From the NCBI GenBank assembly GCA_965204725.1, contig OZ242005.1, forward strand, positions 3,872,001 to 3,936,000: a stretch of DNA of 64,000 nucleotides, given 5' to 3'. Within the stretch, counting starts at the first letter, position 1; every line of letters starts with the position of its first letter. Below are positions 1 to 64,000 of this stretch, piece by piece. The DNA comes from Candidatus Latescibacterota bacterium (GTDB lineage: Bacteria; Latescibacterota; UBA2968; UBA8231). Position numbers and translations under genes: made by a program. The notes under the pieces are model-generated. The model searched no databases. It was not told the origin of the DNA and saw only the letters and a program-made list of their open reading frames with translations.

Positions 1-6
1 CAATTT

Positions 7-1284
7 TCATGCGCGTCTCGTTTCGGTCAACTGGTCGAGAGGGACGTTTTGCTCGACGCCGGTGGATAGGGTTTTGATCCGCACCTGACCGGCGGCCCAT
101 TCGTCCGGGGCCAGCAAGACCAGCCGTGCGGCCCCGATCTGATCGGCGCGGCGAAAGGCCCAGCGGACTTTTTTGTCTTCGAGGACCAAGTCAACCGAGC
201 GGCCGGTCTGCCGCAGTCGGGCCGCCACGTCCATGGCGGCCGGGCGCAGATCGGCGTTGAAGGCAAAGACTAGATCGTCCACGGCCTTGGGGACCGCGGG
301 CAGCAGCCCTTGTGCTTTGAGCAATTCGACGATGACCGCGTCGCCACAGCCAAAACCGCAGGCCGGTGCGTCTTGGCCGCCAAAAGTCGAAAGCAGGCGG
401 TCGTAGCGGCCGCCGCCGCAGATGGCGCGTAGATCGCCACCGCGGTCAAAAGCCTCAAAGACGATGCCGGTATAATAGGCCAGCCCCCGCACTAGACTCG
501 CCTCAAAAGAGAGCCAATCGACATAGCCATAATCAGCGGCCAAGTCGAAGAGACGATGCAATTCGGCAATACCGGAGTGGTCGGTTCCGATTGCGGCCGC
601 GATCTGGTCGAGTTCGTCCCAAGAGAGGGCCTCGATAATGCGGTCGACCATGCCGCGGTCCAAGCCCAAGGCGGCCATGTCGCCCTCAATGGCTGTGCGC
701 GGCACCTTTTCCAACTTGTCAATCAGGACGCACACCGGCGCGAACCGGTCGTCGGGTACGCCGAGGCTTTCGAGCAGCCCTTGGAGAATTTTGCGATTGG
801 ATACCTTAATGCCGACGTCCGCCGGGCCGAGGCCGAGGCCCGCGAAAAAGGTGGTGAGAGCGGCGAGCAACTCGGCCTCTGCGGTCACCGCGGAAACGCC
901 GACAATGTCCATATTCCACTGATAGTGTTCGCGTCTGCGACCGCGGGTCATGCGCTCGTAGCGCCAACACTGGGGGATGCTGAACCACTTGAGCGGCAGG
1001 GCCAAGGAGCCGCCCTTTTGCAGCACCAACCGGGCCAGCGACGGGGTCATTTCTGGGCGCAGGGCTAGGCGGCGGCCTCCTTTGTCGGCAAAGTTGTAGA
1101 GTTGGTCGGTGATTTCCTCGCCGGCTTTGCGCGTGTAGAGTGCCTCGGATTCCACGACCGGAGCGTCGTACTCTTCAAAGGCGAAGCGAGCCGCCACCGC
1201 GCGAAAGTGGCCCAGCAGCCAGTTGTGCTGGCGCATATCCTCGGGGAAAAAATCGCGGGTGCCGCGGGGTGGAGATAGGTCCAT
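7..1284 (-). CDS. hisS: Histidine--tRNA ligase
   Basis: PRGTRDF N-terminus, LRPEMT, WRYER motif 2, RGLAYYTG, GGGRYD and C-terminal anticodon-binding domain. Confidence 0.97.
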   Translation of the reverse strand: MDLSPPRGTRDFFPEDMRQHNWLLGHFRAVAARFAFEEYDAPVVESEALYTRKAGEEITDQLYNFADKGGRRLALRPEMTPSLARLVLQKGGSLALPLKWFSIPQCWRYERMTRGRRREHYQWNMDIVGVSAVTAEAELLAALTTFFAGLGLGPADVGIKVSNRKILQGLLESLGVPDDRFAPVCVLIDKLEKVPRTAIEGDMAALGLDRGMVDRIIEALSWDELDQIAAAIGTDHSGIAELHRLFDLAADYGYVDWLSFEASLVRGLAYYTGIVFEAFDRGGDLRAICGGGRYDRLLSTFGGQDAPACGFGCGDAVIVELLKAQGLLPAVPKAVDDLVFAFNADLRPAAMDVAARLRQTGRSVDLVLEDKKVRWAFRRADQIGAARLVLLAPDEWAAGQVRIKTLSTGVEQNVPLDQLTETRRA

Positions 1285-1405
1285 AGCGAGGGTTTCCTAC
1301 AAAATTATCGGGGTAAGGGCAGGCTGCGCTGAGACCGGGCCGAGGGGGCGATCCTTGCGCGATCCTTAGCAGTGATTTTTATGTTTGTCAGGGTGGATTG
1401 ATCCG

Positions 1406-1681
1406 CTAGCCGAACAGCTTTAAGGCTCCGATGAGGCCCCATGTCGCCACTTGCAGAGCAATGACCCAGCGCAAGAGGCTGTTCATCTTGGCTTCAAGCG
1501 ACTCGCGGTAGGCATCGATCTTAGCCTCAAGCACCTCGCGGTTAGCGTCAATTTTAGCTTCAACGCGCCCCAAGCGGACATCGATTTGCTCGACAATGCC
1601 CTCCAGCCGGGCGATGCGTCCCTCGTGATCCAACGGATACGGTCGCTCCGGCGGCTTCTCAGTCATATTGGTCATAATCAA
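1406..1681 (-). CDS. Small coiled-coil protein with C-terminal TM helix (DUF1640/XhlA-like)
   Basis: Repeated EAKIDA heptads followed by hydrophobic LLRWVIALQVATWGLIG tail; GGAG RBS upstream. Confidence 0.65.
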   Translation of the reverse strand: MIMTNMTEKPPERPYPLDHEGRIARLEGIVEQIDVRLGRVEAKIDANREVLEAKIDAYRESLEAKMNSLLRWVIALQVATWGLIGALKLFG

Positions 1682-1758
1682 AGCTCCTTTCTACGTGCTC
1701 ATTGAACAGGGTGTCCACGAGCGACCTCTATGGTCGCCGGTATAATATCAGGCCGCGA

Positions 1759-2607
1759 CTAGCCCAAAGCAAAGACCGCCTCGCCGACGACGATGGCCAC
1801 AAGCCCTAGCAACATGCCGACTTTGAGCAAGCGGCCGAGGCGGTCGTCGGCCAGCACTGCGCGTTGGCAATACAACTGCCAGAGGACGTAGCCGACCAAG
1901 GCGTGAACCGGCAGCAGGGCCAACGCGTACAGCGCACCGTAAAGGCCCAGGAAAAACGGCATCCAAGTAAATCCAACCAACAGCAAGTACACGAGAGCGG
2001 CCAGCATCCCAGCTCGGGCACGTCCCCACGCAAGAGGCAAGGTGCGCTCGCCGCGGATTGGGTCTCCGGCGACGTCCTCAATGTCCTTGACTATTTCTCG
2101 CCCCAAGTGAAAGAGGAAGGCAAAGAGCGCCGGAATCCACGAGCGGCCTATATCGCCAGCGGCTAGAGCACCATAGGGAAAGGCAGTGGCCCCGATAAAG
2201 GCGACGAGTACATTGCCCCACAGCAGGCTGTTTGTTAAGAAAATAGTATAGAACGCGAGCAAGGCGGCCACGGTTAGGGCAATCGCTCCATGCCAAGGGC
2301 TAAGCCCGAATGCGAGCGCACAGCCGGCTAGGGCGAGGAGCAAACTTTGCATTCGGGCGGCACTCGGGCTGAGGCGACCGGCAGGCAGGGGGCGCAGGGG
2401 GCGATTGATGCGATCAATGTCTATGTCGATCAAATCGTTAAAGGCATTACCGGCGCCGTTGATTAAGGCGGCAGAAAGAGCGGCGAGCACAAGGGCGGGC
2501 CAAGCGGGGAGTTGGTCTGCGGTCAAAGCACCCACGCCGACCGAGAGGGCGGTAATCAGGCCGTTGAGCGGCCTAGGCAGGAGGAAAAAGGCACTGAGTT
2601 GCGACAA
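1759..2607 (-). CDS. UbiA-family prenyltransferase, digeranylgeranylglyceryl-phosphate-synthase-like
   Basis: NDLIDIDIDRINRPLRPLPAG and REIVKDIEDVAGD aspartate-rich motifs, multiple TM helices; start moved to TTG 2607 (uncertain). Confidence 0.85.
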   Translation of the reverse strand: MSQLSAFFLLPRPLNGLITALSVGVGALTADQLPAWPALVLAALSAALINGAGNAFNDLIDIDIDRINRPLRPLPAGRLSPSAARMQSLLLALAGCALAFGLSPWHGAIALTVAALLAFYTIFLTNSLLWGNVLVAFIGATAFPYGALAAGDIGRSWIPALFAFLFHLGREIVKDIEDVAGDPIRGERTLPLAWGRARAGMLAALVYLLLVGFTWMPFFLGLYGALYALALLPVHALVGYVLWQLYCQRAVLADDRLGRLLKVGMLLGLVAIVVGEAVFALG

Positions 2608-2774
2608 GGGTTTCCGTCTATAGGCAGGTAATTGTCCCCATATAAAAGCAAAGTGCGAAGGGCGTCGCCAAGAGGCGTTTGGCGGCCAAAGTGCGCCGGC
2701 AGATTTGTTCTTGACAGGGCCTAGCGCGCAAAGTACGTTTCCTAACGTTTTGTTTCTCAAAGAGTAAGCTAGCT

Positions 2775-4838
2775 ATGAACTCAATTAAAGGGGCGTTGTG
2801 CGCCTCTCTTTTTTTTAGCGGATTCGCCTTGGCCGATCCGCCCTTGGTCGGCCTGTCTTGGAACGCGCCAAACGAGCTAAGGGCCATCGCCGATCTGAGC
2901 GAGCAAGTGCGCTATGTGGCACGCAACCTAGCTTTTGTCGAGGCCAGCGAAAGCGCGGTCGCGGAGTTCACAAAGCGGGGATTTGCCATCCTGTGCCTCG
3001 ACAGGCCGCAGGCGGGCGACCGCTATTTTGTCACCGCTCACCTCGATCTGCCCCTGCCTCAAGGCGTTGAATTGGTCTTTGTTAGGGGAGGCGAATGGGC
3101 GCTCTTGCGGGTGGGGCCGACCGCCCGCTTGCACGAAGGCCCCTACTTCCTCTGGCCGCTGCCCAACAACTACAGCCTAGACGGATGGTTGGACGCGCCG
3201 AGGCGGGCACCCAAGGCCCTGCAAACCGCCTCGCCGGCCGTGGCGGCCCTTATCGAGGAAGTCGCAGTTGAGCGTTTGCAAGCGCACGTCAACATCCTCG
3301 CGTTGAAAGACCCGGCTTTGGGCAGCGTCCCCGGCAACATGCGCAGCCGCTTTACCGTGCATCCAGAGATACGCGAGTCAGCCGAGTACATCCGCTCGCA
3401 ACTGGCCGCGGCCCTCGGCGACAGAGCGGTCGAGTTGCATCCCTTCCCCATTGCCTCAGAGCGCGTCGTCTTCCACACCTCGCGCCGTGGCAACGAGGGC
3501 CACGCACCGACCGACACCACTGCGTACAACATCATCGGCACCCTGCCGGGCACCGACCCAGAGGCCGGGTACTACATTATCTGCGCTCACTACGACGCCA
3601 CGGGGGTGCGCTCGACCGGCGGCTGGGACTGGATGCGCGAGCCAGCACCCGGTGCCGACGACAATGCCAGCGGCGTGGCCTTGGTCTTGGAAAGCGCTCG
3701 GCTGCTGGCCGCGCAGCAGTTTCCTTGGTCCATCCGCTTTATCGCTTGGTCGGGCGAGGAATTGGGCCTGCTGGGCAGCCAAGCGTACGCCGATTTAGCG
3801 GCCGAGCGCGACGACAAAATTCTCGGCGTGTTCAATTTCGACATGATCGGCTTCAACCATTTGCAGGAGCGGTTGGAGGTGGTGACGAACCCCGGCTCGC
3901 ACTGGCTGGCCGCCGAGATGGAGTCTGCGGCCGAGCGCTACGGCATCGGTCTAGCTATCGACGTGATTGAAGACCCAGGCTCGCGCATCAGCGACCACGC
4001 GCCGTTTTGGAAGTGGGGCTACGACGCAATCGTCGGCATTGAAAACCACCTGCCCACAGACCCAACGACCTACGGTGTGCGCGAGGGGGTCTATCAAATC
4101 AACTCGCAGTACCATACGGTCCTCGATCTACCCGACAGCATTAGCTGGGAGTTGGTGCGCCGCACCACCCAGCTAGCCGTGGCGACGTTGGCCGAGTACG
4201 GGTTGGGAGAAGGCCCGCCGAACTTGGCGGTCTTCACCGGCGATTTGCGCGGCGACCGCACGGACGACCTCCGCGTCCGCGTCAGCAACATCGGGCTGGG
4301 CGCGGTCGCTAGCCGCTTCTCGGTGCGGGTCTCGCAATGCGCCCCAGACTCCAGCCAGTGCCAAGTCATCCACCGGGCACAGGCCCCAGAAGGATTGGCC
4401 CCAGGCGCGAGCGCGGACTTGCGCATTCCCTATCAGCGATTTGGCGAAATGGTCTTTTTGATCGAGGTCGATGCAGAAGGGCAAATCGACGAGGCCAGCG
4501 AGGCGGACAACCGCGTCTTCCAGTACCTGCGCCTAGTGCCGCAGTCGAAGATCGCAGTCTTTCCCAACCCCTTCCGCATCGGCAACGGCCGCGTGCTCCG
4601 CTTCAGCGGCGTACCGCTCAAATCCTCGGTGCGGGTCTTTGGGTCAGCGGGCGATCTAGTGTGGGAAGCAATTGAGGACGACAACGCCCAGAGGCGCTTG
4701 GGGGCCAAGGCCAACGAGGTGCTGTGGTACGGGACGAACCGCACCAACTCGCCCGTGGGCAACGGGGTTTACATCTATGCGATTCACGACCCAGCCGGGA
4801 CCCTGCTAGCGAGGGACAAAATCGCGGTCGTGCGCTGA
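2775..4838 (+). CDS. Secreted M28 metallopeptidase with CARDB-like and PNPF/FlgD-Ig C-terminal domains
   Basis: Signal peptide; AHYD, GADDNASG, GEE.GL.GS, DMIG, SDH, YHT zinc motifs; IDEASEADN (CARDB); FPNPF...WYG.N.....GVYIY tail. Confidence 0.85.
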   Translation: MNSIKGALCASLFFSGFALADPPLVGLSWNAPNELRAIADLSEQVRYVARNLAFVEASESAVAEFTKRGFAILCLDRPQAGDRYFVTAHLDLPLPQGVELVFVRGGEWALLRVGPTARLHEGPYFLWPLPNNYSLDGWLDAPRRAPKALQTASPAVAALIEEVAVERLQAHVNILALKDPALGSVPGNMRSRFTVHPEIRESAEYIRSQLAAALGDRAVELHPFPIASERVVFHTSRRGNEGHAPTDTTAYNIIGTLPGTDPEAGYYIICAHYDATGVRSTGGWDWMREPAPGADDNASGVALVLESARLLAAQQFPWSIRFIAWSGEELGLLGSQAYADLAAERDDKILGVFNFDMIGFNHLQERLEVVTNPGSHWLAAEMESAAERYGIGLAIDVIEDPGSRISDHAPFWKWGYDAIVGIENHLPTDPTTYGVREGVYQINSQYHTVLDLPDSISWELVRRTTQLAVATLAEYGLGEGPPNLAVFTGDLRGDRTDDLRVRVSNIGLGAVASRFSVRVSQCAPDSSQCQVIHRAQAPEGLAPGASADLRIPYQRFGEMVFLIEVDAEGQIDEASEADNRVFQYLRLVPQSKIAVFPNPFRIGNGRVLRFSGVPLKSSVRVFGSAGDLVWEAIEDDNAQRRLGAKANEVLWYGTNRTNSPVGNGVYIYAIHDPAGTLLARDKIAVVR

Positions 4839-4856
4839 CGCAAAAAAGGCTTGCTC

Positions 4857-5408
4857 ATGGAAACCATCAGCAATTTTGTAACAGCCGCTCGTCTCGTGGA
4901 GCAGCAAGGCGATGGCTACCGCTATGAATTGATTCGCGGGGAGGTAATAAGGATGAGCCCGACCGGAGGCAAACACGGCGTCATTGCCCATCGCATAGGG
5001 CGGTTGCTCGGCAATTGGGCGGAACAACAGGGCATTGGGCTGGTGTTTGCCGCGGAAACCGGATTCAAACTGGCGACCAACCCCGATACCGTGCGCGCGG
5101 CCGATGTGGCCCTCGTGCTAAATGAGCGCATCCCCGCTGCGGGCGTACCCGACAGCTACTGGGAAGGGGCGCCAGATTTGGCGGTGGAAGTGCTCTCTCC
5201 CAATGACAGCGCGAGTGACGTGTTAGACAAGGTGCGCGATTACCTCGCGGCCGGGGCCGAGCAAGTGTGGATCGCAGACCCCAAGAGCAGCGCGGTTTCC
5301 GTGTACCGGTCGTTACAGGATGTGCAGACGCTGACGGAGTGGGAGACGTTAGAAGGGGTCGGAGCCGTAGAAGGCTTTAGGTGTCGGGTTGGGGAGTTTT
5401 TCGTCTAG
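4857..5408 (+). CDS. Uma2-family restriction-endonuclease-like protein
   Basis: RYELIRG..MSP...HG, VRAADVA, PDLAVEVLSP, K...YL.AG...VWI.DP. Confidence 0.92.
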   Translation: METISNFVTAARLVEQQGDGYRYELIRGEVIRMSPTGGKHGVIAHRIGRLLGNWAEQQGIGLVFAAETGFKLATNPDTVRAADVALVLNERIPAAGVPDSYWEGAPDLAVEVLSPNDSASDVLDKVRDYLAAGAEQVWIADPKSSAVSVYRSLQDVQTLTEWETLEGVGAVEGFRCRVGEFFV

Positions 5409-5497
5409 CGAGGGCACTTTCTCACTGGGGACATGGGACGCCGAATGTCAAGTATTCGATCGCTGAACATTATGGTTTTGAGAATGCAGAGGAACCC

Positions 5498-6136
5498 TTG
5501 ATTCGCGCAGTTTTGTGGGATAACGACGGCGTACTGGTCGATACCGAGGGGCTGTACTTTCAGGCGGGGCGGGAGGTCATGGCAACGCAGGGTATTGAGC
5601 TGACGCGGGAGGATTTTGTTGAGCAGTCGCTGAAAAAGGGGCAAAGCGTATTTGATTTACTGCCCGATCAAGATGCTGAGTTGGTGGATCGGCTGCGCTT
5701 GCAGCGCAATGCGCGCTACAGCGCGTTGTTGCGGGAACGGGTGCGGGTCTTGGATGGGGTGGTGGAGACGCTCGGGATACTACACGGGCGCGTGCTTATG
5801 GGGGTGGTGACCGGGTCGCGGAAAGATCACTTCGACATTATTCACGCCCAAGCGAATTTGCTCCAGTTTTTCGAGTTCGTGGTCACGCGGGAAGACTACG
5901 AAGAAGCAAAGCCCCATCCCGATGCGTATTTGACGGCCATGCGACTGCATGGGTTGACGCCTGAGACCTGCGTCGTCGTGGAGGATTCTGAACGGGGATG
6001 CGCCGCAGCCGCAAAGGCTGGGTTGCGCGTACTGGTCGTGCCGAATGCGTTGTCGCAACACGGCGATTTTTCGCCGGCGTACAAAGTGCTAGGCTCAGTG
6101 CGAGAGGTGGTAGATGAAGTGGAGCGGTTGCGCTGA
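5498..6136 (+). CDS. HAD-superfamily phosphatase (IA)
   Basis: WDNDGVLVDT motif I, KPHPD, VEDS; TTG start with AGAGGA RBS. Confidence 0.9.
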   Translation: MIRAVLWDNDGVLVDTEGLYFQAGREVMATQGIELTREDFVEQSLKKGQSVFDLLPDQDAELVDRLRLQRNARYSALLRERVRVLDGVVETLGILHGRVLMGVVTGSRKDHFDIIHAQANLLQFFEFVVTREDYEEAKPHPDAYLTAMRLHGLTPETCVVVEDSERGCAAAAKAGLRVLVVPNALSQHGDFSPAYKVLGSVREVVDEVERLR

Positions 6137-6166
6137 GGGTTATGGACAAAGCCGAACAAGATAAAC

Positions 6167-6865
6167 CTAGCCAAGCCTCACCGGGCAATCCGCACACCGC
6201 TCCCCCGTCCCGCAAAATTCCAATTCACACGTCAGCAGGGCTTCTACCCGCCGCTGCCAGTCGGCTGGGTAGCGCAGGGTTCCTTGCAAGCGGAAGCCGC
6301 TGACCAAAGAGCGCAGCAGGGCAAAGCGCGTCTCGCGGTCGGCGACTTTGGTGCGCACCCGCTGGCGAGCCTCGGCCAAGCAGGCGAGGTACGCAGCAAA
6401 TTCCCCGTCGAAAATTGCTTCGAGGTCTTGCCGCAAGCGGCTCGATAGCGCCGGGCTGGCGTTGGAGGTGGAGATGCTCAGCCGCAGGTGGCCCGGATGC
6501 ACCAAGGCCGCCATGCCAATGTTGGAATAGGCCGGGTTGTCGTAGGAGTTGATCAAGGCTTTGCGCGCCAAGGCGAGTTCATGCACCCGCGCCGTCAGCG
6601 CGTGGTCGCGCACGGTGTTCAACACCAAGAAGACGCCGTCGAGGTCGCCCTCGGCAAAGCAGCGCCGATGGTGGGTGAGGCGTCCGGCCGCAGCCCATTC
6701 GACGAGCGCGGGCGTCGCGCTGGGGCTAACCACCGTCAAGCGCGCACCGGCGGTTAGCAAACGCCGCGCCTTGTCATCGGCCTCGCGCCCGCCGCCGATG
6801 ATCAAGCAGGGCTGCTCCATCACGTCGAGCCCTACCTGAAAATAGGGATTGAGCGGCTCGCTCAC
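6167..6865 (-). CDS. Precorrin-2 dehydrogenase / sirohydrochlorin ferrochelatase (CysG N-terminal, SirC/Met8-like)
   Basis: CLIIGGG..A..K...LL.AGA...VVSP, INSYDNP, ISISTS..SP.L motifs. Confidence 0.85.
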   Translation of the reverse strand: MSEPLNPYFQVGLDVMEQPCLIIGGGREADDKARRLLTAGARLTVVSPSATPALVEWAAAGRLTHHRRCFAEGDLDGVFLVLNTVRDHALTARVHELALARKALINSYDNPAYSNIGMAALVHPGHLRLSISTSNASPALSSRLRQDLEAIFDGEFAAYLACLAEARQRVRTKVADRETRFALLRSLVSGFRLQGTLRYPADWQRRVEALLTCELEFCGTGERCADCPVRLG

Positions 6866-7284
6866 GCGCCCGAATCGCCGCTTAGGGCCGCGTAGGCTTT
6901 GTCGTCGCCCGCGCCGAATTCGACCGGAAAGCCGAGGGCCTGCCAGCCGCGCTCGGTGGGCGACCCGCCAAAACCGGCGGTGACGTTAGCCACATCCACA
7001 AAACCAGCGGCCGCGAGGGCCTCACAGGCGCGCATGGAACGAGCGCCCGACTGGCAGCCGACGAGGAGCTTGGCATCTGCGGCAAAATGGGCTTGGACCA
7101 CTCGCACGAAATCGGGGTTGGGCACCATGCCCACGGCGTGGCGGTGCAGGATCGGGATGTTGAACGCGCCGGCCGGATGACCGCTCTCGTATTCGGGGAT
7201 AGAGCGGACGTCGATGTAAATCGCACCCGCGTCGCCGGCGAGCAATTCCTTCGCCTCAGTGGGACTGACGTTTCGATAGCTCAC
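6862..7284 (-). CDS. Rhodanese-like sulfurtransferase
   Basis: IDVRS..EY..GHP.GA.NIP and active-site CQSGARS; GTG start after GGAGG. Confidence 0.92.
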   Translation of the reverse strand: MSYRNVSPTEAKELLAGDAGAIYIDVRSIPEYESGHPAGAFNIPILHRHAVGMVPNPDFVRVVQAHFAADAKLLVGCQSGARSMRACEALAAAGFVDVANVTAGFGGSPTERGWQALGFPVEFGAGDDKAYAALSGDSGA

Positions 7285-7399
7285 GATACCTCCGTTTGAC
7301 AATGTCTGCTTTGTGGGATTGAATAAAGGTAAGGTTAAGGTAACACACTACTTTACTTTCGCCACCTACAAGCCCCTAGCCCCAGAGGGCCGGAGGAAG

Positions 7400-8524
7400 A
7401 TGATTTTGAACGCATGTCACAGGGCCGGCGTACTGTTGTTGGCGGCAGCTTTGGGGGCTTGCAGCGTGCAAGTGGGCGGGCGCGGCGAGGACGACCGCCC
7501 AGACTCAGCGGCCCAAGCCGACAGCACGGCCGCCGATAGCCTATCCAAGCCCATAGAAGCGGTGCCCGTTGAAGTCGCCCTCGCACACACGGGCGAGATC
7601 TCCGCCCATCTGCTGTTCAACTCGACCATCGAGACCGAGGCGGCCGTCGAGATTTATCCCCAAATCAGTGGCCTCGTCAGCCAACTCAGAGTCGAGGCCG
7701 GCGACCGCGTCGAAGCGGGCGACACCCTCCTCCGCATTGAGGACAAGCAGTTGCGCATCGCCGTTGCGGAGGCCCAAGCCAACTACCACTATCAGCAGAC
7801 CGGCTTCAAGCGCACCGAGGCCATGTTTGAGCGCAACCTCATCAGCGACCAAGAGTTTGAGACCAACAAATACAACTTTGAACAATCTCGCCTCCGGCTA
7901 GCGCGCGCGCGCCTAGATCTAGAATACGCAGCAATCATCGCGCCGTTTTCCGGCGTGATCACCGAGCGCTACGTGCAAGTCGGCGCTCGGGTAGGGCCGA
8001 GCAGCAAGCTCTACGACCTCATCAAGCTCGACGACCTCATTGCCCGCGTCTTCGCGCCCGGCCAGTACCTCACCGCCGTCAGCAACGGCCAGCAGGCCCT
8101 CATCACCTCGGAGTTCTTGCCCGACGAGAAGTTCCACGGCTGGGTCAAGCGCATCAGCCCCGTCGTCGATCCCAAAAGCGGCACCTTCAAGGTCACGGTG
8201 GGCCTGCGCGACCGCTGGGAGTACTTGCGGCCCGGCCTCTTCGTCAACGTGCGCATCATCACCGCCACGCACTCCGACGCCGTGTTGATACCCAAGCAGG
8301 CGGTCGTGTACGATGGCGGCGACCGCTTCGTGTTCGCCGTCAAGGACACCACGGCTACGCGGGTCAAGCTACAGCCCGGGTTTGAGGACGCCGACTTTAT
8401 CGAGGCACTCGCCGGCATCGACTCCGGCACCCCGATCATCGTCGTCGGGCAAAACGGCCTCAAAGACCGCACGCGGGTGCGCGTGGTCAACTCAGCCTCA
8501 GCCGAAGACGCGGGCCAAGGCTAG
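7400..8524 (+). CDS. RND efflux periplasmic adaptor (MFP) lipoprotein
   Basis: LGAC lipobox, lipoyl half-motifs (ISGLV...VEAGDRV; IIAPFSGVI), LRPGLFV. Confidence 0.93.
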   Translation: MILNACHRAGVLLLAAALGACSVQVGGRGEDDRPDSAAQADSTAADSLSKPIEAVPVEVALAHTGEISAHLLFNSTIETEAAVEIYPQISGLVSQLRVEAGDRVEAGDTLLRIEDKQLRIAVAEAQANYHYQQTGFKRTEAMFERNLISDQEFETNKYNFEQSRLRLARARLDLEYAAIIAPFSGVITERYVQVGARVGPSSKLYDLIKLDDLIARVFAPGQYLTAVSNGQQALITSEFLPDEKFHGWVKRISPVVDPKSGTFKVTVGLRDRWEYLRPGLFVNVRIITATHSDAVLIPKQAVVYDGGDRFVFAVKDTTATRVKLQPGFEDADFIEALAGIDSGTPIIVVGQNGLKDRTRVRVVNSASAEDAGQG

Positions 8525-8530
8525 GGGGCC

Positions 8531-12364
<3,834 letters not shown>

Positions 12365-12373
12365 GAGGGACCC

Positions 12374-15300
12374 ATGGAAAAGCCGAGCCAGTACCCCCTG
12401 CCGCGCTTTTCGGTCAACCGGCCGGTGACCGTAGTAATGTCGCTAGTCGCATTGCTAGTGGTGGGCTACATCGCCTACACGCGGATCCCCCTGACCCTTT
12501 TTCCCGGAGGCTTTGACTATCCCCGCCTCTTCGCCTGGGCGCACTATCCCAACGCCGGAGCAGTCGAAGTGGAGGAGAAGGTCGTGCATCACCTCGAAGA
12601 GGCCGTCGCCCAAGTCAGCCGGATCAAGCGGATTCGCTCCAACGCCTACAGCGGCGGCGGCAATGTCCAAGTCGAGTTCCAAAAGGGCACCGACCTGCAA
12701 CTCGCTTTTGCCGAGATGAAGGACCGGCTCGACCGAGTCATGCCCGAGCTGCCCGACGAAATCGAGCAACTGTGGGTCCGGCGCTGGGATCAAAACGACA
12801 TTCCGATCATGGAGGGCGCGATCACCTTTGAGGCCCAATACGCCGACCCGCGCCAATTCATTGACGCCTACGTGGAGCCGGCGCTGCGCCGCGTCAATGG
12901 GGTCGGCAACATCGAGCTTTGGGGATCGCCGAGCAAGCAAGTGATCGTCGAGCTGGACCAAAGCAAGGTACACGGCCACCGGGTCAACGTGTTCGAGGTG
13001 CTCAACAGCTTGCGCGCCCAAAACCTCACCGTCCCCGGGGGCTGGGTGATTGAGGGCGGCAAGAAGATCTATGTGCGTTCGGTGGGCCGCTTTGAGAACG
13101 TCGAGGAGATCGCCAACACCGTGGTCGATCCCGAGTACCAGTTGCGGCTGGGCGACATCGCCGAGGTTTCCTATAAGCGGCCGCAGCAAGACTGGGTCAA
13201 CCGCATTGACCGCAAGGAGTCGCTGGCCTTCGGCGTCACCAAGGCATCCGGCGCCAATGTCGTCGAAGTTTCCAACGGGGTGAAGGAAGCACTGGAAGAG
13301 CTAAAAGACCATCCCAAGCTCGAAGGGTTGGACTTCAAGCTGTTCTGGAACCAAGGCGACCAAGTGACCAACTCGGTTGACAATCTCAAAAATTCCGGCC
13401 TGTGGGGTGGGCTGTTCGCGGCCTTGGTGCTCTTTTTCTTTTTACGCGCGGTGCGCATCACCCTGATCATCACCTTGGCGATCCCGCTGTCCATTCTAGC
13501 GACGATTACCGCCCTGTACTTCATAGGCTGGTCGTTGAACATGGCGACGATGATGGGCCTCATGCTGAGCTTGGGGCTGGTGGTTGACAACGCCATCGTC
13601 ATCGTCGAAAACATCTACCGCAAGCGCCAAGAAGGCATCGCCCCACGCCCGGCCTCAATTGAGGGCGCCGGCGAGGTAGGACTTGCGGTGACCATGGCGA
13701 CCCTGACGACCGTGGTGGTCTTCCTGCCCCTGATTCTGATGAGCGACGAGGAAATGTTTTCGTTCTGGATGCTCAGAATCGGCCTCCCGGTCATCGCGGG
13801 GCTGGTGGCCTCGCTGCTCATCGCCCTGATCTTCATCCCGCTTGCCGCGCTCAAGCTGGCGACGAGCAAGGAAAAAAGCGAGCCTCGGATGATCGCTTGG
13901 ACCCGCAAGCACTACGTGCGCTCGCTGGGCTGGGTGCTGAACAATCGCCTCGACGCCTTCGTCATCGCCTTGGTCCTGCTCGCCAGCATCCAGATCCCCA
14001 TGAATGGCATGGATCGCACCGACAGTCAGGAGCGCAACGAGGTGCGGATGGACTTGGCCTTTGAGATGCCTTCGGGCCAGTCGCTGGACCAAGCCGAGCA
14101 GTTTATGGCCGTCGTCGAGGATACGGTGATGGCCCACAGGGCCGAGTACAATGTCGAGATACTCCGCACGTATTTTCGCCGCGGCTGGGGGCGGGTGACG
14201 CTGTTTTTCGCCGAGGGAGAGGACGCGGAGTGGTATCAGGTGGCTTGGGACAATTTGAGCGTCGCGCTGGGCCTGAAGGAACGGGAACACCTCTCCTACA
14301 AGGAGGTCGAACAGGACCTCCGCGAGCGGCTCTACCTGCCGCCGGGCGTCACCTTGCGGGTCAACTGGGAAAACTCCGAACAAGATCCCCGAGTCAACGT
14401 CAGCCTGTATGGCGAGGATACCGAGGTGCTGATCGGACTAGCCGCCGAGGTCGAACGGCGGCTGGAGAGCATCCCCGGCTTGCTGTCGGTCAATACCGAC
14501 ATGGACCGCGGCGGCACCGAGCTACAAGTGCGCCTCAACCGCGACCAAGTGCAGCGCCTCGGCGTGGACCCCCAGATGGTTTCGGGCAGCATTGCCTACG
14601 CACTGCGCGGCACGAATATCAACAAGTTCCACACCGACGACGGCCGCGAAGTCGATATCCGCGTCCAGCTCGCCGAATACGGCAGCCACAGCTTAGACGA
14701 CCTACGCACTCAGCGCTTTCCCACCGCTGATGGCCGCGAAGTCCCCCTCGAATCGCTGGCGGACCTCTATGTCGAGCGCACCCTAGGCAATATCCGGCGC
14801 GAGAACCGGCAGACCATGCTCAATGTCAGTGCCCGCGCCTCTAAGGACCGGGCTCAACATCTCTTCGCCCAAGTCGATCAGGCGATGCAGGGCTTTGAGA
14901 TGCCGCGCGGCTACCGCTGGGACAAAGGCTCTCGCTTTGCGGAGCTATCGGAGCAGGACCAGTCGCGGAAATTCGCCCTTATCATGTCCGTGACCTTTGT
15001 CTTTTTGCTGATGGGGGTGCTCTTCGAGTCGTTCGTGCTGCCGCTGTCGGTGATCGTGTCCATCCCATTCTCCTTCCTCGGCGTTTACTGGATTCTATAT
15101 CTGACGGACACGCCCTTTGAAATCATGTCGATGATCGGCTCGGTAATCCTGATCGGCGTGGTGGTCAACAACGCCATCGTGCTGATCGATTTGGCCAACC
15201 GGCTCCGGGCCGAGGGCAAGTCGCGCTACGACGCGCTGCTGGAGGCCGGCCGCCACCGCTTCCGGCCCATCCTGATGACGACCTTCACCACCGCTTTCGG

Positions 15301-15505
15301 GCTGCTCCCAATGGCCGCGGGCAATTCCAAGATGGTGGGTTTGGCCTACGCGCCGCTGGGCAGGACGATGATCGGCGGTCTGCTAACGGCGATGGTACTG
15401 ACGCTGCTATTGGTGCCGCTGTTTTACACCTTTTTCGATGATTTCCGCACGGCCATGCAGCGGATTATGACATCGGCATTTGGGCGCAAACAGGAGGCGA
15501 CCTGA
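12374..15505 (+). CDS. RND efflux permease (second subunit)
   Basis: NRPV, GLVVDNAIVIVENI, VNNAIVLID, RFRPILMT; 1043 aa. Confidence 0.95.
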   Translation: MEKPSQYPLPRFSVNRPVTVVMSLVALLVVGYIAYTRIPLTLFPGGFDYPRLFAWAHYPNAGAVEVEEKVVHHLEEAVAQVSRIKRIRSNAYSGGGNVQVEFQKGTDLQLAFAEMKDRLDRVMPELPDEIEQLWVRRWDQNDIPIMEGAITFEAQYADPRQFIDAYVEPALRRVNGVGNIELWGSPSKQVIVELDQSKVHGHRVNVFEVLNSLRAQNLTVPGGWVIEGGKKIYVRSVGRFENVEEIANTVVDPEYQLRLGDIAEVSYKRPQQDWVNRIDRKESLAFGVTKASGANVVEVSNGVKEALEELKDHPKLEGLDFKLFWNQGDQVTNSVDNLKNSGLWGGLFAALVLFFFLRAVRITLIITLAIPLSILATITALYFIGWSLNMATMMGLMLSLGLVVDNAIVIVENIYRKRQEGIAPRPASIEGAGEVGLAVTMATLTTVVVFLPLILMSDEEMFSFWMLRIGLPVIAGLVASLLIALIFIPLAALKLATSKEKSEPRMIAWTRKHYVRSLGWVLNNRLDAFVIALVLLASIQIPMNGMDRTDSQERNEVRMDLAFEMPSGQSLDQAEQFMAVVEDTVMAHRAEYNVEILRTYFRRGWGRVTLFFAEGEDAEWYQVAWDNLSVALGLKEREHLSYKEVEQDLRERLYLPPGVTLRVNWENSEQDPRVNVSLYGEDTEVLIGLAAEVERRLESIPGLLSVNTDMDRGGTELQVRLNRDQVQRLGVDPQMVSGSIAYALRGTNINKFHTDDGREVDIRVQLAEYGSHSLDDLRTQRFPTADGREVPLESLADLYVERTLGNIRRENRQTMLNVSARASKDRAQHLFAQVDQAMQGFEMPRGYRWDKGSRFAELSEQDQSRKFALIMSVTFVFLLMGVLFESFVLPLSVIVSIPFSFLGVYWILYLTDTPFEIMSMIGSVILIGVVVNNAIVLIDLANRLRAEGKSRYDALLEAGRHRFRPILMTTFTTAFGLLPMAAGNSKMVGLAYAPLGRTMIGGLLTAMVLTLLLVPLFYTFFDDFRTAMQRIMTSAFGRKQEAT

Positions 15506-15508
15506 GAA

Positions 15509-15766
15509 ATGAAAAATTATCACGATGTGAGCGATTTACGTTTTGATGGCAGGTTTATGATGCTGATTATCGACGGCCAACAAAAGCGATTTAACGTAAG
15601 CGATATATCGACTGTACTCGCCGAGGCTTCAAATCGGGAGCGGGCGACTTTTGAAATTTCCCCCTCTGGTTATGGCATTCATTGGCCTCTCCTAGACGAA
15701 GATATTTCTATTGACGGTTTGCTGGGTATCGTCCATACGCCTAAGAAACGAATGCAGATTGTCTGA
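15509..15766 (+). CDS. DUF2442-family protein (putative antitoxin)
   Basis: L..AS..ER..FEIS..GYGIHWP.LDEDISIDGLL signature; AT-richer than neighbours. Confidence 0.85.
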   Translation: MKNYHDVSDLRFDGRFMMLIIDGQQKRFNVSDISTVLAEASNRERATFEISPSGYGIHWPLLDEDISIDGLLGIVHTPKKRMQIV

Positions 15767-15783
15767 GTAGAGCGGGCGGATCA

Positions 15784-17268
15784 TCATCGTCCCAAGCGGA
15801 AGATCTCATAAGACACGGAGGGACAGCCGTCACGGTGGCGATCAATTCTCGCGATCAATTCCCGCTGGGGATACCTAGCGCGCAGCGATTCGGGAACCGC
15901 GCTGCCCGTTCGCACGGCGAAGAGCACTTCTTCTGGATAGGGCGTCTCGCGCTGGCTGTAAAAATCTGTCAGGTCTCGGAATCTCGGGTCGTCAACCGTG
16001 TAGTACTCCCGCTCGGCCCGCCCGTAATACGCCAGCGCGAACGGTATGCTATACTGCGTACTCAGTAGCGGCAGCCGTGGAACGACCTCCTCCACATCCG
16101 CGGCCCAGCGACGCCAGCCGCTATACTCGCAGAGCCGTTCCCTCCACGAGTAGGAAGGCTCGCGGGCCTGATCTTCCTGCGACACCAACCCAACATAGCT
16201 TTGGTCCAGCCCGCTGCGCTCGATGAGGTCGCTGTAAAGCGCGGGGTATTTCAGTCCTAGGCCGATGGCGAGCGATTGCAGCAGCCCGGTGGCGACGAGG
16301 GCGACGAGCAGCCAGCGTCTAGGATATACAGCAAAGGCCGCAGGCCACAGGCTCAGCAAGCCCGGCAGCAGCCAGTTGCCCTTGATTTGGCCGCGGCCGA
16401 GCGCGAAAACTAAAAAAGCACCGACCGTACAGAGCGCGGGCAGTAAGGCGAGGAGGTCGCGCCGTTTGATCGCCGGCCCCAAGCCGGCCCAGAGCAGAAA
16501 CAGCAAAAACGGCGACACAAAAAAGAGCGGACTGACCGCAAAGAAGAGTAAGCGTGCGAGAGGATGGCCGAGGTCGTCGATGCGCGAAAGTGTACTCAGG
16601 GTCTGAGGCAGGTAGAAGCCAGTGCTGAACTGGGCGTAAGTCAGCGGTGCGGCGACTGCGAAGGCGGGCAGTAGGAACGCGGCGAGTCGGTGCCAACGCT
16701 CCTTCCTTTGGTTCCCGAGCGCGATCCACAGGCCCAACCCGCCGACGAGAAAGGCCCCCGAGTACTTGCAGAGGACAGCCAAACCCGCCGCTAGACCCGT
16801 GCATATATAGGGCCGGAGTGCGTTGGTTGCGGCGGCCCGCCGCGCCATGCACAGGGCCAGTAGCCAACAAGGGACTAAGAAGCCATCGGGATGTAGGTAG
16901 GAGCTGGTGTGCCAAGTCCAGTGGCTGAGCGCGAAGGCCGCGGCCGCCCACAGTGCCGGTTGCTTGGCGAGGCCCTGTATCCTGCAAAGCCAATAGACGA
17001 GCGCGGTAGAAAACGCACCCAACAAAGCGGACGGCAGCCGCAGAAACCATTCTTGGTGCGGGTAGAGCGCGTGGGTCAGCTTGAAGACGGCCAAGGGCAA
17101 GAGCGCGTACGAGGCGTCGAGGTGCTGGCCCCAATACCAGTAAACGGCCTCGTCCTTGCCCAGCTCCACCTCGGCGACCAGCCAGAGCTTGAGCAAAGTA
17201 TAGATGCCCAGCAGGGACAACAGATTGACGCTGTTGAGGCCGCCGCGTATATTGTGAAACCCGAACAC
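15784..17268 (-). CDS. GT39/ArnT-like membrane glycosyltransferase
   Basis: DEAVYWYWGQHLD.SY, LRLPS, KY motif, many TMs; start uncertain. Confidence 0.85.
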   Translation of the reverse strand: MFGFHNIRGGLNSVNLLSLLGIYTLLKLWLVAEVELGKDEAVYWYWGQHLDASYALLPLAVFKLTHALYPHQEWFLRLPSALLGAFSTALVYWLCRIQGLAKQPALWAAAAFALSHWTWHTSSYLHPDGFLVPCWLLALCMARRAAATNALRPYICTGLAAGLAVLCKYSGAFLVGGLGLWIALGNQRKERWHRLAAFLLPAFAVAAPLTYAQFSTGFYLPQTLSTLSRIDDLGHPLARLLFFAVSPLFFVSPFLLFLLWAGLGPAIKRRDLLALLPALCTVGAFLVFALGRGQIKGNWLLPGLLSLWPAAFAVYPRRWLLVALVATGLLQSLAIGLGLKYPALYSDLIERSGLDQSYVGLVSQEDQAREPSYSWRERLCEYSGWRRWAADVEEVVPRLPLLSTQYSIPFALAYYGRAEREYYTVDDPRFRDLTDFYSQRETPYPEEVLFAVRTGSAVPESLRARYPQRELIARIDRHRDGCPSVSYEIFRLGR

Positions 17269-17302
17269 AGCAACAATTTTCAGAGTTGTGGAGAATGGTT
17301 TA

Positions 17303-17911
17303 ATGGCCAAAAAAGACGAAGATTTGCTCAAGACCCTCCAAGAAAAAAACCTAGAGCAGAGCCTGTACAAAGCGCGCAAAATTTTCCTTTGGTCCGACGT
17401 CAACGACGAGTCGGCCAAGGATGTGGTCACCCGCCTGCTCTCGCTAGACGCCGAAGACCCAACCGCAGAAATCGTCCTCTACATCAACAGTCCCGGCGGC
17501 TCGGTCTCCGATGGCATGGCCGTTTACGACGCCATGCTGGCGATTCAGGCTCCTGTTTCCACTGTGTGCATGGGCATGGCGATGAGCATGGGGTCGTTTC
17601 TGCTGTCGGCTGGCGAGCCGGGGCGTCGCTTCGCTTGGCCACACGCCCGGATTATGATCCATCAGCCGAGCCTCCTACACACCATCACCGGCACGGCGAT
17701 CGACCTCGACATCCGCGCCAAGGAGACGATCCGCTTGCGCGAAGAGCTAAACGCACTCTACGCCAAGCACACCGGCCAAGCGGTCGAAAAAATCGCCAAG
17801 GACACGGACCGCGACTTTTTTATGTCGGCTGGGGAAGCCAAGGCGTACGGCCTGCTCGACGACATAATCACCACCACGGCGCCCTCGCCCAACGGGTACT
17901 CCAAAAGGTAG
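17303..17911 (+). CDS. clpP: ATP-dependent Clp protease proteolytic subunit
   Basis: YINSPGGS, AMSMGS (Ser), IMIHQP (His), DRDFFMSA.EA..YGL.D. Confidence 0.96.
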   Translation: MAKKDEDLLKTLQEKNLEQSLYKARKIFLWSDVNDESAKDVVTRLLSLDAEDPTAEIVLYINSPGGSVSDGMAVYDAMLAIQAPVSTVCMGMAMSMGSFLLSAGEPGRRFAWPHARIMIHQPSLLHTITGTAIDLDIRAKETIRLREELNALYAKHTGQAVEKIAKDTDRDFFMSAGEAKAYGLLDDIITTTAPSPNGYSKR

Positions 17912-17965
17912 CACCGTCCCTTCGTGGTTTGCTCATCGCGCCGGTCCCAATCGGGGCCGGCGTTT

Positions 17966-18772
17966 TTATTGGCAACTCGGGCAATAGAAGGTGTTGCGAC
18001 CTCCCAAGTACAAGCTCTCAACTGGCGAGTCGCAGACTCGGCAGTCCTCGCCTTGGCGGCCGTACACATAGAGCCGCTGCTGAAAGCGTCCACCCGCCCC
18101 CGCTCCCTGATAGTCGCTGATGGTCGTGCCGCCTTGGTCAATGGCGGCGCGCAGCACCTTTTTGATCTCTTGGGCGAGCACGGCCAAGCGCGGCGGGTCG
18201 AGGGCTGCGGCCGGAGTCGCCGGGTGAATGCGCGCCCGGAAGAGGGCCTCGCTGGCGTAGATATTGCCCACTCCGACGACCGTGCGATGGTCCATAATGA
18301 CGTTCTTGATCGGGCTTTTGCGCCGCTGGCACTGGGCGTGGAGATAGCGGGCGTTGAAGGCGCGGGAGAGAGGCTCGGGGCCGAGGTGTTGCAAGTACCG
18401 GCACGTGTGCTCCTCGCCCGCGTCGAGCACCCGCACTAGGCCAAAGCGCCGCGGATCGTTGAACACCACAGCCCCCCCGTCGGCAAACTCAAAGCCCACG
18501 TGGTCGTGCTTAGTGCCCCACGGCCGCAGGAGCAGGTTGCCGCTCATGCCGAGATGGACCAAGAGCGTCCGGCCCGCTTGCAGGTCGAGGAGGAGGAATT
18601 TGGCGCGGCGACGAGCGGCCACAAAGCAATCCCCGAGCAAGGAGCGCAACGCGGCCCTCGGCAAAGGCTCGCGCAGGCGTTTCGCACTGACGCGGACGCG
18701 GGTAATCGGCCGGCCCAGCAGGTGGCACTCCATCGCGCTGCGGACGGTTTCGACCTCGGGAAGCTCGGGCAT
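17966..18772 (-). CDS. mutM: Formamidopyrimidine-DNA glycosylase
   Basis: MPELPEVE, HLGMSG, DPRRFG, GVGNIYA.E.L, C-terminal zinc finger CxxC...CPSCQ. Confidence 0.97.
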   Translation of the reverse strand: MPELPEVETVRSAMECHLLGRPITRVRVSAKRLREPLPRAALRSLLGDCFVAARRRAKFLLLDLQAGRTLLVHLGMSGNLLLRPWGTKHDHVGFEFADGGAVVFNDPRRFGLVRVLDAGEEHTCRYLQHLGPEPLSRAFNARYLHAQCQRRKSPIKNVIMDHRTVVGVGNIYASEALFRARIHPATPAAALDPPRLAVLAQEIKKVLRAAIDQGGTTISDYQGAGAGGRFQQRLYVYGRQGEDCRVCDSPVESLYLGGRNTFYCPSCQ

Positions 18773-18873
18773 GGGCAGAGTATAGAAGCCGCCCGTAGAA
18801 GCGTCAAACATTGCCGACCGGTCTGCGGTTGGTATATTGAAAACCCTCACTCAAAACGCAGGAGCTATTCCTC

Positions 18874-20175
18874 ATGGATCTGACCAAACAACCGCCTCGT
18901 CGCCCTTCCAACGCCCGCGTCGCCGGCCTCGTCGGGCTGGCGCGCATGATCGACAAGGCGCGTGGGCACAACGCCGAGACCATCGGCGCGTTCAAGTATG
19001 GAGACGACTCGGGCCTCGATGTCGAAGTGCTCGAATTTATCAACATGAACGCCGCCGAGTTCGCCGAGGCCGCCGGCAAATTAAGCGATGCGGCCTTGGG
19101 CAAATTGGCCCTAGAAAGAGCGCAGAAAAGCCAAGCGGAGCTCGATGCCTTCAACGAGGAACACCTCGCCCGCGAGCCGCAAGACGAGCTACACGAGCGG
19201 CTGCTCGTCGAGCGGATCGCCCAATACGCCCCAGAGCGCACGGACATCAAGACGGTCTTCGCCTCCATTGAGCTAGACGATTGGGGGGCCTTTCGGGACT
19301 TGGACCTGACCGCCCAGCCGCCGCGCAGCCCGTACCTCCGCAGCGTCTTTGGCGTGATGGGCGCGGCGCGCATGGCCGACAAGGCGCGGGCAGCCACCTG
19401 CGGCACGCTAGGCGCGTATCGCTTTGGTGCCGACTCCAGCCAAGACGCGGCCATTTTGGATTTCTTGGGCGTTGAGGAGGACGCCTTTCGCCAAGCGGCA
19501 TACGAAAATCCCAACGACGACGAACTGAGCGAGTGGATCGCCGACCGCTGCGAGAAGTCGGCTGCGGACAAAAGCGTCTTCAACGCTTGGCGCGCCAACG
19601 TCGGCCGCTACGGCGAGATGCATCAGCGGCTCAAGGTGCGCCGGGCCGAGGTCGCGCCCGAGCGCGGGGACATCGAGACCTTCTTCGACCTGCAAGACCT
19701 CGACGACGAGTTGAGCTTTGGGCTGACGGACTTGCGCCGGCACCCGCCGCGCAGCGCCTTTGACCAGAGCGTTGGCGGCCTTGCCTGCCTAGCGCGGATG
19801 ATCGACAAGTTCCGCGCCAAAGCAGACAACTGTCTCGGGGAGTACTGGTGCGGCGAGGATTCGGGCTTCGACCGTGCGGTTCTGGACTTTCTCGGCTTCG
19901 ACGTGCAGGCTTTCGCCGCGGCCATTGCGTCCAGCCGAACTGACGAGGAACTGGTGGCGCGGCTGGGCGAGTGGCTGGGCGGCAAGAGCGAGGAAGAGAA
20001 GGCGCAGTTTAACCAACGGCTCCTGACCGCCGGGCCGCGCAACGACCGGCAGCAGAGCTTTTTGCGTGCAGCCATTGCCCGGCTCGACGCCTCGCGCACC
20101 GACATCGAGAGCTTTGCGGCCCTGACCCTCCTCGACGACAAGGTCTCCTTTGCAAGGCTCAAGGCCGGCGTCTGA
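18874..20175 (+). CDS. Protein with three tandem DUF5069-like domains
   Basis: Three repeats of DL...PPR(S)....G....ARM.DK.R......G.Y..G.DS..D...L.FLG. Confidence 0.75.
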   Translation: MDLTKQPPRRPSNARVAGLVGLARMIDKARGHNAETIGAFKYGDDSGLDVEVLEFINMNAAEFAEAAGKLSDAALGKLALERAQKSQAELDAFNEEHLAREPQDELHERLLVERIAQYAPERTDIKTVFASIELDDWGAFRDLDLTAQPPRSPYLRSVFGVMGAARMADKARAATCGTLGAYRFGADSSQDAAILDFLGVEEDAFRQAAYENPNDDELSEWIADRCEKSAADKSVFNAWRANVGRYGEMHQRLKVRRAEVAPERGDIETFFDLQDLDDELSFGLTDLRRHPPRSAFDQSVGGLACLARMIDKFRAKADNCLGEYWCGEDSGFDRAVLDFLGFDVQAFAAAIASSRTDEELVARLGEWLGGKSEEEKAQFNQRLLTAGPRNDRQQSFLRAAIARLDASRTDIESFAALTLLDDKVSFARLKAGV

Positions 20176-20867
20176 TGCCCCGCCCGCTCATCGGCATCAC
20201 CACCAGCCTAAACGCCGACGGCCAGCAAATCCTCGATCCCCAATATGTAGAAGCGGTCGTGCAGGCGGGCGGAGCTCCGCTCGTGCTGCCGATGACCACA
20301 GAACGCGCTGCGCTGCAAGCGGTCTTAGAGCGCATTGACGGTCTGCTGATCACCGGCGGCCCGGGCATTGAGCGCGGCCTGATCGGCACCCTGCCCAACG
20401 ATCTTCCGCCGGTCGCGGCCCAGCGCGACCGTGCCGACCGCTGGAGCTTTGCGGTCGCGCAAGCGCGCCGGTTGCCGGTTTTGGGCATCTGCTACGGAAT
20501 GCAGCTTATCAGCGCCGAGTTGGGCGGCACGATTTGGGCGGACGTGGAAGCCCAACTCGGCGTTGAGCCGCATGCGCGACAGCGAGTTACAGGCGACCGC
20601 ATTGAGCACGATCTCCAAGTTGAGCCGGGCACGGTGCTGGCCGCGCTGAGCCATGCTGGCCCTTCGCGGGTCAACTCCAATCACATACAGGCCATTGACC
20701 GGCCCGGCGCGGGCTTGCATATCAGCGGACGTAGCGGCGATGGCGTCGTGGAGGCGGTTGAGAGCGCGGACGAGCGCTTAATCGGCGTCCAGTTTCACCC
20801 GGAGCTCATGCTTGGGACGATCTGGTCTAAGCTATTCGATCACTTGGTGAGCCGAGCGGCGGGCTAG
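20175..20867 (+). CDS. Gamma-glutamyl-gamma-aminobutyrate hydrolase family (peptidase C26, PuuD-like)
   Basis: RPLIGIT, GLLITGG, LGICYGMQ nucleophile elbow, VNS.H.QA, GVQFHPE. Confidence 0.9.
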   Translation: MPRPLIGITTSLNADGQQILDPQYVEAVVQAGGAPLVLPMTTERAALQAVLERIDGLLITGGPGIERGLIGTLPNDLPPVAAQRDRADRWSFAVAQARRLPVLGICYGMQLISAELGGTIWADVEAQLGVEPHARQRVTGDRIEHDLQVEPGTVLAALSHAGPSRVNSNHIQAIDRPGAGLHISGRSGDGVVEAVESADERLIGVQFHPELMLGTIWSKLFDHLVSRAAG

Positions 20868-20880
20868 GGGTGCTGACTCA

Positions 20881-21858
20881 ATGAAGCAGATTGTGCGACA
20901 ATTGGATATTCTGCGGGAGTTGCAGGCGCGGCGTTACGGGGTGAGTGTTCGTGAACTGGTAGACGAGTACAACGTAGATAGGCGCACCATCCAGCGCGAT
21001 CTGCAAGACCTGCGCGAGATAGGGTTTCTGCTAAACGCAACACGGCGCACCGATCAGCGCATCTACTACCAGCTACAAAAGGACGCCGAACTGCCGCTGA
21101 ACTTCCCGATCATGGAAGTCGCGGCGATGATCTTTGCCGAGCGGTCGGGCATGGGGCTGGTGGGGACTCCGTTTGGCGAGCACCTGCGGTCGGCGATTCG
21201 CCGGCTGACTCAGGCCATGCCCTTGAAGATGCGGCAATTCCTAGAGCGAGCGGCCGAGGCTTATGTGCCGCTGGTGCGCGGGCACAAGCCTTACGAAGGT
21301 GCCCGCGAGATTCTCGAAAACCTACATGACGCCATCCTGCATCGCCGCGTGTGCTGGGTGCGCTACTCCTCGCCCTGGGCGGAGAGTGCCCGGCAGTACA
21401 ACATTGAACCGCTGCGTCTCCTGCCGCATCGGGGCGGTCTATACGTGATCTCGCGGGTGCCTTACTACGACCAGCTCATCACGCAGGCGGTGGATCGCTT
21501 TGAGGCGGTGGAAGTGACCGACAAGGAGTTTGAGCCGCCGGATCACCTGTCGGTTGACGAGCAAGTAAGCAATGCGTTTGGCGTCTCGTTTGAAGAGCCG
21601 ATGGACGTGGTGGTTCGGTTCACCGAGGAGCAGGCACCGTATATATGGGAGCGGGTCTGGCATCCGAGCCAAGCGATTGAAGAATTGGCGGACGGGCGGG
21701 TGGTGCTGCGGCTGCGGGCTGGGGGATTCTACGAGATCAAGAGTTGGGTGTTGAGCTTTGGCGCGGCGGCTGAGGTGCTAGAGCCGGAGGAATTGCGGGC
21801 GGCGGTGCAGGCGGAGATGCGGGCGGCGTTGGGGTTGTATGACGAGGGGGCGATGTGA
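20881..21858 (+). CDS. HTH-WYL-WCX transcriptional regulator (PafB/DriD/YafY-like)
   Basis: N-terminal wHTH RTIQRDL, WYL core (Y....R..EP..L......Y), C-terminal WHPSQ...DG...EIKSWVLSFG....VLEP.ELR. Confidence 0.93.
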   Translation: MKQIVRQLDILRELQARRYGVSVRELVDEYNVDRRTIQRDLQDLREIGFLLNATRRTDQRIYYQLQKDAELPLNFPIMEVAAMIFAERSGMGLVGTPFGEHLRSAIRRLTQAMPLKMRQFLERAAEAYVPLVRGHKPYEGAREILENLHDAILHRRVCWVRYSSPWAESARQYNIEPLRLLPHRGGLYVISRVPYYDQLITQAVDRFEAVEVTDKEFEPPDHLSVDEQVSNAFGVSFEEPMDVVVRFTEEQAPYIWERVWHPSQAIEELADGRVVLRLRAGGFYEIKSWVLSFGAAAEVLEPEELRAAVQAEMRAALGLYDEGAM

Positions 21859-22075
21859 TCTGACGAGATCCACGGACAAGGAGAGTTGTTCCTTAGAGAG
21901 TTCCTGTCAGACGTGCCATCCCTCGTAGGCGCGACATGCCACCCCACCAGAAGCCTTCGACGAACCGATCTCCTCTTCCCATCCCACCCCATCAACACCC
22001 GCCTCCCAAGACTCGTCTAAGCACCCTCCTGCGCCGATCTTGGAAAAATTGATTTCCTCGTAAAAAGTTTCCACC

Positions 22076-22109
22076 TGCGACGCGATCTGTCGCACCTCCT
22101 AGGTAAGTT
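22076..22109 (+). promoter_or_regulatory. Putative WYL-activator-dependent promoter: TGCGAC-N7-GTCGCA palindrome plus TGTCGC-N10-TA-N3-T
   Basis: Perfect 6-bp inverted repeat at 22076-22081/22089-22094; TGTCGC 22088-22093, 10 nt, then TAAGTT 22104-22109; AGGAGG RBS and ATG 22141 downstream; adjacent to WYL gene. Confidence 0.7.
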
Positions 22110-22140
22110 TCCTTTTCCCACAACCAAAAGGAGGTGTGCA

Positions 22141-22608
22141 ATGCGTATTCGCTTTTCTTTTTTCGTCGCTCTGTTGGCCTTCGGCCTTGTCGCCTGCGAA
22201 GGCCCGGCGGGACCGATGGGGCCGCAAGGGCCGCAAGGCGCAACCGGACCGCCTAGGGAAGGAATCGTCATCGAGCGGCAACTGTCCAATGCCCTCTACG
22301 ACGAGGACGGCACCATCTTCATCGAGGATGACCGGATAACCCCGACGACCTTCCAAGCCCTTTATCTCAAGTTCAAGGCAGCATTACCCGACCTCGGACC
22401 CGACGTAGTAGCATACATGCCGCTAGACTATCTCCTAGTGTCTGCGGTATCGTTCGCCCCCGAAGAGAGCGAGTTGGAGACGCCGGTCCTCGCCATCAGC
22501 GAGGGTATGCTCACGATCGTGGACCCTAATAGGATCCTCCTAGGTCTCGCAGTAGAATCTTTTTTTGACGGAGTAGATATCCATCTGGCGATTTTAGTGT
22601 CCCAGTAG
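22141..22608 (+). CDS. Lipoprotein with short collagen-like GPx repeat
   Basis: LVAC lipobox followed by EGPAGPMGPQGPQGATGP; strong RBS. Confidence 0.8.
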   Translation: MRIRFSFFVALLAFGLVACEGPAGPMGPQGPQGATGPPREGIVIERQLSNALYDEDGTIFIEDDRITPTTFQALYLKFKAALPDLGPDVVAYMPLDYLLVSAVSFAPEESELETPVLAISEGMLTIVDPNRILLGLAVESFFDGVDIHLAILVSQ

Positions 22609-22635
22609 GCACCATGTCATCTCGGAGAAAAAACC

Positions 22636-23518
22636 ATGCTCAACGCCTACGAACGCCAGCTTATTCTCTTTTACCTCTCCAACGCCGCCGCGCACTTCCA
22701 CCACTCCGTCCGAGGAAAGAGGGAGGAGCTAGCCGAGTGGGTCACCGAGAACCGCGACCTCCTCGCGCTCAGTGACGAGACTGAGGAGCCGGGCGAGCAC
22801 CAAGCGAGCAGCCTCTACGAAAAGGAGTTGTCCGCACGGGAATGGAATCATCTACGGAAGACCCTAGAAGAAGAGTACGCGGCAGCCTGCAAAGGTGGAC
22901 GGAAAGACCGCATAGCCCGACTGCTGCTGCGGCTTGGACAGGAGATGGACCTCGCACCGGAGGACATCGCGCTCATAGAGTTTTGGCTGCACTACGAAAC
23001 GCAGCCGATCTTTGGGTCGCTAGTCGAGTGTTTTGAAAGGGGCCGTCACTATCAGCGATTTTTTAACGTCACGCACCCTGTCCTACCCTGCATTCTCGGC
23101 ATACCGGCTAGCGCATTCCGCGCCCGCTTCACGGCCGATGCACCGCTCGTGAAGTCGGGGCTTGTGTCCGTCAATGACGACAGCGAATTCGAGATCATCA
23201 ATCGACTGCGCCGGCTGGTCTCCGTCCCAGACGACAGCGATCTCGACATGTGTAGCCTGTTGCTCGACGCGGCGACTCCGGGCGAACTGGAGTGGTCGGA
23301 CTTCGACCACGTGGCCGAAGCACGCGACCATATCGAAAAAATGATCAAGGGCGCATTATCCACCGGCAAACCGGGCGTAAACATCTTGGTGTACGGCCCG
23401 CCGGGAACCGGCAAGACCGAGTTTTGTAAGACGCTGGCCGCCCGGCTCGGAGCGAACCTCTATACGGTCGGCGAAGAGGACGAGCGATGCGACCCACGTG
23501 CGCAAGATGGGCTTTTGA
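22636..23518 (+). pseudogene. AAA+ ATPase with large internal deletion
   Basis: N-terminal domain and Walker A GPPGTGKTE, no Walker B; after VGEEDE the sequence switches frame into a terminal ...THVRKMGF* (stop 23516-23518); read-through frame ends at 23613. Confidence 0.75.
23503..23518 (+). repeat. Direct repeat CAAGATGGGCTTTTGA, copy 1 (AAA 3' tail)
   Basis: Exact 16-bp match to 25113-25128; 22/25 identity when extended upstream. Confidence 0.85.
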
Positions 23519-23609
23519 AAACCAAAACAGCGTTCCGGGCTTCCGTCCCTCACAAAACTTCCGCTCAACCCACAGGAGATCGGCAGCGTGTGGAGAACAC
23601 TCTAAAAAC

Positions 23610-24998
23610 ATGACCCAAAAACCTATTGATAATCAGCACCTAGAACGGATGCCACCACAGGCTATCGAGGTGGAGCAGGCCATATTGGGGGCGATGATGC
23701 TCGATCAGCACGCCATCGGCCATGCCCTCAAAATCCTTGCCCCAAGCTGCTTTTACAATGCCTCGCACCGCCGGATCTTCGAGGCCATGATCAGCCTCTA
23801 CGAACGCGACTTGGTCGTCGATCAGTTCACCTTGGCCGAAGAGCTCAAGCACCATGACCAACTTGATGACGTCGGTGGAACCTTCTATCTGGCCGAGCTA
23901 GCTGCCAAGGTCTCTACTTCCGCCAATATCGCTGTCCACGTACGGATCGTCCTAGAAAAGGCACTCAGCCGCCAGTTCATTGAGGTCGCCAGTGACATCA
24001 TTGAGCAAACCTACAAAGGCCACGACAGCGTACTAGAGCTAATCAACCGTGCCGAGCAACGCCTTTTTGCCATCAGCGAAAACTGGATTGGAGGTGGGAT
24101 TAGAGGTGGGATTGAGCCGTTGAAAACGATCATGGGCGACGCACTCAAACAGATTGAGCGTACCCACAGCAAGGCTAGGGCAGTCTCTGGGGTAAGTATG
24201 GGGTTTACCGCTCTCAACGAGAGTACCTCTGGTCTCCAGAAGGGCGAGCTGATCGTGCTGGCATCGCGACCGTTCGTGGGCAAGACAGCACTGGCATTGA
24301 CCTTGGCACGCAACGCAGCCGTGGATACCGGGGTCGGGGTAGTGATCTTCAGCCCGCAAATGTCCAAGATGCAGGTAGTCCAGCGCCTGCTCGGTATTGA
24401 GGCCAAGGTTGATTTGCACCATCTCCGCACTGGGCGACTCAGCGAACAAGCGAGGATGCACTTGACGCGCTATGCCGAGCGCCTAGCCCAAGCACCTATC
24501 TTCATCGACGACACGCCCGCCATCCCGATGCCCGAAGTACGGGCCAAGGCGCGTCGGCTGCACCGGGAACACGGGATCGGCCTGATCGTGGTGGACTATT
24601 TACAATTGATGTGTGGACAGGCCAAGACTTCGAGCCACGAGGAGGAAATCGCGCACATTTCGCGCAGGCTAAAGGAACTGGCCGAGGAGTTGGACCTGCC
24701 TGTGCTAGTGCTGGTGCAGCTAGCGTGCTCGGAGGAAGGCTTTACCAGTCCGAGACCTGAGCTATCGGATTTGCCAGCGTTGGGGATCGAGCAAGCTGCC
24801 GACATGGTGATGTTCATCTACCGCCCGGGCATGTACGGGTTCACGTCGCCATCTGGCGAGGGCTTTGAAAATTTTGTCGAGATCATCATCGGCAAGCAAC
24901 GTAACGGCCCTCTTGAATCGATCTCCCTAAAATGGAACAACGGGAGCGCAACCTACGAGTCGCTTATACCTGAGAGACGGATGGTCCCGGAAGAATAG
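23610..24998 (+). CDS. dnaB: DnaB-like replicative helicase paralogue with degenerate motifs
   Basis: PPQAIEVEQAILG N-domain, ASRPFVGKT Walker A, IVVDYLQL, KQRNGP; but FSPQMS, VQLAC, DLPALGIEQAAD. Confidence 0.88.
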   Translation: MTQKPIDNQHLERMPPQAIEVEQAILGAMMLDQHAIGHALKILAPSCFYNASHRRIFEAMISLYERDLVVDQFTLAEELKHHDQLDDVGGTFYLAELAAKVSTSANIAVHVRIVLEKALSRQFIEVASDIIEQTYKGHDSVLELINRAEQRLFAISENWIGGGIRGGIEPLKTIMGDALKQIERTHSKARAVSGVSMGFTALNESTSGLQKGELIVLASRPFVGKTALALTLARNAAVDTGVGVVIFSPQMSKMQVVQRLLGIEAKVDLHHLRTGRLSEQARMHLTRYAERLAQAPIFIDDTPAIPMPEVRAKARRLHREHGIGLIVVDYLQLMCGQAKTSSHEEEIAHISRRLKELAEELDLPVLVLVQLACSEEGFTSPRPELSDLPALGIEQAADMVMFIYRPGMYGFTSPSGEGFENFVEIIIGKQRNGPLESISLKWNNGSATYESLIPERRMVPEE

Positions 24999-25026
24999 AA
25001 TGCTAGCCAATCCTCTTGGTTTATTA

Positions 25027-25128
25027 GCCGAAATCCTCGGCCACCTATAGGACGCGAAGGCACTCGCCGAATTGCTGCGCGCCGAGTGCGAAGCTAAGCC
25101 AAACCACTCGCACAAGATGGGCTTTTGA
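25027..25128 (+). pseudogene. 3'-terminal stub of an AAA ATPase gene (contains repeat copy 2)
   Basis: Reads AEILGHL*DAKALAELLRAECEAKPNHSHKMGF*; ends with same 16 bp as 23503-23518. Confidence 0.65.
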
Positions 25129-25180
25129 TTAGGTTCTCGTTATTGACAAGTCGATTACCACTGAATAAGGGAGAACCGAC

Positions 25181-25474
25181 ATGCCTATGAAGAACCCACC
25201 ACATCCCGGCCAAGTCGTGCGCGTGTCCTGTCTGGAGCCGCTCGGCCTCAACGTCACGGAAGGCGCGAAAGTTCTCGGCGTCAGTCGCCAAGCCCTCTCG
25301 AATCTGGTGAATTGTCGTGCTCGCATGTCGGCCGACATGGCGATCCGCCTCGCGAAAGCCTTCGGCTCTACAACGGAGACTTGGATACGGTTACAAGCGG
25401 CCTACGACGTCGCTCAGGCGCAAGCGCGTGAGGACGAGATCGAGGTCGAGCGTTACGAGCCGCAACCCGTTTGA
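25181..25474 (+). CDS. higA: HigA-family addiction-module antitoxin
   Basis: MKNPPHPG, A..LGVSRQ.LS..VN......DMA.RL...FG.....W..LQ..YD. Confidence 0.93.
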   Translation: MPMKNPPHPGQVVRVSCLEPLGLNVTEGAKVLGVSRQALSNLVNCRARMSADMAIRLAKAFGSTTETWIRLQAAYDVAQAQAREDEIEVERYEPQPV

Positions 25475-25608
25475 GATAACAGACCGGTTCTTGAAGGAGC
25501 ATACTAGCCTTCTTGCTGTATGTTACTCGCGAAGGGTAGGCTTTCTGTGATACGGAGGAGTGATCAACTTACGTTACGTACCCTCCCGCTAAAGCGGGAA
25601 TCCAAGGA

Positions 25609-26568
25609 GTGATTAATATGCAGAAAGACCGAACCATCTCCCGCGCTCAGGGCTGCTTGTTGGGCCAGCTTGCCGGGGATTCGCTGGGCAGCCTAGTGGA
25701 ATTCCGTAGCCCCGAGGATATTCAGAGCAAGTATCCCGCTGGAGTCCGTGATCTCGCGGACGGCGGGGTCTGGAACACGATTGCCGGGCAGCCGACGGAC
25801 GATTCCGAAATGGCACTCGCCCTAGCCCGAATGCTGGCGAAGCACAATAGATACGACCGAACGCTTGCCTTCACGGCCTATACTCGCTGGTTGGACTCTG
25901 GCCCGTTCGACTGCGGCCACGCCGTCAGAAGCGGTCTTAAGGGAAACGCGATTGGAACCAGCCAAGCGAACGGGGCCATGATGCGGATCAGCCCGCTGGG
26001 CATCTTCGGCGCGAACTACGAATTAGATCAGGTGGCAGAATGGGCGCGCGAGGACGCAGCACTCACGCATCCCCATCCGGTCTGCCAGCAAGCCAACGCG
26101 CTCTACGCCTTGGCCATCGCCTCCGCGGTCCGCGCCGAATGCGAACCGCAGGACCTATACGAGCGGATTCAGATGTGGGCGAGGGACATCCCAACGGAAC
26201 CATCGCTCATGTCGGCCATTGACGGCGCGGCCACAGCACCGCCTGCGGAATATATGCACCAGCAGGGCTGGGTTCTGACGGCGTTCCGCAACGCGCTATG
26301 GCAACTGCTCCACGCCGAGAATCTCGAGGAAGCGGTCGCAGATACCGTCCAGCGAGGCGGAGACACCGACACCAACGCGGCCATCTGCGGAGCGCTGCTA
26401 GGCGCGGTGCATGGCCGAGAATCCGTCCCCGAACGGTGGGTGGACCGAATTTTGAACTGCCGACCCAAGAAAGGGGCTCCCAATGTCCTTCAACCTCGCC
26501 CAGAGTGCTACTGGCCGGTAGATGCGCTAGTGCTTGCTGAGCGTTTGATTCGCCCGCCCGTCGCATGA
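25609..26568 (+). CDS. ADP-ribosylglycohydrolase family protein
   Basis: GCLLG...GDSLG, GQPTDDSEM, NGAMMR..P, TH, GGDTDTNAAI.GAL.GA. Confidence 0.93.
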   Translation: MINMQKDRTISRAQGCLLGQLAGDSLGSLVEFRSPEDIQSKYPAGVRDLADGGVWNTIAGQPTDDSEMALALARMLAKHNRYDRTLAFTAYTRWLDSGPFDCGHAVRSGLKGNAIGTSQANGAMMRISPLGIFGANYELDQVAEWAREDAALTHPHPVCQQANALYALAIASAVRAECEPQDLYERIQMWARDIPTEPSLMSAIDGAATAPPAEYMHQQGWVLTAFRNALWQLLHAENLEEAVADTVQRGGDTDTNAAICGALLGAVHGRESVPERWVDRILNCRPKKGAPNVLQPRPECYWPVDALVLAERLIRPPVA

Positions 26569-26618
26569 CGACCACCCCTAATCTGTGCGGGTTCGCAACA
26601 AAGGAACTCGCACACTAA
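26565..26618 (+). pseudogene. 5' stub of a paralogue of the following nuclease gene (MTTTPNLCGFATKELAH*)
   Basis: CCTAATCTGT.CGG.TTCGCAACAAAGGAACTCGCACA duplicated at the start of the gene at 26636. Confidence 0.75.
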
Positions 26619-26635
26619 ACAAGGAGCACAGCAAA

Positions 26636-27688
26636 ATGACACTGCCTAATCTGTACGGATTCGCAACAAAGGAACTCGCACAGGATGCTACCATTTCATA
26701 TCTCTTGGCGTGGGCCGACCCGGCATACCGCGAATCACATCCGCACCTTCACACCCTTGGCACCGAATTATTGCGTTCACTCCTTCAGACGCAAGAAGTG
26801 GTTCTTCCACCGATCGAAACACTTTGTATTAAGACCCAAGTTGACCGGATTGACATTGTCGTGAAGATCAACGCCGGCGAGAATGGAGTCCTTCTGATCA
26901 TCGAAGACAAGGTGAACACCCAAGAGAGGCGGAACCAAATTAAAGAGTATAAAGAGACCGCCGAGGAGAAGTACCGAGGCCAGTATGATCGTTTAGTTGC
27001 GGTATATTTCAAGACGGGAAACGAATCGAAAGCCAGCCTTCCAAATAAAAAAGAATGCGGCCGCTTTATGCGCCGCGACCTGCTAGACGTCCTGAACAAA
27101 TTTCAGGACACGGGAAATACCATCGTGGACGACTTTCGCACCCATCTTCAAAACCGGGAAGACGATACAAACAGGTGGGAATCCGCGAGTTACGACGAGT
27201 GGAAGGGGGGACAACGGGAGTGCGAGGGCTTCTATGCCGAGCTAGAACACAGGTGGGACGGTTGTTGTGGGTGGGGTTATATTGCAAATCCGGCTGGAGG
27301 ATTCCTTGGCTGGTGGTCGAAATACTGGCCTATCGGAACCAAGGATCGGTACACTCTATATATACAGATCCACAATGCACAGCGTTTGACCGTCCGGCTT
27401 GGATCCGGTAAGGCCATGGACAAAGTTCGTGCCCCGTTCATGTACCAAGTTCTCGATGCCTTGAACGAAGAGGCTTTTGACGACATCCACATCGAAAAGG
27501 CGGGGACGTTCAGGGGCGGCGGTGCTGCAGCGGTTGCAGACGTCACGTTTGATGAACAAGGCCCTTGGTTTGCCGTTGACCCCAACGGCGTCGTGAATAT
27601 GGACGCCACGATCGAACGGCTGCGTCGCTTGGAGGAATTGCTGGAAAAAGTTGCGACGCGCTTAACCGAACAGGGGATCGTCAGTTAG
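26636..27688 (+). CDS. PD-(D/E)XK nuclease superfamily protein
   Basis: ATKEL.QDA, RIDIVV...LIIEDK.......Q...Y; WGY..NP.GGF.G; ATG 26636 with AAGGAG RBS. Confidence 0.8.
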   Translation: MTLPNLYGFATKELAQDATISYLLAWADPAYRESHPHLHTLGTELLRSLLQTQEVVLPPIETLCIKTQVDRIDIVVKINAGENGVLLIIEDKVNTQERRNQIKEYKETAEEKYRGQYDRLVAVYFKTGNESKASLPNKKECGRFMRRDLLDVLNKFQDTGNTIVDDFRTHLQNREDDTNRWESASYDEWKGGQRECEGFYAELEHRWDGCCGWGYIANPAGGFLGWWSKYWPIGTKDRYTLYIQIHNAQRLTVRLGSGKAMDKVRAPFMYQVLDALNEEAFDDIHIEKAGTFRGGGAAAVADVTFDEQGPWFAVDPNGVVNMDATIERLRRLEELLEKVATRLTEQGIVS

Positions 27689-27712
27689 TTGCGCGAGCCT
27701 TCGCGATAATGA

Positions 27713-28039
27713 TTATGCCCGCAGCAAACGCCGCTGTAGCAAGGTCTGCATGTCGCGTCGTCCATCGGCGATCAAGAGCACATAGACGTCATTTCCCATC
27801 ACCCGATAAATGATGCGATAGGGCCTAAAAAATATCTCTCGGTATTCCCGAACCCCGATGTCCAGCAATTCCGTCGGATAGCTCCCGCGCTCTGGATACT
27901 CGGATAGGCTGCTGAACGCCTTCTCAATCTGCTTCAGCACATAATCCGCCCGGCCCGGCCCATCATGCCGGTCGATGTAATCGCAGATCGTCTCCAAATC
28001 ATACGTAGCGTCGTCGATCAACTGAACCAAGAACGCCAT
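27713..28039 (-). CDS. RelE/ParE-family toxin
   Basis: A..DL..I.DYI, L...PERG, YREI...PYRIIYR, DGRRD. Confidence 0.92.
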   Translation of the reverse strand: MAFLVQLIDDATYDLETICDYIDRHDGPGRADYVLKQIEKAFSSLSEYPERGSYPTELLDIGVREYREIFFRPYRIIYRVMGNDVYVLLIADGRRDMQTLLQRRLLRA

Positions 28040-28314
28040 CAGCGACCCTGGTGCCGCTCCCGCAGCCGTGCGACGACCTTGGCGGCCGGTTGCACCTGAC
28101 CTGCTTCGATCTGGCGGCTACCCAGCGCGAGTATCTTGAGCAACGCAACCGTTTCCTGCATCTGCTCGTAGCTGTCGATGTCCTGCATGACCGCCTTGGC
28201 TTCGCCGTTCTGGGTGATGACCAAGGGTTCTGGTTGGTCGCTAAGTGTGCGTACGATCTCAGCGGCGTGGGCCTTGAGATAACTGATCGGCTTGATCTGG
28301 CTGGACAGTTTCAT
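28039..28314 (-). CDS. Phd/YefM-family antitoxin
   Basis: IKPISYLK, PLVITQNGEAKAV; overlaps toxin start. Confidence 0.92.
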   Translation of the reverse strand: MKLSSQIKPISYLKAHAAEIVRTLSDQPEPLVITQNGEAKAVMQDIDSYEQMQETVALLKILALGSRQIEAGQVQPAAKVVARLRERHQGR

Positions 28315-28376
28315 GAGCACCTCCGTTTTGGACCAAATATAGACCGAAAACAGGTCAAGAGCAATGTCTGGCTAGT

Positions 28377-28457
28377 GCTTGATTATCTCATCTCAGCTTG
28401 AGATGTGCGGGCCTTCTTACTGTAATTTTGAACCGCTACTTCAAATTTACACGCTAA
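28377..28457 (+). repeat. Direct repeat copy 1 (about 70-80 bp) with CATCTCA/TGAGATG hairpin and TTTGAA-N7-TTCAAA palindrome
   Basis: Near-identical to 30080-30150, with its tail matching 30174-30191. Confidence 0.9.
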
Positions 28458-28542
28458 CTTTACATTCGTTTTTCTCTATTTCCTCTTGATCATTAGCCAA
28501 GATCAAACATATTGTCTCTATATGAAATTAAATGGAGTCAAT

Positions 28543-29148
28543 ATGTCTGGATCAAAGAAAAAACGTCCCGAAGAAATCTTCCGCAGGTACGGCGGCCAAC
28601 TTCGAATGAGCGAGGCCATCGCGCACGGGATTACACGCTACATGCTATATGCCCTCAAGGACAGGGGCGTCATCGAGCCAGTCAGCAGAGGCATCTATCG
28701 GCTGCGGGAACTGCCTCCGCTCGGCAACCCTGATTTGGTCGCGGTGAGCCTTCGCTTCCCCAACGCCATCGTTTGCCTCGTCTCTGCGTTAGCCTACCAT
28801 GGCATCACGACTCAGATTCCCCATGAGATTTCCGTGGCAGTGCCAAGAGACTCGCGGGTGCCGGCACTCAACTATCCGCCCATCCGAGCCCACAGATGCT
28901 CGCAGGCAGCATACGAATCCGGCATTGAAACACATCTGATGGATGGCGTACCCGTCAAAATCTACAGCCGCGAGAAAACCCTAGCCGACTGCTTTAAGTT
29001 TCGCAACAAAATTGGTATGGATGTAGTGCTGGAAGCGTTGAAACTCCACCAGACGCGAAACGGGTTCAACCTCGGCGAACTGCTCAAATACGCCAGCATC
29101 TGTCGAGTGGAAAAGGTGATGCGGCCCTATTTGGAGGCACTGGTATGA
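28543..29148 (+). CDS. abiEi: AbiEi type IV TA antitoxin / transcriptional regulator
   Basis: wHTH ..RGIY, CL.SAL..HG.T.QIP, IYS.EKT..DCFK.RNKIG. Confidence 0.88.
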   Translation: MSGSKKKRPEEIFRRYGGQLRMSEAIAHGITRYMLYALKDRGVIEPVSRGIYRLRELPPLGNPDLVAVSLRFPNAIVCLVSALAYHGITTQIPHEISVAVPRDSRVPALNYPPIRAHRCSQAAYESGIETHLMDGVPVKIYSREKTLADCFKFRNKIGMDVVLEALKLHQTRNGFNLGELLKYASICRVEKVMRPYLEALV

Positions 29149-30047
29149 CGTCTCCCCGCAATGTGTCCGCGTCCGTCCGACAACGCCTCCTCAATCGGTC
29201 CAGAAGTGAGCGAAGGCCATTCAACGAGCTGCTTCAATACTTCGCCATGGAGCGATTCCTCTACCGACTATCCCAATCCGCTCATGCCCATCGATTTGTG
29301 CTCAAGGGCGCGTTGATGCTGAGGGTTTGGGGCTCACCGGAATTCCGTCCGACCATGGACATCGACTTACTTGGCAGGACTCGCAACGCGGAAGCCGACA
29401 TCGTCTCTCAGATGCGGGACATCCTGATGGTCAATGTGGAAACAGACGGACTTGCGTTCGACCCAGATTCTATTCAGACCGAGCGGATCACCGAAGGTGC
29501 GGATTACGACGGGATCAGGATTCGGTTCCTAGGCACACTGGGATCCGCGATAATCCACATACAGATTGACATTGGCTTCGGCGATGTCGTGTATCCCGAT
29601 CCAAAAGAATCGGATTTTCCGACCATATTGAACTTCTCGGCACCGCGATTGTTCTGCTACAGCCGCGAGAGCTCCATCTCAGAGAAGTTTGAAGCCATGG
29701 TCAAGCTAGGTATGCTAAACAGCCGGATGAAGGATTTCTACGACATCTGGTTGATGTCTCGGCGGTTCGACTTTGAGGGTCTCAAGCTGACCCAAGCCAT
29801 TCAGCGGACCTTTGAGCGGCGAAACACGGTGCTGCCCGCGAAAATCGAAGCATTCTCTCAGCCTTTCATCGATGCCAAGCAGAGCCAGTGGGCAGCGTTC
29901 CGCAATAGGCTCCGGCAGGATCACCTGCCCACCTCGTTCGGGGAAATCACGGCTTCGGCGTGCGAATTTCTGTGGCCCGTTGTCGCGGCTCTTTCCTCTG
30001 GGAAATCCAGTCCGACAGACTGGATCGCACCCGGGCCATGGACCTGA
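29145..30047 (+). CDS. abiEii: AbiEii nucleotidyltransferase toxin
   Basis: SVRQRL, ERFLYRL, LKG, RPT.DID, DIGFGD, EK, NSRMKDFYD; ATGA overlap with abiEi. Confidence 0.92.
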   Translation: MTSPRNVSASVRQRLLNRSRSERRPFNELLQYFAMERFLYRLSQSAHAHRFVLKGALMLRVWGSPEFRPTMDIDLLGRTRNAEADIVSQMRDILMVNVETDGLAFDPDSIQTERITEGADYDGIRIRFLGTLGSAIIHIQIDIGFGDVVYPDPKESDFPTILNFSAPRLFCYSRESSISEKFEAMVKLGMLNSRMKDFYDIWLMSRRFDFEGLKLTQAIQRTFERRNTVLPAKIEAFSQPFIDAKQSQWAAFRNRLRQDHLPTSFGEITASACEFLWPVVAALSSGKSSPTDWIAPGPWT

Positions 30048-30079
30048 GCCGGTATCCTTCCATTAAAATGAAGAAGCCG

Positions 30080-30191
30080 GCTTGATTATCTCATCTCAGT
30101 TTGAGATGTGCGGGCCTTCTTGCTGTAATTTTGAACCGCTACTTCAAATTATCATGTAATTTTGAATAGCTATTTCAAATTTACACGTTAA
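30080..30191 (+). repeat. Direct repeat copy 2, with two tandem TTTGAA-N7-TTCAAA palindromes
   Basis: TGTAATTTTGAAccgctacTTCAAATT then TGTAATTTTGAAtagctatTTCAAATTTACA, just before ATG 30202. Confidence 0.9.
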
Positions 30192-30201
30192 TTTTAAGTC
30201 C

Positions 30202-31356
30202 ATGTATAAACGAAATCTGGACCTCCCCGCGTCCGGCACCGAGACGTTTTTCCTCTGGGGGCCGCGACAGGCGGGCAAAAGCACCCTGCTAAAACACCAG
30301 TACGCCGATGGCCTGTGGCTCGATCTCCTAAAGGCCGACGAATTCAGGCGGTACGTCGCCAACCCGGAGTTTTTGCGTCAAGAAATTGAGGCGACCGGGT
30401 TCGATCCCAGCCGCCAGATCGTCATTGACGAGATTCAGAAAGTACCGGCACTGCTTGACGAGGTGCATTGGCTGCTCGAAAACCGAGGGTTGAGCTTCGC
30501 CCTTTGCGGCTCCAGTGCTCGCAAGGTGCGGCGCGGCGGGGCCAACCTGCTCGGCGGGCGAGCCGTGCGCTACCAACTGCACGGGCTGACGGCGCGAGAA
30601 CTCGGCGCAGACTTTGACCTCACCCGCCTCCTCAACCACGGCTACCTGCCCCGGATGTACGCCAACGCTCGTCCCGCCCGGTTGCTCGACGCTTACGTCG
30701 CCGACTATCTCAAGGAGGAAGTCGCGGCCGAAGGACTAGTCCGCAACTTGCCCGCGTTTGCCGGGTTTTTGAACGCGGCCGCTCTAGGCGATACCGAAAT
30801 GGTCAACTTCTCCAATATCGCGCGGGAGTGTGGCGTCTCCAGTCACACGGCGAGAGGCTATTACGAGATTCTCGAAGACGCGCTGCTCGGGCGCTGGTTG
30901 CCCGCCTTCCGCAAGCGTCCCAAGCGGCGAGTGGTTGCCGCGTCTAAGTTTTACTTTGCGGATGTTGGAGTGGTCAACCGACTCGCCCGCCGGGGGCAAC
31001 TGCTGGTGGGATCGGAGCTATACGGCAAGGCATTTGAGAACTGGGTATTCCACGAACTGGCCGCGTTTGCCGACTATCAAGCGTTCGAGGGCGAACTAAC
31101 GTATTGGCGTCTAGCCGGCGGGACCGAGGTTGATTTTATCTTGGGCGACATGCAACTCGCGGTCGAGGCCAAGGCGAGCAACCACATCGTCAGCAACCAC
31201 TTGAAAGGGCTGCGTAGCCTAGCAAAGGATCATCCGGGCGTCGGCCGGCGGGTTGTCGCATGCCTTGAACCCCGCGCCCGGCGCACTGACGACGGGATCG
31301 ACATCCTGCCCGCGACCACCTTCGTCCAAATGCTCTGGTGCGGCGACCTCGCCTAA
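30202..31356 (+). CDS. AAA_14/DUF4143 ATP-binding protein
   Basis: GPRQAGKST, IDEIQK, CGSS, GRA, KFYF.D.G, FE, EVDF...EAK nuclease-like tail. Confidence 0.92.
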   Translation: MYKRNLDLPASGTETFFLWGPRQAGKSTLLKHQYADGLWLDLLKADEFRRYVANPEFLRQEIEATGFDPSRQIVIDEIQKVPALLDEVHWLLENRGLSFALCGSSARKVRRGGANLLGGRAVRYQLHGLTARELGADFDLTRLLNHGYLPRMYANARPARLLDAYVADYLKEEVAAEGLVRNLPAFAGFLNAAALGDTEMVNFSNIARECGVSSHTARGYYEILEDALLGRWLPAFRKRPKRRVVAASKFYFADVGVVNRLARRGQLLVGSELYGKAFENWVFHELAAFADYQAFEGELTYWRLAGGTEVDFILGDMQLAVEAKASNHIVSNHLKGLRSLAKDHPGVGRRVVACLEPRARRTDDGIDILPATTFVQMLWCGDLA

Positions 31357-32033
31357 GCTAGCCGCTTCCACACATCCGCTTGCTGGCTCTCCACTTGCAC
31401 GAGCCGCGCTTCTTCAAGCACATAACCGCTGAGTTGGCCGCCGTAGATGCAGCCCGAGTCAAGGCCGAGGAGATAGGGGCGGCCAGCGCGTTTTTTGAGC
31501 ACCAAGCCGCCGGGCGCGTCGTGGCCAAAGACGAGCAAGGGATGCACCGGCTCGTAGAAATCGTGCCAACGCGGGCGGGCGAGATCGCTGGAGGGCGGCC
31601 AAGTGCGGATCTTCAGGAATTCGGCGCGGCGGGTGCCTTGTAAGCCCTTTTTCGGGTGGATGCCAGCGTGGACCAAGAGAAAGGCGTCTTCTGCGATGTA
31701 GAGCGGGCACTGCCGAAGCCAAGCGAGAATTTCGCGGTGGACGGGCTGGAGCTGGGCGCGGGTATAGCCTTGATCGGAAAACTTCTCTTTGGGCTTGCGG
31801 CCCTTGGCCAGCGCGGTTAGCTGCTTCAAGAGGCGGGCGTCGTGATTGCCCAACACCATCTCGGCCCCGGTGTCGCGGATCAACTGCCACACCGCTAGCG
31901 GGTCGGGGCCGCGGGAAAAAGCATCGCCGGTCAGCAACAGGCGATCCCGGGCCGCGTCGTAGTCTGCTTTTGCGAGGAGGGCTGCAAACTCGGCGGCGCA
32001 GCCGTGGACATCGCCGACGAAAATAGTACGCAT
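31353..32033 (-). CDS. Calcineurin-like metallophosphoesterase (ApaH-like)
   Basis: GDVHG, GD..SRGP, GNHD, VHAG, FGH, LDSGCIYGG.L. Confidence 0.92.
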   Translation of the reverse strand: MRTIFVGDVHGCAAEFAALLAKADYDAARDRLLLTGDAFSRGPDPLAVWQLIRDTGAEMVLGNHDARLLKQLTALAKGRKPKEKFSDQGYTRAQLQPVHREILAWLRQCPLYIAEDAFLLVHAGIHPKKGLQGTRRAEFLKIRTWPPSSDLARPRWHDFYEPVHPLLVFGHDAPGGLVLKKRAGRPYLLGLDSGCIYGGQLSGYVLEEARLVQVESQQADVWKRLA

Positions 32034-32101
32034 TAGATTTTCCTAGATTGCATTGCGGAAGGGCAAACGCTATCATACTCACCACTTCAAGATAGGCCCT
32101 G

Positions 32102-33442
32102 ATGGAAACTGCGACCACACTCACCCCGGCTCCGGCGTCTTGCCACGTGATGGCCAAGCCCTCGGGCTCGGTCTGCAACATCGACTGCAAGTACTGCTTC
32201 TATCTGGAGAAGGAAAAGCTCTACCCGGACGCGAGCAAAAATTGGCGCATGTCCGACGAGACGCTCGAACTCTACGTCAAGCAGTACATCGAGGCCCAAG
32301 ACGTGCCGCAGATAGATTTTGCTTGGCAGGGCGGCGAGCCGACCCTGATGGGCGTAGATTTTTTCCGCCGCGCAGTCCAGCTACAGCAGCAGTACGCCAA
32401 CGGCAAGTTGGTCACCAACGCCTTCCAGACCAACGGCATCCTCCTCAACGACGAGTGGGGCGAGTTCCTCGCCGAAAACAAATTCCTAGTCGGGCTGTCG
32501 ATTGACGGGCCGCGCCAGTACCACGACCGCTACCGGGTTGACAAGGGCCAGAAGCCGACCTACGACCGAGTGCAGGCCGGTTTGCAAACGCTCAAAAAGC
32601 ACGCGGTGGAATTCAATACCCTGACCGTGCTGCAAAACCACAACGCCGATCATCCGCTCGAAATCTATCGCTTCCTGCGCCAAGCGGGCTCGGGGTTTAT
32701 GCAGTTTATTCCCATCGTCGAGCGCGTCGCGCACGAGCCAGACGAAGACGGGTTGGAATTAGTCGATCCCGAATACGAGGGCCGGGCGCCGGTTTCCAAG
32801 TGGTCGGTGGGGCCGGGGCAGTACGGCAAGTTCCTCTGCGCGATCTTTGACGAGTGGGTGCGTAACGACGTCGGCCAAGTCTTTGTCCAGCTCTTTGACG
32901 TGACCCTCGGCTCGTGGCTGGGCCAAGATGCGAGCCTGTGCATCTTTGCCGAGACCTGCGGCAAGGCTCTGATCATTGAGCACAACGGCGACCTGTACTC
33001 TTGCGACCACTTCGTGTACTCGGATTATCGGCTGGGCAACGTCCACGACGAGAGCATCCGCGACATGGTCGCTAGCCCGCAGCAAACCAAGTTCGGGCAG
33101 GACAAAAAGGACGCGCTGCCCCAGTACTGCATCGAATGCGATTTTCGGTTTGCCTGCAATGGCGGCTGCCCCAAGCACCGCTTTACCAAAACCCCACGCG
33201 GCGAAGGGGGTCTCAACTATCTGTGCAAAGGGTACAAGATGTACTTCGGGCACGTTGACCCCTACATGCGCTTTATGGCCAACGAATTGCGGCACGGCCG
33301 GCCGGCCACCGGCGTGATGGAATGGGCGAGAAAAAGGGACGCGGTCAAGTCGGCCCTGCACCAAAAGACCCCTAGGCGCAACGACCCGTGCTCCTGCGGC
33401 AGCGGCAAGAAGTACAAGCGCTGCTGTGGCCGGGCCGCATAA
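32102..33442 (+). CDS. Anaerobic sulfatase maturase (radical SAM/SPASM, C-terminal SEC-C)
   Basis: CNIDCKYC, WQGGEP, QTNG, YSCDHFV, CNGGCPK, RNDPCSCGSGKKYKRCC. Confidence 0.95.
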   Translation: METATTLTPAPASCHVMAKPSGSVCNIDCKYCFYLEKEKLYPDASKNWRMSDETLELYVKQYIEAQDVPQIDFAWQGGEPTLMGVDFFRRAVQLQQQYANGKLVTNAFQTNGILLNDEWGEFLAENKFLVGLSIDGPRQYHDRYRVDKGQKPTYDRVQAGLQTLKKHAVEFNTLTVLQNHNADHPLEIYRFLRQAGSGFMQFIPIVERVAHEPDEDGLELVDPEYEGRAPVSKWSVGPGQYGKFLCAIFDEWVRNDVGQVFVQLFDVTLGSWLGQDASLCIFAETCGKALIIEHNGDLYSCDHFVYSDYRLGNVHDESIRDMVASPQQTKFGQDKKDALPQYCIECDFRFACNGGCPKHRFTKTPRGEGGLNYLCKGYKMYFGHVDPYMRFMANELRHGRPATGVMEWARKRDAVKSALHQKTPRRNDPCSCGSGKKYKRCCGRAA

Positions 33443-33455
33443 CGGAAAGGCACTA

Positions 33456-34358
33456 ATGATCGATATCGAGCTACATCCCGCAGACTGCAAGGCCGTCGTC
33501 GCGATTGACGGCCAGCTTTTTACTGAGTACCGCTACGGCCACTACGTGTGCCGCCCGTACTTCTATCCCGTGCTGACGCCCAGCGGCAGCGGCCTGACCC
33601 GCGCCTATCCAATGGAAAATGTCGCCGGCGAAAACCAAGATCACTACCACCATCGCGGCATCTACACGGCCCACGGCCTCGTCAACGGCCACAACCTCTG
33701 GGACGAGGGCACCGGGCACGGCGCCATGCTCCAGCGGGGCGAGCCGGTAGTCGGCGCAGCCGACGGCACCGCGCAGATCGATGGGATCGTCGATTGGTTC
33801 GGGCCGGAGGGGGAGAAGCTGTTGGAGGAGCGGCGCACCCTCGCGATCCGCGCTCAAGGTGCGTTGCGGATCATGGACCAACGCAGCGAATTCCGCGCTC
33901 GCTACGGCGACGCGACCTTCGGCGACACCAAAGAAGGCGGGCTGTTTGCCATCCGAGTGCCGACCTCCATGGATGCCAAGGAAGCGGGGCGGATTGAAAA
34001 CTCCGCTGGCCAAGTCTTTGAAAACGGCCAAGGCCCAGAGGTTACTTGGGGCCAGCAGGCGGCTTGGGTTGACTATTCCGGGCCGGTGGCCGCTGGCGAG
34101 GAGTGGGGGCACACTGTCGTCGATCACTGCGACAATCCTCGCCACCCGACCTACTGGCACGTGCGCGGCTACGGGCTGTTTACCGCCAATCCCTTTGGGG
34201 TACGCGATTTCAAGGGCGACGAAAGCCTCGACGCGAGCCAGACCATCCCCGGCGGCGACAAAGCCGTCTTCCGCTACCGACTGATCATCCACCCCGGGCG
34301 CGGCGTTGACGGGCACCCAGACGTGCGCCCGCTAATTGAGCAGTTCCAAGCGGGATAG
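33456..34358 (+). CDS. DUF6807/'PmoA'-family protein (not a true methane monooxygenase)
   Basis: PYFYP..TPSG..LTR, DH.HHRG, DTKEGG...IRV, W.DYSG, NP..PT.WH.R.YGL..ANPFG. Confidence 0.8.
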   Translation: MIDIELHPADCKAVVAIDGQLFTEYRYGHYVCRPYFYPVLTPSGSGLTRAYPMENVAGENQDHYHHRGIYTAHGLVNGHNLWDEGTGHGAMLQRGEPVVGAADGTAQIDGIVDWFGPEGEKLLEERRTLAIRAQGALRIMDQRSEFRARYGDATFGDTKEGGLFAIRVPTSMDAKEAGRIENSAGQVFENGQGPEVTWGQQAAWVDYSGPVAAGEEWGHTVVDHCDNPRHPTYWHVRGYGLFTANPFGVRDFKGDESLDASQTIPGGDKAVFRYRLIIHPGRGVDGHPDVRPLIEQFQAG

Positions 34359-34411
34359 GATGGGACCTGTAGTAGAGCAATTTTGCCACAGCCTCAAATA
34401 GACGGAGAGCA

Positions 34412-35470
34412 ATGACGAAGAGCAACAAGCTGCGCGTCGCCCTAATTGGTGCGGGCGGCATCGCTAAGGCACATATACGCTATTACCAAGACATGGACGA
34501 CGTGGAGATGGTGGCCGTGGCGGACGTGGTCCTCGAAAGGGCGCGAGCCTGTTGCGAGGAATACCAAATCCCCCAAGCCTACGCAGACTACGAGGACCTG
34601 CTCCGGCAGGCCAAACCCGACGCGGTGAGCGTCTGTACGCCCAACGGCCTACACGCCCCCTGTACTATCGCCGCGCTCGACGCGGGTGCCCACGTCCTCG
34701 TGGAGAAGCCATTGGCCATGAATGCCCGCGAGGGCCAAAAGATGCTCGACGCCGCAGAGAAAAACGGCAAAAAGCTGATCATTGGCTTCCAGAACCGCTA
34801 TGACCCGAAGACGGAGTTTGTCAAGAAGCTCGTTGACGATGGCGAGCTGGGCACGCTCCTGTACGCCCGGGTGCAGGCCCTGCGGCGGCGGGGCATTCCC
34901 AACTGGGGCGTCTTTGGCCGCAAGGATCTGCAAGGCGGCGGGCCGTTGATCGATATCGGCGTCCACATGCTGGAGACCACGCACTATGCGATGGGCGCAC
35001 CCAAACCGGTAGCCGCCAGTGGCAGCGCCTATACCTATATCGGCAACGAGCCGTCAAACGTGCGCTCGCACTGGCCCAACTGGGATCACCAGACCTATAC
35101 GGTCGAGGACTTAATGGTGGGACACATCCGCTTTGCAACCGGCGCGATGCTCAGCATTGAGACCAGCTTCGCCGCCCATATCGAGAAGAACGAGTGGAAC
35201 TTCACCCTGATGGGCGATAAGGGCGGTGCCAACTGGGATCCCCCGGGCTTTTTCCACGACGCCAACGATTACATGGTCAACACTCGGCCCGACTGGATGC
35301 CCAGCGGCCCAGCCGCCGACTCCTTCGGCCTGAGGATGCGCAACTTTGTCGATCACGTACTCTACGACGCAGAAACCCTAGCACCCGGAGCGCACGGGCT
35401 GATGGTCCAAAAGATGATTGACGGACTGTACGAATCGGCAGAACAGGGGCGAGAAGTGCCGATTGAGTAG
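34412..35470 (+). CDS. Gfo/Idh/MocA oxidoreductase
   Basis: IGAGGI, CTPN..H, HVLVEKP, GGGPLIDIGVH. Confidence 0.95.
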   Translation: MTKSNKLRVALIGAGGIAKAHIRYYQDMDDVEMVAVADVVLERARACCEEYQIPQAYADYEDLLRQAKPDAVSVCTPNGLHAPCTIAALDAGAHVLVEKPLAMNAREGQKMLDAAEKNGKKLIIGFQNRYDPKTEFVKKLVDDGELGTLLYARVQALRRRGIPNWGVFGRKDLQGGGPLIDIGVHMLETTHYAMGAPKPVAASGSAYTYIGNEPSNVRSHWPNWDHQTYTVEDLMVGHIRFATGAMLSIETSFAAHIEKNEWNFTLMGDKGGANWDPPGFFHDANDYMVNTRPDWMPSGPAADSFGLRMRNFVDHVLYDAETLAPGAHGLMVQKMIDGLYESAEQGREVPIE

Positions 35471-35511
35471 GCGGGCGATGCGGGCGGCCTGTCGTTGCTT
35501 CTTTCTAAAAA

Positions 35512-35550
35512 TGGCGTAAATTTTGAAGTAATGCTTCAAATTATACGCCA
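35512..35550 (+). promoter_or_regulatory. Palindromic operator-like site TGGCGTAAATTTTGAA-N7-TTCAAATTATACGCCA
   Basis: Long imperfect inverted repeat overlapping ATG 35531; same core as sites at 28421 and 30124/30155. Confidence 0.7.
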
Positions 35551-36790
35551 AATCCAACAAGACATACAAGGTGTTCACCGGCGCGAGCGCGGACGCCTCC
35601 TCGTGCTTACGGGAGCACGTCAAGTGGGGAAATCCACCCTTGCCAGCATGGCGTTTCCCGACTATCCAGTGATCAATCTAGATTCGCCTGTGGAACGAGC
35701 GGCCTACGAGCAGCTAGGGCCGGAAGAATGGGTGGCCCGCTACCCCTGCGCCATCATCGACGAAGCGCAGAAGTTGCCGGCGGTCATCGAGACCGTGAAA
35801 GCGTGTTACGACCGCGATGCGGGGGTGCGGTATATCCTGCTAGGGTCGAGCCAGATTCTGCTACTCGAAAAAGTGCGCGAATCGCTCGCTGGACGTGCGG
35901 CGCTGCGGGCACTTTTCCCGTTTACTCTGCCGGAATTGCTGGCAGCGACCGGCGCGAGCCGACTGGTCGAGATACTCTCTGCCGACGACCCGGTCCGCGC
36001 CCTCGACCAACTATGCCCGGCGACGTACCGCATTACCGCAGCCTACGCGCAGGCCAAAACGCGCTGGGAGTACTTCCTGCACTGGGGTGGGATGCCGCGG
36101 CTTAGGGAATGGGATGACGAGGACCGCTTCGCGTGGTTGCAGGACTACCAAGCGATGTATCTCCAGCGCGACTTGGGCGATTTGGCGCAGTTGCGGCGGC
36201 TGGAGCCTTTTGTCCGCGCCCAGCAAGCGGCGGCTCTACGTTCGGGACAGGTGATCAATTTCTCGGATCTGGCGCGGCTGAGCGACGTGTCTCCGGCGAC
36301 CGCACGGCAGTTTACGCGCTATTTGGAACTGAGCTACCAGATTATTCTGTTGCCGGCTTGGTATCGCAACGCGGAAAAACGCCTGAGCAAGCAAAGCAAG
36401 CTGCACTTTGTCGATCCGGGGATCCGCCGGGGTATTCTGCGAAAGCGCGGGGGGATTGACGGCGCGGAACTGGAAAGTGCGGTGGTCGCCGAAATCTACA
36501 AGCAGTGCCGCAACGCCCAACTGCCGGTTGAACTATACCATCTGCGCACCGCGGACCGACGCGAGGTCGATTTGTTGATTGAGCGCGAGGACGGGTTTAT
36601 CGCCGTGGAAGTCAAACAGACCGCGCGGATCAGCACCACCGATTTTCGCCATCTTCGCGGTCTAGAGGACTTGCTGGATAAGCCGCTGCTGTTGGGCTTG
36701 GTGGCCTCAAACGATGCGTCGAGCATCTCCAGCACGGCCGGGCGGCTGCGCCACGTAGCGATTCCGCATTTGCTATCGGGAGCAGGATAG
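35531..36790 (+). CDS. AAA_14/DUF4143 ATP-binding protein (second)
   Basis: GARQVGKST, IDEAQK, GSS, ESLAGR, GGMP, Y..RD, KLHFVD.G, EVDL...EVK. Confidence 0.92.
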   Translation: MLQIIRQIQQDIQGVHRRERGRLLVLTGARQVGKSTLASMAFPDYPVINLDSPVERAAYEQLGPEEWVARYPCAIIDEAQKLPAVIETVKACYDRDAGVRYILLGSSQILLLEKVRESLAGRAALRALFPFTLPELLAATGASRLVEILSADDPVRALDQLCPATYRITAAYAQAKTRWEYFLHWGGMPRLREWDDEDRFAWLQDYQAMYLQRDLGDLAQLRRLEPFVRAQQAAALRSGQVINFSDLARLSDVSPATARQFTRYLELSYQIILLPAWYRNAEKRLSKQSKLHFVDPGIRRGILRKRGGIDGAELESAVVAEIYKQCRNAQLPVELYHLRTADRREVDLLIEREDGFIAVEVKQTARISTTDFRHLRGLEDLLDKPLLLGLVASNDASSISSTAGRLRHVAIPHLLSGAG

Positions 36791-36811
36791 GCTGCCTCGG
36801 AGTTCGCTGGA

Positions 36812-37642
36812 TTAGCTCCCATCTAAAATCGGTATGATCCCCCGACCTGCGAGAATACTGTCGCGTTCCTGTTCGCTCCATTCTGGAATTTCGACCTCTT
36901 TACAAGCGCGGGAAAGACGGCACTGAACTCGGTTCCGGTAGTACTGTGTCCGCATGGTCACAATCAGTTGACCGCCTAGCTGGTCCAACTCCGAGGCAAA
37001 TTTTTCGGCAATTCGTGCCCAGTCCTTTGCTGGCTGCTGGTTCACGCCGTCAATAAGGACTGCAAGACGAAGCTGTTCCGCCGGATTCTCTCGCCAGTGG
37101 TCGAGTATTCTGCTCCATTTCTCGCGTCCGCGTACGTGCCCCCCGGTTTGTTCAATCAATGCCGAAATCAGCAATTTCTTCACGTCATTCTGTTCCGCTA
37201 TGTCGGCAAATGCGTTCGGGGTCAGGACGACCAGCAGCGGTTTTTCTTCGACAGAGAGCCAACTCTGGGCGACAAGCCACGATTTGCCATGTCCTTCGCC
37301 ACCGATGACGCAGAGAATCTCTTGGTTCGGTTTGCCGGTCAAGAATGAGCGAAGTTCGGCGACAAGGTTGTCACGAGGGAGTACCGCCCCATTTGCCGCG
37401 TCCGAAGGCGACAGGGGTTGGCCAAATCGCTCTCGCGCCAACTGGCTGCTAGAAAAGGTTTTGGTCAGCCATTCGGCATTAGCCTGCCGCGCTGTAGATA
37501 TTCCGAGTGTTTCCATATCTGGCGTCAGGCACATCTGGTCGAACGTGTCCATGGTCGTTTTATCCATGACGCCTGCCTCATGTAGCCCTAGCGCAGTCTC
37601 GTGTACGGCCTCTAGCGCGTCACTTTTATAGTGTTTACTCAT
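36812..37642 (-). pseudogene. Chimera: first about 41 aa of an HTH antitoxin fused to an internal P-loop (STAND/NACHT-like) NTPase fragment
   Basis: MSKHYKSDALEAVHETA..L...G.MDK.TM..FD..CL antitoxin start, lacking HTH; then GGEGHGKS Walker A and VLIDG Walker B, ends abruptly. Confidence 0.65.
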
Positions 37643-37898
37643 TGTATATAACCTCCGTGATCGTTCCGTTCTTCACCGCCGCCGCCAGTGCCTTATCATC
37701 AAAGGCAAGCATCTCGCTGGCCAACTCTCGGAAAGCCTGTAACTCGTTCTGCGGGATGTTGTCTTGGTCGCTCTTGGCGAAGCCATAAACGAAAAACGCT
37801 CTTTCGGCTCGCCGGAAGAGCACAATGCTCCGATACCCTCCCGACTTTCCCTGTCCTCTCCGTGCCAGACGCTGCTTGCTTGGCTTTGGGGCGATCAA
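37635..37898 (-). pseudogene. 5'-truncated RelE-like toxin (DUF1044 type)
   Basis: KQRLAR.GQGKSGGYR, FFVYGFAK....NI; the usual N-terminal part is missing. Confidence 0.75.
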
Positions 37899-38093
37899 CC
37901 TGCGCGGACAGCCGCTGCGAGGCTTGTCATAGACCCCTTCAACATTATATTATTTTTCACGACAATAGCCTAACACTCCCGCCTTCCTGCGAGAATGCCT
38001 CAACGCATATATAAGTGAGGAAGACCGCTGCAAACGCTTCCTCGAGGCGTCTTGTGAACACGCCCTATCAGCATTTCAATCCTACATACAAAA

Positions 38094-39728
38094 ATGTCAA
38101 CACGACTTACTTCTAGGCCCCCGGCCGAGCCATTGTGTGCAAAAGCCATGCGCTGGCACCGGCGGGCGATAATCATTGTCTGCCTCCTAACCGTTCAGGC
38201 GGTCATGTCGGGGTGTTTGCTGAAAGGCGAGGAACTCCGGCCGAATGTCGTCCTCATCTTCGTCGATGACCTCGGCTACAACGACGTCAGCTACAACGGC
38301 GCCACGGAAATAGAGACGCCCAACATCGACCGGCTGGCCCAAGAGGGCATAATTTTTTCCAATGGCTACGTCGTGCATCCCACCTGCGGGCCGTCCCGTG
38401 CGGGCCTGCTAACTGGCCGCTACCCAGCGCGTTTTGGCATGGAGGCCAACCTCGCCTACGCGCCCTTTGACTCGGAGTATGGCCTTCCGGTGGAGGAGAC
38501 GACCGTGGCCGCTTACCTCAAGGACATGGGCTACCGGACGGGTATCGTCGGCAAGTGGCAGTTGGGGGCTGCGCCGCCCTTTAACCCGCTCAACCGCGGG
38601 TTCGACTACTTCTACGGCTTCCTCGGCGGCGAACACAACTACTTCCAGGTCGATGGCGCCCACTCCGGGACCTCCCAAGCCATAATTAGCTACCTCCCGC
38701 TCAACGAGAACCGCAGCGCGACCGGGTTCGACGGCTACCTGACCGACGCGCTCACGGACCACGCGATTGAATTCGTCCATGAGAATCGCGGCGACCCGTT
38801 CTTCCTGTACCTCGCGTACAACGCGCCGCACACCCCCCTACAGGCACCCGACAACCTCATTGAGAAGTATTCCAAGAAGATCACTTCTAAAGTGCATCGC
38901 CTGCTGGACAAACGGCAGACCTCCGACGACCTCAACGACCAAAGGCGACGCACCTACTTGGCCATGATTAGCTCATTGGACCAGAACATCGGGAGGGTGC
39001 TGGACACGCTCGCTAAAATCGGCAAACGCGACAATACGCTGATCTTCTTCCTCAGCGACAACGGCGGCGTTTACCCTAAGAACGACGCCGATCGGCACAC
39101 TTGGGCGGACAACTCCCCGTTCAGCAAGGGTAAAAACAGCTTCTTCGAAGGCGGGATCCGGGTGCCCTTTGTGGCCTCGTGGCCGGCCCGGTGGCCGCAG
39201 GGCGAGACCTTTGAGCCGATGGTTAGCAGCCTCGACATCGCCGCTACCGCAATGGCCTTGGTCGGCTCAGAGGCGGACGCCAGTCGCCCGCTAGACGGTG
39301 TGAATCTCGACCCATTTCTTCGGGGAGAGACCGCCGGCCCCCCGCACGAAGCTCTCTTCTGGCGGCAGGCAAACGAGGTGCCGTACAGGACGCAGTTCGC
39401 GGTCCGAACCGGCAGCGCAAAGCTCGTCAAGGACAGCGAGGAGGGAGAAGCCCAACTCTTCGACTTGGAACGCGACCCAGGCGAGACGCGCAACCTGATC
39501 GATGGCGACCCCGAAACGGCGGCCCGCCTCGCCGAGCACTGGAACGCTTGGAACCGAGATAACGTCAGTCTTAACGTCTATGCCGGCCCGAGCTTCTACG
39601 AGAGCGTCCGCGCCAAGTCCGTTCAGAGACTGGCCGAGGATTTGAACGCGAGGGAAGCGGAAACGCCGCCCTTCCAAATTGGCACCGTTCCGACCACTGA
39701 TCCGTCTGAGGAACCTGCGGCTCAGTAA
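38094..39728 (+). CDS. Exported Cys-type sulfatase (arylsulfatase-like)
   Basis: PNV....DDLG, CGPSRAGLLTG, GKW, RGFD, SDNG, EGGIRVP; hydrophobic leader ending MSGC; true start may be 38148. Confidence 0.95.
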   Translation: MSTRLTSRPPAEPLCAKAMRWHRRAIIIVCLLTVQAVMSGCLLKGEELRPNVVLIFVDDLGYNDVSYNGATEIETPNIDRLAQEGIIFSNGYVVHPTCGPSRAGLLTGRYPARFGMEANLAYAPFDSEYGLPVEETTVAAYLKDMGYRTGIVGKWQLGAAPPFNPLNRGFDYFYGFLGGEHNYFQVDGAHSGTSQAIISYLPLNENRSATGFDGYLTDALTDHAIEFVHENRGDPFFLYLAYNAPHTPLQAPDNLIEKYSKKITSKVHRLLDKRQTSDDLNDQRRRTYLAMISSLDQNIGRVLDTLAKIGKRDNTLIFFLSDNGGVYPKNDADRHTWADNSPFSKGKNSFFEGGIRVPFVASWPARWPQGETFEPMVSSLDIAATAMALVGSEADASRPLDGVNLDPFLRGETAGPPHEALFWRQANEVPYRTQFAVRTGSAKLVKDSEEGEAQLFDLERDPGETRNLIDGDPETAARLAEHWNAWNRDNVSLNVYAGPSFYESVRAKSVQRLAEDLNAREAETPPFQIGTVPTTDPSEEPAAQ

Positions 39729-39734
39729 CCGCCG

Positions 39735-40982
39735 TTAGCCCCTCGCCATCACAAATTCCCCAACGACCTGCACCATTACCGAATCGCCGGCCTCGACGCG
39801 CTGGTGGGGTTCGAGGACGACGAAGCTGTTGGCGTTGAGCATGGAGCTGATTATGTGCGAGCCTTGGCTGCGGGCAGGACGCACCCAGAACTGGCCATCT
39901 TGGTAGCGCAGGGTCGCGCGCATGTACTGGCGGCGGTCGCCATCGTTGGCGCAGGGGCTTTCCACCCGGGCGGACGCCTCGGGCAGAAACCACGCCGATT
40001 GCGGATAGCCGGCGGCCTTGCGGATGGCGGGGCGCACGAACTGGAGAAAGGACATCATGCTCGATACCGGGTTGCCGGGCAGGCCGAAATAGGGCACGCC
40101 GCCGACCGTGCAAAAGACCAGCGGCTTGCCCGGCTTCATGGCCACGCGCCAAAAGATCGTTTCGCTCCCCAAATCGTCGAGGACCTTTTTGACGAAGTCG
40201 TATTCGCCGACCGAGACGCCGCCCGAGGAGACGGCAAAGTCAGCGCGGATCGCGGCCTCAATGGTGGCGCGGATCGCGGCTTCGTCGTCCGGGACTGTGG
40301 GCAGCATTATTGGTTCGGCCCCGTGGGCGCGGCAGAAGGCGGCTAGGGCGCACGTATTGCTGTTGACAATCTGGCCTTCTCCGGGCGTCTCCTCGATCTC
40401 GACCAACTCGTCGCCGGTGGAGAGGATCGCGACGCGCGGCCGGCGATACACGGAGACGAAGCTCTGCTGCACGGCGGCGAGTACGGCCAGTTCGCCCGGG
40501 CCGCACTCGGTCCCGGCCTTGATGACTGGCTCGTCACAGCGCATGTCCTCGCCGCGCCGGCGAATGTGTGCTCCGCACTCTTCAATGGCGCAGATTTCGA
40601 CCCCTTGTCCGGCGGGGCGGGTGTCCTCTACCGGGACGATGGTGTCGGCTCCGGCGGGCACGGCCGCGCCCGTCATAATGCGGCTGGCTTGGCCGGAGCC
40701 AACCGTCTTCTGCGGCACTTTGCCGGCCGGTATGTCTTCGATGACATCCAAGGCTATAGCCGCATCGTCGTCCCTCGCAGTGGCTACGTCCGCATGACGC
40801 ACGGCATAGCCGTCCATGGCCGAATTGTCGCAGGGTGGATTGTCGCGCCGCGCCAACACGTCTTGAGCGAGTACGCGGCCGGCAGCGTCGAGCAGAGAAA
40901 CGCGCTCAGGGCCGAGGACTTTCACGTGTTCGAGGACGATGGCGCGGGCTTCTTCCGGGGTGAGCATCGGGTCGGGGGGCAT
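39735..40982 (-). CDS. moeA: Molybdopterin molybdotransferase
   Basis: NSAMDGYA, IMTGA..P.GAD, STGDEL, SGGVSVG..D, KPGKP, LPGNPVS. Confidence 0.96.
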   Translation of the reverse strand: MPPDPMLTPEEARAIVLEHVKVLGPERVSLLDAAGRVLAQDVLARRDNPPCDNSAMDGYAVRHADVATARDDDAAIALDVIEDIPAGKVPQKTVGSGQASRIMTGAAVPAGADTIVPVEDTRPAGQGVEICAIEECGAHIRRRGEDMRCDEPVIKAGTECGPGELAVLAAVQQSFVSVYRRPRVAILSTGDELVEIEETPGEGQIVNSNTCALAAFCRAHGAEPIMLPTVPDDEAAIRATIEAAIRADFAVSSGGVSVGEYDFVKKVLDDLGSETIFWRVAMKPGKPLVFCTVGGVPYFGLPGNPVSSMMSFLQFVRPAIRKAAGYPQSAWFLPEASARVESPCANDGDRRQYMRATLRYQDGQFWVRPARSQGSHIISSMLNANSFVVLEPHQRVEAGDSVMVQVVGEFVMARG

Positions 40983-41026
40983 ATCGGGTATCTATGACTC
41001 CTTATGGCAAAACGGGCGAGACGCGA

Positions 41027-41950
41027 TTAACGGGTTCCGGCTGAAATCAGCGATTTGACCTGTCCCCACGACTGGGTCTCGACGCTGGTGGCAGCCGCAG
41101 CAGGGGTGGTTGGTTGCCAAGCGGGATAGCTTCCGCCCAAGCCGTTGGTCAGATTGACCAAGTTGCTCCCGTCTATATCAACGGCCCAAATCTCCCCAGT
41201 ACTGGGGCGAAAGGTGTAAGAAGTGTCAGTGCTGTTGAGAACGGTATATGAAGTAAAGGCGACCCTCGTGCTGTTGGGTGCCCAAGTAAGGGGAAAACTA
41301 GTAAGGACCCAAGCGGCGAGGTCCGAAGGAGAGCGATCGACGTTAGGTTGGCCGGACAGGGGAACGACCGTGTACTCTTCGCCGGTCACAAGGAGGAGAG
41401 CTCGGCCTGCTTCGTCACTAAGGCGTACGGCGACAGCGGCTCGTTTGGTTTGGTCTGGGGAAAGATATTGGTGGTCTCGGCGGCGGCGGATCATAAAAGC
41501 CGCCTCCCGCCATTCCACAAGTGAGGAGCCACTTCCGTCCGGTGCCACGGCGAACATCTCGAAGCGGTCCGACACGTAGTAGTAAATGTTACTTCCGTCA
41601 TCAGCCCAAAAGAGCTGATAAGCGCTGTTGGGGCCTATGAATTTAATATCGTCTGTTAGCTGCTGTGGGTTGCCGCCATCGGCGTCTATCACCCAGAGGT
41701 CCCGACCGAAATGATCGGCACCAGTGTCGATATAGGCGATCTTCGTGCCGTCTGGGGACCAAACCGGGCGAGCGCAATTCTGTCCTTGGGTCAGGTTTAC
41801 AGGGTCGCTCCCGTCCGCATTCATAATCCACACATCCTCGTGCCCCTCGCGGGCGGAGAGAAACGCTATTTTCCCGTCGGCTTGTCCCCAGCCAGCGACG
41901 GCCAACCCCAGCGTTGCCAAACAGACGCCCAATATGGATCGACAACTCAT
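41027..41950 (-). CDS. Secreted TolB/PD40-repeat protein with SWGQVK tail (paralogue A)
   Basis: Signal peptide, KIAF.S.R, WSPDG.KIAY, TSVETQSWGQVKSL. Confidence 0.85.
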   Translation of the reverse strand: MSCRSILGVCLATLGLAVAGWGQADGKIAFLSAREGHEDVWIMNADGSDPVNLTQGQNCARPVWSPDGTKIAYIDTGADHFGRDLWVIDADGGNPQQLTDDIKFIGPNSAYQLFWADDGSNIYYYVSDRFEMFAVAPDGSGSSLVEWREAAFMIRRRRDHQYLSPDQTKRAAVAVRLSDEAGRALLLVTGEEYTVVPLSGQPNVDRSPSDLAAWVLTSFPLTWAPNSTRVAFTSYTVLNSTDTSYTFRPSTGEIWAVDIDGSNLVNLTNGLGGSYPAWQPTTPAAAATSVETQSWGQVKSLISAGTR

Positions 41951-42027
41951 AGCGCGGCTCCTTTCAGATGGAGGGATTGAATGAGATGGTTAAGTATATA
42001 GAGTCCTAAATGACTTACAAGCATGTA

Positions 42028-42123
42028 GAGATGCTTCGACTGCGCTGCGCTACGCTCAGCATGACCCAGAGACGGGGGCTTCGTGCCCCAGCCCGTGTCA
42101 TACTGAGCGTAGCGAAGTATCTC
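42028..42123. repeat. REP-like palindromic intergenic element
   Basis: GAGATGCTTCG...CGCTACGCTCAGCATGAC pairs with GTCATACTGAGCGTAGCGAAGTATCTC; central GGGGC-TTCGT-GCCCC hairpin. Confidence 0.8.
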
Positions 42124-42182
42124 ATACCCAAAACGCCATGCAGAACATCCCTTATGAATGTGAAGGATGTAGGACTGCTATA

Positions 42183-43115
42183 TCATGGGGCTAGCAGCGA
42201 TTTGACCTGTCCCCACGACTGGGCTTCGACGCTCGTAGCAGCCGCGGAAGGGACGACGGGTTGCCAAACGGGATTGCGTCCGCCCAAGCCGTTGGTCAAT
42301 TCGACTAAGTTGCCCCCGTCTATATCAACGGCCCAAATGAGCCTAGTGAGAGAACTGAAAGCCATTCTCATGCTGTTAGGCGACCAAGTAGGGGTAGTCA
42401 TCCAGTTGTTATCGCTCACACATCCATGGGGTAGGCGGTCAGCGGGAGAGTCCCCACAAGTGGCCGGCTGAGGGATGCCAAGAAGGGGGATAACCGAAGG
42501 CTCGACTCCACTGATAGGCCGGAGGAAAATCGAGTGCTCATCTTCCCTAGCATCGCTGATATAAAGGCGGACGATGCTATCTTCGTGCCCTTTTTCCCGC
42601 AACGAGATGATCGCTTCTTTGGTCCCGTCCGGGGAACGACTAGAGTGGTAGTGTGCCGATCGCGAGCCCACGGGCGACGAACCGCTTCCGTCCAGTGCCA
42701 TGACAAACGAATCAATACTGTACCCATCATCCGTAGGCGCACCTAGGACGTCGTAGTAAATGCTACTCCCGTCTTCAGACCATGAAAGACGTATTCTATC
42801 GACCGAATCGTCCGTTAGCGGCTGTGGATTGCCGCCATCGGCGTCCATCAACCAGATCTCCCCACCGTACTGACCATCGGCAAAAACGTCGCCGATATAG
42901 GCGATCTTCGCGCCATCCGGGGACCAAGCCGGGCTGGCGCAATTCTGTCCTTGGGTCAGGTTTACAGGGTCGCTCCCGTCCGCATTCATAATCCACACGT
43001 CTTGGTGCCCCTCGCGGTTGGAGAGAAACGCTATTTTCCCGTCGGCTTGTCCCCAGCCAGCAGCGGTCAACCCCAGCGTTGCCAAGCAGACGCTCAATAA
43101 GAATCGATAGCTCAT
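42183..43115 (-). CDS. Secreted TolB/PD40-repeat protein with SWGQVK tail (paralogue B)
   Basis: N- and C-termini nearly identical to 41027-41950; shared GAAAGGAGCCGCG RBS region. Confidence 0.85.
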   Translation of the reverse strand: MSYRFLLSVCLATLGLTAAGWGQADGKIAFLSNREGHQDVWIMNADGSDPVNLTQGQNCASPAWSPDGAKIAYIGDVFADGQYGGEIWLMDADGGNPQPLTDDSVDRIRLSWSEDGSSIYYDVLGAPTDDGYSIDSFVMALDGSGSSPVGSRSAHYHSSRSPDGTKEAIISLREKGHEDSIVRLYISDAREDEHSIFLRPISGVEPSVIPLLGIPQPATCGDSPADRLPHGCVSDNNWMTTPTWSPNSMRMAFSSLTRLIWAVDIDGGNLVELTNGLGGRNPVWQPVVPSAAATSVEAQSWGQVKSLLAP

Positions 43116-43216
43116 AACGCGGCTCCTTTCACAATGTCCTAATAGGACAGGGCGTTGTAGGGTACAAAGTTAGACCCACAGTAGAGCATATCGGTTCCGT
43201 CCGTTTCGGCGGCGCA

Positions 43217-44029
43217 CTAGACGAAATTGACGAAGTCGTGGCGCACCCACAGCAAGTTGATCAGCCCCAGCACAAACCCCGCAATCACCAGCCACTTGAG
43301 ACGGCGGCCGTGCCGACGACCAATGCCGCGCAAGTAGAGATAGATGCCAAAGACGAACCACGTCGGCAGAGCCAGCCAGATTTTGGCATCCCCGCCCGCG
43401 AGGTATTCTCCCGGTGCGCCAAAGAGCCAAATCGCGCCCATGCCCAAGCCCAAGGTAAAGAGCGAAAAACCCCCACCGGCAAAGCGAAAGGTCGCCGCGG
43501 CCGCCGTGTCAAGCGCGGGCAGATAGCTGTTGAGCCGGCCCTTTTTCAGGGCTTGGTGTTGGACGAGGTAGCCGACCGCCGAGCAAAACGCCAGCGCGAA
43601 GCCCACGTGCCCCAGCAGGGTTAGCACCACGTGAATGCCGAGGAAGGGATACTCCACGAGGATCGACTCGGCCTGCTCAAAGCGAATGGGCATTAGCAGC
43701 GGATAGAGCAGGCCGAGAAAGGCGAGGGGCGCGGTCAGCAGCCCGAGATGGCGCAGGCGCGCATAGCGCTCGCCGAGCAGGCCCGCGACCACCAAGGCCA
43801 TGACCAGCGAGGCGATGATGACCAACATGTTGGCGAAAAGGGCTTGGCCGGAGAGCGCGAAGTGCAACGCGATGCTGACGGCGTGTACGGCCAGTCCCAA
43901 CTTCAGGCTCTGGCGTCCGAGCGCGTCCCAGTCGCTTTTGTGCCAGAGGAAGTGCCCTTGAAACAGCAGCGCGGCCGCCAAGTAGAACCCCAAGGCGACG
44001 ACGAGGGAGATAATGCAAAACGTCGTCAC
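43217..44029 (-). CDS. ccsA: Cytochrome c assembly protein (CcsA/HemX family)
   Basis: About 8 TMs, conserved His residues, LPALD, G..W....D.K.....W; co-transcribed after hemA. Confidence 0.8.
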   Translation of the reverse strand: MTTFCIISLVVALGFYLAAALLFQGHFLWHKSDWDALGRQSLKLGLAVHAVSIALHFALSGQALFANMLVIIASLVMALVVAGLLGERYARLRHLGLLTAPLAFLGLLYPLLMPIRFEQAESILVEYPFLGIHVVLTLLGHVGFALAFCSAVGYLVQHQALKKGRLNSYLPALDTAAAATFRFAGGGFSLFTLGLGMGAIWLFGAPGEYLAGGDAKIWLALPTWFVFGIYLYLRGIGRRHGRRLKWLVIAGFVLGLINLLWVRHDFVNFV

Positions 44030-45309
44030 CCCTTTTCCTCCTCGGACTCGGCGTCGAGCCGAAAGAGGCGGCGCACCGTATCGAGGCGGACATACCCCTC
44101 GTCGTCGTTGGCGAATTCGCGGATTTGCACGAGCGGATCGTGCAGGAGCTTGTTGGCGTACCCGCGCAAGATGCGCTCAACGAGCTGGCGGTCCGCCGCG
44201 GAGAGCGGGCCGAGCTGGGCGGTCCAACGCGCGAGTTCCTGCTCTTGGAGCCGAGCGGCCCGCTGGTGCAAGGCGCGGATTAGCGGCCCAGTGCCCAAGG
44301 CATTGAACCAATGCAAAAACCCCTTTAGCTCGTGGTCGATAATGGCTTGCACACAGCGGATCGCTCCCTCGCGCTCTTGGCGATTGGCCGCAACGACTTG
44401 CTCTAGATCGTCCACGTCAAACAGGAAGACGTTGTCGATGGCGCGGCCGGCCGGGTCGATGTCGCGCGGCACGGCAATGTCGATGAGGAACAGCGGGCGT
44501 CCGCGCCGTTGCGCCATGGCCCGGCGCAAGTCAGCGGGCCGGATGACGTAGCCCGTAGCCGCGGTCGCCGAGATGACGATATCGACAGCCGAGAGCCGCT
44601 CGGCTAGCTCCGCAAAGGGCACGGCCTCGCCGCCCAAGCGGCTGGCCAGCGACTCGGAGCGGGCAAAGGTGCGGCTGCTTACCAACAGCCGCTCGACGCC
44701 GGCGTCGATTAAGTACTGAGCCGTGAGCGCGCCCATCTCGCCCGCGCCGACCAAGAGGGCGCAACAGCCCGTCAGGTTTTCAAAGACTTGGCCCGCCAGC
44801 TCGACCGCGGCCGTGCCAATCGACAGCCGGCCGCGGCCAATCTCGGTTTCGGCGCGGGCGCGCTTGCCCACGCGCAACGAGCGCTGGAAAAGCTCGTTGA
44901 GCAACAGGCGTGCCGAGCCGTTTTGCTGGGCAGTCTCCAGCGCCCGACGCACCTGTCCGAGAATCTGCGACTCGCCGACGACGAGGGAGTCAATGCCGCT
45001 GGCGACGCGAAAAAGGTGAATGGCCGCGTCTGAGTCGTTGAGCTGGTAGAAATGCGATTCGAGCGCCTCGACATCTACGCCTTGACATTCGGCGAGAAAG
45101 CGGCGCACCTGCGCCAGCCCGCTATCGCCATCGGCCGCCAAGTATAGCTCGGAGCGGTTGCAGGTGGAGAGAATGGCCGCCTCGTGCAGCCCGTAGTCCC
45201 CGACGAGCCGGGCTAGGGCCGAGGGCTGGTCGCTTTCGGGGAAGGCCAGCCGCTCGCGGATTTCCACGGGCGCGGTGCGGTGATTAATTCCTAAAGTCAG
45301 TATATGCAC
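44026..45309 (-). CDS. hemA: Glutamyl-tRNA reductase
   Basis: GINHRTAPV..RE, STCNR.E, HLFRVASG.DS...GE.QILGQ, GAGEMG, DIAVPRD. Confidence 0.97.
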   Translation of the reverse strand: MHILTLGINHRTAPVEIRERLAFPESDQPSALARLVGDYGLHEAAILSTCNRSELYLAADGDSGLAQVRRFLAECQGVDVEALESHFYQLNDSDAAIHLFRVASGIDSLVVGESQILGQVRRALETAQQNGSARLLLNELFQRSLRVGKRARAETEIGRGRLSIGTAAVELAGQVFENLTGCCALLVGAGEMGALTAQYLIDAGVERLLVSSRTFARSESLASRLGGEAVPFAELAERLSAVDIVISATAATGYVIRPADLRRAMAQRRGRPLFLIDIAVPRDIDPAGRAIDNVFLFDVDDLEQVVAANRQEREGAIRCVQAIIDHELKGFLHWFNALGTGPLIRALHQRAARLQEQELARWTAQLGPLSAADRQLVERILRGYANKLLHDPLVQIREFANDDEGYVRLDTVRRLFRLDAESEEEKG

Positions 45310-45378
45310 AACCTCAAAAGTACTTATTTACTATGCTATGGGGAAACTGCGAACCGAACACCCGAAAGGAAGGCGACC

Positions 45379-46242
45379 ATGGTCAAACACCTGCTGGTCG
45401 GTTGGGTGCTCCTAGGCGCGGCGGCCGATGCGGGGGCTGGCGCGTGGACTTTGCCGCAAGGCCAGTTCTGGGGCAAGCTCACGTATTTTCAGCAGCGCAC
45501 GCAGGAGTGGTACGTCGGCAAGGGCCGCTTTGGCGCGCCCGGCACCCGCGCCCGCTACGACCTAGACGGACAATACGAATCGCAAGCCATCTTTTTCGAG
45601 GGCCTCTACGGCGTCACCGACCGCCTAGACCTCGGCTTACAGGTTCCTTATTTCGACCAATCCTTTGCCAACGCCGCGTTTGCCGAACCCCGCGTGGCTA
45701 CCGGCCTAAGCGACATCCGCGCCTTGGCCAAGTTGCGCCTCTTGGCCCAGCCCCTAGTCCTCGCGCTCAAGGCCGGCGTCAAGATGCCGACCGGAGCATT
45801 CAAAAACGAAGACGGGCTGATCCCGGTGGGCGAAGGCCAATGGGATTTCGACTTGGTCGGGCAGGTGGGGCGCTCCTTTTGGCCGTGGCCCTTGTACGGC
45901 AACATGGACCTCGGCTATCGCGTCCGCACCCGCAACGAGCAAATCGCCCGCGACCCCGGCGACGAGTGGTTCCTCAACGCCGAGCTGGGCTACCAACTCG
46001 CACGTCCGCTCATGCTGCTGGGCAAATGCGAGGTGGTCCGTAGCGCACCCGCGGTCGTCTTCGGCGGTATTGAAGCCGAGATCAAGCGCATCACTTACCT
46101 GACACCGGCCCTGCTCTACACCATCGGCCGGCGCACGGTGATCGAGGCGGCGGTGCGCTTCTCGCTCAATGGGCGCAATTTTCCGGCCGGTCGGCAGCTC
46201 GTCTTGGGGTTGGCAACGACGTTGGGAAAAGGCGGGGGCTAG
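45379..46242 (+). CDS. Putative outer-membrane beta-barrel (MetA-pathway/transporter-like)
   Basis: Signal peptide ending AGAWT, YGVTDRL, GLSD, K.PTG, G.GQWD, alternating beta strands. Confidence 0.6.
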   Translation: MVKHLLVGWVLLGAAADAGAGAWTLPQGQFWGKLTYFQQRTQEWYVGKGRFGAPGTRARYDLDGQYESQAIFFEGLYGVTDRLDLGLQVPYFDQSFANAAFAEPRVATGLSDIRALAKLRLLAQPLVLALKAGVKMPTGAFKNEDGLIPVGEGQWDFDLVGQVGRSFWPWPLYGNMDLGYRVRTRNEQIARDPGDEWFLNAELGYQLARPLMLLGKCEVVRSAPAVVFGGIEAEIKRITYLTPALLYTIGRRTVIEAAVRFSLNGRNFPAGRQLVLGLATTLGKGGG

Positions 46243-47909
46243 CGGCGCAGCTTGGCCAAGCGCTCTTGGATGGCCGCAGCCATGGCCGGCCGCTGGCGCA
46301 CGACCGCGTCGAAGTGGGGTTTGGCCTCGGCCGAGCGGCCCAGCATCTCCAACACCAATCCCAAGTTGAAATGCGCCTCGGCAAAATCGGGGTTGCTCTG
46401 CAAGGCCCGTTCAAAGTGGGCGATGGCGCGATCCCATTGGCGGCCTCGGGCCAAGGCGATGCCAAAGTTCACGTGAGCCTCCGGGTACTCCGGGTTGTAT
46501 TCGAGCGCCCGCTCAAAATGCTCTAGGGCCAACGGACGCTGGCCGGAGCGCGTGTAGAACATGGCCAAGGTGTGGTGGGTATCCCAGTCTTGGGGCGCGG
46601 CTTCGAGCAGTTTCTTGTAGCCGTCGATTTCCTGCCCCAGCCACTTGCGGTAGAAGTCGCGGCGGAGCCGATCTAAGTCCTCGGGGCGGCGCGGCAAAAT
46701 TTGCAGCGTTAGGTCGCCCATCTCGTCGGTCGAGTGCAGCCCATAGCGCACCCGCACGGGCGGGTCATGGGGTTGGCGGGGGTTTTGCGCGGAGTTGTCG
46801 TACGCGTATTCCATGACCAGCGTCGAGCCCGCCGGCAAGAACACCGGCGGCGAGAAGCGGTAGTCGTCCTGCCAGCTAAAGTCCCAGTCCTCAATCCATA
46901 TAAGCCACTCCCGCTCTTGGTTGGGCAACTCGGCGTACGCTTGGATTTCCCGGCCGAGATAATGGGCGTGTGGGTAGATGGTCAGGACCTCGACATCTAC
47001 GGGCAGCCGGTACGCATCGCGGATCCAATGGTCGCTCGCGCCGGCCGGTATATCTAGGTCCTTGCGGCCCAAGCGCAGCATGGCCGGGCGTCTCTTGGGC
47101 GGCCCATCGGCAAAGAACAGGCCGACCTGAGCCTCAATGGACTCTTCCTTGCCAGTGGGTAACAGGTGCAACTGGAGCAGCAAGTCCGTGCCCGGATCGA
47201 GCCGCCAAGCCAAGCTGTCGCTGCCCGGGTATGGGGTCTTGCCTTGAGTCCAACCGAGAAAGTGCCCATCGGCGTCCTCGGCCTCGCCAAAGCTCATGCC
47301 GTCAAAGCCCGGGGTGCCGTCGCGCCCGTCGCGCCGCCGCGCTGCGCCGCTGCGATCGATCATCATGGTGGCGTGGTGAACGATGCGCGCGTTGCCCGGC
47401 CTAAACTCTAGGGCCTTGACGTAGCGAGTGGAGTCAACGGGCAGTGGGATGGCAAAGTTGCGAAAGACATCTGGGCCGTCGGCCCGCAGGGTGTAGGCCG
47501 AGGTCATGGCGGCGATCAAATCGGGCTGGCCCAGTTCCCACTCGCCCTCCCACTGGGGCCGCGGCGGCCGGTCGGCGGCATGGCCCTCCGGCTGGCCGTG
47601 GTCAACCCAGCGGCGGATCGCGGCGATCTGCTCGGCACTCAACCCGCGCTCGCCGACAAAGCGACCATAGCCGCGCCTAGGCTTCCACGGCGGCATGTAG
47701 CGGCTCTCGGTGACAAAGGCGATTTGCTCGGCGCGGGCGCGTACATCCGCATAGCGGAGCAAATCAAAGGGGGCCGGGCCGGCCGGCCGGTGGCAGGGGG
47801 CGCAGTGCTGAAAGACTATGGGTGCAATGTCGCGGTTGAAGGTCGGGACTTCCTCGCCGCCACTGCATCCAAAGCAGGCCACAACCCACAACACCCAAGA
47901 GCGCGTCAT
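46239..47909 (-). CDS. Lipoprotein: c-type haem + copper type II monooxygenase-like (PHM/DBH fold) + TPR repeats
   Basis: Short hydrophobic leader ending FGC; CAPCH and MPPW; VHHA, QLH, PHAH, W.FSWQ..Y, DEM; three TPRs. Confidence 0.8.
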   Translation of the reverse strand: MTRSWVLWVVACFGCSGGEEVPTFNRDIAPIVFQHCAPCHRPAGPAPFDLLRYADVRARAEQIAFVTESRYMPPWKPRRGYGRFVGERGLSAEQIAAIRRWVDHGQPEGHAADRPPRPQWEGEWELGQPDLIAAMTSAYTLRADGPDVFRNFAIPLPVDSTRYVKALEFRPGNARIVHHATMMIDRSGAARRRDGRDGTPGFDGMSFGEAEDADGHFLGWTQGKTPYPGSDSLAWRLDPGTDLLLQLHLLPTGKEESIEAQVGLFFADGPPKRRPAMLRLGRKDLDIPAGASDHWIRDAYRLPVDVEVLTIYPHAHYLGREIQAYAELPNQEREWLIWIEDWDFSWQDDYRFSPPVFLPAGSTLVMEYAYDNSAQNPRQPHDPPVRVRYGLHSTDEMGDLTLQILPRRPEDLDRLRRDFYRKWLGQEIDGYKKLLEAAPQDWDTHHTLAMFYTRSGQRPLALEHFERALEYNPEYPEAHVNFGIALARGRQWDRAIAHFERALQSNPDFAEAHFNLGLVLEMLGRSAEAKPHFDAVVRQRPAMAAAIQERLAKLRR

Positions 47910-48454
47910 TGCAGGTCGGCGATAAAGCAGCCAATCGCCTCGGTGGCGCTCGGGTCCGGGGGGCGACCCGCGAGGGCGGCCTCTATGGCGTTTGCGAGGT
48001 CGTTCCGGGTCGGCTGGGGGCGCACTTGGTCGAAGGCGGCGTAGCGGTCGTCAATGCGGCCCCGATAGAGGATGTTGCCGCGCACCCCTAACACCACGGC
48101 TTCTGGGGTCGCGGTCGCGCCGACTCTTTTGACGAGGGCGTGCTGCACATCCCGCAGGGCTTGGCCCGGCAGTCCATATTCTCGGCCGTGGCGGCGGATG
48201 GCATCCGCGTCCTCGCGGCGGTCCGGGTATATCAAGTAGAACGCAACGCCTTGTGGCTGGAAGCGGGCGTGGAGACGCGCTATGGTCGGGGCGTAGCGGT
48301 TGGAGATGGGGCAATCGGTCTGGACGAAGAGCAAAACCGCCACGGAAGCGCGGTTGACAAAGGGATCGACCGAATGGCCGGCCAAGTCTAGGGCTTGGGG
48401 GGGATCGGCGCGGCAGCCCACCAGCAGCAGCGATGCGAGCATAGCTAAGATCAT
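47906..48454 (-). CDS. Redoxin (AhpC/TSA-like thioredoxin fold) lipoprotein
   Basis: LVGC lipobox, DCPIS, TPEA, YRGRIDD, T.AIGC; overlaps downstream monooxygenase start. Confidence 0.85.
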   Translation of the reverse strand: MILAMLASLLLVGCRADPPQALDLAGHSVDPFVNRASVAVLLFVQTDCPISNRYAPTIARLHARFQPQGVAFYLIYPDRREDADAIRRHGREYGLPGQALRDVQHALVKRVGATATPEAVVLGVRGNILYRGRIDDRYAAFDQVRPQPTRNDLANAIEAALAGRPPDPSATEAIGCFIADLQ

Positions 48455-48803
48455 AAAACAAGAAAACGGATATTGGACGCCGTCGGCAAGACGACCACTG
48501 TGCGCGTTTTTAATTACGCCGGGAACGCCTTTGGCCCTTACATTGTCTAACAGTATGGCGACCTCAAAGGCCATGGAAAGCATCCTCACCGCCGAGCAGC
48601 GCGAAAAGCTCGAAATGCTCAAGGACGAGGCGTTTTACGGCGGCCAGTACGGACTCAGGTGGTAAGCGGCAGACTCGGAGGCGGTGCGACCGCCCGCCAG
48701 CAGGAATTGGCGGCCAGTACCCGATTTGGCAGAGCCTCCTTGTTCTAAGTATCTTTTGCCATCCGCTACCAACTTTTCACAACCATACCTCCTCAGAGCT
48801 GCT

Positions 48804-49646
48804 ATGATAATCGACTCGCATACCCACGCTTGGGAATACTGGCCTTACGAGCCGCCCGTGCCCGATCACAACAGCCGCGGCCGGGCCGAGCAACTCTTGT
48901 GGGAAATGGACCGCAACGGCGTCGATAAGGCCGTGCTGGTCTGCGCCCGCATTGAGCACAATCCCCACAACAACGACTACGTCGCCGAACAAGTCCGCGC
49001 TTACCCAAATCGCTTGGTGCAATTCGCCGACGTGGACTGTTCGTGGTCGGAGGAATACCACACCTCAGGCGCGGCCGAGCGGCTCAAAGCGGCCGCGGCA
49101 AAGTACCAGCTCAAGGGCTACACTCATTACGTCAAAGGCGATACCGAGTGGTTCGCGTCCGCAGACGGGCTGTCGTTTTTCAGCGCGACCGCCGATCTGA
49201 ACCTGATCGCCAGCCTAGCCTTGGGGCCGCAGTGGCAGCCGGCGTTGCGCGAGTTGGCGCGGCACTTTCCATCGGTGACCTTTCTCTGTCACCATCTGGC
49301 CGGGGCCAATGCGCGCGAGGAAGCACCGCACCCCAACTTGCAGGAGATTTTGCGCTCGGCCGAGGTGCCCAACATCTACATCAAGCTCTCGGGCTTTCAC
49401 TACGCCTCGCACGTCTCGTGGGATTACCCCTACTCGGATACGCATCACATCGTGCGCCAGCTATACGAGCACTTTGGCCCCCAGCGGCTGTGCTGGGGCT
49501 CGGATTACCCGGTCGTGCGCTTCAACATGACCTACCAGCACGCGCTCGAAGCATTCCGCACGCACTGCACGTTCATACCAGACGAACACAAGCACCTGAT
49601 CTTGGGTCAGAACTTGGCCGGTCTGATCGACCAAGCCGGCGCTTGA
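48804..49646 (+). CDS. Amidohydrolase family 2 (TIM-barrel)
   Basis: IIDSHTH, HH.AG, KLSG, FGP.RL.WGSDYP. Confidence 0.92.
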   Translation: MIIDSHTHAWEYWPYEPPVPDHNSRGRAEQLLWEMDRNGVDKAVLVCARIEHNPHNNDYVAEQVRAYPNRLVQFADVDCSWSEEYHTSGAAERLKAAAAKYQLKGYTHYVKGDTEWFASADGLSFFSATADLNLIASLALGPQWQPALRELARHFPSVTFLCHHLAGANAREEAPHPNLQEILRSAEVPNIYIKLSGFHYASHVSWDYPYSDTHHIVRQLYEHFGPQRLCWGSDYPVVRFNMTYQHALEAFRTHCTFIPDEHKHLILGQNLAGLIDQAGA

Positions 49647-51031
49647 TCGCTTTCGCCGAGGACCGCACCATTCGCCGCTACTTGCTCCTATACGCGATTT
49701 TCGTCGGCTGTAGTTCCGACGGCCCAGGGCCGGTCCAAACGACCGGGCACGAGGCAGACTCGACTTGGGATCTCATCCAAACGAAAATTTTCGCCGGCCA
49801 ATGCGTTAGCTGCCACACGGCCGGGTCCTCGTTTGGCCGTCAGTCCGGGCTCGTGCTCACTCCAGACGTGGCCTACGAACAGCTCGTGGGGGCCGCTCCG
49901 ACGAACGCGGCCGCGCGGGCCGACGGGCTGCTGCGGGTCAGCGACCTCGGGGCGGGCATGCCCGGCCTCCTCAAAAGCTATTTGTGGGAGAAGATCAACG
50001 CGCCCGACCAGCAGCACTTCTACGGCGACCATCCTTACTACGGGGAGATAATGCCCTTTGGCGGCAAGCCGCTGACCAACGGCGAGTTGGCTTTTATCCG
50101 CGCTTGGATCGAGGCGGGCGCACCGGAGACGGGTCACGTGGCCGACGTAGCCCTGTTGGAGGACGAGTCGCGCTACGAGGTGCCGGAGTTCAAGCCCTTG
50201 TCCGAGCCGGAAAACGGCGTCCAGCTACACTTGCCGCCTTTTGAGATCCAGCCCAACTCCGAGCGCGAGATCTTTGTAGTCCATCCGCTGAACAACCCAG
50301 ACGATGTATTCCTAGAGCGCGTCCAGATCGCCATGAAGGCTGGCTCGCACCACTTCCTACTCTACACCTTTGAAGACGACATACCCCCGGCGGTCCTACC
50401 GGAACCCTACGAATACCGCGACTTGCACGACGGCGCCGGCCAGTACGTCTTTGAAACCTTGCGCACGCAACTTTACCACCTGCCAATCGCCGGCAGCCAA
50501 TGGCCTTTCTTCGATTTTTCCCTGCCGCCCGGCGTGGCCATGCGGCTGCCCAAAAACACCCTGCTCGACCTCAACTCGCACTATGTCAATCGCACCAGTC
50601 AGCCCGTTACCGGCGAGGTCTATACCAACTTGCACTTTGCCGACCCATCGGCGGTAGAGCACGAGGCGCGTCTTCTTTCTTTGAACAATTTTTCGATCTC
50701 CTTGCCGGCCGAGAAGGTAACGACCCTAGAGAAGGATTTTATCTTCTCCGAGCGGACCCACATTGTGCAGCTCGTCTCACACGCTCATCGGCTCATGGTA
50801 GAATTTCGGGCCGAAATGATCGGGGGCGCGCACGATGGCGAGCTGATCTACGTCGCTTACGACTGGGAACACCCGCCGATTCTGAGGTTCGACCCGCCGC
50901 TCGTCCTAGAGCGAGGAGAGGGCTTCCGCTTGGAAACGACCTACGACAACTGGACCGACCAAGAGGTCAATTTCGGTTTGTTGTCAACGGACGAGATGAT
51001 GATTCTCTTTGGGATGTACTACGAGGAATAA
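49643..51031 (+). CDS. Lipoprotein: c-type haem + copper type II monooxygenase-like domain
   Basis: FVGC lipobox; CVSCH, MP, I.AWI..GA; GSHH, NSHY, SHAH, DWEHP, DEM; TTG start overlaps upstream stop. Confidence 0.78.
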   Translation: MIAFAEDRTIRRYLLLYAIFVGCSSDGPGPVQTTGHEADSTWDLIQTKIFAGQCVSCHTAGSSFGRQSGLVLTPDVAYEQLVGAAPTNAAARADGLLRVSDLGAGMPGLLKSYLWEKINAPDQQHFYGDHPYYGEIMPFGGKPLTNGELAFIRAWIEAGAPETGHVADVALLEDESRYEVPEFKPLSEPENGVQLHLPPFEIQPNSEREIFVVHPLNNPDDVFLERVQIAMKAGSHHFLLYTFEDDIPPAVLPEPYEYRDLHDGAGQYVFETLRTQLYHLPIAGSQWPFFDFSLPPGVAMRLPKNTLLDLNSHYVNRTSQPVTGEVYTNLHFADPSAVEHEARLLSLNNFSISLPAEKVTTLEKDFIFSERTHIVQLVSHAHRLMVEFRAEMIGGAHDGELIYVAYDWEHPPILRFDPPLVLERGEGFRLETTYDNWTDQEVNFGLLSTDEMMILFGMYYEE

Positions 51032-51057
51032 CGAATATCAGACGCCGCAAGGGACGC

Positions 51058-51107
51058 AAAAAAGGCGCGAAGAGCACGCATTTCCCGTGCTTCGCGCCTT
51101 TTTTTTC
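51058..51107. terminator. Bidirectional rho-independent terminator
   Basis: AAAAAAGGCGCGAAG(A)GCACG-loop-CGTGCTTCGCGCCTTTTTTTT between convergent genes. Confidence 0.85.
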
Positions 51108-51121
51108 GGCTAGGACAGCGG

Positions 51122-51775
51122 TTAGTACATGTGCGGCTGCACGGCGAGGGCGAGCGACGCTTCAATATCCCATATAGCCTTTATCACCTCTTGGCCAATC
51201 AAGTCTAGCTTGCGCACCTGTTCGATGCGCCCGGTCGCCCGGGCTAGCTCGCGGTTGGCCAAGAGCTTTTCAAAAATTCCACAGGCATCCGCCAAGCAGA
51301 TAATGACCACGTCGCGGGGGTCGGGAATTTTCTCGCTGAACAGCACCTCCATGATGCGCAGCTTGACCTCTAGCTCGGCCTTGCCATCGATGGCCGGATA
51401 GCGCCGCGAGCGAAAGACCCACAGGAAGCGCTCGTCCTCGCGCGCGAGAATGCCTTTTTGCACCAACCGGCGGAGCGCGCCCTCGCGGATGTCGCCGGCG
51501 CGCTCGGCCGCGCACTCTAGCCAGTAGCGGGTATCGTGCGTCTCGGTCGCCACGGCAATCTCGTTTAGCATCGGGTCGAGCAGGCTATCTTGCAGGGGGG
51601 TGCTATCGACGAGAATCAGCTTGTCCAGATCGGTGTCTATGCGGTCTTCGAGCGCCAACTCCATCAGGACCCCGCCGCCCAAGGCGTACCGCACCAACCG
51701 GTCGGGCACTCGGACAAAGCTCCCATCTTCATCGTCGAGCAAAAGAAGCATGATTTCTTCGGCGAATCTCAGCAT
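51122..51775 (-). CDS. GPP34/GOLPH3-family protein
   Basis: L..AEE..LL.LDD..G, L.ELAL..RI, L...GIL......FLW.F..RRYP. Confidence 0.88.
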   Translation of the reverse strand: MLRFAEEIMLLLLDDEDGSFVRVPDRLVRYALGGGVLMELALEDRIDTDLDKLILVDSTPLQDSLLDPMLNEIAVATETHDTRYWLECAAERAGDIREGALRRLVQKGILAREDERFLWVFRSRRYPAIDGKAELEVKLRIMEVLFSEKIPDPRDVVIICLADACGIFEKLLANRELARATGRIEQVRKLDLIGQEVIKAIWDIEASLALAVQPHMY

Positions 51776-51820
51776 ATCTTTCCCTTTAGGCTCGGTGTTA
51801 TGGTTTCCCCTCTCCCGCGT

Positions 51821-52636
51821 TTATTCTGCGGCAGAGCCGGTTTCACTGCTGCGGCGACGCAGCCATTCCACTGTAAACAGAACCAAGATGGCAAACGCGA
51901 TGAGAAAGGTCGCCACCGCTAGGATGGTGGGGCTGATTTGCTCGCGAATGCCCGCCCACATCTGCCGCGGGATGGTTCGCTGCTCCAAGCCGCCCATAAA
52001 CAGAACCACCACGACCTCGTCGAAGGAGGCGGCAAAGGCGAACAACCCCCCAGACGCTACCCCGGGTGCGATGAGCGGCAACTGCACGCGCCAGAAGCCG
52101 CGCAGCGGACCCGCGCCGAGGCTGGCCGCGGCCCGCATCAAGTTCTGGTCGAAACCCGACAACGTGGCGGTTACGGTAATCACCACAAACGGGATCCCGA
52201 GCACGGCATGGGCGAGGATGATGCCGAGGTGGGTTTGCGCCAACCCGAGGCTGGAGTAAAAGAAGAACATGCCCACCGCGGAGATGATGACCGGCGTAAT
52301 CAGCGGCGAGATCAACAGCCCCATCGCAGTCTTCCGAGCGGGCATGGCCGAATTCGCCAGCCCGAGGGCCGCAAGGGTGCCGAGCGAGGTCGCGAGCAGG
52401 GTCGCCGAGACGCCTATAACCAAGCTGTTGACTAAGGCGCGGGCCCAAGCGCCGTCTTCGACGATGCTGCGGTACCAACGCAGCGAATACGCCTCCGGGT
52501 CGAGACGCAGCATGCCCTCGGTAAACGTGAAGTACGGCTCGGCGTTGAAGCTGAGTGGCACGATCACCAAAATCGGCGCGACCAAGAAGACAAACACCGC
52601 CGTGCAAAACGCGAGATAGATCCATCGCCCAAACAT
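51821..52636 (-). CDS. potC: Polyamine-type ABC transporter permease (PotC-like)
   Basis: SLRWY, NSL, AA.SLGA EAA loop, SFDE. Confidence 0.88.
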   Translation of the reverse strand: MFGRWIYLAFCTAVFVFLVAPILVIVPLSFNAEPYFTFTEGMLRLDPEAYSLRWYRSIVEDGAWARALVNSLVIGVSATLLATSLGTLAALGLANSAMPARKTAMGLLISPLITPVIISAVGMFFFYSSLGLAQTHLGIILAHAVLGIPFVVITVTATLSGFDQNLMRAAASLGAGPLRGFWRVQLPLIAPGVASGGLFAFAASFDEVVVVLFMGGLEQRTIPRQMWAGIREQISPTILAVATFLIAFAILVLFTVEWLRRRSSETGSAAE

Positions 52637-53859
52637 CAGCCCAGCCTCATGCGGTTGATGCCCACCACGCGGTCGTAGAGCACGTACAGCGCGATGACGC
52701 CCACGAGCAGGATGAAGGCGAGCGCTGCGGCCAGCCCCCAGTTGAGCGAGGTCTGCATGTGATAGGCGATCATGTTGGAGATGAGCTGCCCCTTGCTTCC
52801 ACCGACTAGGGCCGGCGTGATGTAGTAGCCAATGGCGAGGATGAACACCATGAGCAATCCAGCCCCGACGCCGGGCAGAGTCTGCGGCCAATAGACTCGC
52901 CAAAACGCCTGAAAGGGGGGCGCGCCGAGGGAAGCCGCGGCCTGTAAGTGCGACGGCGGTATCGAACGCATTACCGAGTACAGCGGCAGGATCATGAAGG
53001 GCAGCAGGACGTGGGTCATCGCCACAAACGTGCCGGTCATGTTGTATATCATGGCGATGCGGCCGTCGTCCGCGACCAGTCCGATCGCCACCAAGACGTT
53101 GTTGATTACGCCCTGAGTCTGGAGCAGCACGATCCAAGCCGTCGTCCGCACCAGCAGAGAGGTCCAAAACGGCACCAACACCAGCAACAACAGCAGGTTG
53201 GCGCGGCGCGGCGGCGCGTGGGCTATTAGGTGGGCCACCGGGTAGCCAATGGCCAAGCACAGCGCGGAAATGCCAAAACTAATGGCCAGCGTCCGCCACA
53301 AAAGCGGCAGGTAAATGCGGCGTTCCTCTGGCTGCCGGACGAGGTCGCCATCGGGTGCGCGCACCAGATCGAGCGCATTGATGTAGTAGCGGAGCGTGAA
53401 CCGCTCGCCCGTGGTGCGAATCGCCAACCACACATCCGGCTCGCCCCAAGCGGCGTCAATGCCGATCAGGGTCTCGCGCCAAGAATCGCCGCTGGCGGTG
53501 CGCAACTTGCGCACACTGCGCGTGACCACGCTGCGCAAGCCGCTCTTGATGCGGTTGACGCGGGTGGCAATTTGGCCGAGGGTGCGATCCTCCCGCGCTT
53601 GCAACAACTCGCGGGCGGCCGCTGCATACACCGGCTCTGCTGGGGTGCTGGTCCCGTCCCATTCGCGCAACAGGGCGAGCGTTTCCGGCAGCTTATCCGC
53701 GACTAGCGGGTCATGCACGCTGCGCACGAGCAACATGCCGAGGGGCGCGACAAAGGTCGCCAAGACAAAGGCGATCAGCGGCAGGGCCAGCCCGGCCGCT
53801 CGCCGCCGCTGCCGCGCCTGTGCATCTGCAATCGTCTGGGTTCTTATTTGATCAACCAC
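52636..53859 (-). CDS. potB: Polyamine-type ABC transporter permease (PotB-like) with periplasmic insertion
   Basis: GYP.A, PFWTS.LVR..AW, LPFMILPLY, AA.SLGA, GYYITP.L.GG. Confidence 0.88.
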   Translation of the reverse strand: MVDQIRTQTIADAQARQRRRAAGLALPLIAFVLATFVAPLGMLLVRSVHDPLVADKLPETLALLREWDGTSTPAEPVYAAAARELLQAREDRTLGQIATRVNRIKSGLRSVVTRSVRKLRTASGDSWRETLIGIDAAWGEPDVWLAIRTTGERFTLRYYINALDLVRAPDGDLVRQPEERRIYLPLLWRTLAISFGISALCLAIGYPVAHLIAHAPPRRANLLLLLVLVPFWTSLLVRTTAWIVLLQTQGVINNVLVAIGLVADDGRIAMIYNMTGTFVAMTHVLLPFMILPLYSVMRSIPPSHLQAAASLGAPPFQAFWRVYWPQTLPGVGAGLLMVFILAIGYYITPALVGGSKGQLISNMIAYHMQTSLNWGLAAALAFILLVGVIALYVLYDRVVGINRMRLG

Positions 53860-53862
53860 TTG

Positions 53863-54987
53863 TTAGTGAATCCCCTCGTCGTCCTCAGCATCGGGTTGCA
53901 GCGCCCGGCAGTCGAGCAAGGTCCAGCCCACGCGGATCTGATCGCCTTCCAATACCGCTCCGTGGCCCACGAGGTTGGGAATCTTGACGATGAAGCCCGA
54001 GTGGTCGCACAGCTTTAGGCGCAGGCGCAAGTGGTCGCCGATAAAGGTTATGTCCTCAATCTCGGCGTCAAATTCGTTGGCGTATGCGTGCGAGTGCCCG
54101 CTCTTGAGCGGGAGCTTCACGCGCTCCGGGCGCACGACGACCGTCGTGGCAGCCCCCGGCGGGCATTGCCCCAAGCTCACGGCCTTGATGATCGCACCGC
54201 CGACCTCCACTTCGCACACGCCATCGCCCACCGTGCGCACCACGCCGTTTAGGCGGTTGTTCTCGCCGATGAAGTGAGCCACAAAAGCGCGCTCTGGCTC
54301 TTCGTAGAGCATCTCTGGGGACGCAATTTGCTCGATCACGCCGCCGCGAAAGACGGCGACCCGATCCGACATGACCATAGCCTCCTGCTGATCGTGCGTG
54401 ACATAGACGACGGTGATGCCCAAGGTGCGCTGAATGCGGCGGATTTCGTATTGCATTTCCTCGCGCAATCGCCGGTCGAGCGCCCCGAGCGGCTCGTCCA
54501 TCAACACGAGCTCTGGGTCGAAGACCAAGGCGCGGGCGATTGCAACGCGCTGTTGCTGACCCCCGGATAGCTGCCCCGGACGACGATCCGCCAAGTCTTC
54601 GAGGCGCACCAAGCGCAGGGTGTGGGCGACCCGCTCTCGCCGCTCGCTGGGGTCCATGCCGCGCACTTCGAGCGGAAACGCCAAGTTGTCGCCGACCGTC
54701 ATGTGCGGAAAGAGCGCGTAGTTTTGGAATACAACGCCAATGCCGCGTTTGTGGGGCGGCAAATCGCCGACGGGTACGCCATTGATGTGAATGGAACCAG
54801 AAGCTAGGGTCTCAAACCCAGCGAGCATCATCAGGCAGGTCGTCTTGCCGGAGCCAGACGGCCCGAGCATGGTCAGAAATTCGCCCTTGAGCACGGTGAG
54901 GTCGAGGTCTCGCACGACCCAAGTGCGGCCATCGTAGCTTTTGCTGACGCCGGAGAATTCGACGTGGGGACTCGTGTCTGCGCTCAT
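53863..54987 (-). CDS. potA: Polyamine-type ABC transporter ATP-binding protein
   Basis: GPSGSGKT, FQNYALFPH, LSGGQQQR, DEPLGALD, TOBE tail. Confidence 0.9.
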   Translation of the reverse strand: MSADTSPHVEFSGVSKSYDGRTWVVRDLDLTVLKGEFLTMLGPSGSGKTTCLMMLAGFETLASGSIHINGVPVGDLPPHKRGIGVVFQNYALFPHMTVGDNLAFPLEVRGMDPSERRERVAHTLRLVRLEDLADRRPGQLSGGQQQRVAIARALVFDPELVLMDEPLGALDRRLREEMQYEIRRIQRTLGITVVYVTHDQQEAMVMSDRVAVFRGGVIEQIASPEMLYEEPERAFVAHFIGENNRLNGVVRTVGDGVCEVEVGGAIIKAVSLGQCPPGAATTVVVRPERVKLPLKSGHSHAYANEFDAEIEDITFIGDHLRLRLKLCDHSGFIVKIPNLVGHGAVLEGDQIRVGWTLLDCRALQPDAEDDEGIH

Positions 54988-54990
54988 CGT

Positions 54991-56622
54991 TCACCACCCT
55001 AGGGCAGCGCCGTCGCGGCGCGGGTCGGCCCCGCCCATAAAGGAACCCGTGGCGGCATCGACCATGATGCCTTGGCCGCCGCCGACTCCGGTTGACCAGT
55101 CGCCGAGAAAATTGAACTGGTGCCCGCGCCGCTCCAGCTCGGCAACGACCTCGCGGTCAATGCGGTTTTCCGCATCGACGACAAAGCCGGAGGAGCCGGT
55201 CTTGACGCGGGGGGCCTCAATGGCGGCTTGGACGTTCATCTGGTGATCGAGGATGTTCATAATCATCTGCGGCGTCGTCTGGAGAATGCCATAGCTCCCC
55301 GGGGTGCCGATGAGCAGCCGCAGGCCATCGGCGTCCCAAACTTGGGCCGGCGAAACGCACATCTCGTTTTTCTTGGCCGGGCCAATGACATTGGGGCTGG
55401 TAGGCTCGCGATCGAACCACCGCATGAAGTTGTTGAGTGCAATGCCGGTCTCTGGCACGACCATCGACGATCCAAAGCCGCCGCCCAAGCTCTGGGTGCA
55501 GGCGACCGCATTGCCCTCGGCGTCGATGGTGTCGAAGTGGGTCGTGCATTCGCTCATCCACGCGCGCGGGTCGCCCGCTGTGACCTGCTCAACCGGGCCG
55601 CCGGGCGAGAGGCGATCGCCCGCTGTGAACTGGGCCTCGTCGCCGATGAGTGCCCGCCGCTCGGCCGCGTACTCTTTGGAGAGCAAGCCCGCAGTCGGCG
55701 GGTCGGCAATGGCTGCGTAGGCAATGCGGTCGGCCATGGCCAGCTTGGTCGCCTCGATAAAGCGGTGCAAGGTCGGGGCGGTGTTGTGGCCGAGGGCCGC
55801 CACGTCAAAGCCCTCCATAATGGCCAGCGTCTCTAAGTACTGGACGGCTTGGCAGGGCGGCGGCGGCGCAAAGACCTCATAGCCGCGATAGTTGGTGGCG
55901 ATTGGATCGACGAAGGCCGGGGTAAAGTCGGCGAGATCGTCTTTGGTAAGTAGGCCGCCGGTCTCGGCCATATAGCGGACGATGCGGTCGGCAATCGCGC
56001 CCTTGTAAAAGGCCGCCGCGCCCTCGGCCGCGACTTGGCGGAAGGTCTCGGCGAGGGCCTTTTGCACGACCACTTCCCCGGGCTTGGGGGCCGCGCCGTT
56101 GAGCAGGTAGGTGTCGGCGCCGGTCTTGAAGCGACGCAGGCTCGCGACCGCACCACCGTAGAAGTAGGCGTTCTTGACCGTGAGAGCGTAGCCCTGCTCG
56201 GCGTATTCAATGGCCGGTGCGAAGACGCGGGCGGCTTCCACTGAGCCGTAGCGCTCCAGCGCGGCCAGCCAACCGCCGCAAGCACCCGGCACCAGCGGCG
56301 ACAGCGGGCCGAGCACCTGCTTGTCCTTGTCGTACAAGCTCAGGGTGGCCGCCCGCGGGGTGAGGCCGACGTAATCGACGATCTTGTGCTCTTTTTCGCG
56401 GGCGCTGTAGATGTGTAGATAGCCAACGCCGCCAATGCCCGACATGTACGGCTCGACCACGTTGAGCGCCGCGGCCGTGGCAATGGCTGCGTCGATGGCA
56501 TTGCCGCCCTCCATTAGGAGGCGCATGCCGGCGAGAGAAGCGAGAGGATGGGCCGAGGCGATCATGCCGCGGCGGCCCGTAGCGGTGCTGCGGTGCGTGG
56601 TGCCTTTGGCAGAAAAGGGCAT
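54991..56622 (-). CDS. ggt: Gamma-glutamyltransferase
   Basis: [24 protein letters not shown] nucleophile Thr, [11 protein letters not shown]. Confidence 0.93.
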
Positions 56623-56716
56623 TGGACGCAACTCCTTGCGATTTGTAAATTTGCGACCACTTAACCGCCTAAAATAGAGCGGGTAAATTACAGCGTCAAT
56701 GAGGAGCGTACTTCTT

Positions 56717-57754
56717 ATGAGCGACAAAACAATAGACCTGCGCAGCGACACGATCACCCTGCCGACCGAGGCCATGCGGGAGGCCATGGCCAGTGCGCCG
56801 TTGGGCGACGATGTGTACGGCGAAGACCCAACGGTCAACCGCCTGCAAGAATTGGCCGCCGAAAAAGTGGGCATGGAAGCCGCGCTCTACGTGCCCTCGG
56901 GGACGATGGGCAATGCCTGCGCCCTGATGACCCACACCCACTGGGGGGACGAGGTGCTCTTTGAGGAACAGGCGCACCTATACTACTGGGAGGCCGGAAC
57001 CTATGCCGCGCTGGCCGGCTTGGCCGTGCGCACTGTTGAGGGCGAGCACGGCATCATCACCGGCGACCAAGTGCGCGAGGCCATCCGCGCCGACAACCCG
57101 CACTTCGCTCCGCTCAAGGTCGTCTGCATTGAGAACACCCACAACAATCACGCCGGCCAAGCTTGGTCGGTCGCTGAGGTGGCCGCCGTGGGTGCCGCCT
57201 GCCGCGAACACGGGCTGAAACTCCACGTAGATGGAGCGCGCATCTTCAACGCCGCCATAGCCACCGGGACGCAGGTCCCAGCATTTACTCAGCACGTTGA
57301 CTCCGTGATGTTTTGCGTCTCCAAGGGGCTGAGTGCGCCGGTCGGCTCGCTGCTGTGCGGCAGCAAGGACTTTATCGAGCGGGCCTATCGGATGCGCAAG
57401 CGGCTCGGGGGGGCCATGCGCCAAGCCGGCGTCGCGGCCGCGGCCGGCATCGTGGCCTTAGAGCAGATGGTCGATCGGCTGGCCGAGGATCACGCGGTGG
57501 CGCGGGAGCTGGCCGCGGGCTTGGGAGCGATTGAGGGCGTTGAGGTGATTTTTCCGCCGCGACCGACCAACATACTCAAGGTGGATTTTGCGGCCTTGGG
57601 GTGGTCGGCGGCCGATCTGGTCGCTCAGTGGAAGGCGCGGGGCGTGTTGTGCAATCCGCGCCCGCCGCACGGAGCGCGGCTCGTGGCGAATCGGCACGTC
57701 GGGCTAGAGGACGTCCAGTACGTGGTGGAGGCGACCCGGGCAATGATCGGGTAG
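56717..57754 (+). CDS. ltaE: Low-specificity L-threonine aldolase
   Basis: [40 protein letters not shown]. Confidence 0.95.
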
Positions 57755-57766
57755 GGGGCGGGCTGC

Positions 57767-60070
57767 TTGGCTCGTCTTTCGTCTATAGCCCCGTGCGCTT
57801 GCCTCCTTATCGCGACCCTTGCCGGAGGGGATGCGCTGAAGAACGCAGATGGCTCGTGGAAATACAGCAATCATCTGGTGGGAGAGACGAGCCCGTACTT
57901 ATTGCTACACGCGCACAATCCGGTCGAGTGGTATCCTTGGGGCGAGGAAGCCCTAGCGAGAGCCGAGGCCGAGGACAAGCCGATCTTTCTGTCGGTCGGC
58001 TACTCGACCTGCCATTGGTGCCACGTAATGGAGCGGCGAGTCTTTTCCGACCCCGCGATCGCGGCGCAGATGAACGCCAGCTTTATCAACATCAAGGTCG
58101 ATCGGGAGGAGCGGCCCGACATCGACCGGATTTACATGCTGGCGACCCAGTTGACTACCCGGCACGGCGGCTGGCCTAATTCGGTGTTTTTGACGCCAAG
58201 CCAAGAGCCGTTTTTTGCCGGCACTTACTTTCCGCCCAGTCCCCTGCCCGGGCGGCCTTCCTTTCCCCAAGTCTTGGACTTCACGCGCCGGCGCTGGCAC
58301 GACCAGCGCGCGCAGGTGCTCCAAATTGCGGGCCGCTTGACCGCGGCCATTCGCGACTTGGAATCCGGGCCGGAGACAGCGGCCGCGCCGCCCGATTCCT
58401 TGCTCGTAGCCCAAGTACTAGCCGCTATTCAGGTGCGCTACGACGCGATCAACGGCGGCTTCGGGGGCGCACCCAAATTTCCCCCGAGCTTGCGCTTGGA
58501 GCTGCTGATGGCCAAGGCCGAGCGCTTTGCCGATCCCTCAGTACAGCGCATCGTCTTGCACTCGCTGGAGCGGATGGCCGCGGGCGGCATCTACGACCAA
58601 ATCGGCGGGGGCTTTCACCGCTACGCCACGGATGCCGAGTGGCGAGTGCCGCACTTTGAGAAGATGCTCTACAATCAAGCTCATTTGTCGCGGCTATACG
58701 TGCGGGCGTACGAATTGACGGGCGACGAGCGGTGGCGGTGGGTGGCAGAGGATATTTTTCGCTTTGTCGCTCGGGAGATGACCGGGCCGGCGGGGGCTTT
58801 TTACTCGGCACTGGACGCCGAAACTGAGGCCGAAGAGGGCAAGTACTACCTGTGGACAGCGAGGGACTTGGAGCGCACGTTGGGGCGCGAGGCCGAATTG
58901 TTTTGGGATGGCTATGGATTGGCCTCCATGCCCGAGGGCGAGGGGGGCGTCCTCTACGCGCAAACGCCGCTGCCCGAGGCCGAGCTGCGGGATCGGCTGA
59001 CGCCCGTGCGGCAGCGCGTCCTAGCAGCGCGGGCTGAGCGGCCCTATCCCCTCCTCGACGACAAGGTGCTGGCCGCTTGGAACGGGATGATGATCGAGGC
59101 GTACGCCCGCGGGTTCGCGGTTTTGGGCGATTCCCTCTATCGCCGGGCCGCTGAGCGGGCGGCCGATTTCGCGCTCAAGCACCTGCGGCGCGCAGACGGG
59201 GGGTTGTGGCGGGTCCATCGGCTGGGCATTTCGCAGCAGGTGGCTTACCTAGACGACTATGCGTTTTTGGTGTGCGGACTGACGGCCTTGTACCGGGCCA
59301 CTGGCGAGGGGCGGTGGTTGCAGGCTGCCCGCGAGCTAAGTGCCGAAATGGTAGGCCGGTTTTGGGACGAAGCGGCTGGGGGGTTTTTCTTTACCGAAGC
59401 GAGCAACGCGCTCATCGTGCGGAGCAAGTTCGCCCAAGACTCGGCCCTGCCTTCGGGCAACGCGGTGGCGGCCCACGCGCTGTTGGATTTGGCCGAGTTG
59501 ACCGGCCAAGCGCACTACCGCAGCCGGGCCGCGCAAATCCTATCCGCTTTTGGCGGAGCTATGCGGGCGCGGCCTTCGGCCTCGGTACATTTAGCCGCGG
59601 CGGCCGAGCACCACCTGCAAACGGCGCTGTCCGCCGCCGCCTCAGCCGACACCCCAGCGGATTCGCTCGTCTCCATGCGGGTCGAACTGTCCGTGCAACG
59701 GCCAGTGGCGGGCGAGGCTTTTGTCGCGGCCGTGCAGCTAAACATCCGTCCGGGCTGGCATATCAACGCCAACCCGGCCTCGGGCGACTTGCTCATTCCC
59801 ACCTCCCTGACGCTCAATGCAGACTGGCCGTTGGACTTTGCCCGCGTGCGCTATCCCACCGGCCGAGCGCGGGCCTTTCCGGCCCTAGGAGAGACGCTCG
59901 CGGTGTACGAGGATCAGGTCGCGCTGTGGGCGGATTTGTCGCTGCCCCCAGCAGCGGCCGGGACAGCGGGCTATTTGCGTTTCCTAGTCCAATATCAGGC
60001 CTGCGACGAGACCCGGTGCCTCCCGCCGACCGAGTTGAGCCAGCGCGTCCGAGTGACCGTGGCCCCGTGA
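57767..60070 (+). CDS. YyaL/SPATA20-like thioredoxin + alpha/alpha-barrel protein fused to DsbD-N-like domain
   Basis: [37 protein letters not shown]; C-terminal GWHINANP...YQAC....C.PP. Confidence 0.9.
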
Positions 60071-62094
60071 TCCAACGCGCCGACATCATCGGCTGCGGGG
60101 TGGGCGAGCGAGAGGCCGCCACGCTCCTCGCCCAAGTTGAGGCCCTCTCCGGTGCGCCGGAAGCGCGCTGGCGGGAGGCAGCCCGCTGCATTCTGCGACC
60201 GGATCATCCCTTCGCCCTGCACCAGTTGCTCTATCGGGCCATCTACGGCCGTGCGGGTGGCCCGGTGTTCTTTCCCGAGTTAGCAGACATTGAGCACGCG
60301 CATATAACGGCGCTGCGGCGCGCGCTCGGTCTGGATTCACACGCCGCGCTCTTTGCGTGGTCGGTTGCCGAGCGGGAGGCGTTTTGGGAACGGACGGTCT
60401 CTCGCTTGGGCATCCGCTTCCGCAAGCCGTACACGCGGCTTGTCGATCTCTCCCAAGGCGTTGAAACGCCCCAGTGGTTTGTCGGGGCCGAGATGAACAT
60501 CGTCGAGAGCTGCTTTCAGGCACCGGCCGATCAGACGGCCATCGTCTTTCAGCGCGAGGGCGGTCGGCTCGAGCGAATGAGCTTCAGTGCCTTAGAAGCC
60601 TTGTGCGACCGGGTCGCCGGTGGATTGCGGGCGTTGGGATTTGGCCCCGGCGATCGGATTGCCATCGCCATGCCGATGACAGCCGAATCTGTGGCGATCT
60701 ATCTGGGGATCATCAAGGCGGGTTGCGCGGTGGTCGCCATTGCCGACAGCTTTGCCGCCCCCCAGATCGCCGCTCGGCTGCGGATTGGAGAAGCCCAAGC
60801 CGTTTTTACGCAAGACGTGATTTTGCGCGGGGGGCGTGCGTTGCCCCTGTACCCGCGCTTGATCGCGGCCCACGCTCCGTTGGCGATTGTGTTGCCGGGG
60901 CGCGTGGAGGGGTTGACGAAGGCGTTGCGCTCGGGGGATCTGCGCTGGGACGAGTTCTTGCCGGCCGACGCCGAGTTCGCGGCTGTGGCCGGCGATCCCG
61001 ACGCGACGACCAATGTCCTGTTTTCATCGGGAACGACCGGCGACCCCAAGGCCCTGCCTTGGACCCATGTCAATCCGATCAAGTGCGGTGCAGACGCGCA
61101 TTACCACCAAGATGTCCATCCGGGCGATGTGGTCGCTTGGCCGACCAATTTGGGCTGGATGATGGGGCCGTGGCTGATCTACGCCGCCTTTTTGAACCGC
61201 GCGACGATGGCACTCTACTATGGGACGCCAACCGAGCGGGGGTTTGGGGAGTTTGTGCAGGCGGCTCGCATTACTATGCTCGGCGTCATTCCGAGCATGG
61301 TGCGGACTTGGCGCAGCACGGGCTGCATGGAGGGCGTCGATTTTTCGGCGATCCGCGCTTTTAGTGCCACCGGGGAGTGCTCCAACGCCGAGGACATGCA
61401 CTATCTGATGGCACTGGCGGGGTATCGGCCCATACTCGAATACTGCGGCGGCACCGAGCTAGCGGGCGGCTACTTGCTCAGTACGCTCGTCGAGCCGGTC
61501 GCCCCCGCGACCTTTAATTCGGCGACGCTGGGGACGGACTTGGCAATTTTGGACGAGGACGGGCAGGAGTGCGAAAGCGGCGAGGGCTTTCTGGTCCCGC
61601 CCGCCATTGGCATGTCCACTCGGGTGCTCAACCGCGACCACCGCGAAGTGTACTATGCGGGCGTACCCAAGCGGGGTGGGGTGCCGCTGCGCCGCCACGG
61701 CGACCAAGTCGAGCGGCTGGCTCCGGGCATGTACCGGGTCCATGGCCGCGCCGACGACGCCATGAACTTAGGCGGAATTAAGGTGAGTTCAGCCGAGATC
61801 GAGCGCGTCTTGAATGCGATGCCGGGTGTGGTCGAGACCGCCGCGATTGCAGTGCCGCCGCCGGGGGGCGGGCCGAGCGGGTTGGTGATCTTCGCAGTGC
61901 TGGAGGATTCCGGCGGCGGCTGGCAAGACGCGATGCAGCAAGCGATCCGCCGGGAACTCAATCCGCTCTTCAAAATTCACGAGGTCGTACTAGTAGAATC
62001 GCTGCCGCGGACCGCGTCGAACAAGGTGATGCGCCGGGTCTTGCGGGAGCGGTATGGAGGAAAACCGCGCAACCATCAACGCACAGGCTCTTAG
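60067..62094 (+). CDS. AMP-dependent acyl-CoA synthetase (acetate--CoA ligase-like)
   Basis: [34 protein letters not shown]; GTG start overlaps upstream stop. Confidence 0.92.
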
Positions 62095-62144
62095 AAGCGG
62101 TCCGAAAACTCTGGTGGTCGTCCTTTGCGTCTAAACGATCCCGG

Positions 62145-62198
62145 CTGGATTCCCGCCCCGTGTCGGGGCACGGGGTGGCGTTCTTGCGCGGGAATGAC
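62145..62198. repeat. ATTCCCGC...GCGGGAATGAC palindromic (dRS3/REP-like) element
   Basis: CTGGATTCCCGC and GCGGGAATGAC arms with internal CCCGTG/CACGGG hairpin; related half-site TCCCGCTAAAGCGGGAATCCA at 25584-25604. Confidence 0.7.
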
Positions 62199-62348
62199 GC
62201 TCTAGCGTCGTCATGCAAGACTAGGCCAAAAGCAACATGAGTTTTGGAATACTTCTGAGAGGGATCGACAACTCGCAACCACATAGGACGACGTACTATG
62301 CCATTATCAAGGCGACTCGACTCGTGCTCGCTTGAACGCATTACCAAG

Positions 62349-63668
62349 ATGAAAGATGTGGTAATGCAGGAGGTTGATAGGATTGACCGTCAGCGAGCCG
62401 AGCAAGAAAAAGAACTCGGCGAAATGATCGAAAAGGTAGAAACGGTCAGTCTGAGCAAACGGCACGGCCAATACGAACTGAATCTGGATAAAGCGGAAGC
62501 GCAGATCGCAAGGTTGAACGCCGAAAAAGAAAAATTGTTGGAAAAGGTCCAAGTCATTGAGGAAGCGCGGCAAAAGAAGCACCTGATGAACGAACAGGCA
62601 CGGGTGCTTGGCAGCAGGAAGAGGGTCGTGGTCAAAGACATGCTCATCTTTTTGCTCATTCTCTTTATTATCGCCATTCTGGTCGTTGACTTGCTCGGCA
62701 TCGGGGCCACTGGCGGCGGGGCCGTTGCCAAAGCCGAAATTGAGAACGGTCAGATCCGCAGAGTCATCATGCTAAACGAAGGGGCTGGATACGAACGGGT
62801 GAATATCGAAATCGCGGACAAAGTAGGGCAGGGTGCCCTTGTCACCGGGCAGGTCGTTGAGGGTAAGCTAACCCAAGTGGATGTCATTGAGGCCGGCGAA
62901 CACTACGTCAATCCCACGGTGGAGATCGCGCCCCACTTTGCGGTCGGCAAGCTGTGGCTGTTTTGGATCCTCGACGTGATTTGCTGCACCATTTTTATGA
63001 TCAACTTCTTTTTTGAGCACACCCTCGCCGCTTCCAAAAAGTGGTACTGGAAGCGCAACTGGATCGATTTCATAACGTCCATTCCGCTGCCGCCGGTGCA
63101 AGTCATTGCCGCTTCCGGCCAATTGGAGTTTGTCCGCTTGGGACGCCTGCTCAGGGCCATGCGGATTTTGCGGGCGTTGAGAGTGTTCCGAGTGGCGATG
63201 TTTTTCTGGCGGGGTATGGATCACTTGAGTTCCACGTTAGACGTGCGGCTCCTCAAGCGGTCTCTGCTATACGGCTTGTTATCGCTCGTGTTTGGAGCCT
63301 GCATTTTCATGGGCTTGGAGCGCATGGAATCCGGTTCGGGGTTCTGGGCGAGTCTTTGGTGGAGCTTTACGACGCTGGTCACCGGCGGGTACGCCGACAT
63401 CCACAACCCCCAGACGGCTTCGGGCAAAATCCTCACCGTGTTTCTGGTGATTACGGGTATGGTTTTGGTGGGGGTTTTTACGGCTACGCTGACGAGCATC
63501 CTCGTAAGCGATGAGGATTCCTTGAAGGTCGAGGAGCTTGAGGAGCAGGTCGGGATTGTAACAAAAATTCAAGAAGACGTAAAAGACATCAACGAGCGTC
63601 TAGGCCAGCTAGAACAGGCCATCCGCGAAGTTGGGGACGCGCTCAACAGAAGCAACCGATCCAGTTAG
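62349..63668 (+). CDS. Six-TM voltage-gated ion channel (K+-channel-like) with inserted extracytoplasmic domain
   Basis: NWIDF.TSIP (S3), RLGRLLRAMRILRALRVFR (S4), WWSFTTLVTGGYAD pore, coiled coils at both ends. Confidence 0.88.
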   Translation: MKDVVMQEVDRIDRQRAEQEKELGEMIEKVETVSLSKRHGQYELNLDKAEAQIARLNAEKEKLLEKVQVIEEARQKKHLMNEQARVLGSRKRVVVKDMLIFLLILFIIAILVVDLLGIGATGGGAVAKAEIENGQIRRVIMLNEGAGYERVNIEIADKVGQGALVTGQVVEGKLTQVDVIEAGEHYVNPTVEIAPHFAVGKLWLFWILDVICCTIFMINFFFEHTLAASKKWYWKRNWIDFITSIPLPPVQVIAASGQLEFVRLGRLLRAMRILRALRVFRVAMFFWRGMDHLSSTLDVRLLKRSLLYGLLSLVFGACIFMGLERMESGSGFWASLWWSFTTLVTGGYADIHNPQTASGKILTVFLVITGMVLVGVFTATLTSILVSDEDSLKVEELEEQVGIVTKIQEDVKDINERLGQLEQAIREVGDALNRSNRSS

Positions 63669-63758
63669 TCGTCAACGGCCTCTGACAACCTCTCGGCAGC
63701 CCATTGATTGATGCTCTGGCCGCTGACTTTTGTCGCGGTGGCTACCGCAGCGTGTACT

Positions 63759-64000
63759 TCAGACGAACTTTTCTCTCGCTTCCAAGACTTTTGCGACTAC
63801 GACTTCGACATCGCCGGCATCTACAAACGGCGACACGATAAAGGACTTTAGCGCGACAATGGGTTCCTGATATTGGGTGTGGCGGTAGCAGTCGGTTGAG
63901 GAAATGACGACTCCGCGCCCGGCCATGGCCTCGGCGTGGACGTACTCGAAAATTTTTCGGTTGTAGTCGTTGTGGGCCAGCAGCGTTTCTCGATAGGCTG
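63759..64000 (-). CDS. C-terminus of a protein running off the window, possibly a group II PLP-dependent decarboxylase
   Basis: Open frame ...HNDYNRKIF...TDCYR...PIVALKSFIVSPF...VLEAREKFV*; family call from recollection only. Confidence 0.5.
   Translation of the reverse strand, partial: AYRETLLAHNDYNRKIFEYVHAEAMAGRGVVISSTDCYRHTQYQEPIVALKSFIVSPFVDAGDVEVVVAKVLEAREKFV

Follow-up and report, generated by a model that had tools for sequence, protein, structure and literature searches.

Does the palindrome that follows a WYL-regulator gene in an uncultured, sponge-associated bacterium of an FCB-group phylum, the Latescibacterota, serve as a promoter element for that regulator, and which of the neighboring genes would then depend on it? 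We examined a stretch of 64,000 nucleotides from this genome (the window; features in Table 1). The reading we favor, and consider rather probable, is that within a hypervariable island one to several cassettes have a promoter whose -35 element is replaced by an activator box of the DriD/PafBC type.

The regulator and the palindromic box

The regulator gene starts 13 nt past the end of an upstream Peptidase_C26 gene, and no other gene of the 5.43-Mb genome has a WYL domain. Its product matches the Pfam domains HTH_11 (2.4e-11, residues 6-56), WYL (8.7e-12, 143-212) and WCX (5.1e-23, 239-317), the composition of a wHTH-WYL-WCX transcription factor. All five PDB matches at E <= 0.001 were DriD chains (E 1.3e-14 to 7.4e-14), with full-length DriD aligning across residues 5-316; PafBC followed at E 0.004, and even at E <= 10 the PDB matches included neither BrxR nor CapW. 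Judged by sequence, the regulator is a DriD-type transcription factor and DriD is its closest solved relative. In DriD, Arg37 and Arg41 read the CGAC half-site and Glu40 contacts C1, as described in PMC10853764. The RRTAER segment of DriD aligns with RRTIQR in the regulator, where both guanine-reading arginines are retained (R35 and R39) while the glutamate is a glutamine (Q38); RTIQR is also retained in WYL paralogues of 44-49% identity. Among the eleven residues listed for the DriD ssDNA pocket (Y168, S172, R176, R178, R189, Y192, R204, W206, R207, Y240 and R288; PMC10853764), four are identical in the regulator (Y, R, R, Y) and the remaining seven positions hold A, Y, I, Q, A, S and Y, as mapped by hand on a low-identity phmmer alignment. 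By analogy, ssDNA may also be the ligand of the present regulator.

Direct reading confirmed the positions given in an earlier note for TGCGAC-N7-GTCGCA (22076-22094) and TGTCGC-N10-TA-N3-T (22088-22109) after the intact HTH-WYL-WCX gene. The box consists of TGCGAC (22076-22081), the spacer GCGATCT (22082-22088) and GTCGCA (22089-22094); the overlapping TGTCGC (22088-22093) is followed after 10 nt by TA (22104-22105) and then by T (22109), which would belong to a putative -10 hexamer. Transcription is predicted to start near 22116, ahead of a GGAGG at 22130-22134 and an ATG at 22141, both read directly. No sigma-70-like -35/-10 pair was found at this promoter, and the bases 16-18 nt upstream of the -10 are CGCGAT and its neighbors, unlike TTGACA. 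The A-rich tract upstream of the box is a possible UP element that would make such promoters active unaided and would suit a repressor.

Table 1. Features of the window (coordinates counted from its first letter) and island cassettes of related genomes.
Feature	Position	Strand	Basis
HTH_11-WYL-WCX regulator gene (325 aa)	20881..21858	+	Pfam and PDB relatives
Decayed box copy GGCGATGTGATCTGACGAG	21849..21867	+	compared with stop-codon boxes of 18 loci
A-rich tract TAAAAAG upstream of box; found at most intergenic boxes	22061..22067	+	sequence, column counts
WYL box TGCGAC-GCGATCT-GTCGCA, at position expected for -35	22076..22094	+	sequence, genome and relatives comparison
Putative -10 hexamer TAAGTT, 9 nt past box	22104..22109	+	TAnnnT at +9 in related sites
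Lipoprotein gene (155 aa), Gly-Pro-X collagen-like repeats	22141..22608	+	orthologues after boxes in 9 further loci
Remnant of 693-aa WHD-AAA-AAA ATPase gene	22636..23613	+	full-length relatives
Stray ATPase C-terminal tail (last codons and stop)	23503..23518	+	same 16-mer ends relatives' intact ATPase genes
Second, intact DnaB-family helicase gene	23610..24998	+	DnaB and DnaB_C, passes TIGR00665
Second ATPase C-terminal remnant (residues 661-693)	25027..25128	+	comparison with relatives
HigA-family antitoxin gene, without HigB partner	25181..25474	+	TIGR02607, 99.7 bits (cut-off 47.7)
ADP-ribosylglycohydrolase gene	25609..26568	+	Pfam ADP_ribosyl_GH 3e-62; after ATPase gene in relatives
PD-(D/E)XK nuclease gene	26585..27688	+	PDDEXK_4; PADLOC candidate PDC-S26
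ParE toxin and Phd/YefM antitoxin genes, no box, outside regulon	27713..28320	-	annotation, box scan
AbiEi/AbiEii pair, no box	28486..30047	+	Pfam, PADLOC
AAA_14-DUF4143 gene, no box	30202..31356	+	PADLOC candidate PDC-S01
Cassette (relatives): unknown protein, PD-(D/E)XK nuclease			
Cassette (relatives): 207-aa protein			
Cassette (relatives): DnaB paralogue			
Cassette (relatives): collagen-like lipoprotein, 693-aa double AAA+ ATPase, ADP-ribosylglycohydrolase, nuclease			
Cassette (relatives): outer-membrane beta-barrel protein, DnaB			

Conservation of the box in the genome and in relatives

Within the window by itself the palindrome is not significant (one match, with 20 of 100 shuffles giving at least one at up to 1 mismatch); it is significant in the context of the genome and its relatives. 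The exact palindrome occurs three times in the 5.43-Mb genome, and all three copies have the spacer and the downstream -10 in common while their flanks are unrelated to each other. With a weight matrix trained on 45 sites of relatives only, the three sites scored 60.3, 57.0 and 47.7 bits and the next genome match 10.0. The two orphan boxes (C1:152582 and C1:4948463) have no evident gene downstream. Direct repeats of about 65 nt flank one of them.

The box pattern gave 51 matches in 25 of 76 related Latescibacterota genomes against 9 for the reversed control, counts that overstate independent support since these genomes are kin. WYL orthologues of at least 69% identity are present in 24 of the 76, and the pattern is found in 21 of these 24 compared with 4 of the 52 without an orthologue; in two further orthologue genomes (G089 and G090) the palindrome is visible though the pattern is unmatched. 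The four matches without an orthologue comprise two that are chance-like, with two mismatches, and two perfect boxes, in G068 and G070, where no WYL orthologue was found at E <= 1e-20. In G068 the box lies upstream of a frameshifted lipoprotein gene, an arrangement that looks like decay following loss.

The earlier note had staked its proposal on the motif recurring beside orthologous WYL genes, and it does. All 46 oriented boxes in 27 WYL loci lie downstream of the WYL gene and on its strand, with none in the 3-kb upstream flanks of these loci. At 18 loci the box overlaps the WYL stop codon; these boxes have no A-tract, as the sequence there is coding, and retain the -10 spacing. At the corresponding place in the window is the decayed copy, in which 5 of the 12 arm positions are altered and the spacer is retained. 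Across 53 sites the arms are invariant or nearly so and the GATCT of the spacer is almost invariant, giving the consensus TGCGAC-RYGATCT-GTCGCA. The promoter reading of the earlier note gains support from TAnnnT, which occurs at exactly +9 from the box in 42 of the 53 sites; no other offset in the 0-11 range has it at more than one site. At 28 of the 53 sites the box is followed after 20-150 nt by the start of an ORF of 100 aa or longer, compared with 9 of 56 in reverse orientation, and genes begin 30-110 nt downstream of the boxes in conserved orientation. In G023 and G088 the box still precedes the lipoprotein-ATPase module though the WYL gene is 450-800 kb distant, which indicates a regulon acting in trans. 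The WYL paralogues of 44-49% identity, found in two other families, are directly followed by an A-tract, CGAC-N7-GTCATA, 9 nt and TATCTT, with an ATPase homologue downstream. Box, geometry, linkage to the WYL gene and cassette structure are all shown by the sequences compared.

Comparison with known WYL regulators and alternative readings

DriD, the activator of an SOS-independent damage response in Caulobacter crescentus (wHTH-3HB-WYL-WCX), has the same domain order as the present regulator. Its promoters have no -35; its site, ATACGAC(X)7GTCGTAT, extends into the place of that element and keeps a constant spacing to the -10 (PMC13004042), and our box appears to be placed in the same way. The two share the core CGAC-N7-GTCG, the box agrees with the DriD-type pattern CGXC-N7-GXCG, and its right half-site reads GTCGCA, exactly as in the driD-region promoter printed in PMC13004042. 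The DriD and PafBC motifs quoted in the earlier note do appear in print (PMC13004042, PMC8635444), but its suggestion that the present site merges two layouts does not hold, because the DriD promoters printed in PMC13004042 already consist of a right half-site, 9 nt (a spacing we read off the sequences) and a -10-like hexamer. In contrast to the 68 DriD homologues described as having the motif in the regulator's own promoter (PMC10853764), the box here is absent from that promoter and follows or overlaps the regulator's stop codon. The spacer here is G+C-rich with invariant GATCT whereas that of DriD is A+T-rich, and the sites here are a local cassette island plus two orphans, in an uncultured host of a different phylum, whereas the DriD regulon consists of scattered repair genes. 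The near-invariant GATCT is not explained by the DriD contact pattern.

PafBC, which acts by sigma adaptation at RecA-NDp promoters of mycobacteria, has the motif tGTCgg(N10)tA(N3)T (PMC8635444), equal in geometry to the TGTCGC-N10-TA-N3-T found here and likewise without a -35. The -26 element of PafBC corresponds to the promoter-proximal half-site of the box, and the GTC triplet, read by two arginines in PafBC, is probably read likewise here. Unlike the present system, with one WYL gene and a perfect palindrome, PafBC pairs two WYL proteins in a heterodimer and has a non-palindromic motif, and the sequence similarity is weak. DdaA of Moraxellaceae is described as a WYL activator of damage-response and anti-phage or defence genes under DNA damage that replaced SOS with a genome-wide network, whereas the genome studied here has three sites and encodes LexA and two recA genes; a genome scan placed no box near recA or lexA.

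From these comparisons we infer that the regulator binds the box, activates rather than represses, responds to a ligand and has a defence or damage-response role. It would act as a homodimer whose wHTH domains bind TGCGAC-RYGATCT-GTCGCA. With the box at the -35 position, 9 nt before a TAnnnT -10, the promoters would fire poorly alone and would need the regulator, with its ligand bound, to recruit or adapt RNA polymerase, as for DriD and PafBC.

Alternatively, the WYL protein could bind the box and repress, as is the case for BrxR and CapW; its dimer, seated between A-tract and -10, would block an UP-element-dependent promoter made up of these two until a ligand releases it. We consider this unlikely. 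Repressors of the same wHTH-WYL-WCX architecture are established beside BREX, CBASS and other defence islands (BrxR, PMC9122601; CapW), likewise next to variable islands with toxin-antitoxin, Abi and nuclease genes; the island here has defence-type cargo, and an A-rich tract stands ahead of most intergenic boxes. However, BrxR and CapW are described as repressing through long inverted repeats at their own promoters, and in the BrxR boxes reported in PMC9122601 a 5-bp spacer separates repeats of 11 bp, the whole lying past the -10 of the regulator's own promoter. The arms here are 6 bp, the spacer is 7 bp, and the box is fixed 9 nt upstream of the -10, only 3' of the regulator gene and never upstream of it at the 27 loci. 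The stop-codon boxes, which lack an A-tract, still keep their -10 spacing, and the sequence search brings up just DriD and PafBC, both activators.

It is more doubtful still that the box is read by another factor, an island HTH_3 protein or an alternative sigma factor, with the WYL gene merely traveling along. Such a factor could be supplied by the HTH_3 genes that several islands carry and would account for the perfect boxes of G068 and G070, but the solved recognition mode of DriD is matched both by the CGAC-N7-GTCG core and by the two conserved arginines, the box overlaps the WYL stop codon at 18 loci, a perfect palindrome suggests a dimeric factor rather than a sigma factor, and the arrangement in G068 resembles decay after loss. 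We regard it as highly improbable that the box is a short dispersed repeat or a WYL terminator hairpin devoid of promoter function. The palindrome could form a 6-bp stem and 7-nt loop immediately 3' of the WYL gene, and one orphan copy lies between direct repeats, but no T-run follows the stem, a hairpin needs neither the conserved loop sequence nor the conserved -10 at +9, the genome has just three copies, and genes begin 30-110 nt downstream in conserved orientation.

The activator reading makes this locus look like a well-supported new example of known DNA-damage-activator promoters rather than a new principle. An uncultured FCB-group phylum would then share the promoter architecture solved for DriD (Alphaproteobacteria) and PafBC (Actinobacteria), and the base-for-base equal geometry suggests a general rule for locating WYL-activator regulons from sequence alone.

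Genes downstream of the box and the cassette island

Peptidase_C26 and Metallophos genes border the island on either side. In relatives, each of its cassettes has its own copy of the promoter, such that one sensor would co-induce a changing set of effectors, with the 693-aa ATPase as the conserved core target. In the window the island is reduced. Transcription from its single intact box, at 22076, would cover the lipoprotein gene first and reach by read-through the broken ATPase, second dnaB, higA, ADP-ribosylglycohydrolase and PD-(D/E)XK nuclease genes (22141-27688).

Gene identities, which we checked with Pfam, NCBIfam and PADLOC, bear out the earlier list of a lipoprotein, DnaB, HigA, ADP-ribosylglycohydrolase and PD-(D/E)XK nuclease; the AAA ATPase of that list is instead a broken remnant. 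The 155-aa protein begins MRIRFSFFVALLAFGLVAC, a signal peptide and lipobox cysteine, followed by the Gly-Pro-X repeats; its C-terminal domain is conserved. Its gene is conserved in first place after boxes of this class. The protein has no Pfam match, and its model (pLDDT 70) has no fold match in the PDB. The ATPase ORF is homologous to relatives up to about residue 286 (about nt 23493), where the frame is lost; 228 of 312 positions are identical to a relative, with divergence beyond. The main dnaB is elsewhere in the genome, and the dnaB of the island has the downstream part of a box-promoter leader in front and no box of its own. In a relative (L048), HigB adjoins the higA orthologue.

The earlier note had also counted the toxin-antitoxin, AbiE and DUF4143 genes in the array. 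None of these has a box, and each is on a strand or in a unit of its own; the genes that can depend on the box therefore extend at most from 22141 to 27688. The note did not recognize the gene combination as a named system, and PADLOC 2.0 finds no complete named system among the box-driven genes, whose matches are to a candidate family (PDC-S26) or to IetA-like AAA domains in part; AbiEi and AbiEii form the sole complete named pair.

The regulon appears small and clean, with one regulator and one 34-nt promoter module. It marks uncharacterized genes as putatively co-induced and thus probably cooperating, namely the double AAA+ ATPase with the lipoprotein, accessory DnaB helicases, the ADP-ribosylglycohydrolase and nucleases, which may make up a new module of sponge symbionts for defence or damage response. 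We offer more tentatively, as a speculative possibility, that the array puts a portable activator-dependent promoter on each module, one nucleic-acid sensor firing a shuffled arsenal whose core is an undescribed inducible anti-phage or abortive system. That core would be the lipoprotein, WHD-AAA-AAA ATPase, ADP-ribosylglycohydrolase and PD-(D/E)XK nuclease, often with a second DnaB of the replicative type, possibly coupling envelope to DNA, and the order half-site, 9 nt, -10 and no -35 would then hold for all WYL activators in three or more phyla.

With the core-target ATPase destroyed and two of the three boxes standing before no evident gene, the system may be decaying in this genome. The AAA_14-DUF4143 gene is the final gene of the island, ahead of the conserved Metallophos and radical-SAM flank.

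Promoter geometry and rarity of the box

The WYL regulator gene, the TGCGAC-N7-GTCGCA palindrome that follows it (the box) and the TGTCGC-N10-TA-N3-T element reaching out of it lie exactly where the earlier note had put them, as direct reading of the sequence confirmed.

Regulatory and remnant features in the window
Feature	Position	Remark
WYL regulator gene, HTH_11-WYL-WCX (Pfam), 325 aa, intact	20881-21858 (+)	
Box TGCGAC-GCGATCT-GTCGCA	22076-22094	218 nt past the end of the WYL gene
TGTCGC-N10-TA-N3-T	22088-22109	includes the right arm of the box
GGAGG	22130-22134	followed by ATG at 22141
Stray C-terminal tail of ATPase gene	23503-23518	
Stray C-terminal tail of ATPase gene	25027-25128	

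A box with at most one mismatch arises in 20 of 100 shuffles of the window and, judged by the window alone, is not above chance. Across the whole genome the motif is more than chance. There are three exact copies of the palindrome in 5.43 Mb, one in the window and the others at genome positions C1:152582 and C1:4948463, and these copies have in common a block of ∼55 nt consisting of an A-tract, CC, the box with an identical asymmetric spacer, CCyCy and TAGrTAArTT, beyond which their flanks are unrelated. When the whole genome was scored with a weight matrix built from 45 sites, all of them from other genomes, the three sites reached 60.3, 57.0 and 47.7 bits and the next best position 10.0. The genome encodes a single WYL-domain gene.

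The geometry was described from 53 oriented sites, taken from the window, from two further loci of this genome and from 20 loci in relatives; because they come from related genomes, the sites are not independent. The box arms show little or no variation, the spacer has the consensus R-Y-G-A-T-C-T with GATCT nearly invariant, and sequence outside the block varies freely. A -10-like TAnnnT stands exactly 9 nt past GTCGCA in 42 of the 53 sites, and any other offset between 0 and 11 is found at most once. Hexamers 16–18 nt upstream of the -10 fall within the box and bear no resemblance to a -35 element; a consensus scan found no sigma-70-type promoter at the box. ORFs of 100 aa or more begin 20–150 nt downstream of 28 of the 53 sites versus 9 of 56 in the opposite orientation.

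In the window, transcription is predicted from this layout to start near 22116. A sigma-70 and terminator scan of 20500-32500 returned no plus-strand promoter-like site or terminator from the WYL gene to 28396. Since 22141-27688 is coded on a single strand without a predicted terminator, it could be transcribed from the promoter at 22076, and such read-through would be compatible with the terminator scan, itself weak evidence.

Two further features of the sites were observed. The GATC at the box centre (22084-22087 in the window) is kept in 53, 53, 51 and 53 of 53 sites, position by position; DriD makes few contacts there, so methylation might play a part, or contacts with the polymerase. Some boxes of the lipoprotein class carry an extra TGCGAC 10 nt upstream (CCTGCGACATGCTGCGAC...), as at 5763-5791 and 14527-14555 of one relative's locus (L047) and 8102-8130 of another (L060), possibly a third half-site that would allow binding to be cooperative.

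The regulator compared with known WYL activators

In a PDB search with the WYL protein the only matches at E ≤ 0.001 were five DriD sequences (∼1e-14), whose full-length chains align with residues 5–316; PafBC came next at E 0.004. In the alignment the base-reading Arg37 and Arg41 of DriD correspond to R35 and R39, and its Glu40 to Q38. PMC13004042 describes a DriD site, ATACGAC(X)7GTCGTAT; in promoters that have no -35 element, this site overlaps the position of one and keeps a constant distance to the -10. In the DriD promoters printed in the methods of that paper we read (the authors do not state this) GTCGCA or GGCGCA, 9 nt, and CAATCT or CAAGGT, i.e. the same succession of right half-site, 9 nt and -10-like hexamer as at the window box. 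For PafBC, PMC8635444 gives the promoter consensus tGTCgg(N10)tA(N3)T, lacking a -35, with two arginines reading the GTC triplet. The earlier note had seen in the window site a merger of the DriD and PafBC layouts. That idea does not hold: the layout is just that of DriD, in which the promoter-proximal half-site is the counterpart of the PafBC "-26 element".

The box is very probably the operator of the WYL protein. A repressor acting in the manner of BrxR or CapW is the alternative to an activator. No BrxR or CapW chain appeared in the PDB search even at E ≤ 10, and activation is the reading that we consider probable. Single-stranded DNA, the ligand that analogy with DriD would suggest, is about as likely as not; on hand mapping, 4 of 11 DriD residues for ssDNA contact or ssDNA-dependent activation are identical. 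A role of the system in defence we likewise hold to be a matter of equal chances for and against. A broader role, as a global damage regulator, was rejected, as no more than three sites occur in the genome and none of them is close to lexA or to either recA gene. With LexA and two recA genes present and none near a box, the regulator is local and not an SOS substitute. The two full-length recA matches lie at C1:5150212-5150982 and C1:3568402-3569178 (E 1e-132 and 4e-130). What emerges is a promoter system of the DriD/PafBC type in a new, uncultured phylum, with promoters borne by the cassettes of a variable island whose cargo is uncharacterised.

Conservation in relatives and the cassette island

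The earlier note had proposed conservation beside orthologous WYL genes as one check on its reading, and the motif is indeed conserved there. Of 76 family genomes, 24 have a WYL orthologue (identity of 69% or more), in three cases a fragment or a gene with stops, and the box-plus-(-10) pattern with at most two mismatches is matched in 21 of the 24. The remaining three are G089 and G090, which have the palindrome with a diverged -10, and G052. Counted over all 76 genomes, the pattern is matched 51 times, in 25 genomes, versus 9 times for a reversed control. Among the 52 genomes without an orthologue four match, two with perfect boxes (G068 and G070) and two at a chance-like two mismatches. Across 27 loci retrieved with the WYL protein, all 46 oriented boxes are on the WYL strand at or past the gene's end, the 3-kb upstream flanks contain none, and at 18 of the loci the first box and the WYL stop codon overlap (...GCG ACG TGA TCTGTCGCA). 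Near-identical DNA was found in sponge and marine metagenomes, with 23 runs listed and no RNA runs among them.

The island is hypervariable and in this genus lies between DUF5069/Peptidase_C26 and Metallophos/radical-SAM genes. Pfam scans of 150 of 155 ORFs from eight relatives' islands (five short ORFs were left out) depict it as built of cassettes, each with its own box at the head. The cassette directly after the WYL gene pairs an unknown ∼190-aa protein and a PDDEXK_4 nuclease, or encodes an unknown 329-aa or 231-aa protein. Other cassettes encode a 207-aa protein; DnaB; an outer-membrane beta-barrel protein with DnaB; or a collagen-like lipoprotein with a 693-aa WHD-AAA-AAA ATPase, then an ADP-ribosylglycohydrolase with a PDDEXK_4 or REase-ARP nuclease. 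Toxin-antitoxin pairs (ParE/Phd, HigBA, AbiE, MazF) and an AAA_14-DUF4143 gene are interspersed without a box. An AlphaFold model of the lipoprotein (10 orthologues, pLDDT 70.3) had no Foldseek match in the PDB at E ≤ 0.001, and in the ESM Atlas it met unnamed clusters only (≤0.82). The earlier note had recognised no named system in the gene combination of the window. In PADLOC, AbiE, without a box, is the only complete named system, and the box-driven genes fall into candidate families (PDC-S26) or partial IetA matches. We also considered an integrated mobile element or phage satellite. Pfam found no integrase or structural gene in the window or the eight islands, and because the island occupies the same chromosomal place (Peptidase_C26 to Metallophos) in several species, a variable hotspot fits better.

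The ATPase accompanies the WYL orthologue in 20 of its 24 genomes. In two (G023 and G088) it keeps its box although the WYL gene is 450–800 kb distant, which argues for control in trans. Two other families of the class have WYL paralogues of 44–49% identity, and these precede a variant box (CGAC-N7-GTCATA, 9 nt, TATCTT) and an ATPase homologue of 41–45% identity. Regulator and ATPase thus form the old core. At the predicted transcript start of the variant promoter (L088-L090, ∼3950-4040) a perfect hairpin with a T-run (GAGACGCATTC...GAATGCGTCTC TTTTT) was observed, which could terminate or attenuate the target transcript at its 5' end, or serve the regulator gene as its terminator.

The reduced island of the window and the orphan boxes

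The window island retains one box. Its stop-codon box has decayed (5 of 12 arm positions changed, 21849-21867); the cassette once after the WYL gene is lost, and the intact box is that of the following one, headed by the lipoprotein gene (22141-22608). The downstream genes are those that the earlier note had named, except that its "AAA ATPase" is not whole: ORF 22636-23613 matches the relatives' 693-aa protein over the first ∼286 residues only (228 of 312 identical), and the genome holds no intact copy. A 16-mer identical to the final codons, stop included, of the relatives' ATPase gene occurs at 23503-23518 and 25113-25128, bracketing the DnaB cassette; this suggests that the rearrangement arose by recombination between repeated copies of the ATPase. 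Between the fragments, the DnaB gene is intact (identical to a relative at 318 of 449 residues; it passes TIGR00665) and is a second copy, since the main dnaB is elsewhere in the genome. It has no box and keeps only the downstream part of the former leader (CTCAACCCACAGGAG, 23565-23579). The higA gene has lost higB.

Neither C1:152582 nor C1:4948463 is followed by an evident gene, and no Rfam family reached gathering thresholds at the two loci. The C1:4948463 box (minus strand, 11964-11982 of its fetched locus, L002) precedes ∼150 nt conserved in four genomes (also L062, L065 and L066) and including a G+C-rich hairpin. RNAalifold of these four sequences gave 31 pairs with no compensatory change, leaving a structured RNA unsupported; a coding reading is unsupported because the indels are not multiples of three. 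The segment may represent a small RNA, a leader or what is left of a gene, and in one genome a 526-aa ORF stands 279 nt past the box. The C1:152582 box (2001-2019 of its locus, L001) lies between two minus-strand genes and is flanked by ∼65-nt direct repeats (1707-1772 and 2050-2112, spacing ∼343 nt), an arrangement reminiscent of a small element, inserted or duplicated, that bears the promoter. Also on the minus strand of L002, at 12232-13992, is a 586-aa ORF of repeats ...GKIYWTD...IQRANLDGSN..., which resembles a eukaryotic-type YWTD beta-propeller protein, as would fit a sponge symbiont.

Follow-up and report, generated by a model that had tools for sequence, protein, structure and literature searches.

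The window, as we call the whole 64-kb stretch of DNA analysed here, carries in a variable defence island a full-length DnaB paralogue, P0001, which keeps the elements for binding ATP and neighbouring subunits and, judging from its motifs, has lost both requirements of the motor, making it a candidate for replication-targeted immunity or regulation. The best overall explanation, to which we assign a probability of about 0.5, is that P0001 belongs to an island-borne, selected lineage of non-motor DnaB mimics, of which the window copy is the most derived member: an intact dead copy, from a conserved clade and in a variable defence island, looks like a mimic kept for a non-motor job. To our knowledge, selected dead paralogues of core replisome enzymes are rare. 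Those that are known, such as ImuB, are adaptors with a biology of their own.

P0001 is a DnaB paralogue with substituted motor motifs

The frame of P0001 is open from 23487 to 24998 (+); homology favours the ATG at 23610 as the start, and the 462 codons that follow contain no stop. Pfam recognises both DnaB domains (N-domain PF00772, 4.2e-30; DnaB_C PF03796, 3.8e-79), the protein scores 424.2 bits with TIGR00665, above the curated cut-off of 385.25, its best PDB match is BstDnaB (1.1e-100, residues 11-442), and in PHROGs it matches phrog_19, 'DnaB-like replicative helicase' (2.9e-85). PADLOC returned a weak generic P-loop match alone (mad8, 2.6e-06). The motifs lie at residues 218 (ASRPFVGKT), 247 (FSPQMS), 328 (VDYLQL), 369 (VQLAC), 387 (DLPALGIEQAAD) and 428 (GKQRNGP). 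Frame, domains, TIGR00665 score and motif positions thus confirm the preliminary description of this gene, made from its letters, as an uninterrupted 462-aa DnaB with FSPQMS, VQLAC and DLPALG-IEQAAD.

P0001 was compared with canonical DnaB structures (BstDnaB 2r6a/4esv, VcDnaB 6t66/9dls, EcDnaB 6bbm), and its alignment to the BstDnaB chains placed E241, D320, Q362, R365, R381, K418 and R420. It shares the two-domain architecture and the length of canonical DnaB, and in the alignment it retains Walker A, the Asp of Walker B, the Gln of H3 and the KQR fingers. By contrast, Gln stands in place of the H1a catalytic Glu (E241 in Bst, E259 in Vc), the H3 Ser is replaced as well, the H3 Arg is Cys, and the ssDNA loop RESGS is shortened to PALG-, with Pro in place of the loop Arg and Ala in place of the Glu. 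The preliminary description had named the SLEM Glu as catalytic; in VcDnaB, mutation of the matching residue (E259A) abolishes ATPase activity. Its assignment of the KQRNGP finger also stood: K216/R420 (Bst) and K437/R439 (Vc) are the fingers of DnaB, and the finger Arg is present in P0001. Its remark that H3/H4 contact both ssDNA and nucleotide needs refining, DLRESG being the loop that contacts ssDNA and no nucleotide finger; in VcDnaB, ssDNA is contacted by N383, R384, R400, E401 and G403. As that description had proposed, the catalytic Glu and the ssDNA-loop Arg are gone from P0001, while the elements predicted to serve oligomerisation and nucleotide binding are kept. Proteins of this type would very probably fold, bind ATP and assemble, and be unable to hydrolyse ATP or to translocate on ssDNA.

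The 12-bp tandem duplication noticed earlier near 24090-24114 was confirmed by Tandem Repeats Finder at 24085-24113 (Table 1). It encodes IGGG IRGG I and adds four residues to the flexible linker, ahead of the linker helix. Since the same insertion is present in three other cluster representatives (P0003-P0005), it is no fresh lesion and predates the split from them.

A canonical dnaB was sought elsewhere in the genome and found intact, so that P0001 is not the sole copy. It encodes 460 aa (G000:C1:2255217-2256593, minus strand), lies 1.6 Mb from P0001, carries FSLEMS, SQLSR and DLRESGSLEQDAD, and is flanked by udg-like and obg-like genes, whose identities were read from translations. The two proteins are 62% identical (287/463). 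Every genome carrying the paralogue, G000 included, has a canonical copy elsewhere. P0001 therefore neither sits at the udg-dnaB-obg locus nor is the genome's single replicative helicase copy.

The substitutions define a clade derived from the host group's dnaB

Relatives were drawn from the best 120 of 7,900 matches, and a tree of 119 cluster representatives was computed after the H1a, H3 and H4 columns had been taken out of the alignment; the counts of representatives below refer to these best 120 of 7,900 matches. Exactly 52 representatives, P0001 among them, form a clade (SH-aLRT 99). None of the 52 has the catalytic Glu (Lys in 47, Gln in 3, Arg in 2), the first Asp of EQDAD or the ssDNA-loop Arg. 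The loop is at least one residue shorter in all of them, the clade loop being 1-2 residues shorter, and the H3 Ser is replaced, as is mostly the H3 Arg. Kept in 52/52 are the GKT of Walker A, the Asp of Walker B, the gamma-phosphate Gln of H3 and the K, Q and R of KQRNGP, whose Lys and Arg are the trans fingers; none of the 68 canonical representatives has lost any motif, the Glu included. The clade also retains the N-terminal domain and the linker helix. Conservation of the N-terminal domain is similar in the two groups (0.84 in the clade vs 0.86 in canonical DnaB), and seven clade members, forming a subclade, bear a C-terminal PhzF-like domain.

The gene is accessory in its genus: the clade is present in 9 of 31 genomes, with remnants in two more (G021 and G023). 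Among the 132 genomes of the class, no second copy of the P0001 lineage was found outside the genus except in the sister genus, in G096 (intact-motif relatives). Two sets of candidates fell outside the clade with all motifs kept, namely the second DnaB copies of G027, G034 and G035, from another family of the class, and the extra DnaB copies of G026. When metagenome contigs were searched with P0001, the 80 loci kept were all at most 44% identical and were ordinary DnaBs of other phyla. A literature search, weak evidence given that subscription journals lay mostly outside its coverage, found no catalytically dead or defence-linked DnaB paralogue. Clade proteins exceed the DnaB equivalog cut-off, and at least one source gives one of them, P0030, the name 'replicative DNA helicase'; for annotation, this means that dead copies pass the cut-off and receive helicase names.

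In trees, the P0001 lineage is nested within the DnaB radiation of the genus (support 99-100), indicating that P0001 belongs to an island-borne dnaB lineage with its origin in the dnaB of the host group itself. Mobile-element DnaB helicases (phage_DnaB, TIGR03600; SPI-7-type island DnaB, NF040583) are likewise extra dnaB copies on accessory DNA, but P0001 differs from them in its catalytic substitutions. It scores 328.9 with TIGR03600 (cut-off 498.65) and 317.3 with NF040583 (cut-off 655); assignment to mobile-element DnaB was rejected on these scores, its position within the host group's DnaB and the lack of any integrase or phage gene in the window.

G096 holds two island copies that have changed less. 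Copy 2 has all motifs intact, so the island ancestor was probably active; copy 1 has the H4 changes only, and the gene is now broken. Motif-intact, loop-changed and fully dead proteins together offer a natural series in which to study how a hexameric motor may turn into a scaffold. Losses are common in the lineage, as seen from the remnants in G021 and G023 and the broken copy in G096. Synonymous distances of the paralogue fall below those of canonical dnaB in some carriers (G020-G014, 0.124 vs 0.266), which points to island exchange.

These data bear on whether P0001 might still be an active helicase, a spare replicative or island enzyme in which other residues take over catalysis. Such a role would agree with the TIGR00665 score, the intact ATP-binding elements and fingers, and a probably active ancestor. 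However, the Glu is absent throughout the clade, mostly in favour of Lys, the loop is shortened and without its Arg in every member, canonical representatives keep all motifs without exception, and the single change E259A is enough to leave VcDnaB without ATPase, so that we regard continued helicase activity as very improbable.

The paralogue resides in a WYL-headed defence island

The features of the island are collected in Table 1. As had been noticed earlier, a WYL regulator is present, and it heads the island. The 64-kb window yielded no integrase, no replication initiator or other replication gene, and no phage gene, in line with the earlier statement that the island has none. The evidence for defence consists of the WYL gene, AbiE, the candidate systems PDC-S26 and PDC-S01 reported by PADLOC in the stretch 25609..31356, and an IetA-like AAA gene in related loci. 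The HigA-type gene of the window lacks the 92-aa ORF, presumably HigB-like from our reading of it, that precedes its homologue in G013, G002 and G014.

Table 1. Features of the island and its borders in the window.
Feature	Position	Strand	Evidence or detail
HTH_11-WYL-WCX regulator heading the island	20881..21858	+	WCX 5.1e-23, WYL 8.7e-12, HTH_11 2.4e-11; PADLOC WYL models
Cassette 5' element: A-rich stretch and inverted repeat TGCGAC-N7-GTCGCA	22035..22109	+	core 22076-22094
Predicted lipoprotein, 155 aa, Gly-Pro-X collagen-like stretch	22141..22608	+	translation
Pseudogene of WHD + double-AAA ATPase	22636..23518	+	Pfam finds Walker A region only
OMP beta-barrel gene remnant	23562..23606	+	few 5' codons and last 9 codons (IGSVWRTL, stop)
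DnaB-like gene P0001, 462 aa	23610..24998	+	N-domain, linker and RecA-type domain
12-bp tandem duplication	24085..24113	+	Tandem Repeats Finder, period 12, 2.4 copies
Second double-AAA 3'-end remnant, 106 nt	25026..25131	+	matches AAA 3' ends in L034, L035, L036, L041; repeat D6
HigA-type HTH_3 protein	25181..25474	+	Pfam
ADP-ribosylglycohydrolase	25609-26568	+	Pfam/PADLOC
PDDEXK_4 nuclease	26585-27688	+	Pfam/PADLOC
ParE/Phd	27713-28320	-	Pfam/PADLOC
AbiEi/AbiEii	28486-30047	+	Pfam/PADLOC
AAA_14/DUF4143	30202-31356	+	Pfam/PADLOC
Conserved right flank: metallophosphoesterase (-), radical-SAM/SPASM (+)	31353..33442		

The radical-SAM flank gene is found in 29/31 genomes of the genus and the WYL gene in 16/31, including all nine with a full DnaB-like copy. 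In the eight loci compared, the DnaB-like copy lies in the stretch adjoining the metallophosphoesterase/radical-SAM flank; six of the eight loci contain a WYL gene, in G010 it lies just outside, and G023 has it at another place. Among the neighbours are AbiE, ParDE, HigBA, PDDEXK_4, IetA-like double AAA and AAA_14/DUF4143 genes, and the G096 island also carries type III restriction-modification genes and a CAP12/Pycsar TIR protein. The neighbours vary between genomes, the AAA gene being absent from G002 and G020 in the stretch compared, and no fixed effector or partner gene travelling with the DnaB-like gene was found across the compared loci. The commonest neighbour, present beside six of the nine copies with context, is an OMP beta-barrel protein with a signal peptide; this frequent association is unexplained by the mimic model.

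The inverted repeat was aligned in 23 copies from nine genomes; its core is near-invariant, and it always lies directly 5' of a cassette. The element of Table 1 is the sole exact copy within the window, and two more copies in the genome stand beside small ORFs without family. Adjacency, co-occurrence and the shared repeat suggest that the WYL regulator may control the cassettes. An HTH-WYL-WCX regulator adjoins defence genes here, which is the island context of BrxR-type regulators. BrxR-family WYL proteins are described as repressors; in defence islands they occupy inverted repeats that follow closely after promoters. As in BrxR/CapW islands, variable defence genes follow the regulator and the repeat comes after an A/T-rich, promoter-like stretch. 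In contrast to those islands, BREX and CBASS genes are absent here, the repeat is 6-N7-6 rather than 11-N5-11, and it leads many separate cassettes instead of one or two promoters. The word 'DnaB' occurs 0 times in the main text of the BrxR paper.

This setting could fit a guard or decoy sensor, in which the dead DnaB is bait for DnaB-targeting phage proteins and their binding triggers a separate effector of the island. The defence-type surroundings, the conservation of the partner-facing parts, including the N-terminal domain, and the PhzF-like domain of the seven-member subclade (within the best 120 of 7,900 matches), a possible output module, would all be in keeping with it. But no effector accompanies the gene throughout the compared loci, the neighbours vary and the frequent one is an exported OMP, making a sensor of this kind improbable. 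We likewise give a low probability to a host regulator of replication or stress outside defence, for example a fork brake or a DnaB-assembly chaperone induced by DNA damage via WYL. The protein does derive from the host's own dnaB, and some regulators of the WYL type, such as DriD, govern responses to DNA damage. Against such a regulator speak the accessory distribution of the gene, the apparent exchange of the island and the gene's company of toxin-antitoxin and restriction genes.

The clade is constrained and the window copy is its most derived member

Under a maximum-likelihood one-ratio model, omega was 0.286 across eight paralogues. Canonical dnaB from eight genomes, the same set with G000 replacing the second G010 copy, gave 0.132. 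All three parts of the paralogue are constrained (omega 0.28 for the N-terminal domain, 0.42 for the linker, 0.24 for the C-terminal domain). The clade is under purifying selection, with about twice the omega, and about double the non-synonymous rate, of canonical dnaB. The tree and dN/dS analysis of the Glu-less paralogues, proposed at the outset, thus gave a clade of their own with omega well below 1. Simple decay of a duplicate, the alternative raised at the same time, is rejected at the family level, because 52/52 members share the substitutions and family omega is 0.29.

The window copy stands apart within this clade. It has the longest branch (0.26, vs 0.095-0.17 in the sister group), departs from the family at 36 positions conserved in at least 90% of members (19 in the next member), and is unique in having Phe in the P-loop. 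Its unique changes are biased from GC to AT (47/97). In the branch model, the window copy's branch has an omega of 0.46 and the background one of 0.29 (p = 0.024); for the whole branch, a value of 1 is rejected (p = 0.00013). A parsimony count of its unique changes, with 72 non-synonymous and 25 synonymous, gave an omega of 0.88, which was set aside in favour of the maximum-likelihood model because synonymous changes are undercounted on long branches. With no frameshift or stop and with omega = 1 rejected, P0001 does not behave as a decaying pseudogene, yet its constraint is relaxed relative to its kin. The window copy is therefore the most derived member of the clade and, on average, still constrained.

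The cassette genes adjoining P0001 are deletion remnants. In the AAA pseudogene, the first ~285 codons are fused out of frame to the last 25 nt of the gene, and the frame continues to 23613; full-length relatives have 691-697 aa, and homology ends near 23483-23490. Repeat D6 is part of the evidence here, as it is for the second remnant. The OMP gene survives as its two ends, whereas intact OMP_b-brl genes of 198-238 aa precede the DnaB-like gene in other genomes. The operator-type element that would precede the OMP gene is missing in the window, and P0001 has no operator of its own. A second AAA remnant follows downstream of the DnaB-like gene. The lipoprotein gene at the head of the cassette has no match in Pfam, PADLOC or PHROGs; its homologues lie upstream of the AAA gene in G010, G001, G011 and G023, and it is the usual partner of the double-AAA gene.

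Such surroundings raise the question of whether the window copy is an incipient pseudogene, its ORF still open for lack of time, even if the family works elsewhere. The eroded neighbours, the missing operator, the raised branch omega and parsimony ratio, the departures from conserved positions including the P-loop Phe, and the decay already seen in this lineage (G021, G023 and G096 copy 1) would be consistent with it. By our own arithmetic, an omega of 0.46 also fits a branch spent about three quarters under constraint and one quarter in neutral time, so that a recent release from selection is possible. On the other hand, neutrality is rejected for the branch as a whole, and when just the 97 counted substitutions were placed randomly, 4.4% of 5,000 simulated sequences remained free of stops. 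All indels of P0001 relative to its kin are in frame, the 12-bp one being the older duplication described above. Contigs from three other runs preserve the arrangement: those of X3 and X5 cover 22600-25500 and that of X6 covers 23466-25013, differing from the window by 63, 73 and 21 letters, respectively (1-2.5%), and the differences listed for them include no indel within the P0001 ORF. Among the sequencing runs listed as containing this stretch, none was of RNA. Taken together, we consider incipient decay possible but rather unlikely, and favour a window copy that remains, like its relatives, a selected non-motor DnaB.

One contig of X6 (side 30) joins 23495 to 25026, the intervening sequence being not known; the joint may reflect a variant without the gene or, just as well, a break of the assembly where the AAA 3' end is repeated, and it was given no weight here.

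A possible role as an inducible DnaB mimic

As a tentative mechanism, we suggest that the protein is a DnaB mimic that, once the cassette promoter is released, would brake or misdirect replication, be it an invader's or the cell's own. The conserved inverted repeat of this promoter is a possible operator of the island's putative WYL repressor, and its release would allow the mimic to be made. The mimic could then co-assemble with canonical DnaB, or it could occupy DnaB-binding proteins, be they the loader, the primase, or phage and plasmid proteins that hijack the helicase. In either case, replication would be slowed or led astray; the decoy or poison role raised in the preliminary description would be of this kind. 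Transcription of the window copy would start at 22035-22109, where the only operator-bearing promoter lies, and pass through two deletion remnants. A stronger version, which we consider unlikely in this full form, is that these are natural dominant-negative replicative helicases: a dnaB captured as a WYL-island cassette, which lost its hold on DNA before it lost the catalytic base, and now serving as an inducible trap for DnaB or for phage and plasmid hijackers. If a dominant-negative helicase family of this kind existed, a replication-fork pseudo-enzyme would be conferring immunity.

Laboratory mutants offer a parallel. A single E343Q subunit reportedly blocks DNA-dependent hydrolysis in gp4 hexamers. 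VcDnaB E259A and T7 gp4 E343Q alter the same position as P0001, which carries exactly the Glu-to-Gln change. They are engineered single changes, however, whereas the change in the clade is natural and conserved, and the DNA loop is lost along with it. Twinkle homologues purified for complex formation were likewise given the gp4 E343Q-type mutation (PMC9723800).

Among dead copies of replisome enzymes, ImuB, termed catalytically dead and essential (PMC6511836), resembles P0001, as read here, in being selected for contacts rather than chemistry. It belongs to another protein family and has defined partners in one operon, in contrast to the dead DnaB, whose partners are not fixed.

A DnaB-like protein beside a canonical DnaB

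The start codon of the DnaB-like gene was placed at the ATG where the homology of all relatives starts, giving the 462-residue protein P0001. It matches the Pfam DnaB N-terminal domain (4.2e-30) and DnaB_C (3.8e-79), scores 424.2 bits against the NCBIfam DnaB equivalog TIGR00665 (cut-off 385.25), and falls far under the cut-offs of the NCBIfam phage DnaB and SPI-7-island DnaB models. All motifs quoted in the preliminary description, which presented a full-length DnaB with substituted catalytic motifs, were found at their positions in P0001, as was the 12-bp tandem duplication. This in-frame duplication is common to P0001 and its sister group P0003-P0005, and is therefore old.

Scanning the window's genome with PF03796 yielded three matching places: the window's gene (268 bits), a canonical DnaB of 460 aa (361 bits) and, matching weakly, a 457-aa protein that we take from its sequence to be RadA/Sms. 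A canonical dnaB, which the preliminary description had proposed to look for, is thus present elsewhere in the genome. It carries FSLEMS, SQLSR and DLRESGSLEQDAD, and shares 62% identity with P0001 (287/463); its neighbours, judged by their translations, are uracil-DNA glycosylase-like and Obg-like GTPase genes.

Coordinates of the features discussed (window positions unless a contig or locus is named)
Feature	Position	Remark
AcrB-family transporter ORF	8531-12364	1,277 aa
AcrB-family ORF's neighbour	12374-15505	1,043 aa
Inverted-repeat element	22035-22109	core 22076-22094; single exact copy in the window, in front of the lipoprotein gene
Frame of the DnaB-like gene	23487-24998 (+)	503 open codons
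AAA gene, last 25 nt	23494-23518	
Segment skipped by the X6 joint (23495/25026)	23496-25025	DnaB-like segment
DnaB-like ORF (P0001)	23610-24998 (+)	462 aa
12-bp tandem duplication	24085-24113	2.4 copies
Second AAA gene, remnant	25026-25131	106 nt
Second repeat family	28377-28462	upstream of the AbiEi gene
Second repeat family	30080-30196	two overlapping copies upstream of the AAA_14/DUF4143 gene
Second AAA_14/DUF4143 gene	35495-36790	beyond the right flank
RelE-type toxin ORF	37635-37898 (-)	adjoins a 276-aa ORF without family
Canonical dnaB, window's genome	C1:2255217-2256593	460 aa
Further element copies, window's genome	C1:4948448; C1:152568	adjoin small unknown ORFs
OMP gene (example from L034-L040)	L036:9262-9900	
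PhzC-PhzF fusion (G011)	L036:9910-12093	
Canonical dnaB with insert, sister genus	G096:C2:3884370-3885566	
Loci L148/L149, sister genus	G096:C2:1748000-1787800	hold the WYL-headed island of about 28 kb

A clade of paralogues without the catalytic glutamate

The odd motifs of P0001 are common to about half of the best 120 of 7,900 protein search hits. Because a group must not be defined by the feature then counted in it, a tree of 119 representatives was built with the columns of H1a (FSLEMS, with the catalytic Glu), H3 (SQLSR) and H4 (the RESG ssDNA loop and EQDAD) removed. P0001 groups with exactly 51 others (SH-aLRT 99) in what is hereafter the dead clade, where the catalytic position is Lys (47), Arg (2) or Gln (3) and never Glu. 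In H3, Val replaces Ser in 51 members and only 7 retain the Arg; neither the loop Arg of RESG nor the first Asp of EQDAD survives in any member, and all 52 loops have lost one residue or more. The Arg preceding the P-loop Pro is gone in 51/52, the exception being P0001. All 52 retain the Walker A GKT, the Walker B Asp, the H3 Gln and the K/Q/R of KQRNGP, while every residue scored is retained in 68/68 canonical representatives. The nucleotide site, fingers, N-domain and linker are retained in the dead clade.

P0001 was aligned to solved BstDnaB chains, giving the numbering K216, E241, D320, Q362, R365, R381-G384, K418 and R420. According to a VcDnaB/DciA preprint (10.1101/2024.11.09.622779), Vc E259 lies in the catalytic centre and E259A is without ATPase, ssDNA is contacted by N353, T355, N383, R384, R400, E401 and G403, and Bst R420 and Vc K437/R439 serve as the fingers on the beta-hairpin. 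With a 19-residue Bst-Vc offset, Vc R384 is the Arg of SQLSR and Vc R400-G403 is RESG. The same ssDNA contacts were reportedly seen in Bst DnaB by Itsathitphaisarn et al. in 2012. By this correspondence, the dead clade retains the nucleotide-binding residues and those reaching into the neighbouring subunit's site, and lacks the water-activating Glu and the ssDNA grip. Since the catalytic Glu and the ssDNA-contact residues are gone, we infer that these proteins bind ATP and assemble without hydrolysis or translocation; a still-active helicase would have the Walker and finger residues at its disposal and would have to work without the others.

Seven members of the clade (P0017, P0024, P0032, P0046, P0047, P0049 and P0053; 708-729 aa) bear a C-terminal PhzC-PhzF domain of isomerase fold; the Walker B of this subclade is DDLQL, and its H3 Arg is kept. 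In canonical DnaBs of several relatives (594-aa proteins; P0085-P0087, P0095, P0102, P0111-P0116, P0120, loci L025 and L026, and the G096 gene), an intein-sized insert lies directly after RESG, in the very loop from which the dead clade has lost residues.

The family is maintained, with probably weakened selection on the window's copy

Pairwise Nei-Gojobori dN/dS ranged from 0.21 to 0.41 for the paralogues versus 0.09-0.24 for the canonical dnaB of the same genome pairs. Codon-model likelihood (own implementation; GY94, F3x4, fixed topology) gave an omega of 0.286 over eight paralogues, against 0.132 over the canonical dnaB genes of eight genomes, the latter set being the paralogue genomes with G000, the window's own, replacing the second G010 copy. 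Constraint was found in all three parts of the paralogue (NTD 0.28, linker 0.42, CTD 0.24). The dead family is therefore maintained, with amino-acid change at about twice the canonical rate.

In the stretch downstream of the window's inverted-repeat element, no gene except the DnaB-like ORF is intact. An internal out-of-frame deletion fused the first ~285 codons of the AAA gene to its last 25 nt; of the OMP gene, only a few 5' codons and the last nine (IGSVWRTL*) survive, and the operator normally preceding it is absent. Judging by this layout, the ORF would need read-through from the element. P0001 is the most derived member of the dead clade: its end branch measures 0.26 (0.095-0.17 in P0003-P0005), it departs from positions at least 90% conserved in the family 36 times (next member, 19), with 21 of these at positions also conserved in canonical DnaB, and its P-loop holds a unique Phe. 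G>A or C>T changes make up 47 of its 97 unique substitutions. In a branch model, omega was 0.46 on the P0001 branch versus 0.29 elsewhere (LRT p = 0.024), and omega = 1 was rejected (p = 0.00013); when the 97 counted substitutions were scattered at random, the ORF was still open in 4.4% of 5,000 simulations. Contigs from three other sequencing runs labelled sponge metagenome (X3, X5, X6), which show presence only, have the same arrangement at ~1-2.5% divergence, with no indel listed within the ORF, the letter differences listed all lying ahead of it, and pieces from a fourth (X4) are identical to the window. One X6 contig skips the DnaB-like segment between the two AAA 3' end copies, being either a strain variant without the gene or an assembly break at the repeat.

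Simple decay of a duplicate, the alternative raised in the preliminary description, is at odds with the 52-member clade and the omega of 0.286 over eight paralogues as far as the family is concerned, and holds better for the window's copy. We take selection to act more weakly on this copy, without having been missing over any long period; it may have been lifted recently, with an incipient pseudogene as the result.

Origin within the genus's DnaB radiation and possible spread with an island

When DnaBs of the genus and the class were placed in one tree, the paralogues formed a single clade (support 100*) nested inside the DnaB radiation of the genus itself, branching off later than two early species. 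The closest sequence that bears the Glu is P0062, a non-canonical DnaB with all motifs intact (FSLETS, SQLSR, DLRESGSIEQDAD). It belongs to the sister-genus genome G096, which has three dnaB copies: a canonical one with an insert-sized gap, P0062, and a broken copy (entered in the tree with its pieces joined by X) in which FSLETS and SQLSR persist, H4 already reads DLQESG-IEQAAD and the Walker B region is missing. The two extra copies group with the dead clade (99*) and sit in a WYL-headed island with a DNA methylase and ResIII protein (type III R-M), a CAP12/Pycsar TIR protein, AAA_15/21, two PDDEXK_4 nucleases, a double AAA and a Gp49 protein. These three states, on an unresolved trichotomy, suggest that a captured dnaB copy may first have changed its DNA loop and then lost the catalytic Glu.

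A class-wide search (132 genomes, E <= 1e-170) revealed no second copies of this lineage outside the window's genus and G096. A search of all 31 available genus genomes found full-length dead copies in nine (G000, G001, G002, G010 with two copies, G011, G013, G014, G020, G042), a truncated one in G023 (residues 5-278), and in G021 N-terminal fragments containing a stop. The canonical 460-aa gene is present in every carrier as well; in two genus genomes (91% and 58% complete) DnaB was not matched at all. Synonymous distances were 0.124 for the paralogue versus 0.266 for the canonical gene in G020-G014, and 0.145 versus 0.279 in G010-G020; in other carriers the paralogues are much further apart. 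This pattern fits exchange of the island between species.

In all eight loci analysed (12-20 kb; ORFs picked by length and GC3), the dead dnaB lies in the stretch adjoining a metallophosphoesterase/radical-SAM-SPASM pair. A WYL/WCX regulator gene is inside six of them, just outside the seventh (G010) and elsewhere in G023, at 4.5-13.7 kb from the radical-SAM gene in the 11 genomes with both on one contig. The radical-SAM gene occurs in 29/31 genus genomes and the WYL gene in 16/31, including 9/9 full-copy carriers. The cargo is shuffled between genomes and comprises PDDEXK_4 nucleases (PADLOC candidate PDC-S26), a 691-697-aa WHD and double-AAA ATPase (top PADLOC hits IetA) with a collagen-like lipoprotein ahead of it, an ADP-ribosylglycohydrolase, HigA with a 92-aa upstream ORF taken as HigB, ParDE, AbiE, and AAA_14/DUF4143 (PADLOC candidate PDC-S01). 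A signal-peptide OMP beta-barrel gene (198-238 aa) directly precedes six of the nine full dead copies whose surroundings were read, its stop overlapping the dnaB-like start in G010 and lying about 10 bases or less away in the other five. By eye, the OMP sequences are much more alike across genomes than the helicase copies.

Probable control elements and a possible mode of action

Nearly every island cassette starts with a ~60-75-nt element, whose core CTGCGACGCGATCTGTCGCACCT, an inverted repeat TGCGAC-N7-GTCGCA, is near-invariant in 23 aligned copies from nine genomes. Copies were seen in the window, in loci L034-L041 and in the G096 island (L148, L149), there including one 170 nt upstream of P0062. 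The element is likely a shared promoter and operator. Its closest known counterpart, by likeness of layout, would be the BrxR family, WYL proteins that, according to PMC9122601, repress by binding to inverted repeats situated shortly after promoters in defence islands. A second repeat family in the window (71 nt at 97% identity, internal near-palindrome TGTAATTTTGAAC) may be another cassette-leading control element.

Taken together, these results show a conserved, selected, island-borne DnaB lineage without catalytic Glu and DNA loop, organised in cassettes that a common inverted-repeat element leads within a WYL-headed island. We tentatively propose, with a probability of about 0.35-0.4, that the protein is a DnaB mimic and itself the effector: once expressed, it would enter DnaB rings or occupy DnaB-binding proteins (loader, primase, invader-encoded hijackers), and replication would stall. 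In favour of this proposal, the dead and canonical clades have only 14 fixed differences, several within the catalytic and DNA motifs, and the remaining surface stays DnaB-like. A bait-type sensor could share such a surface; no constant effector partner was found, which favours the mimic as effector. A stalling protein would also need tight repression, which the operator-bearing promoters could supply. A damage-induced host regulator is a less likely reading. Against the effector proposal, some hexameric motors tolerate inactive subunits, and the family evolves faster than dnaB. The proposal also leaves the frequent OMP neighbour unexplained, an exported barrel sharing a cassette with a cytoplasmic pseudo-helicase. 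Full-text literature, with most subscription journals outside its scope, yielded no catalytically dead DnaB paralogue and no DnaB copy as defence-island cargo, and the main text of the BrxR-family paper is without mention of DnaB.

Outside the hot spot, the second AAA_14/DUF4143 gene and the RelE-type toxin ORF are further defence or toxin-antitoxin-type genes. The AcrB-family transporter ORF is ~240 residues longer than its neighbour and matches Pfam in three stretches, which may reflect an inserted domain or an over-long start.
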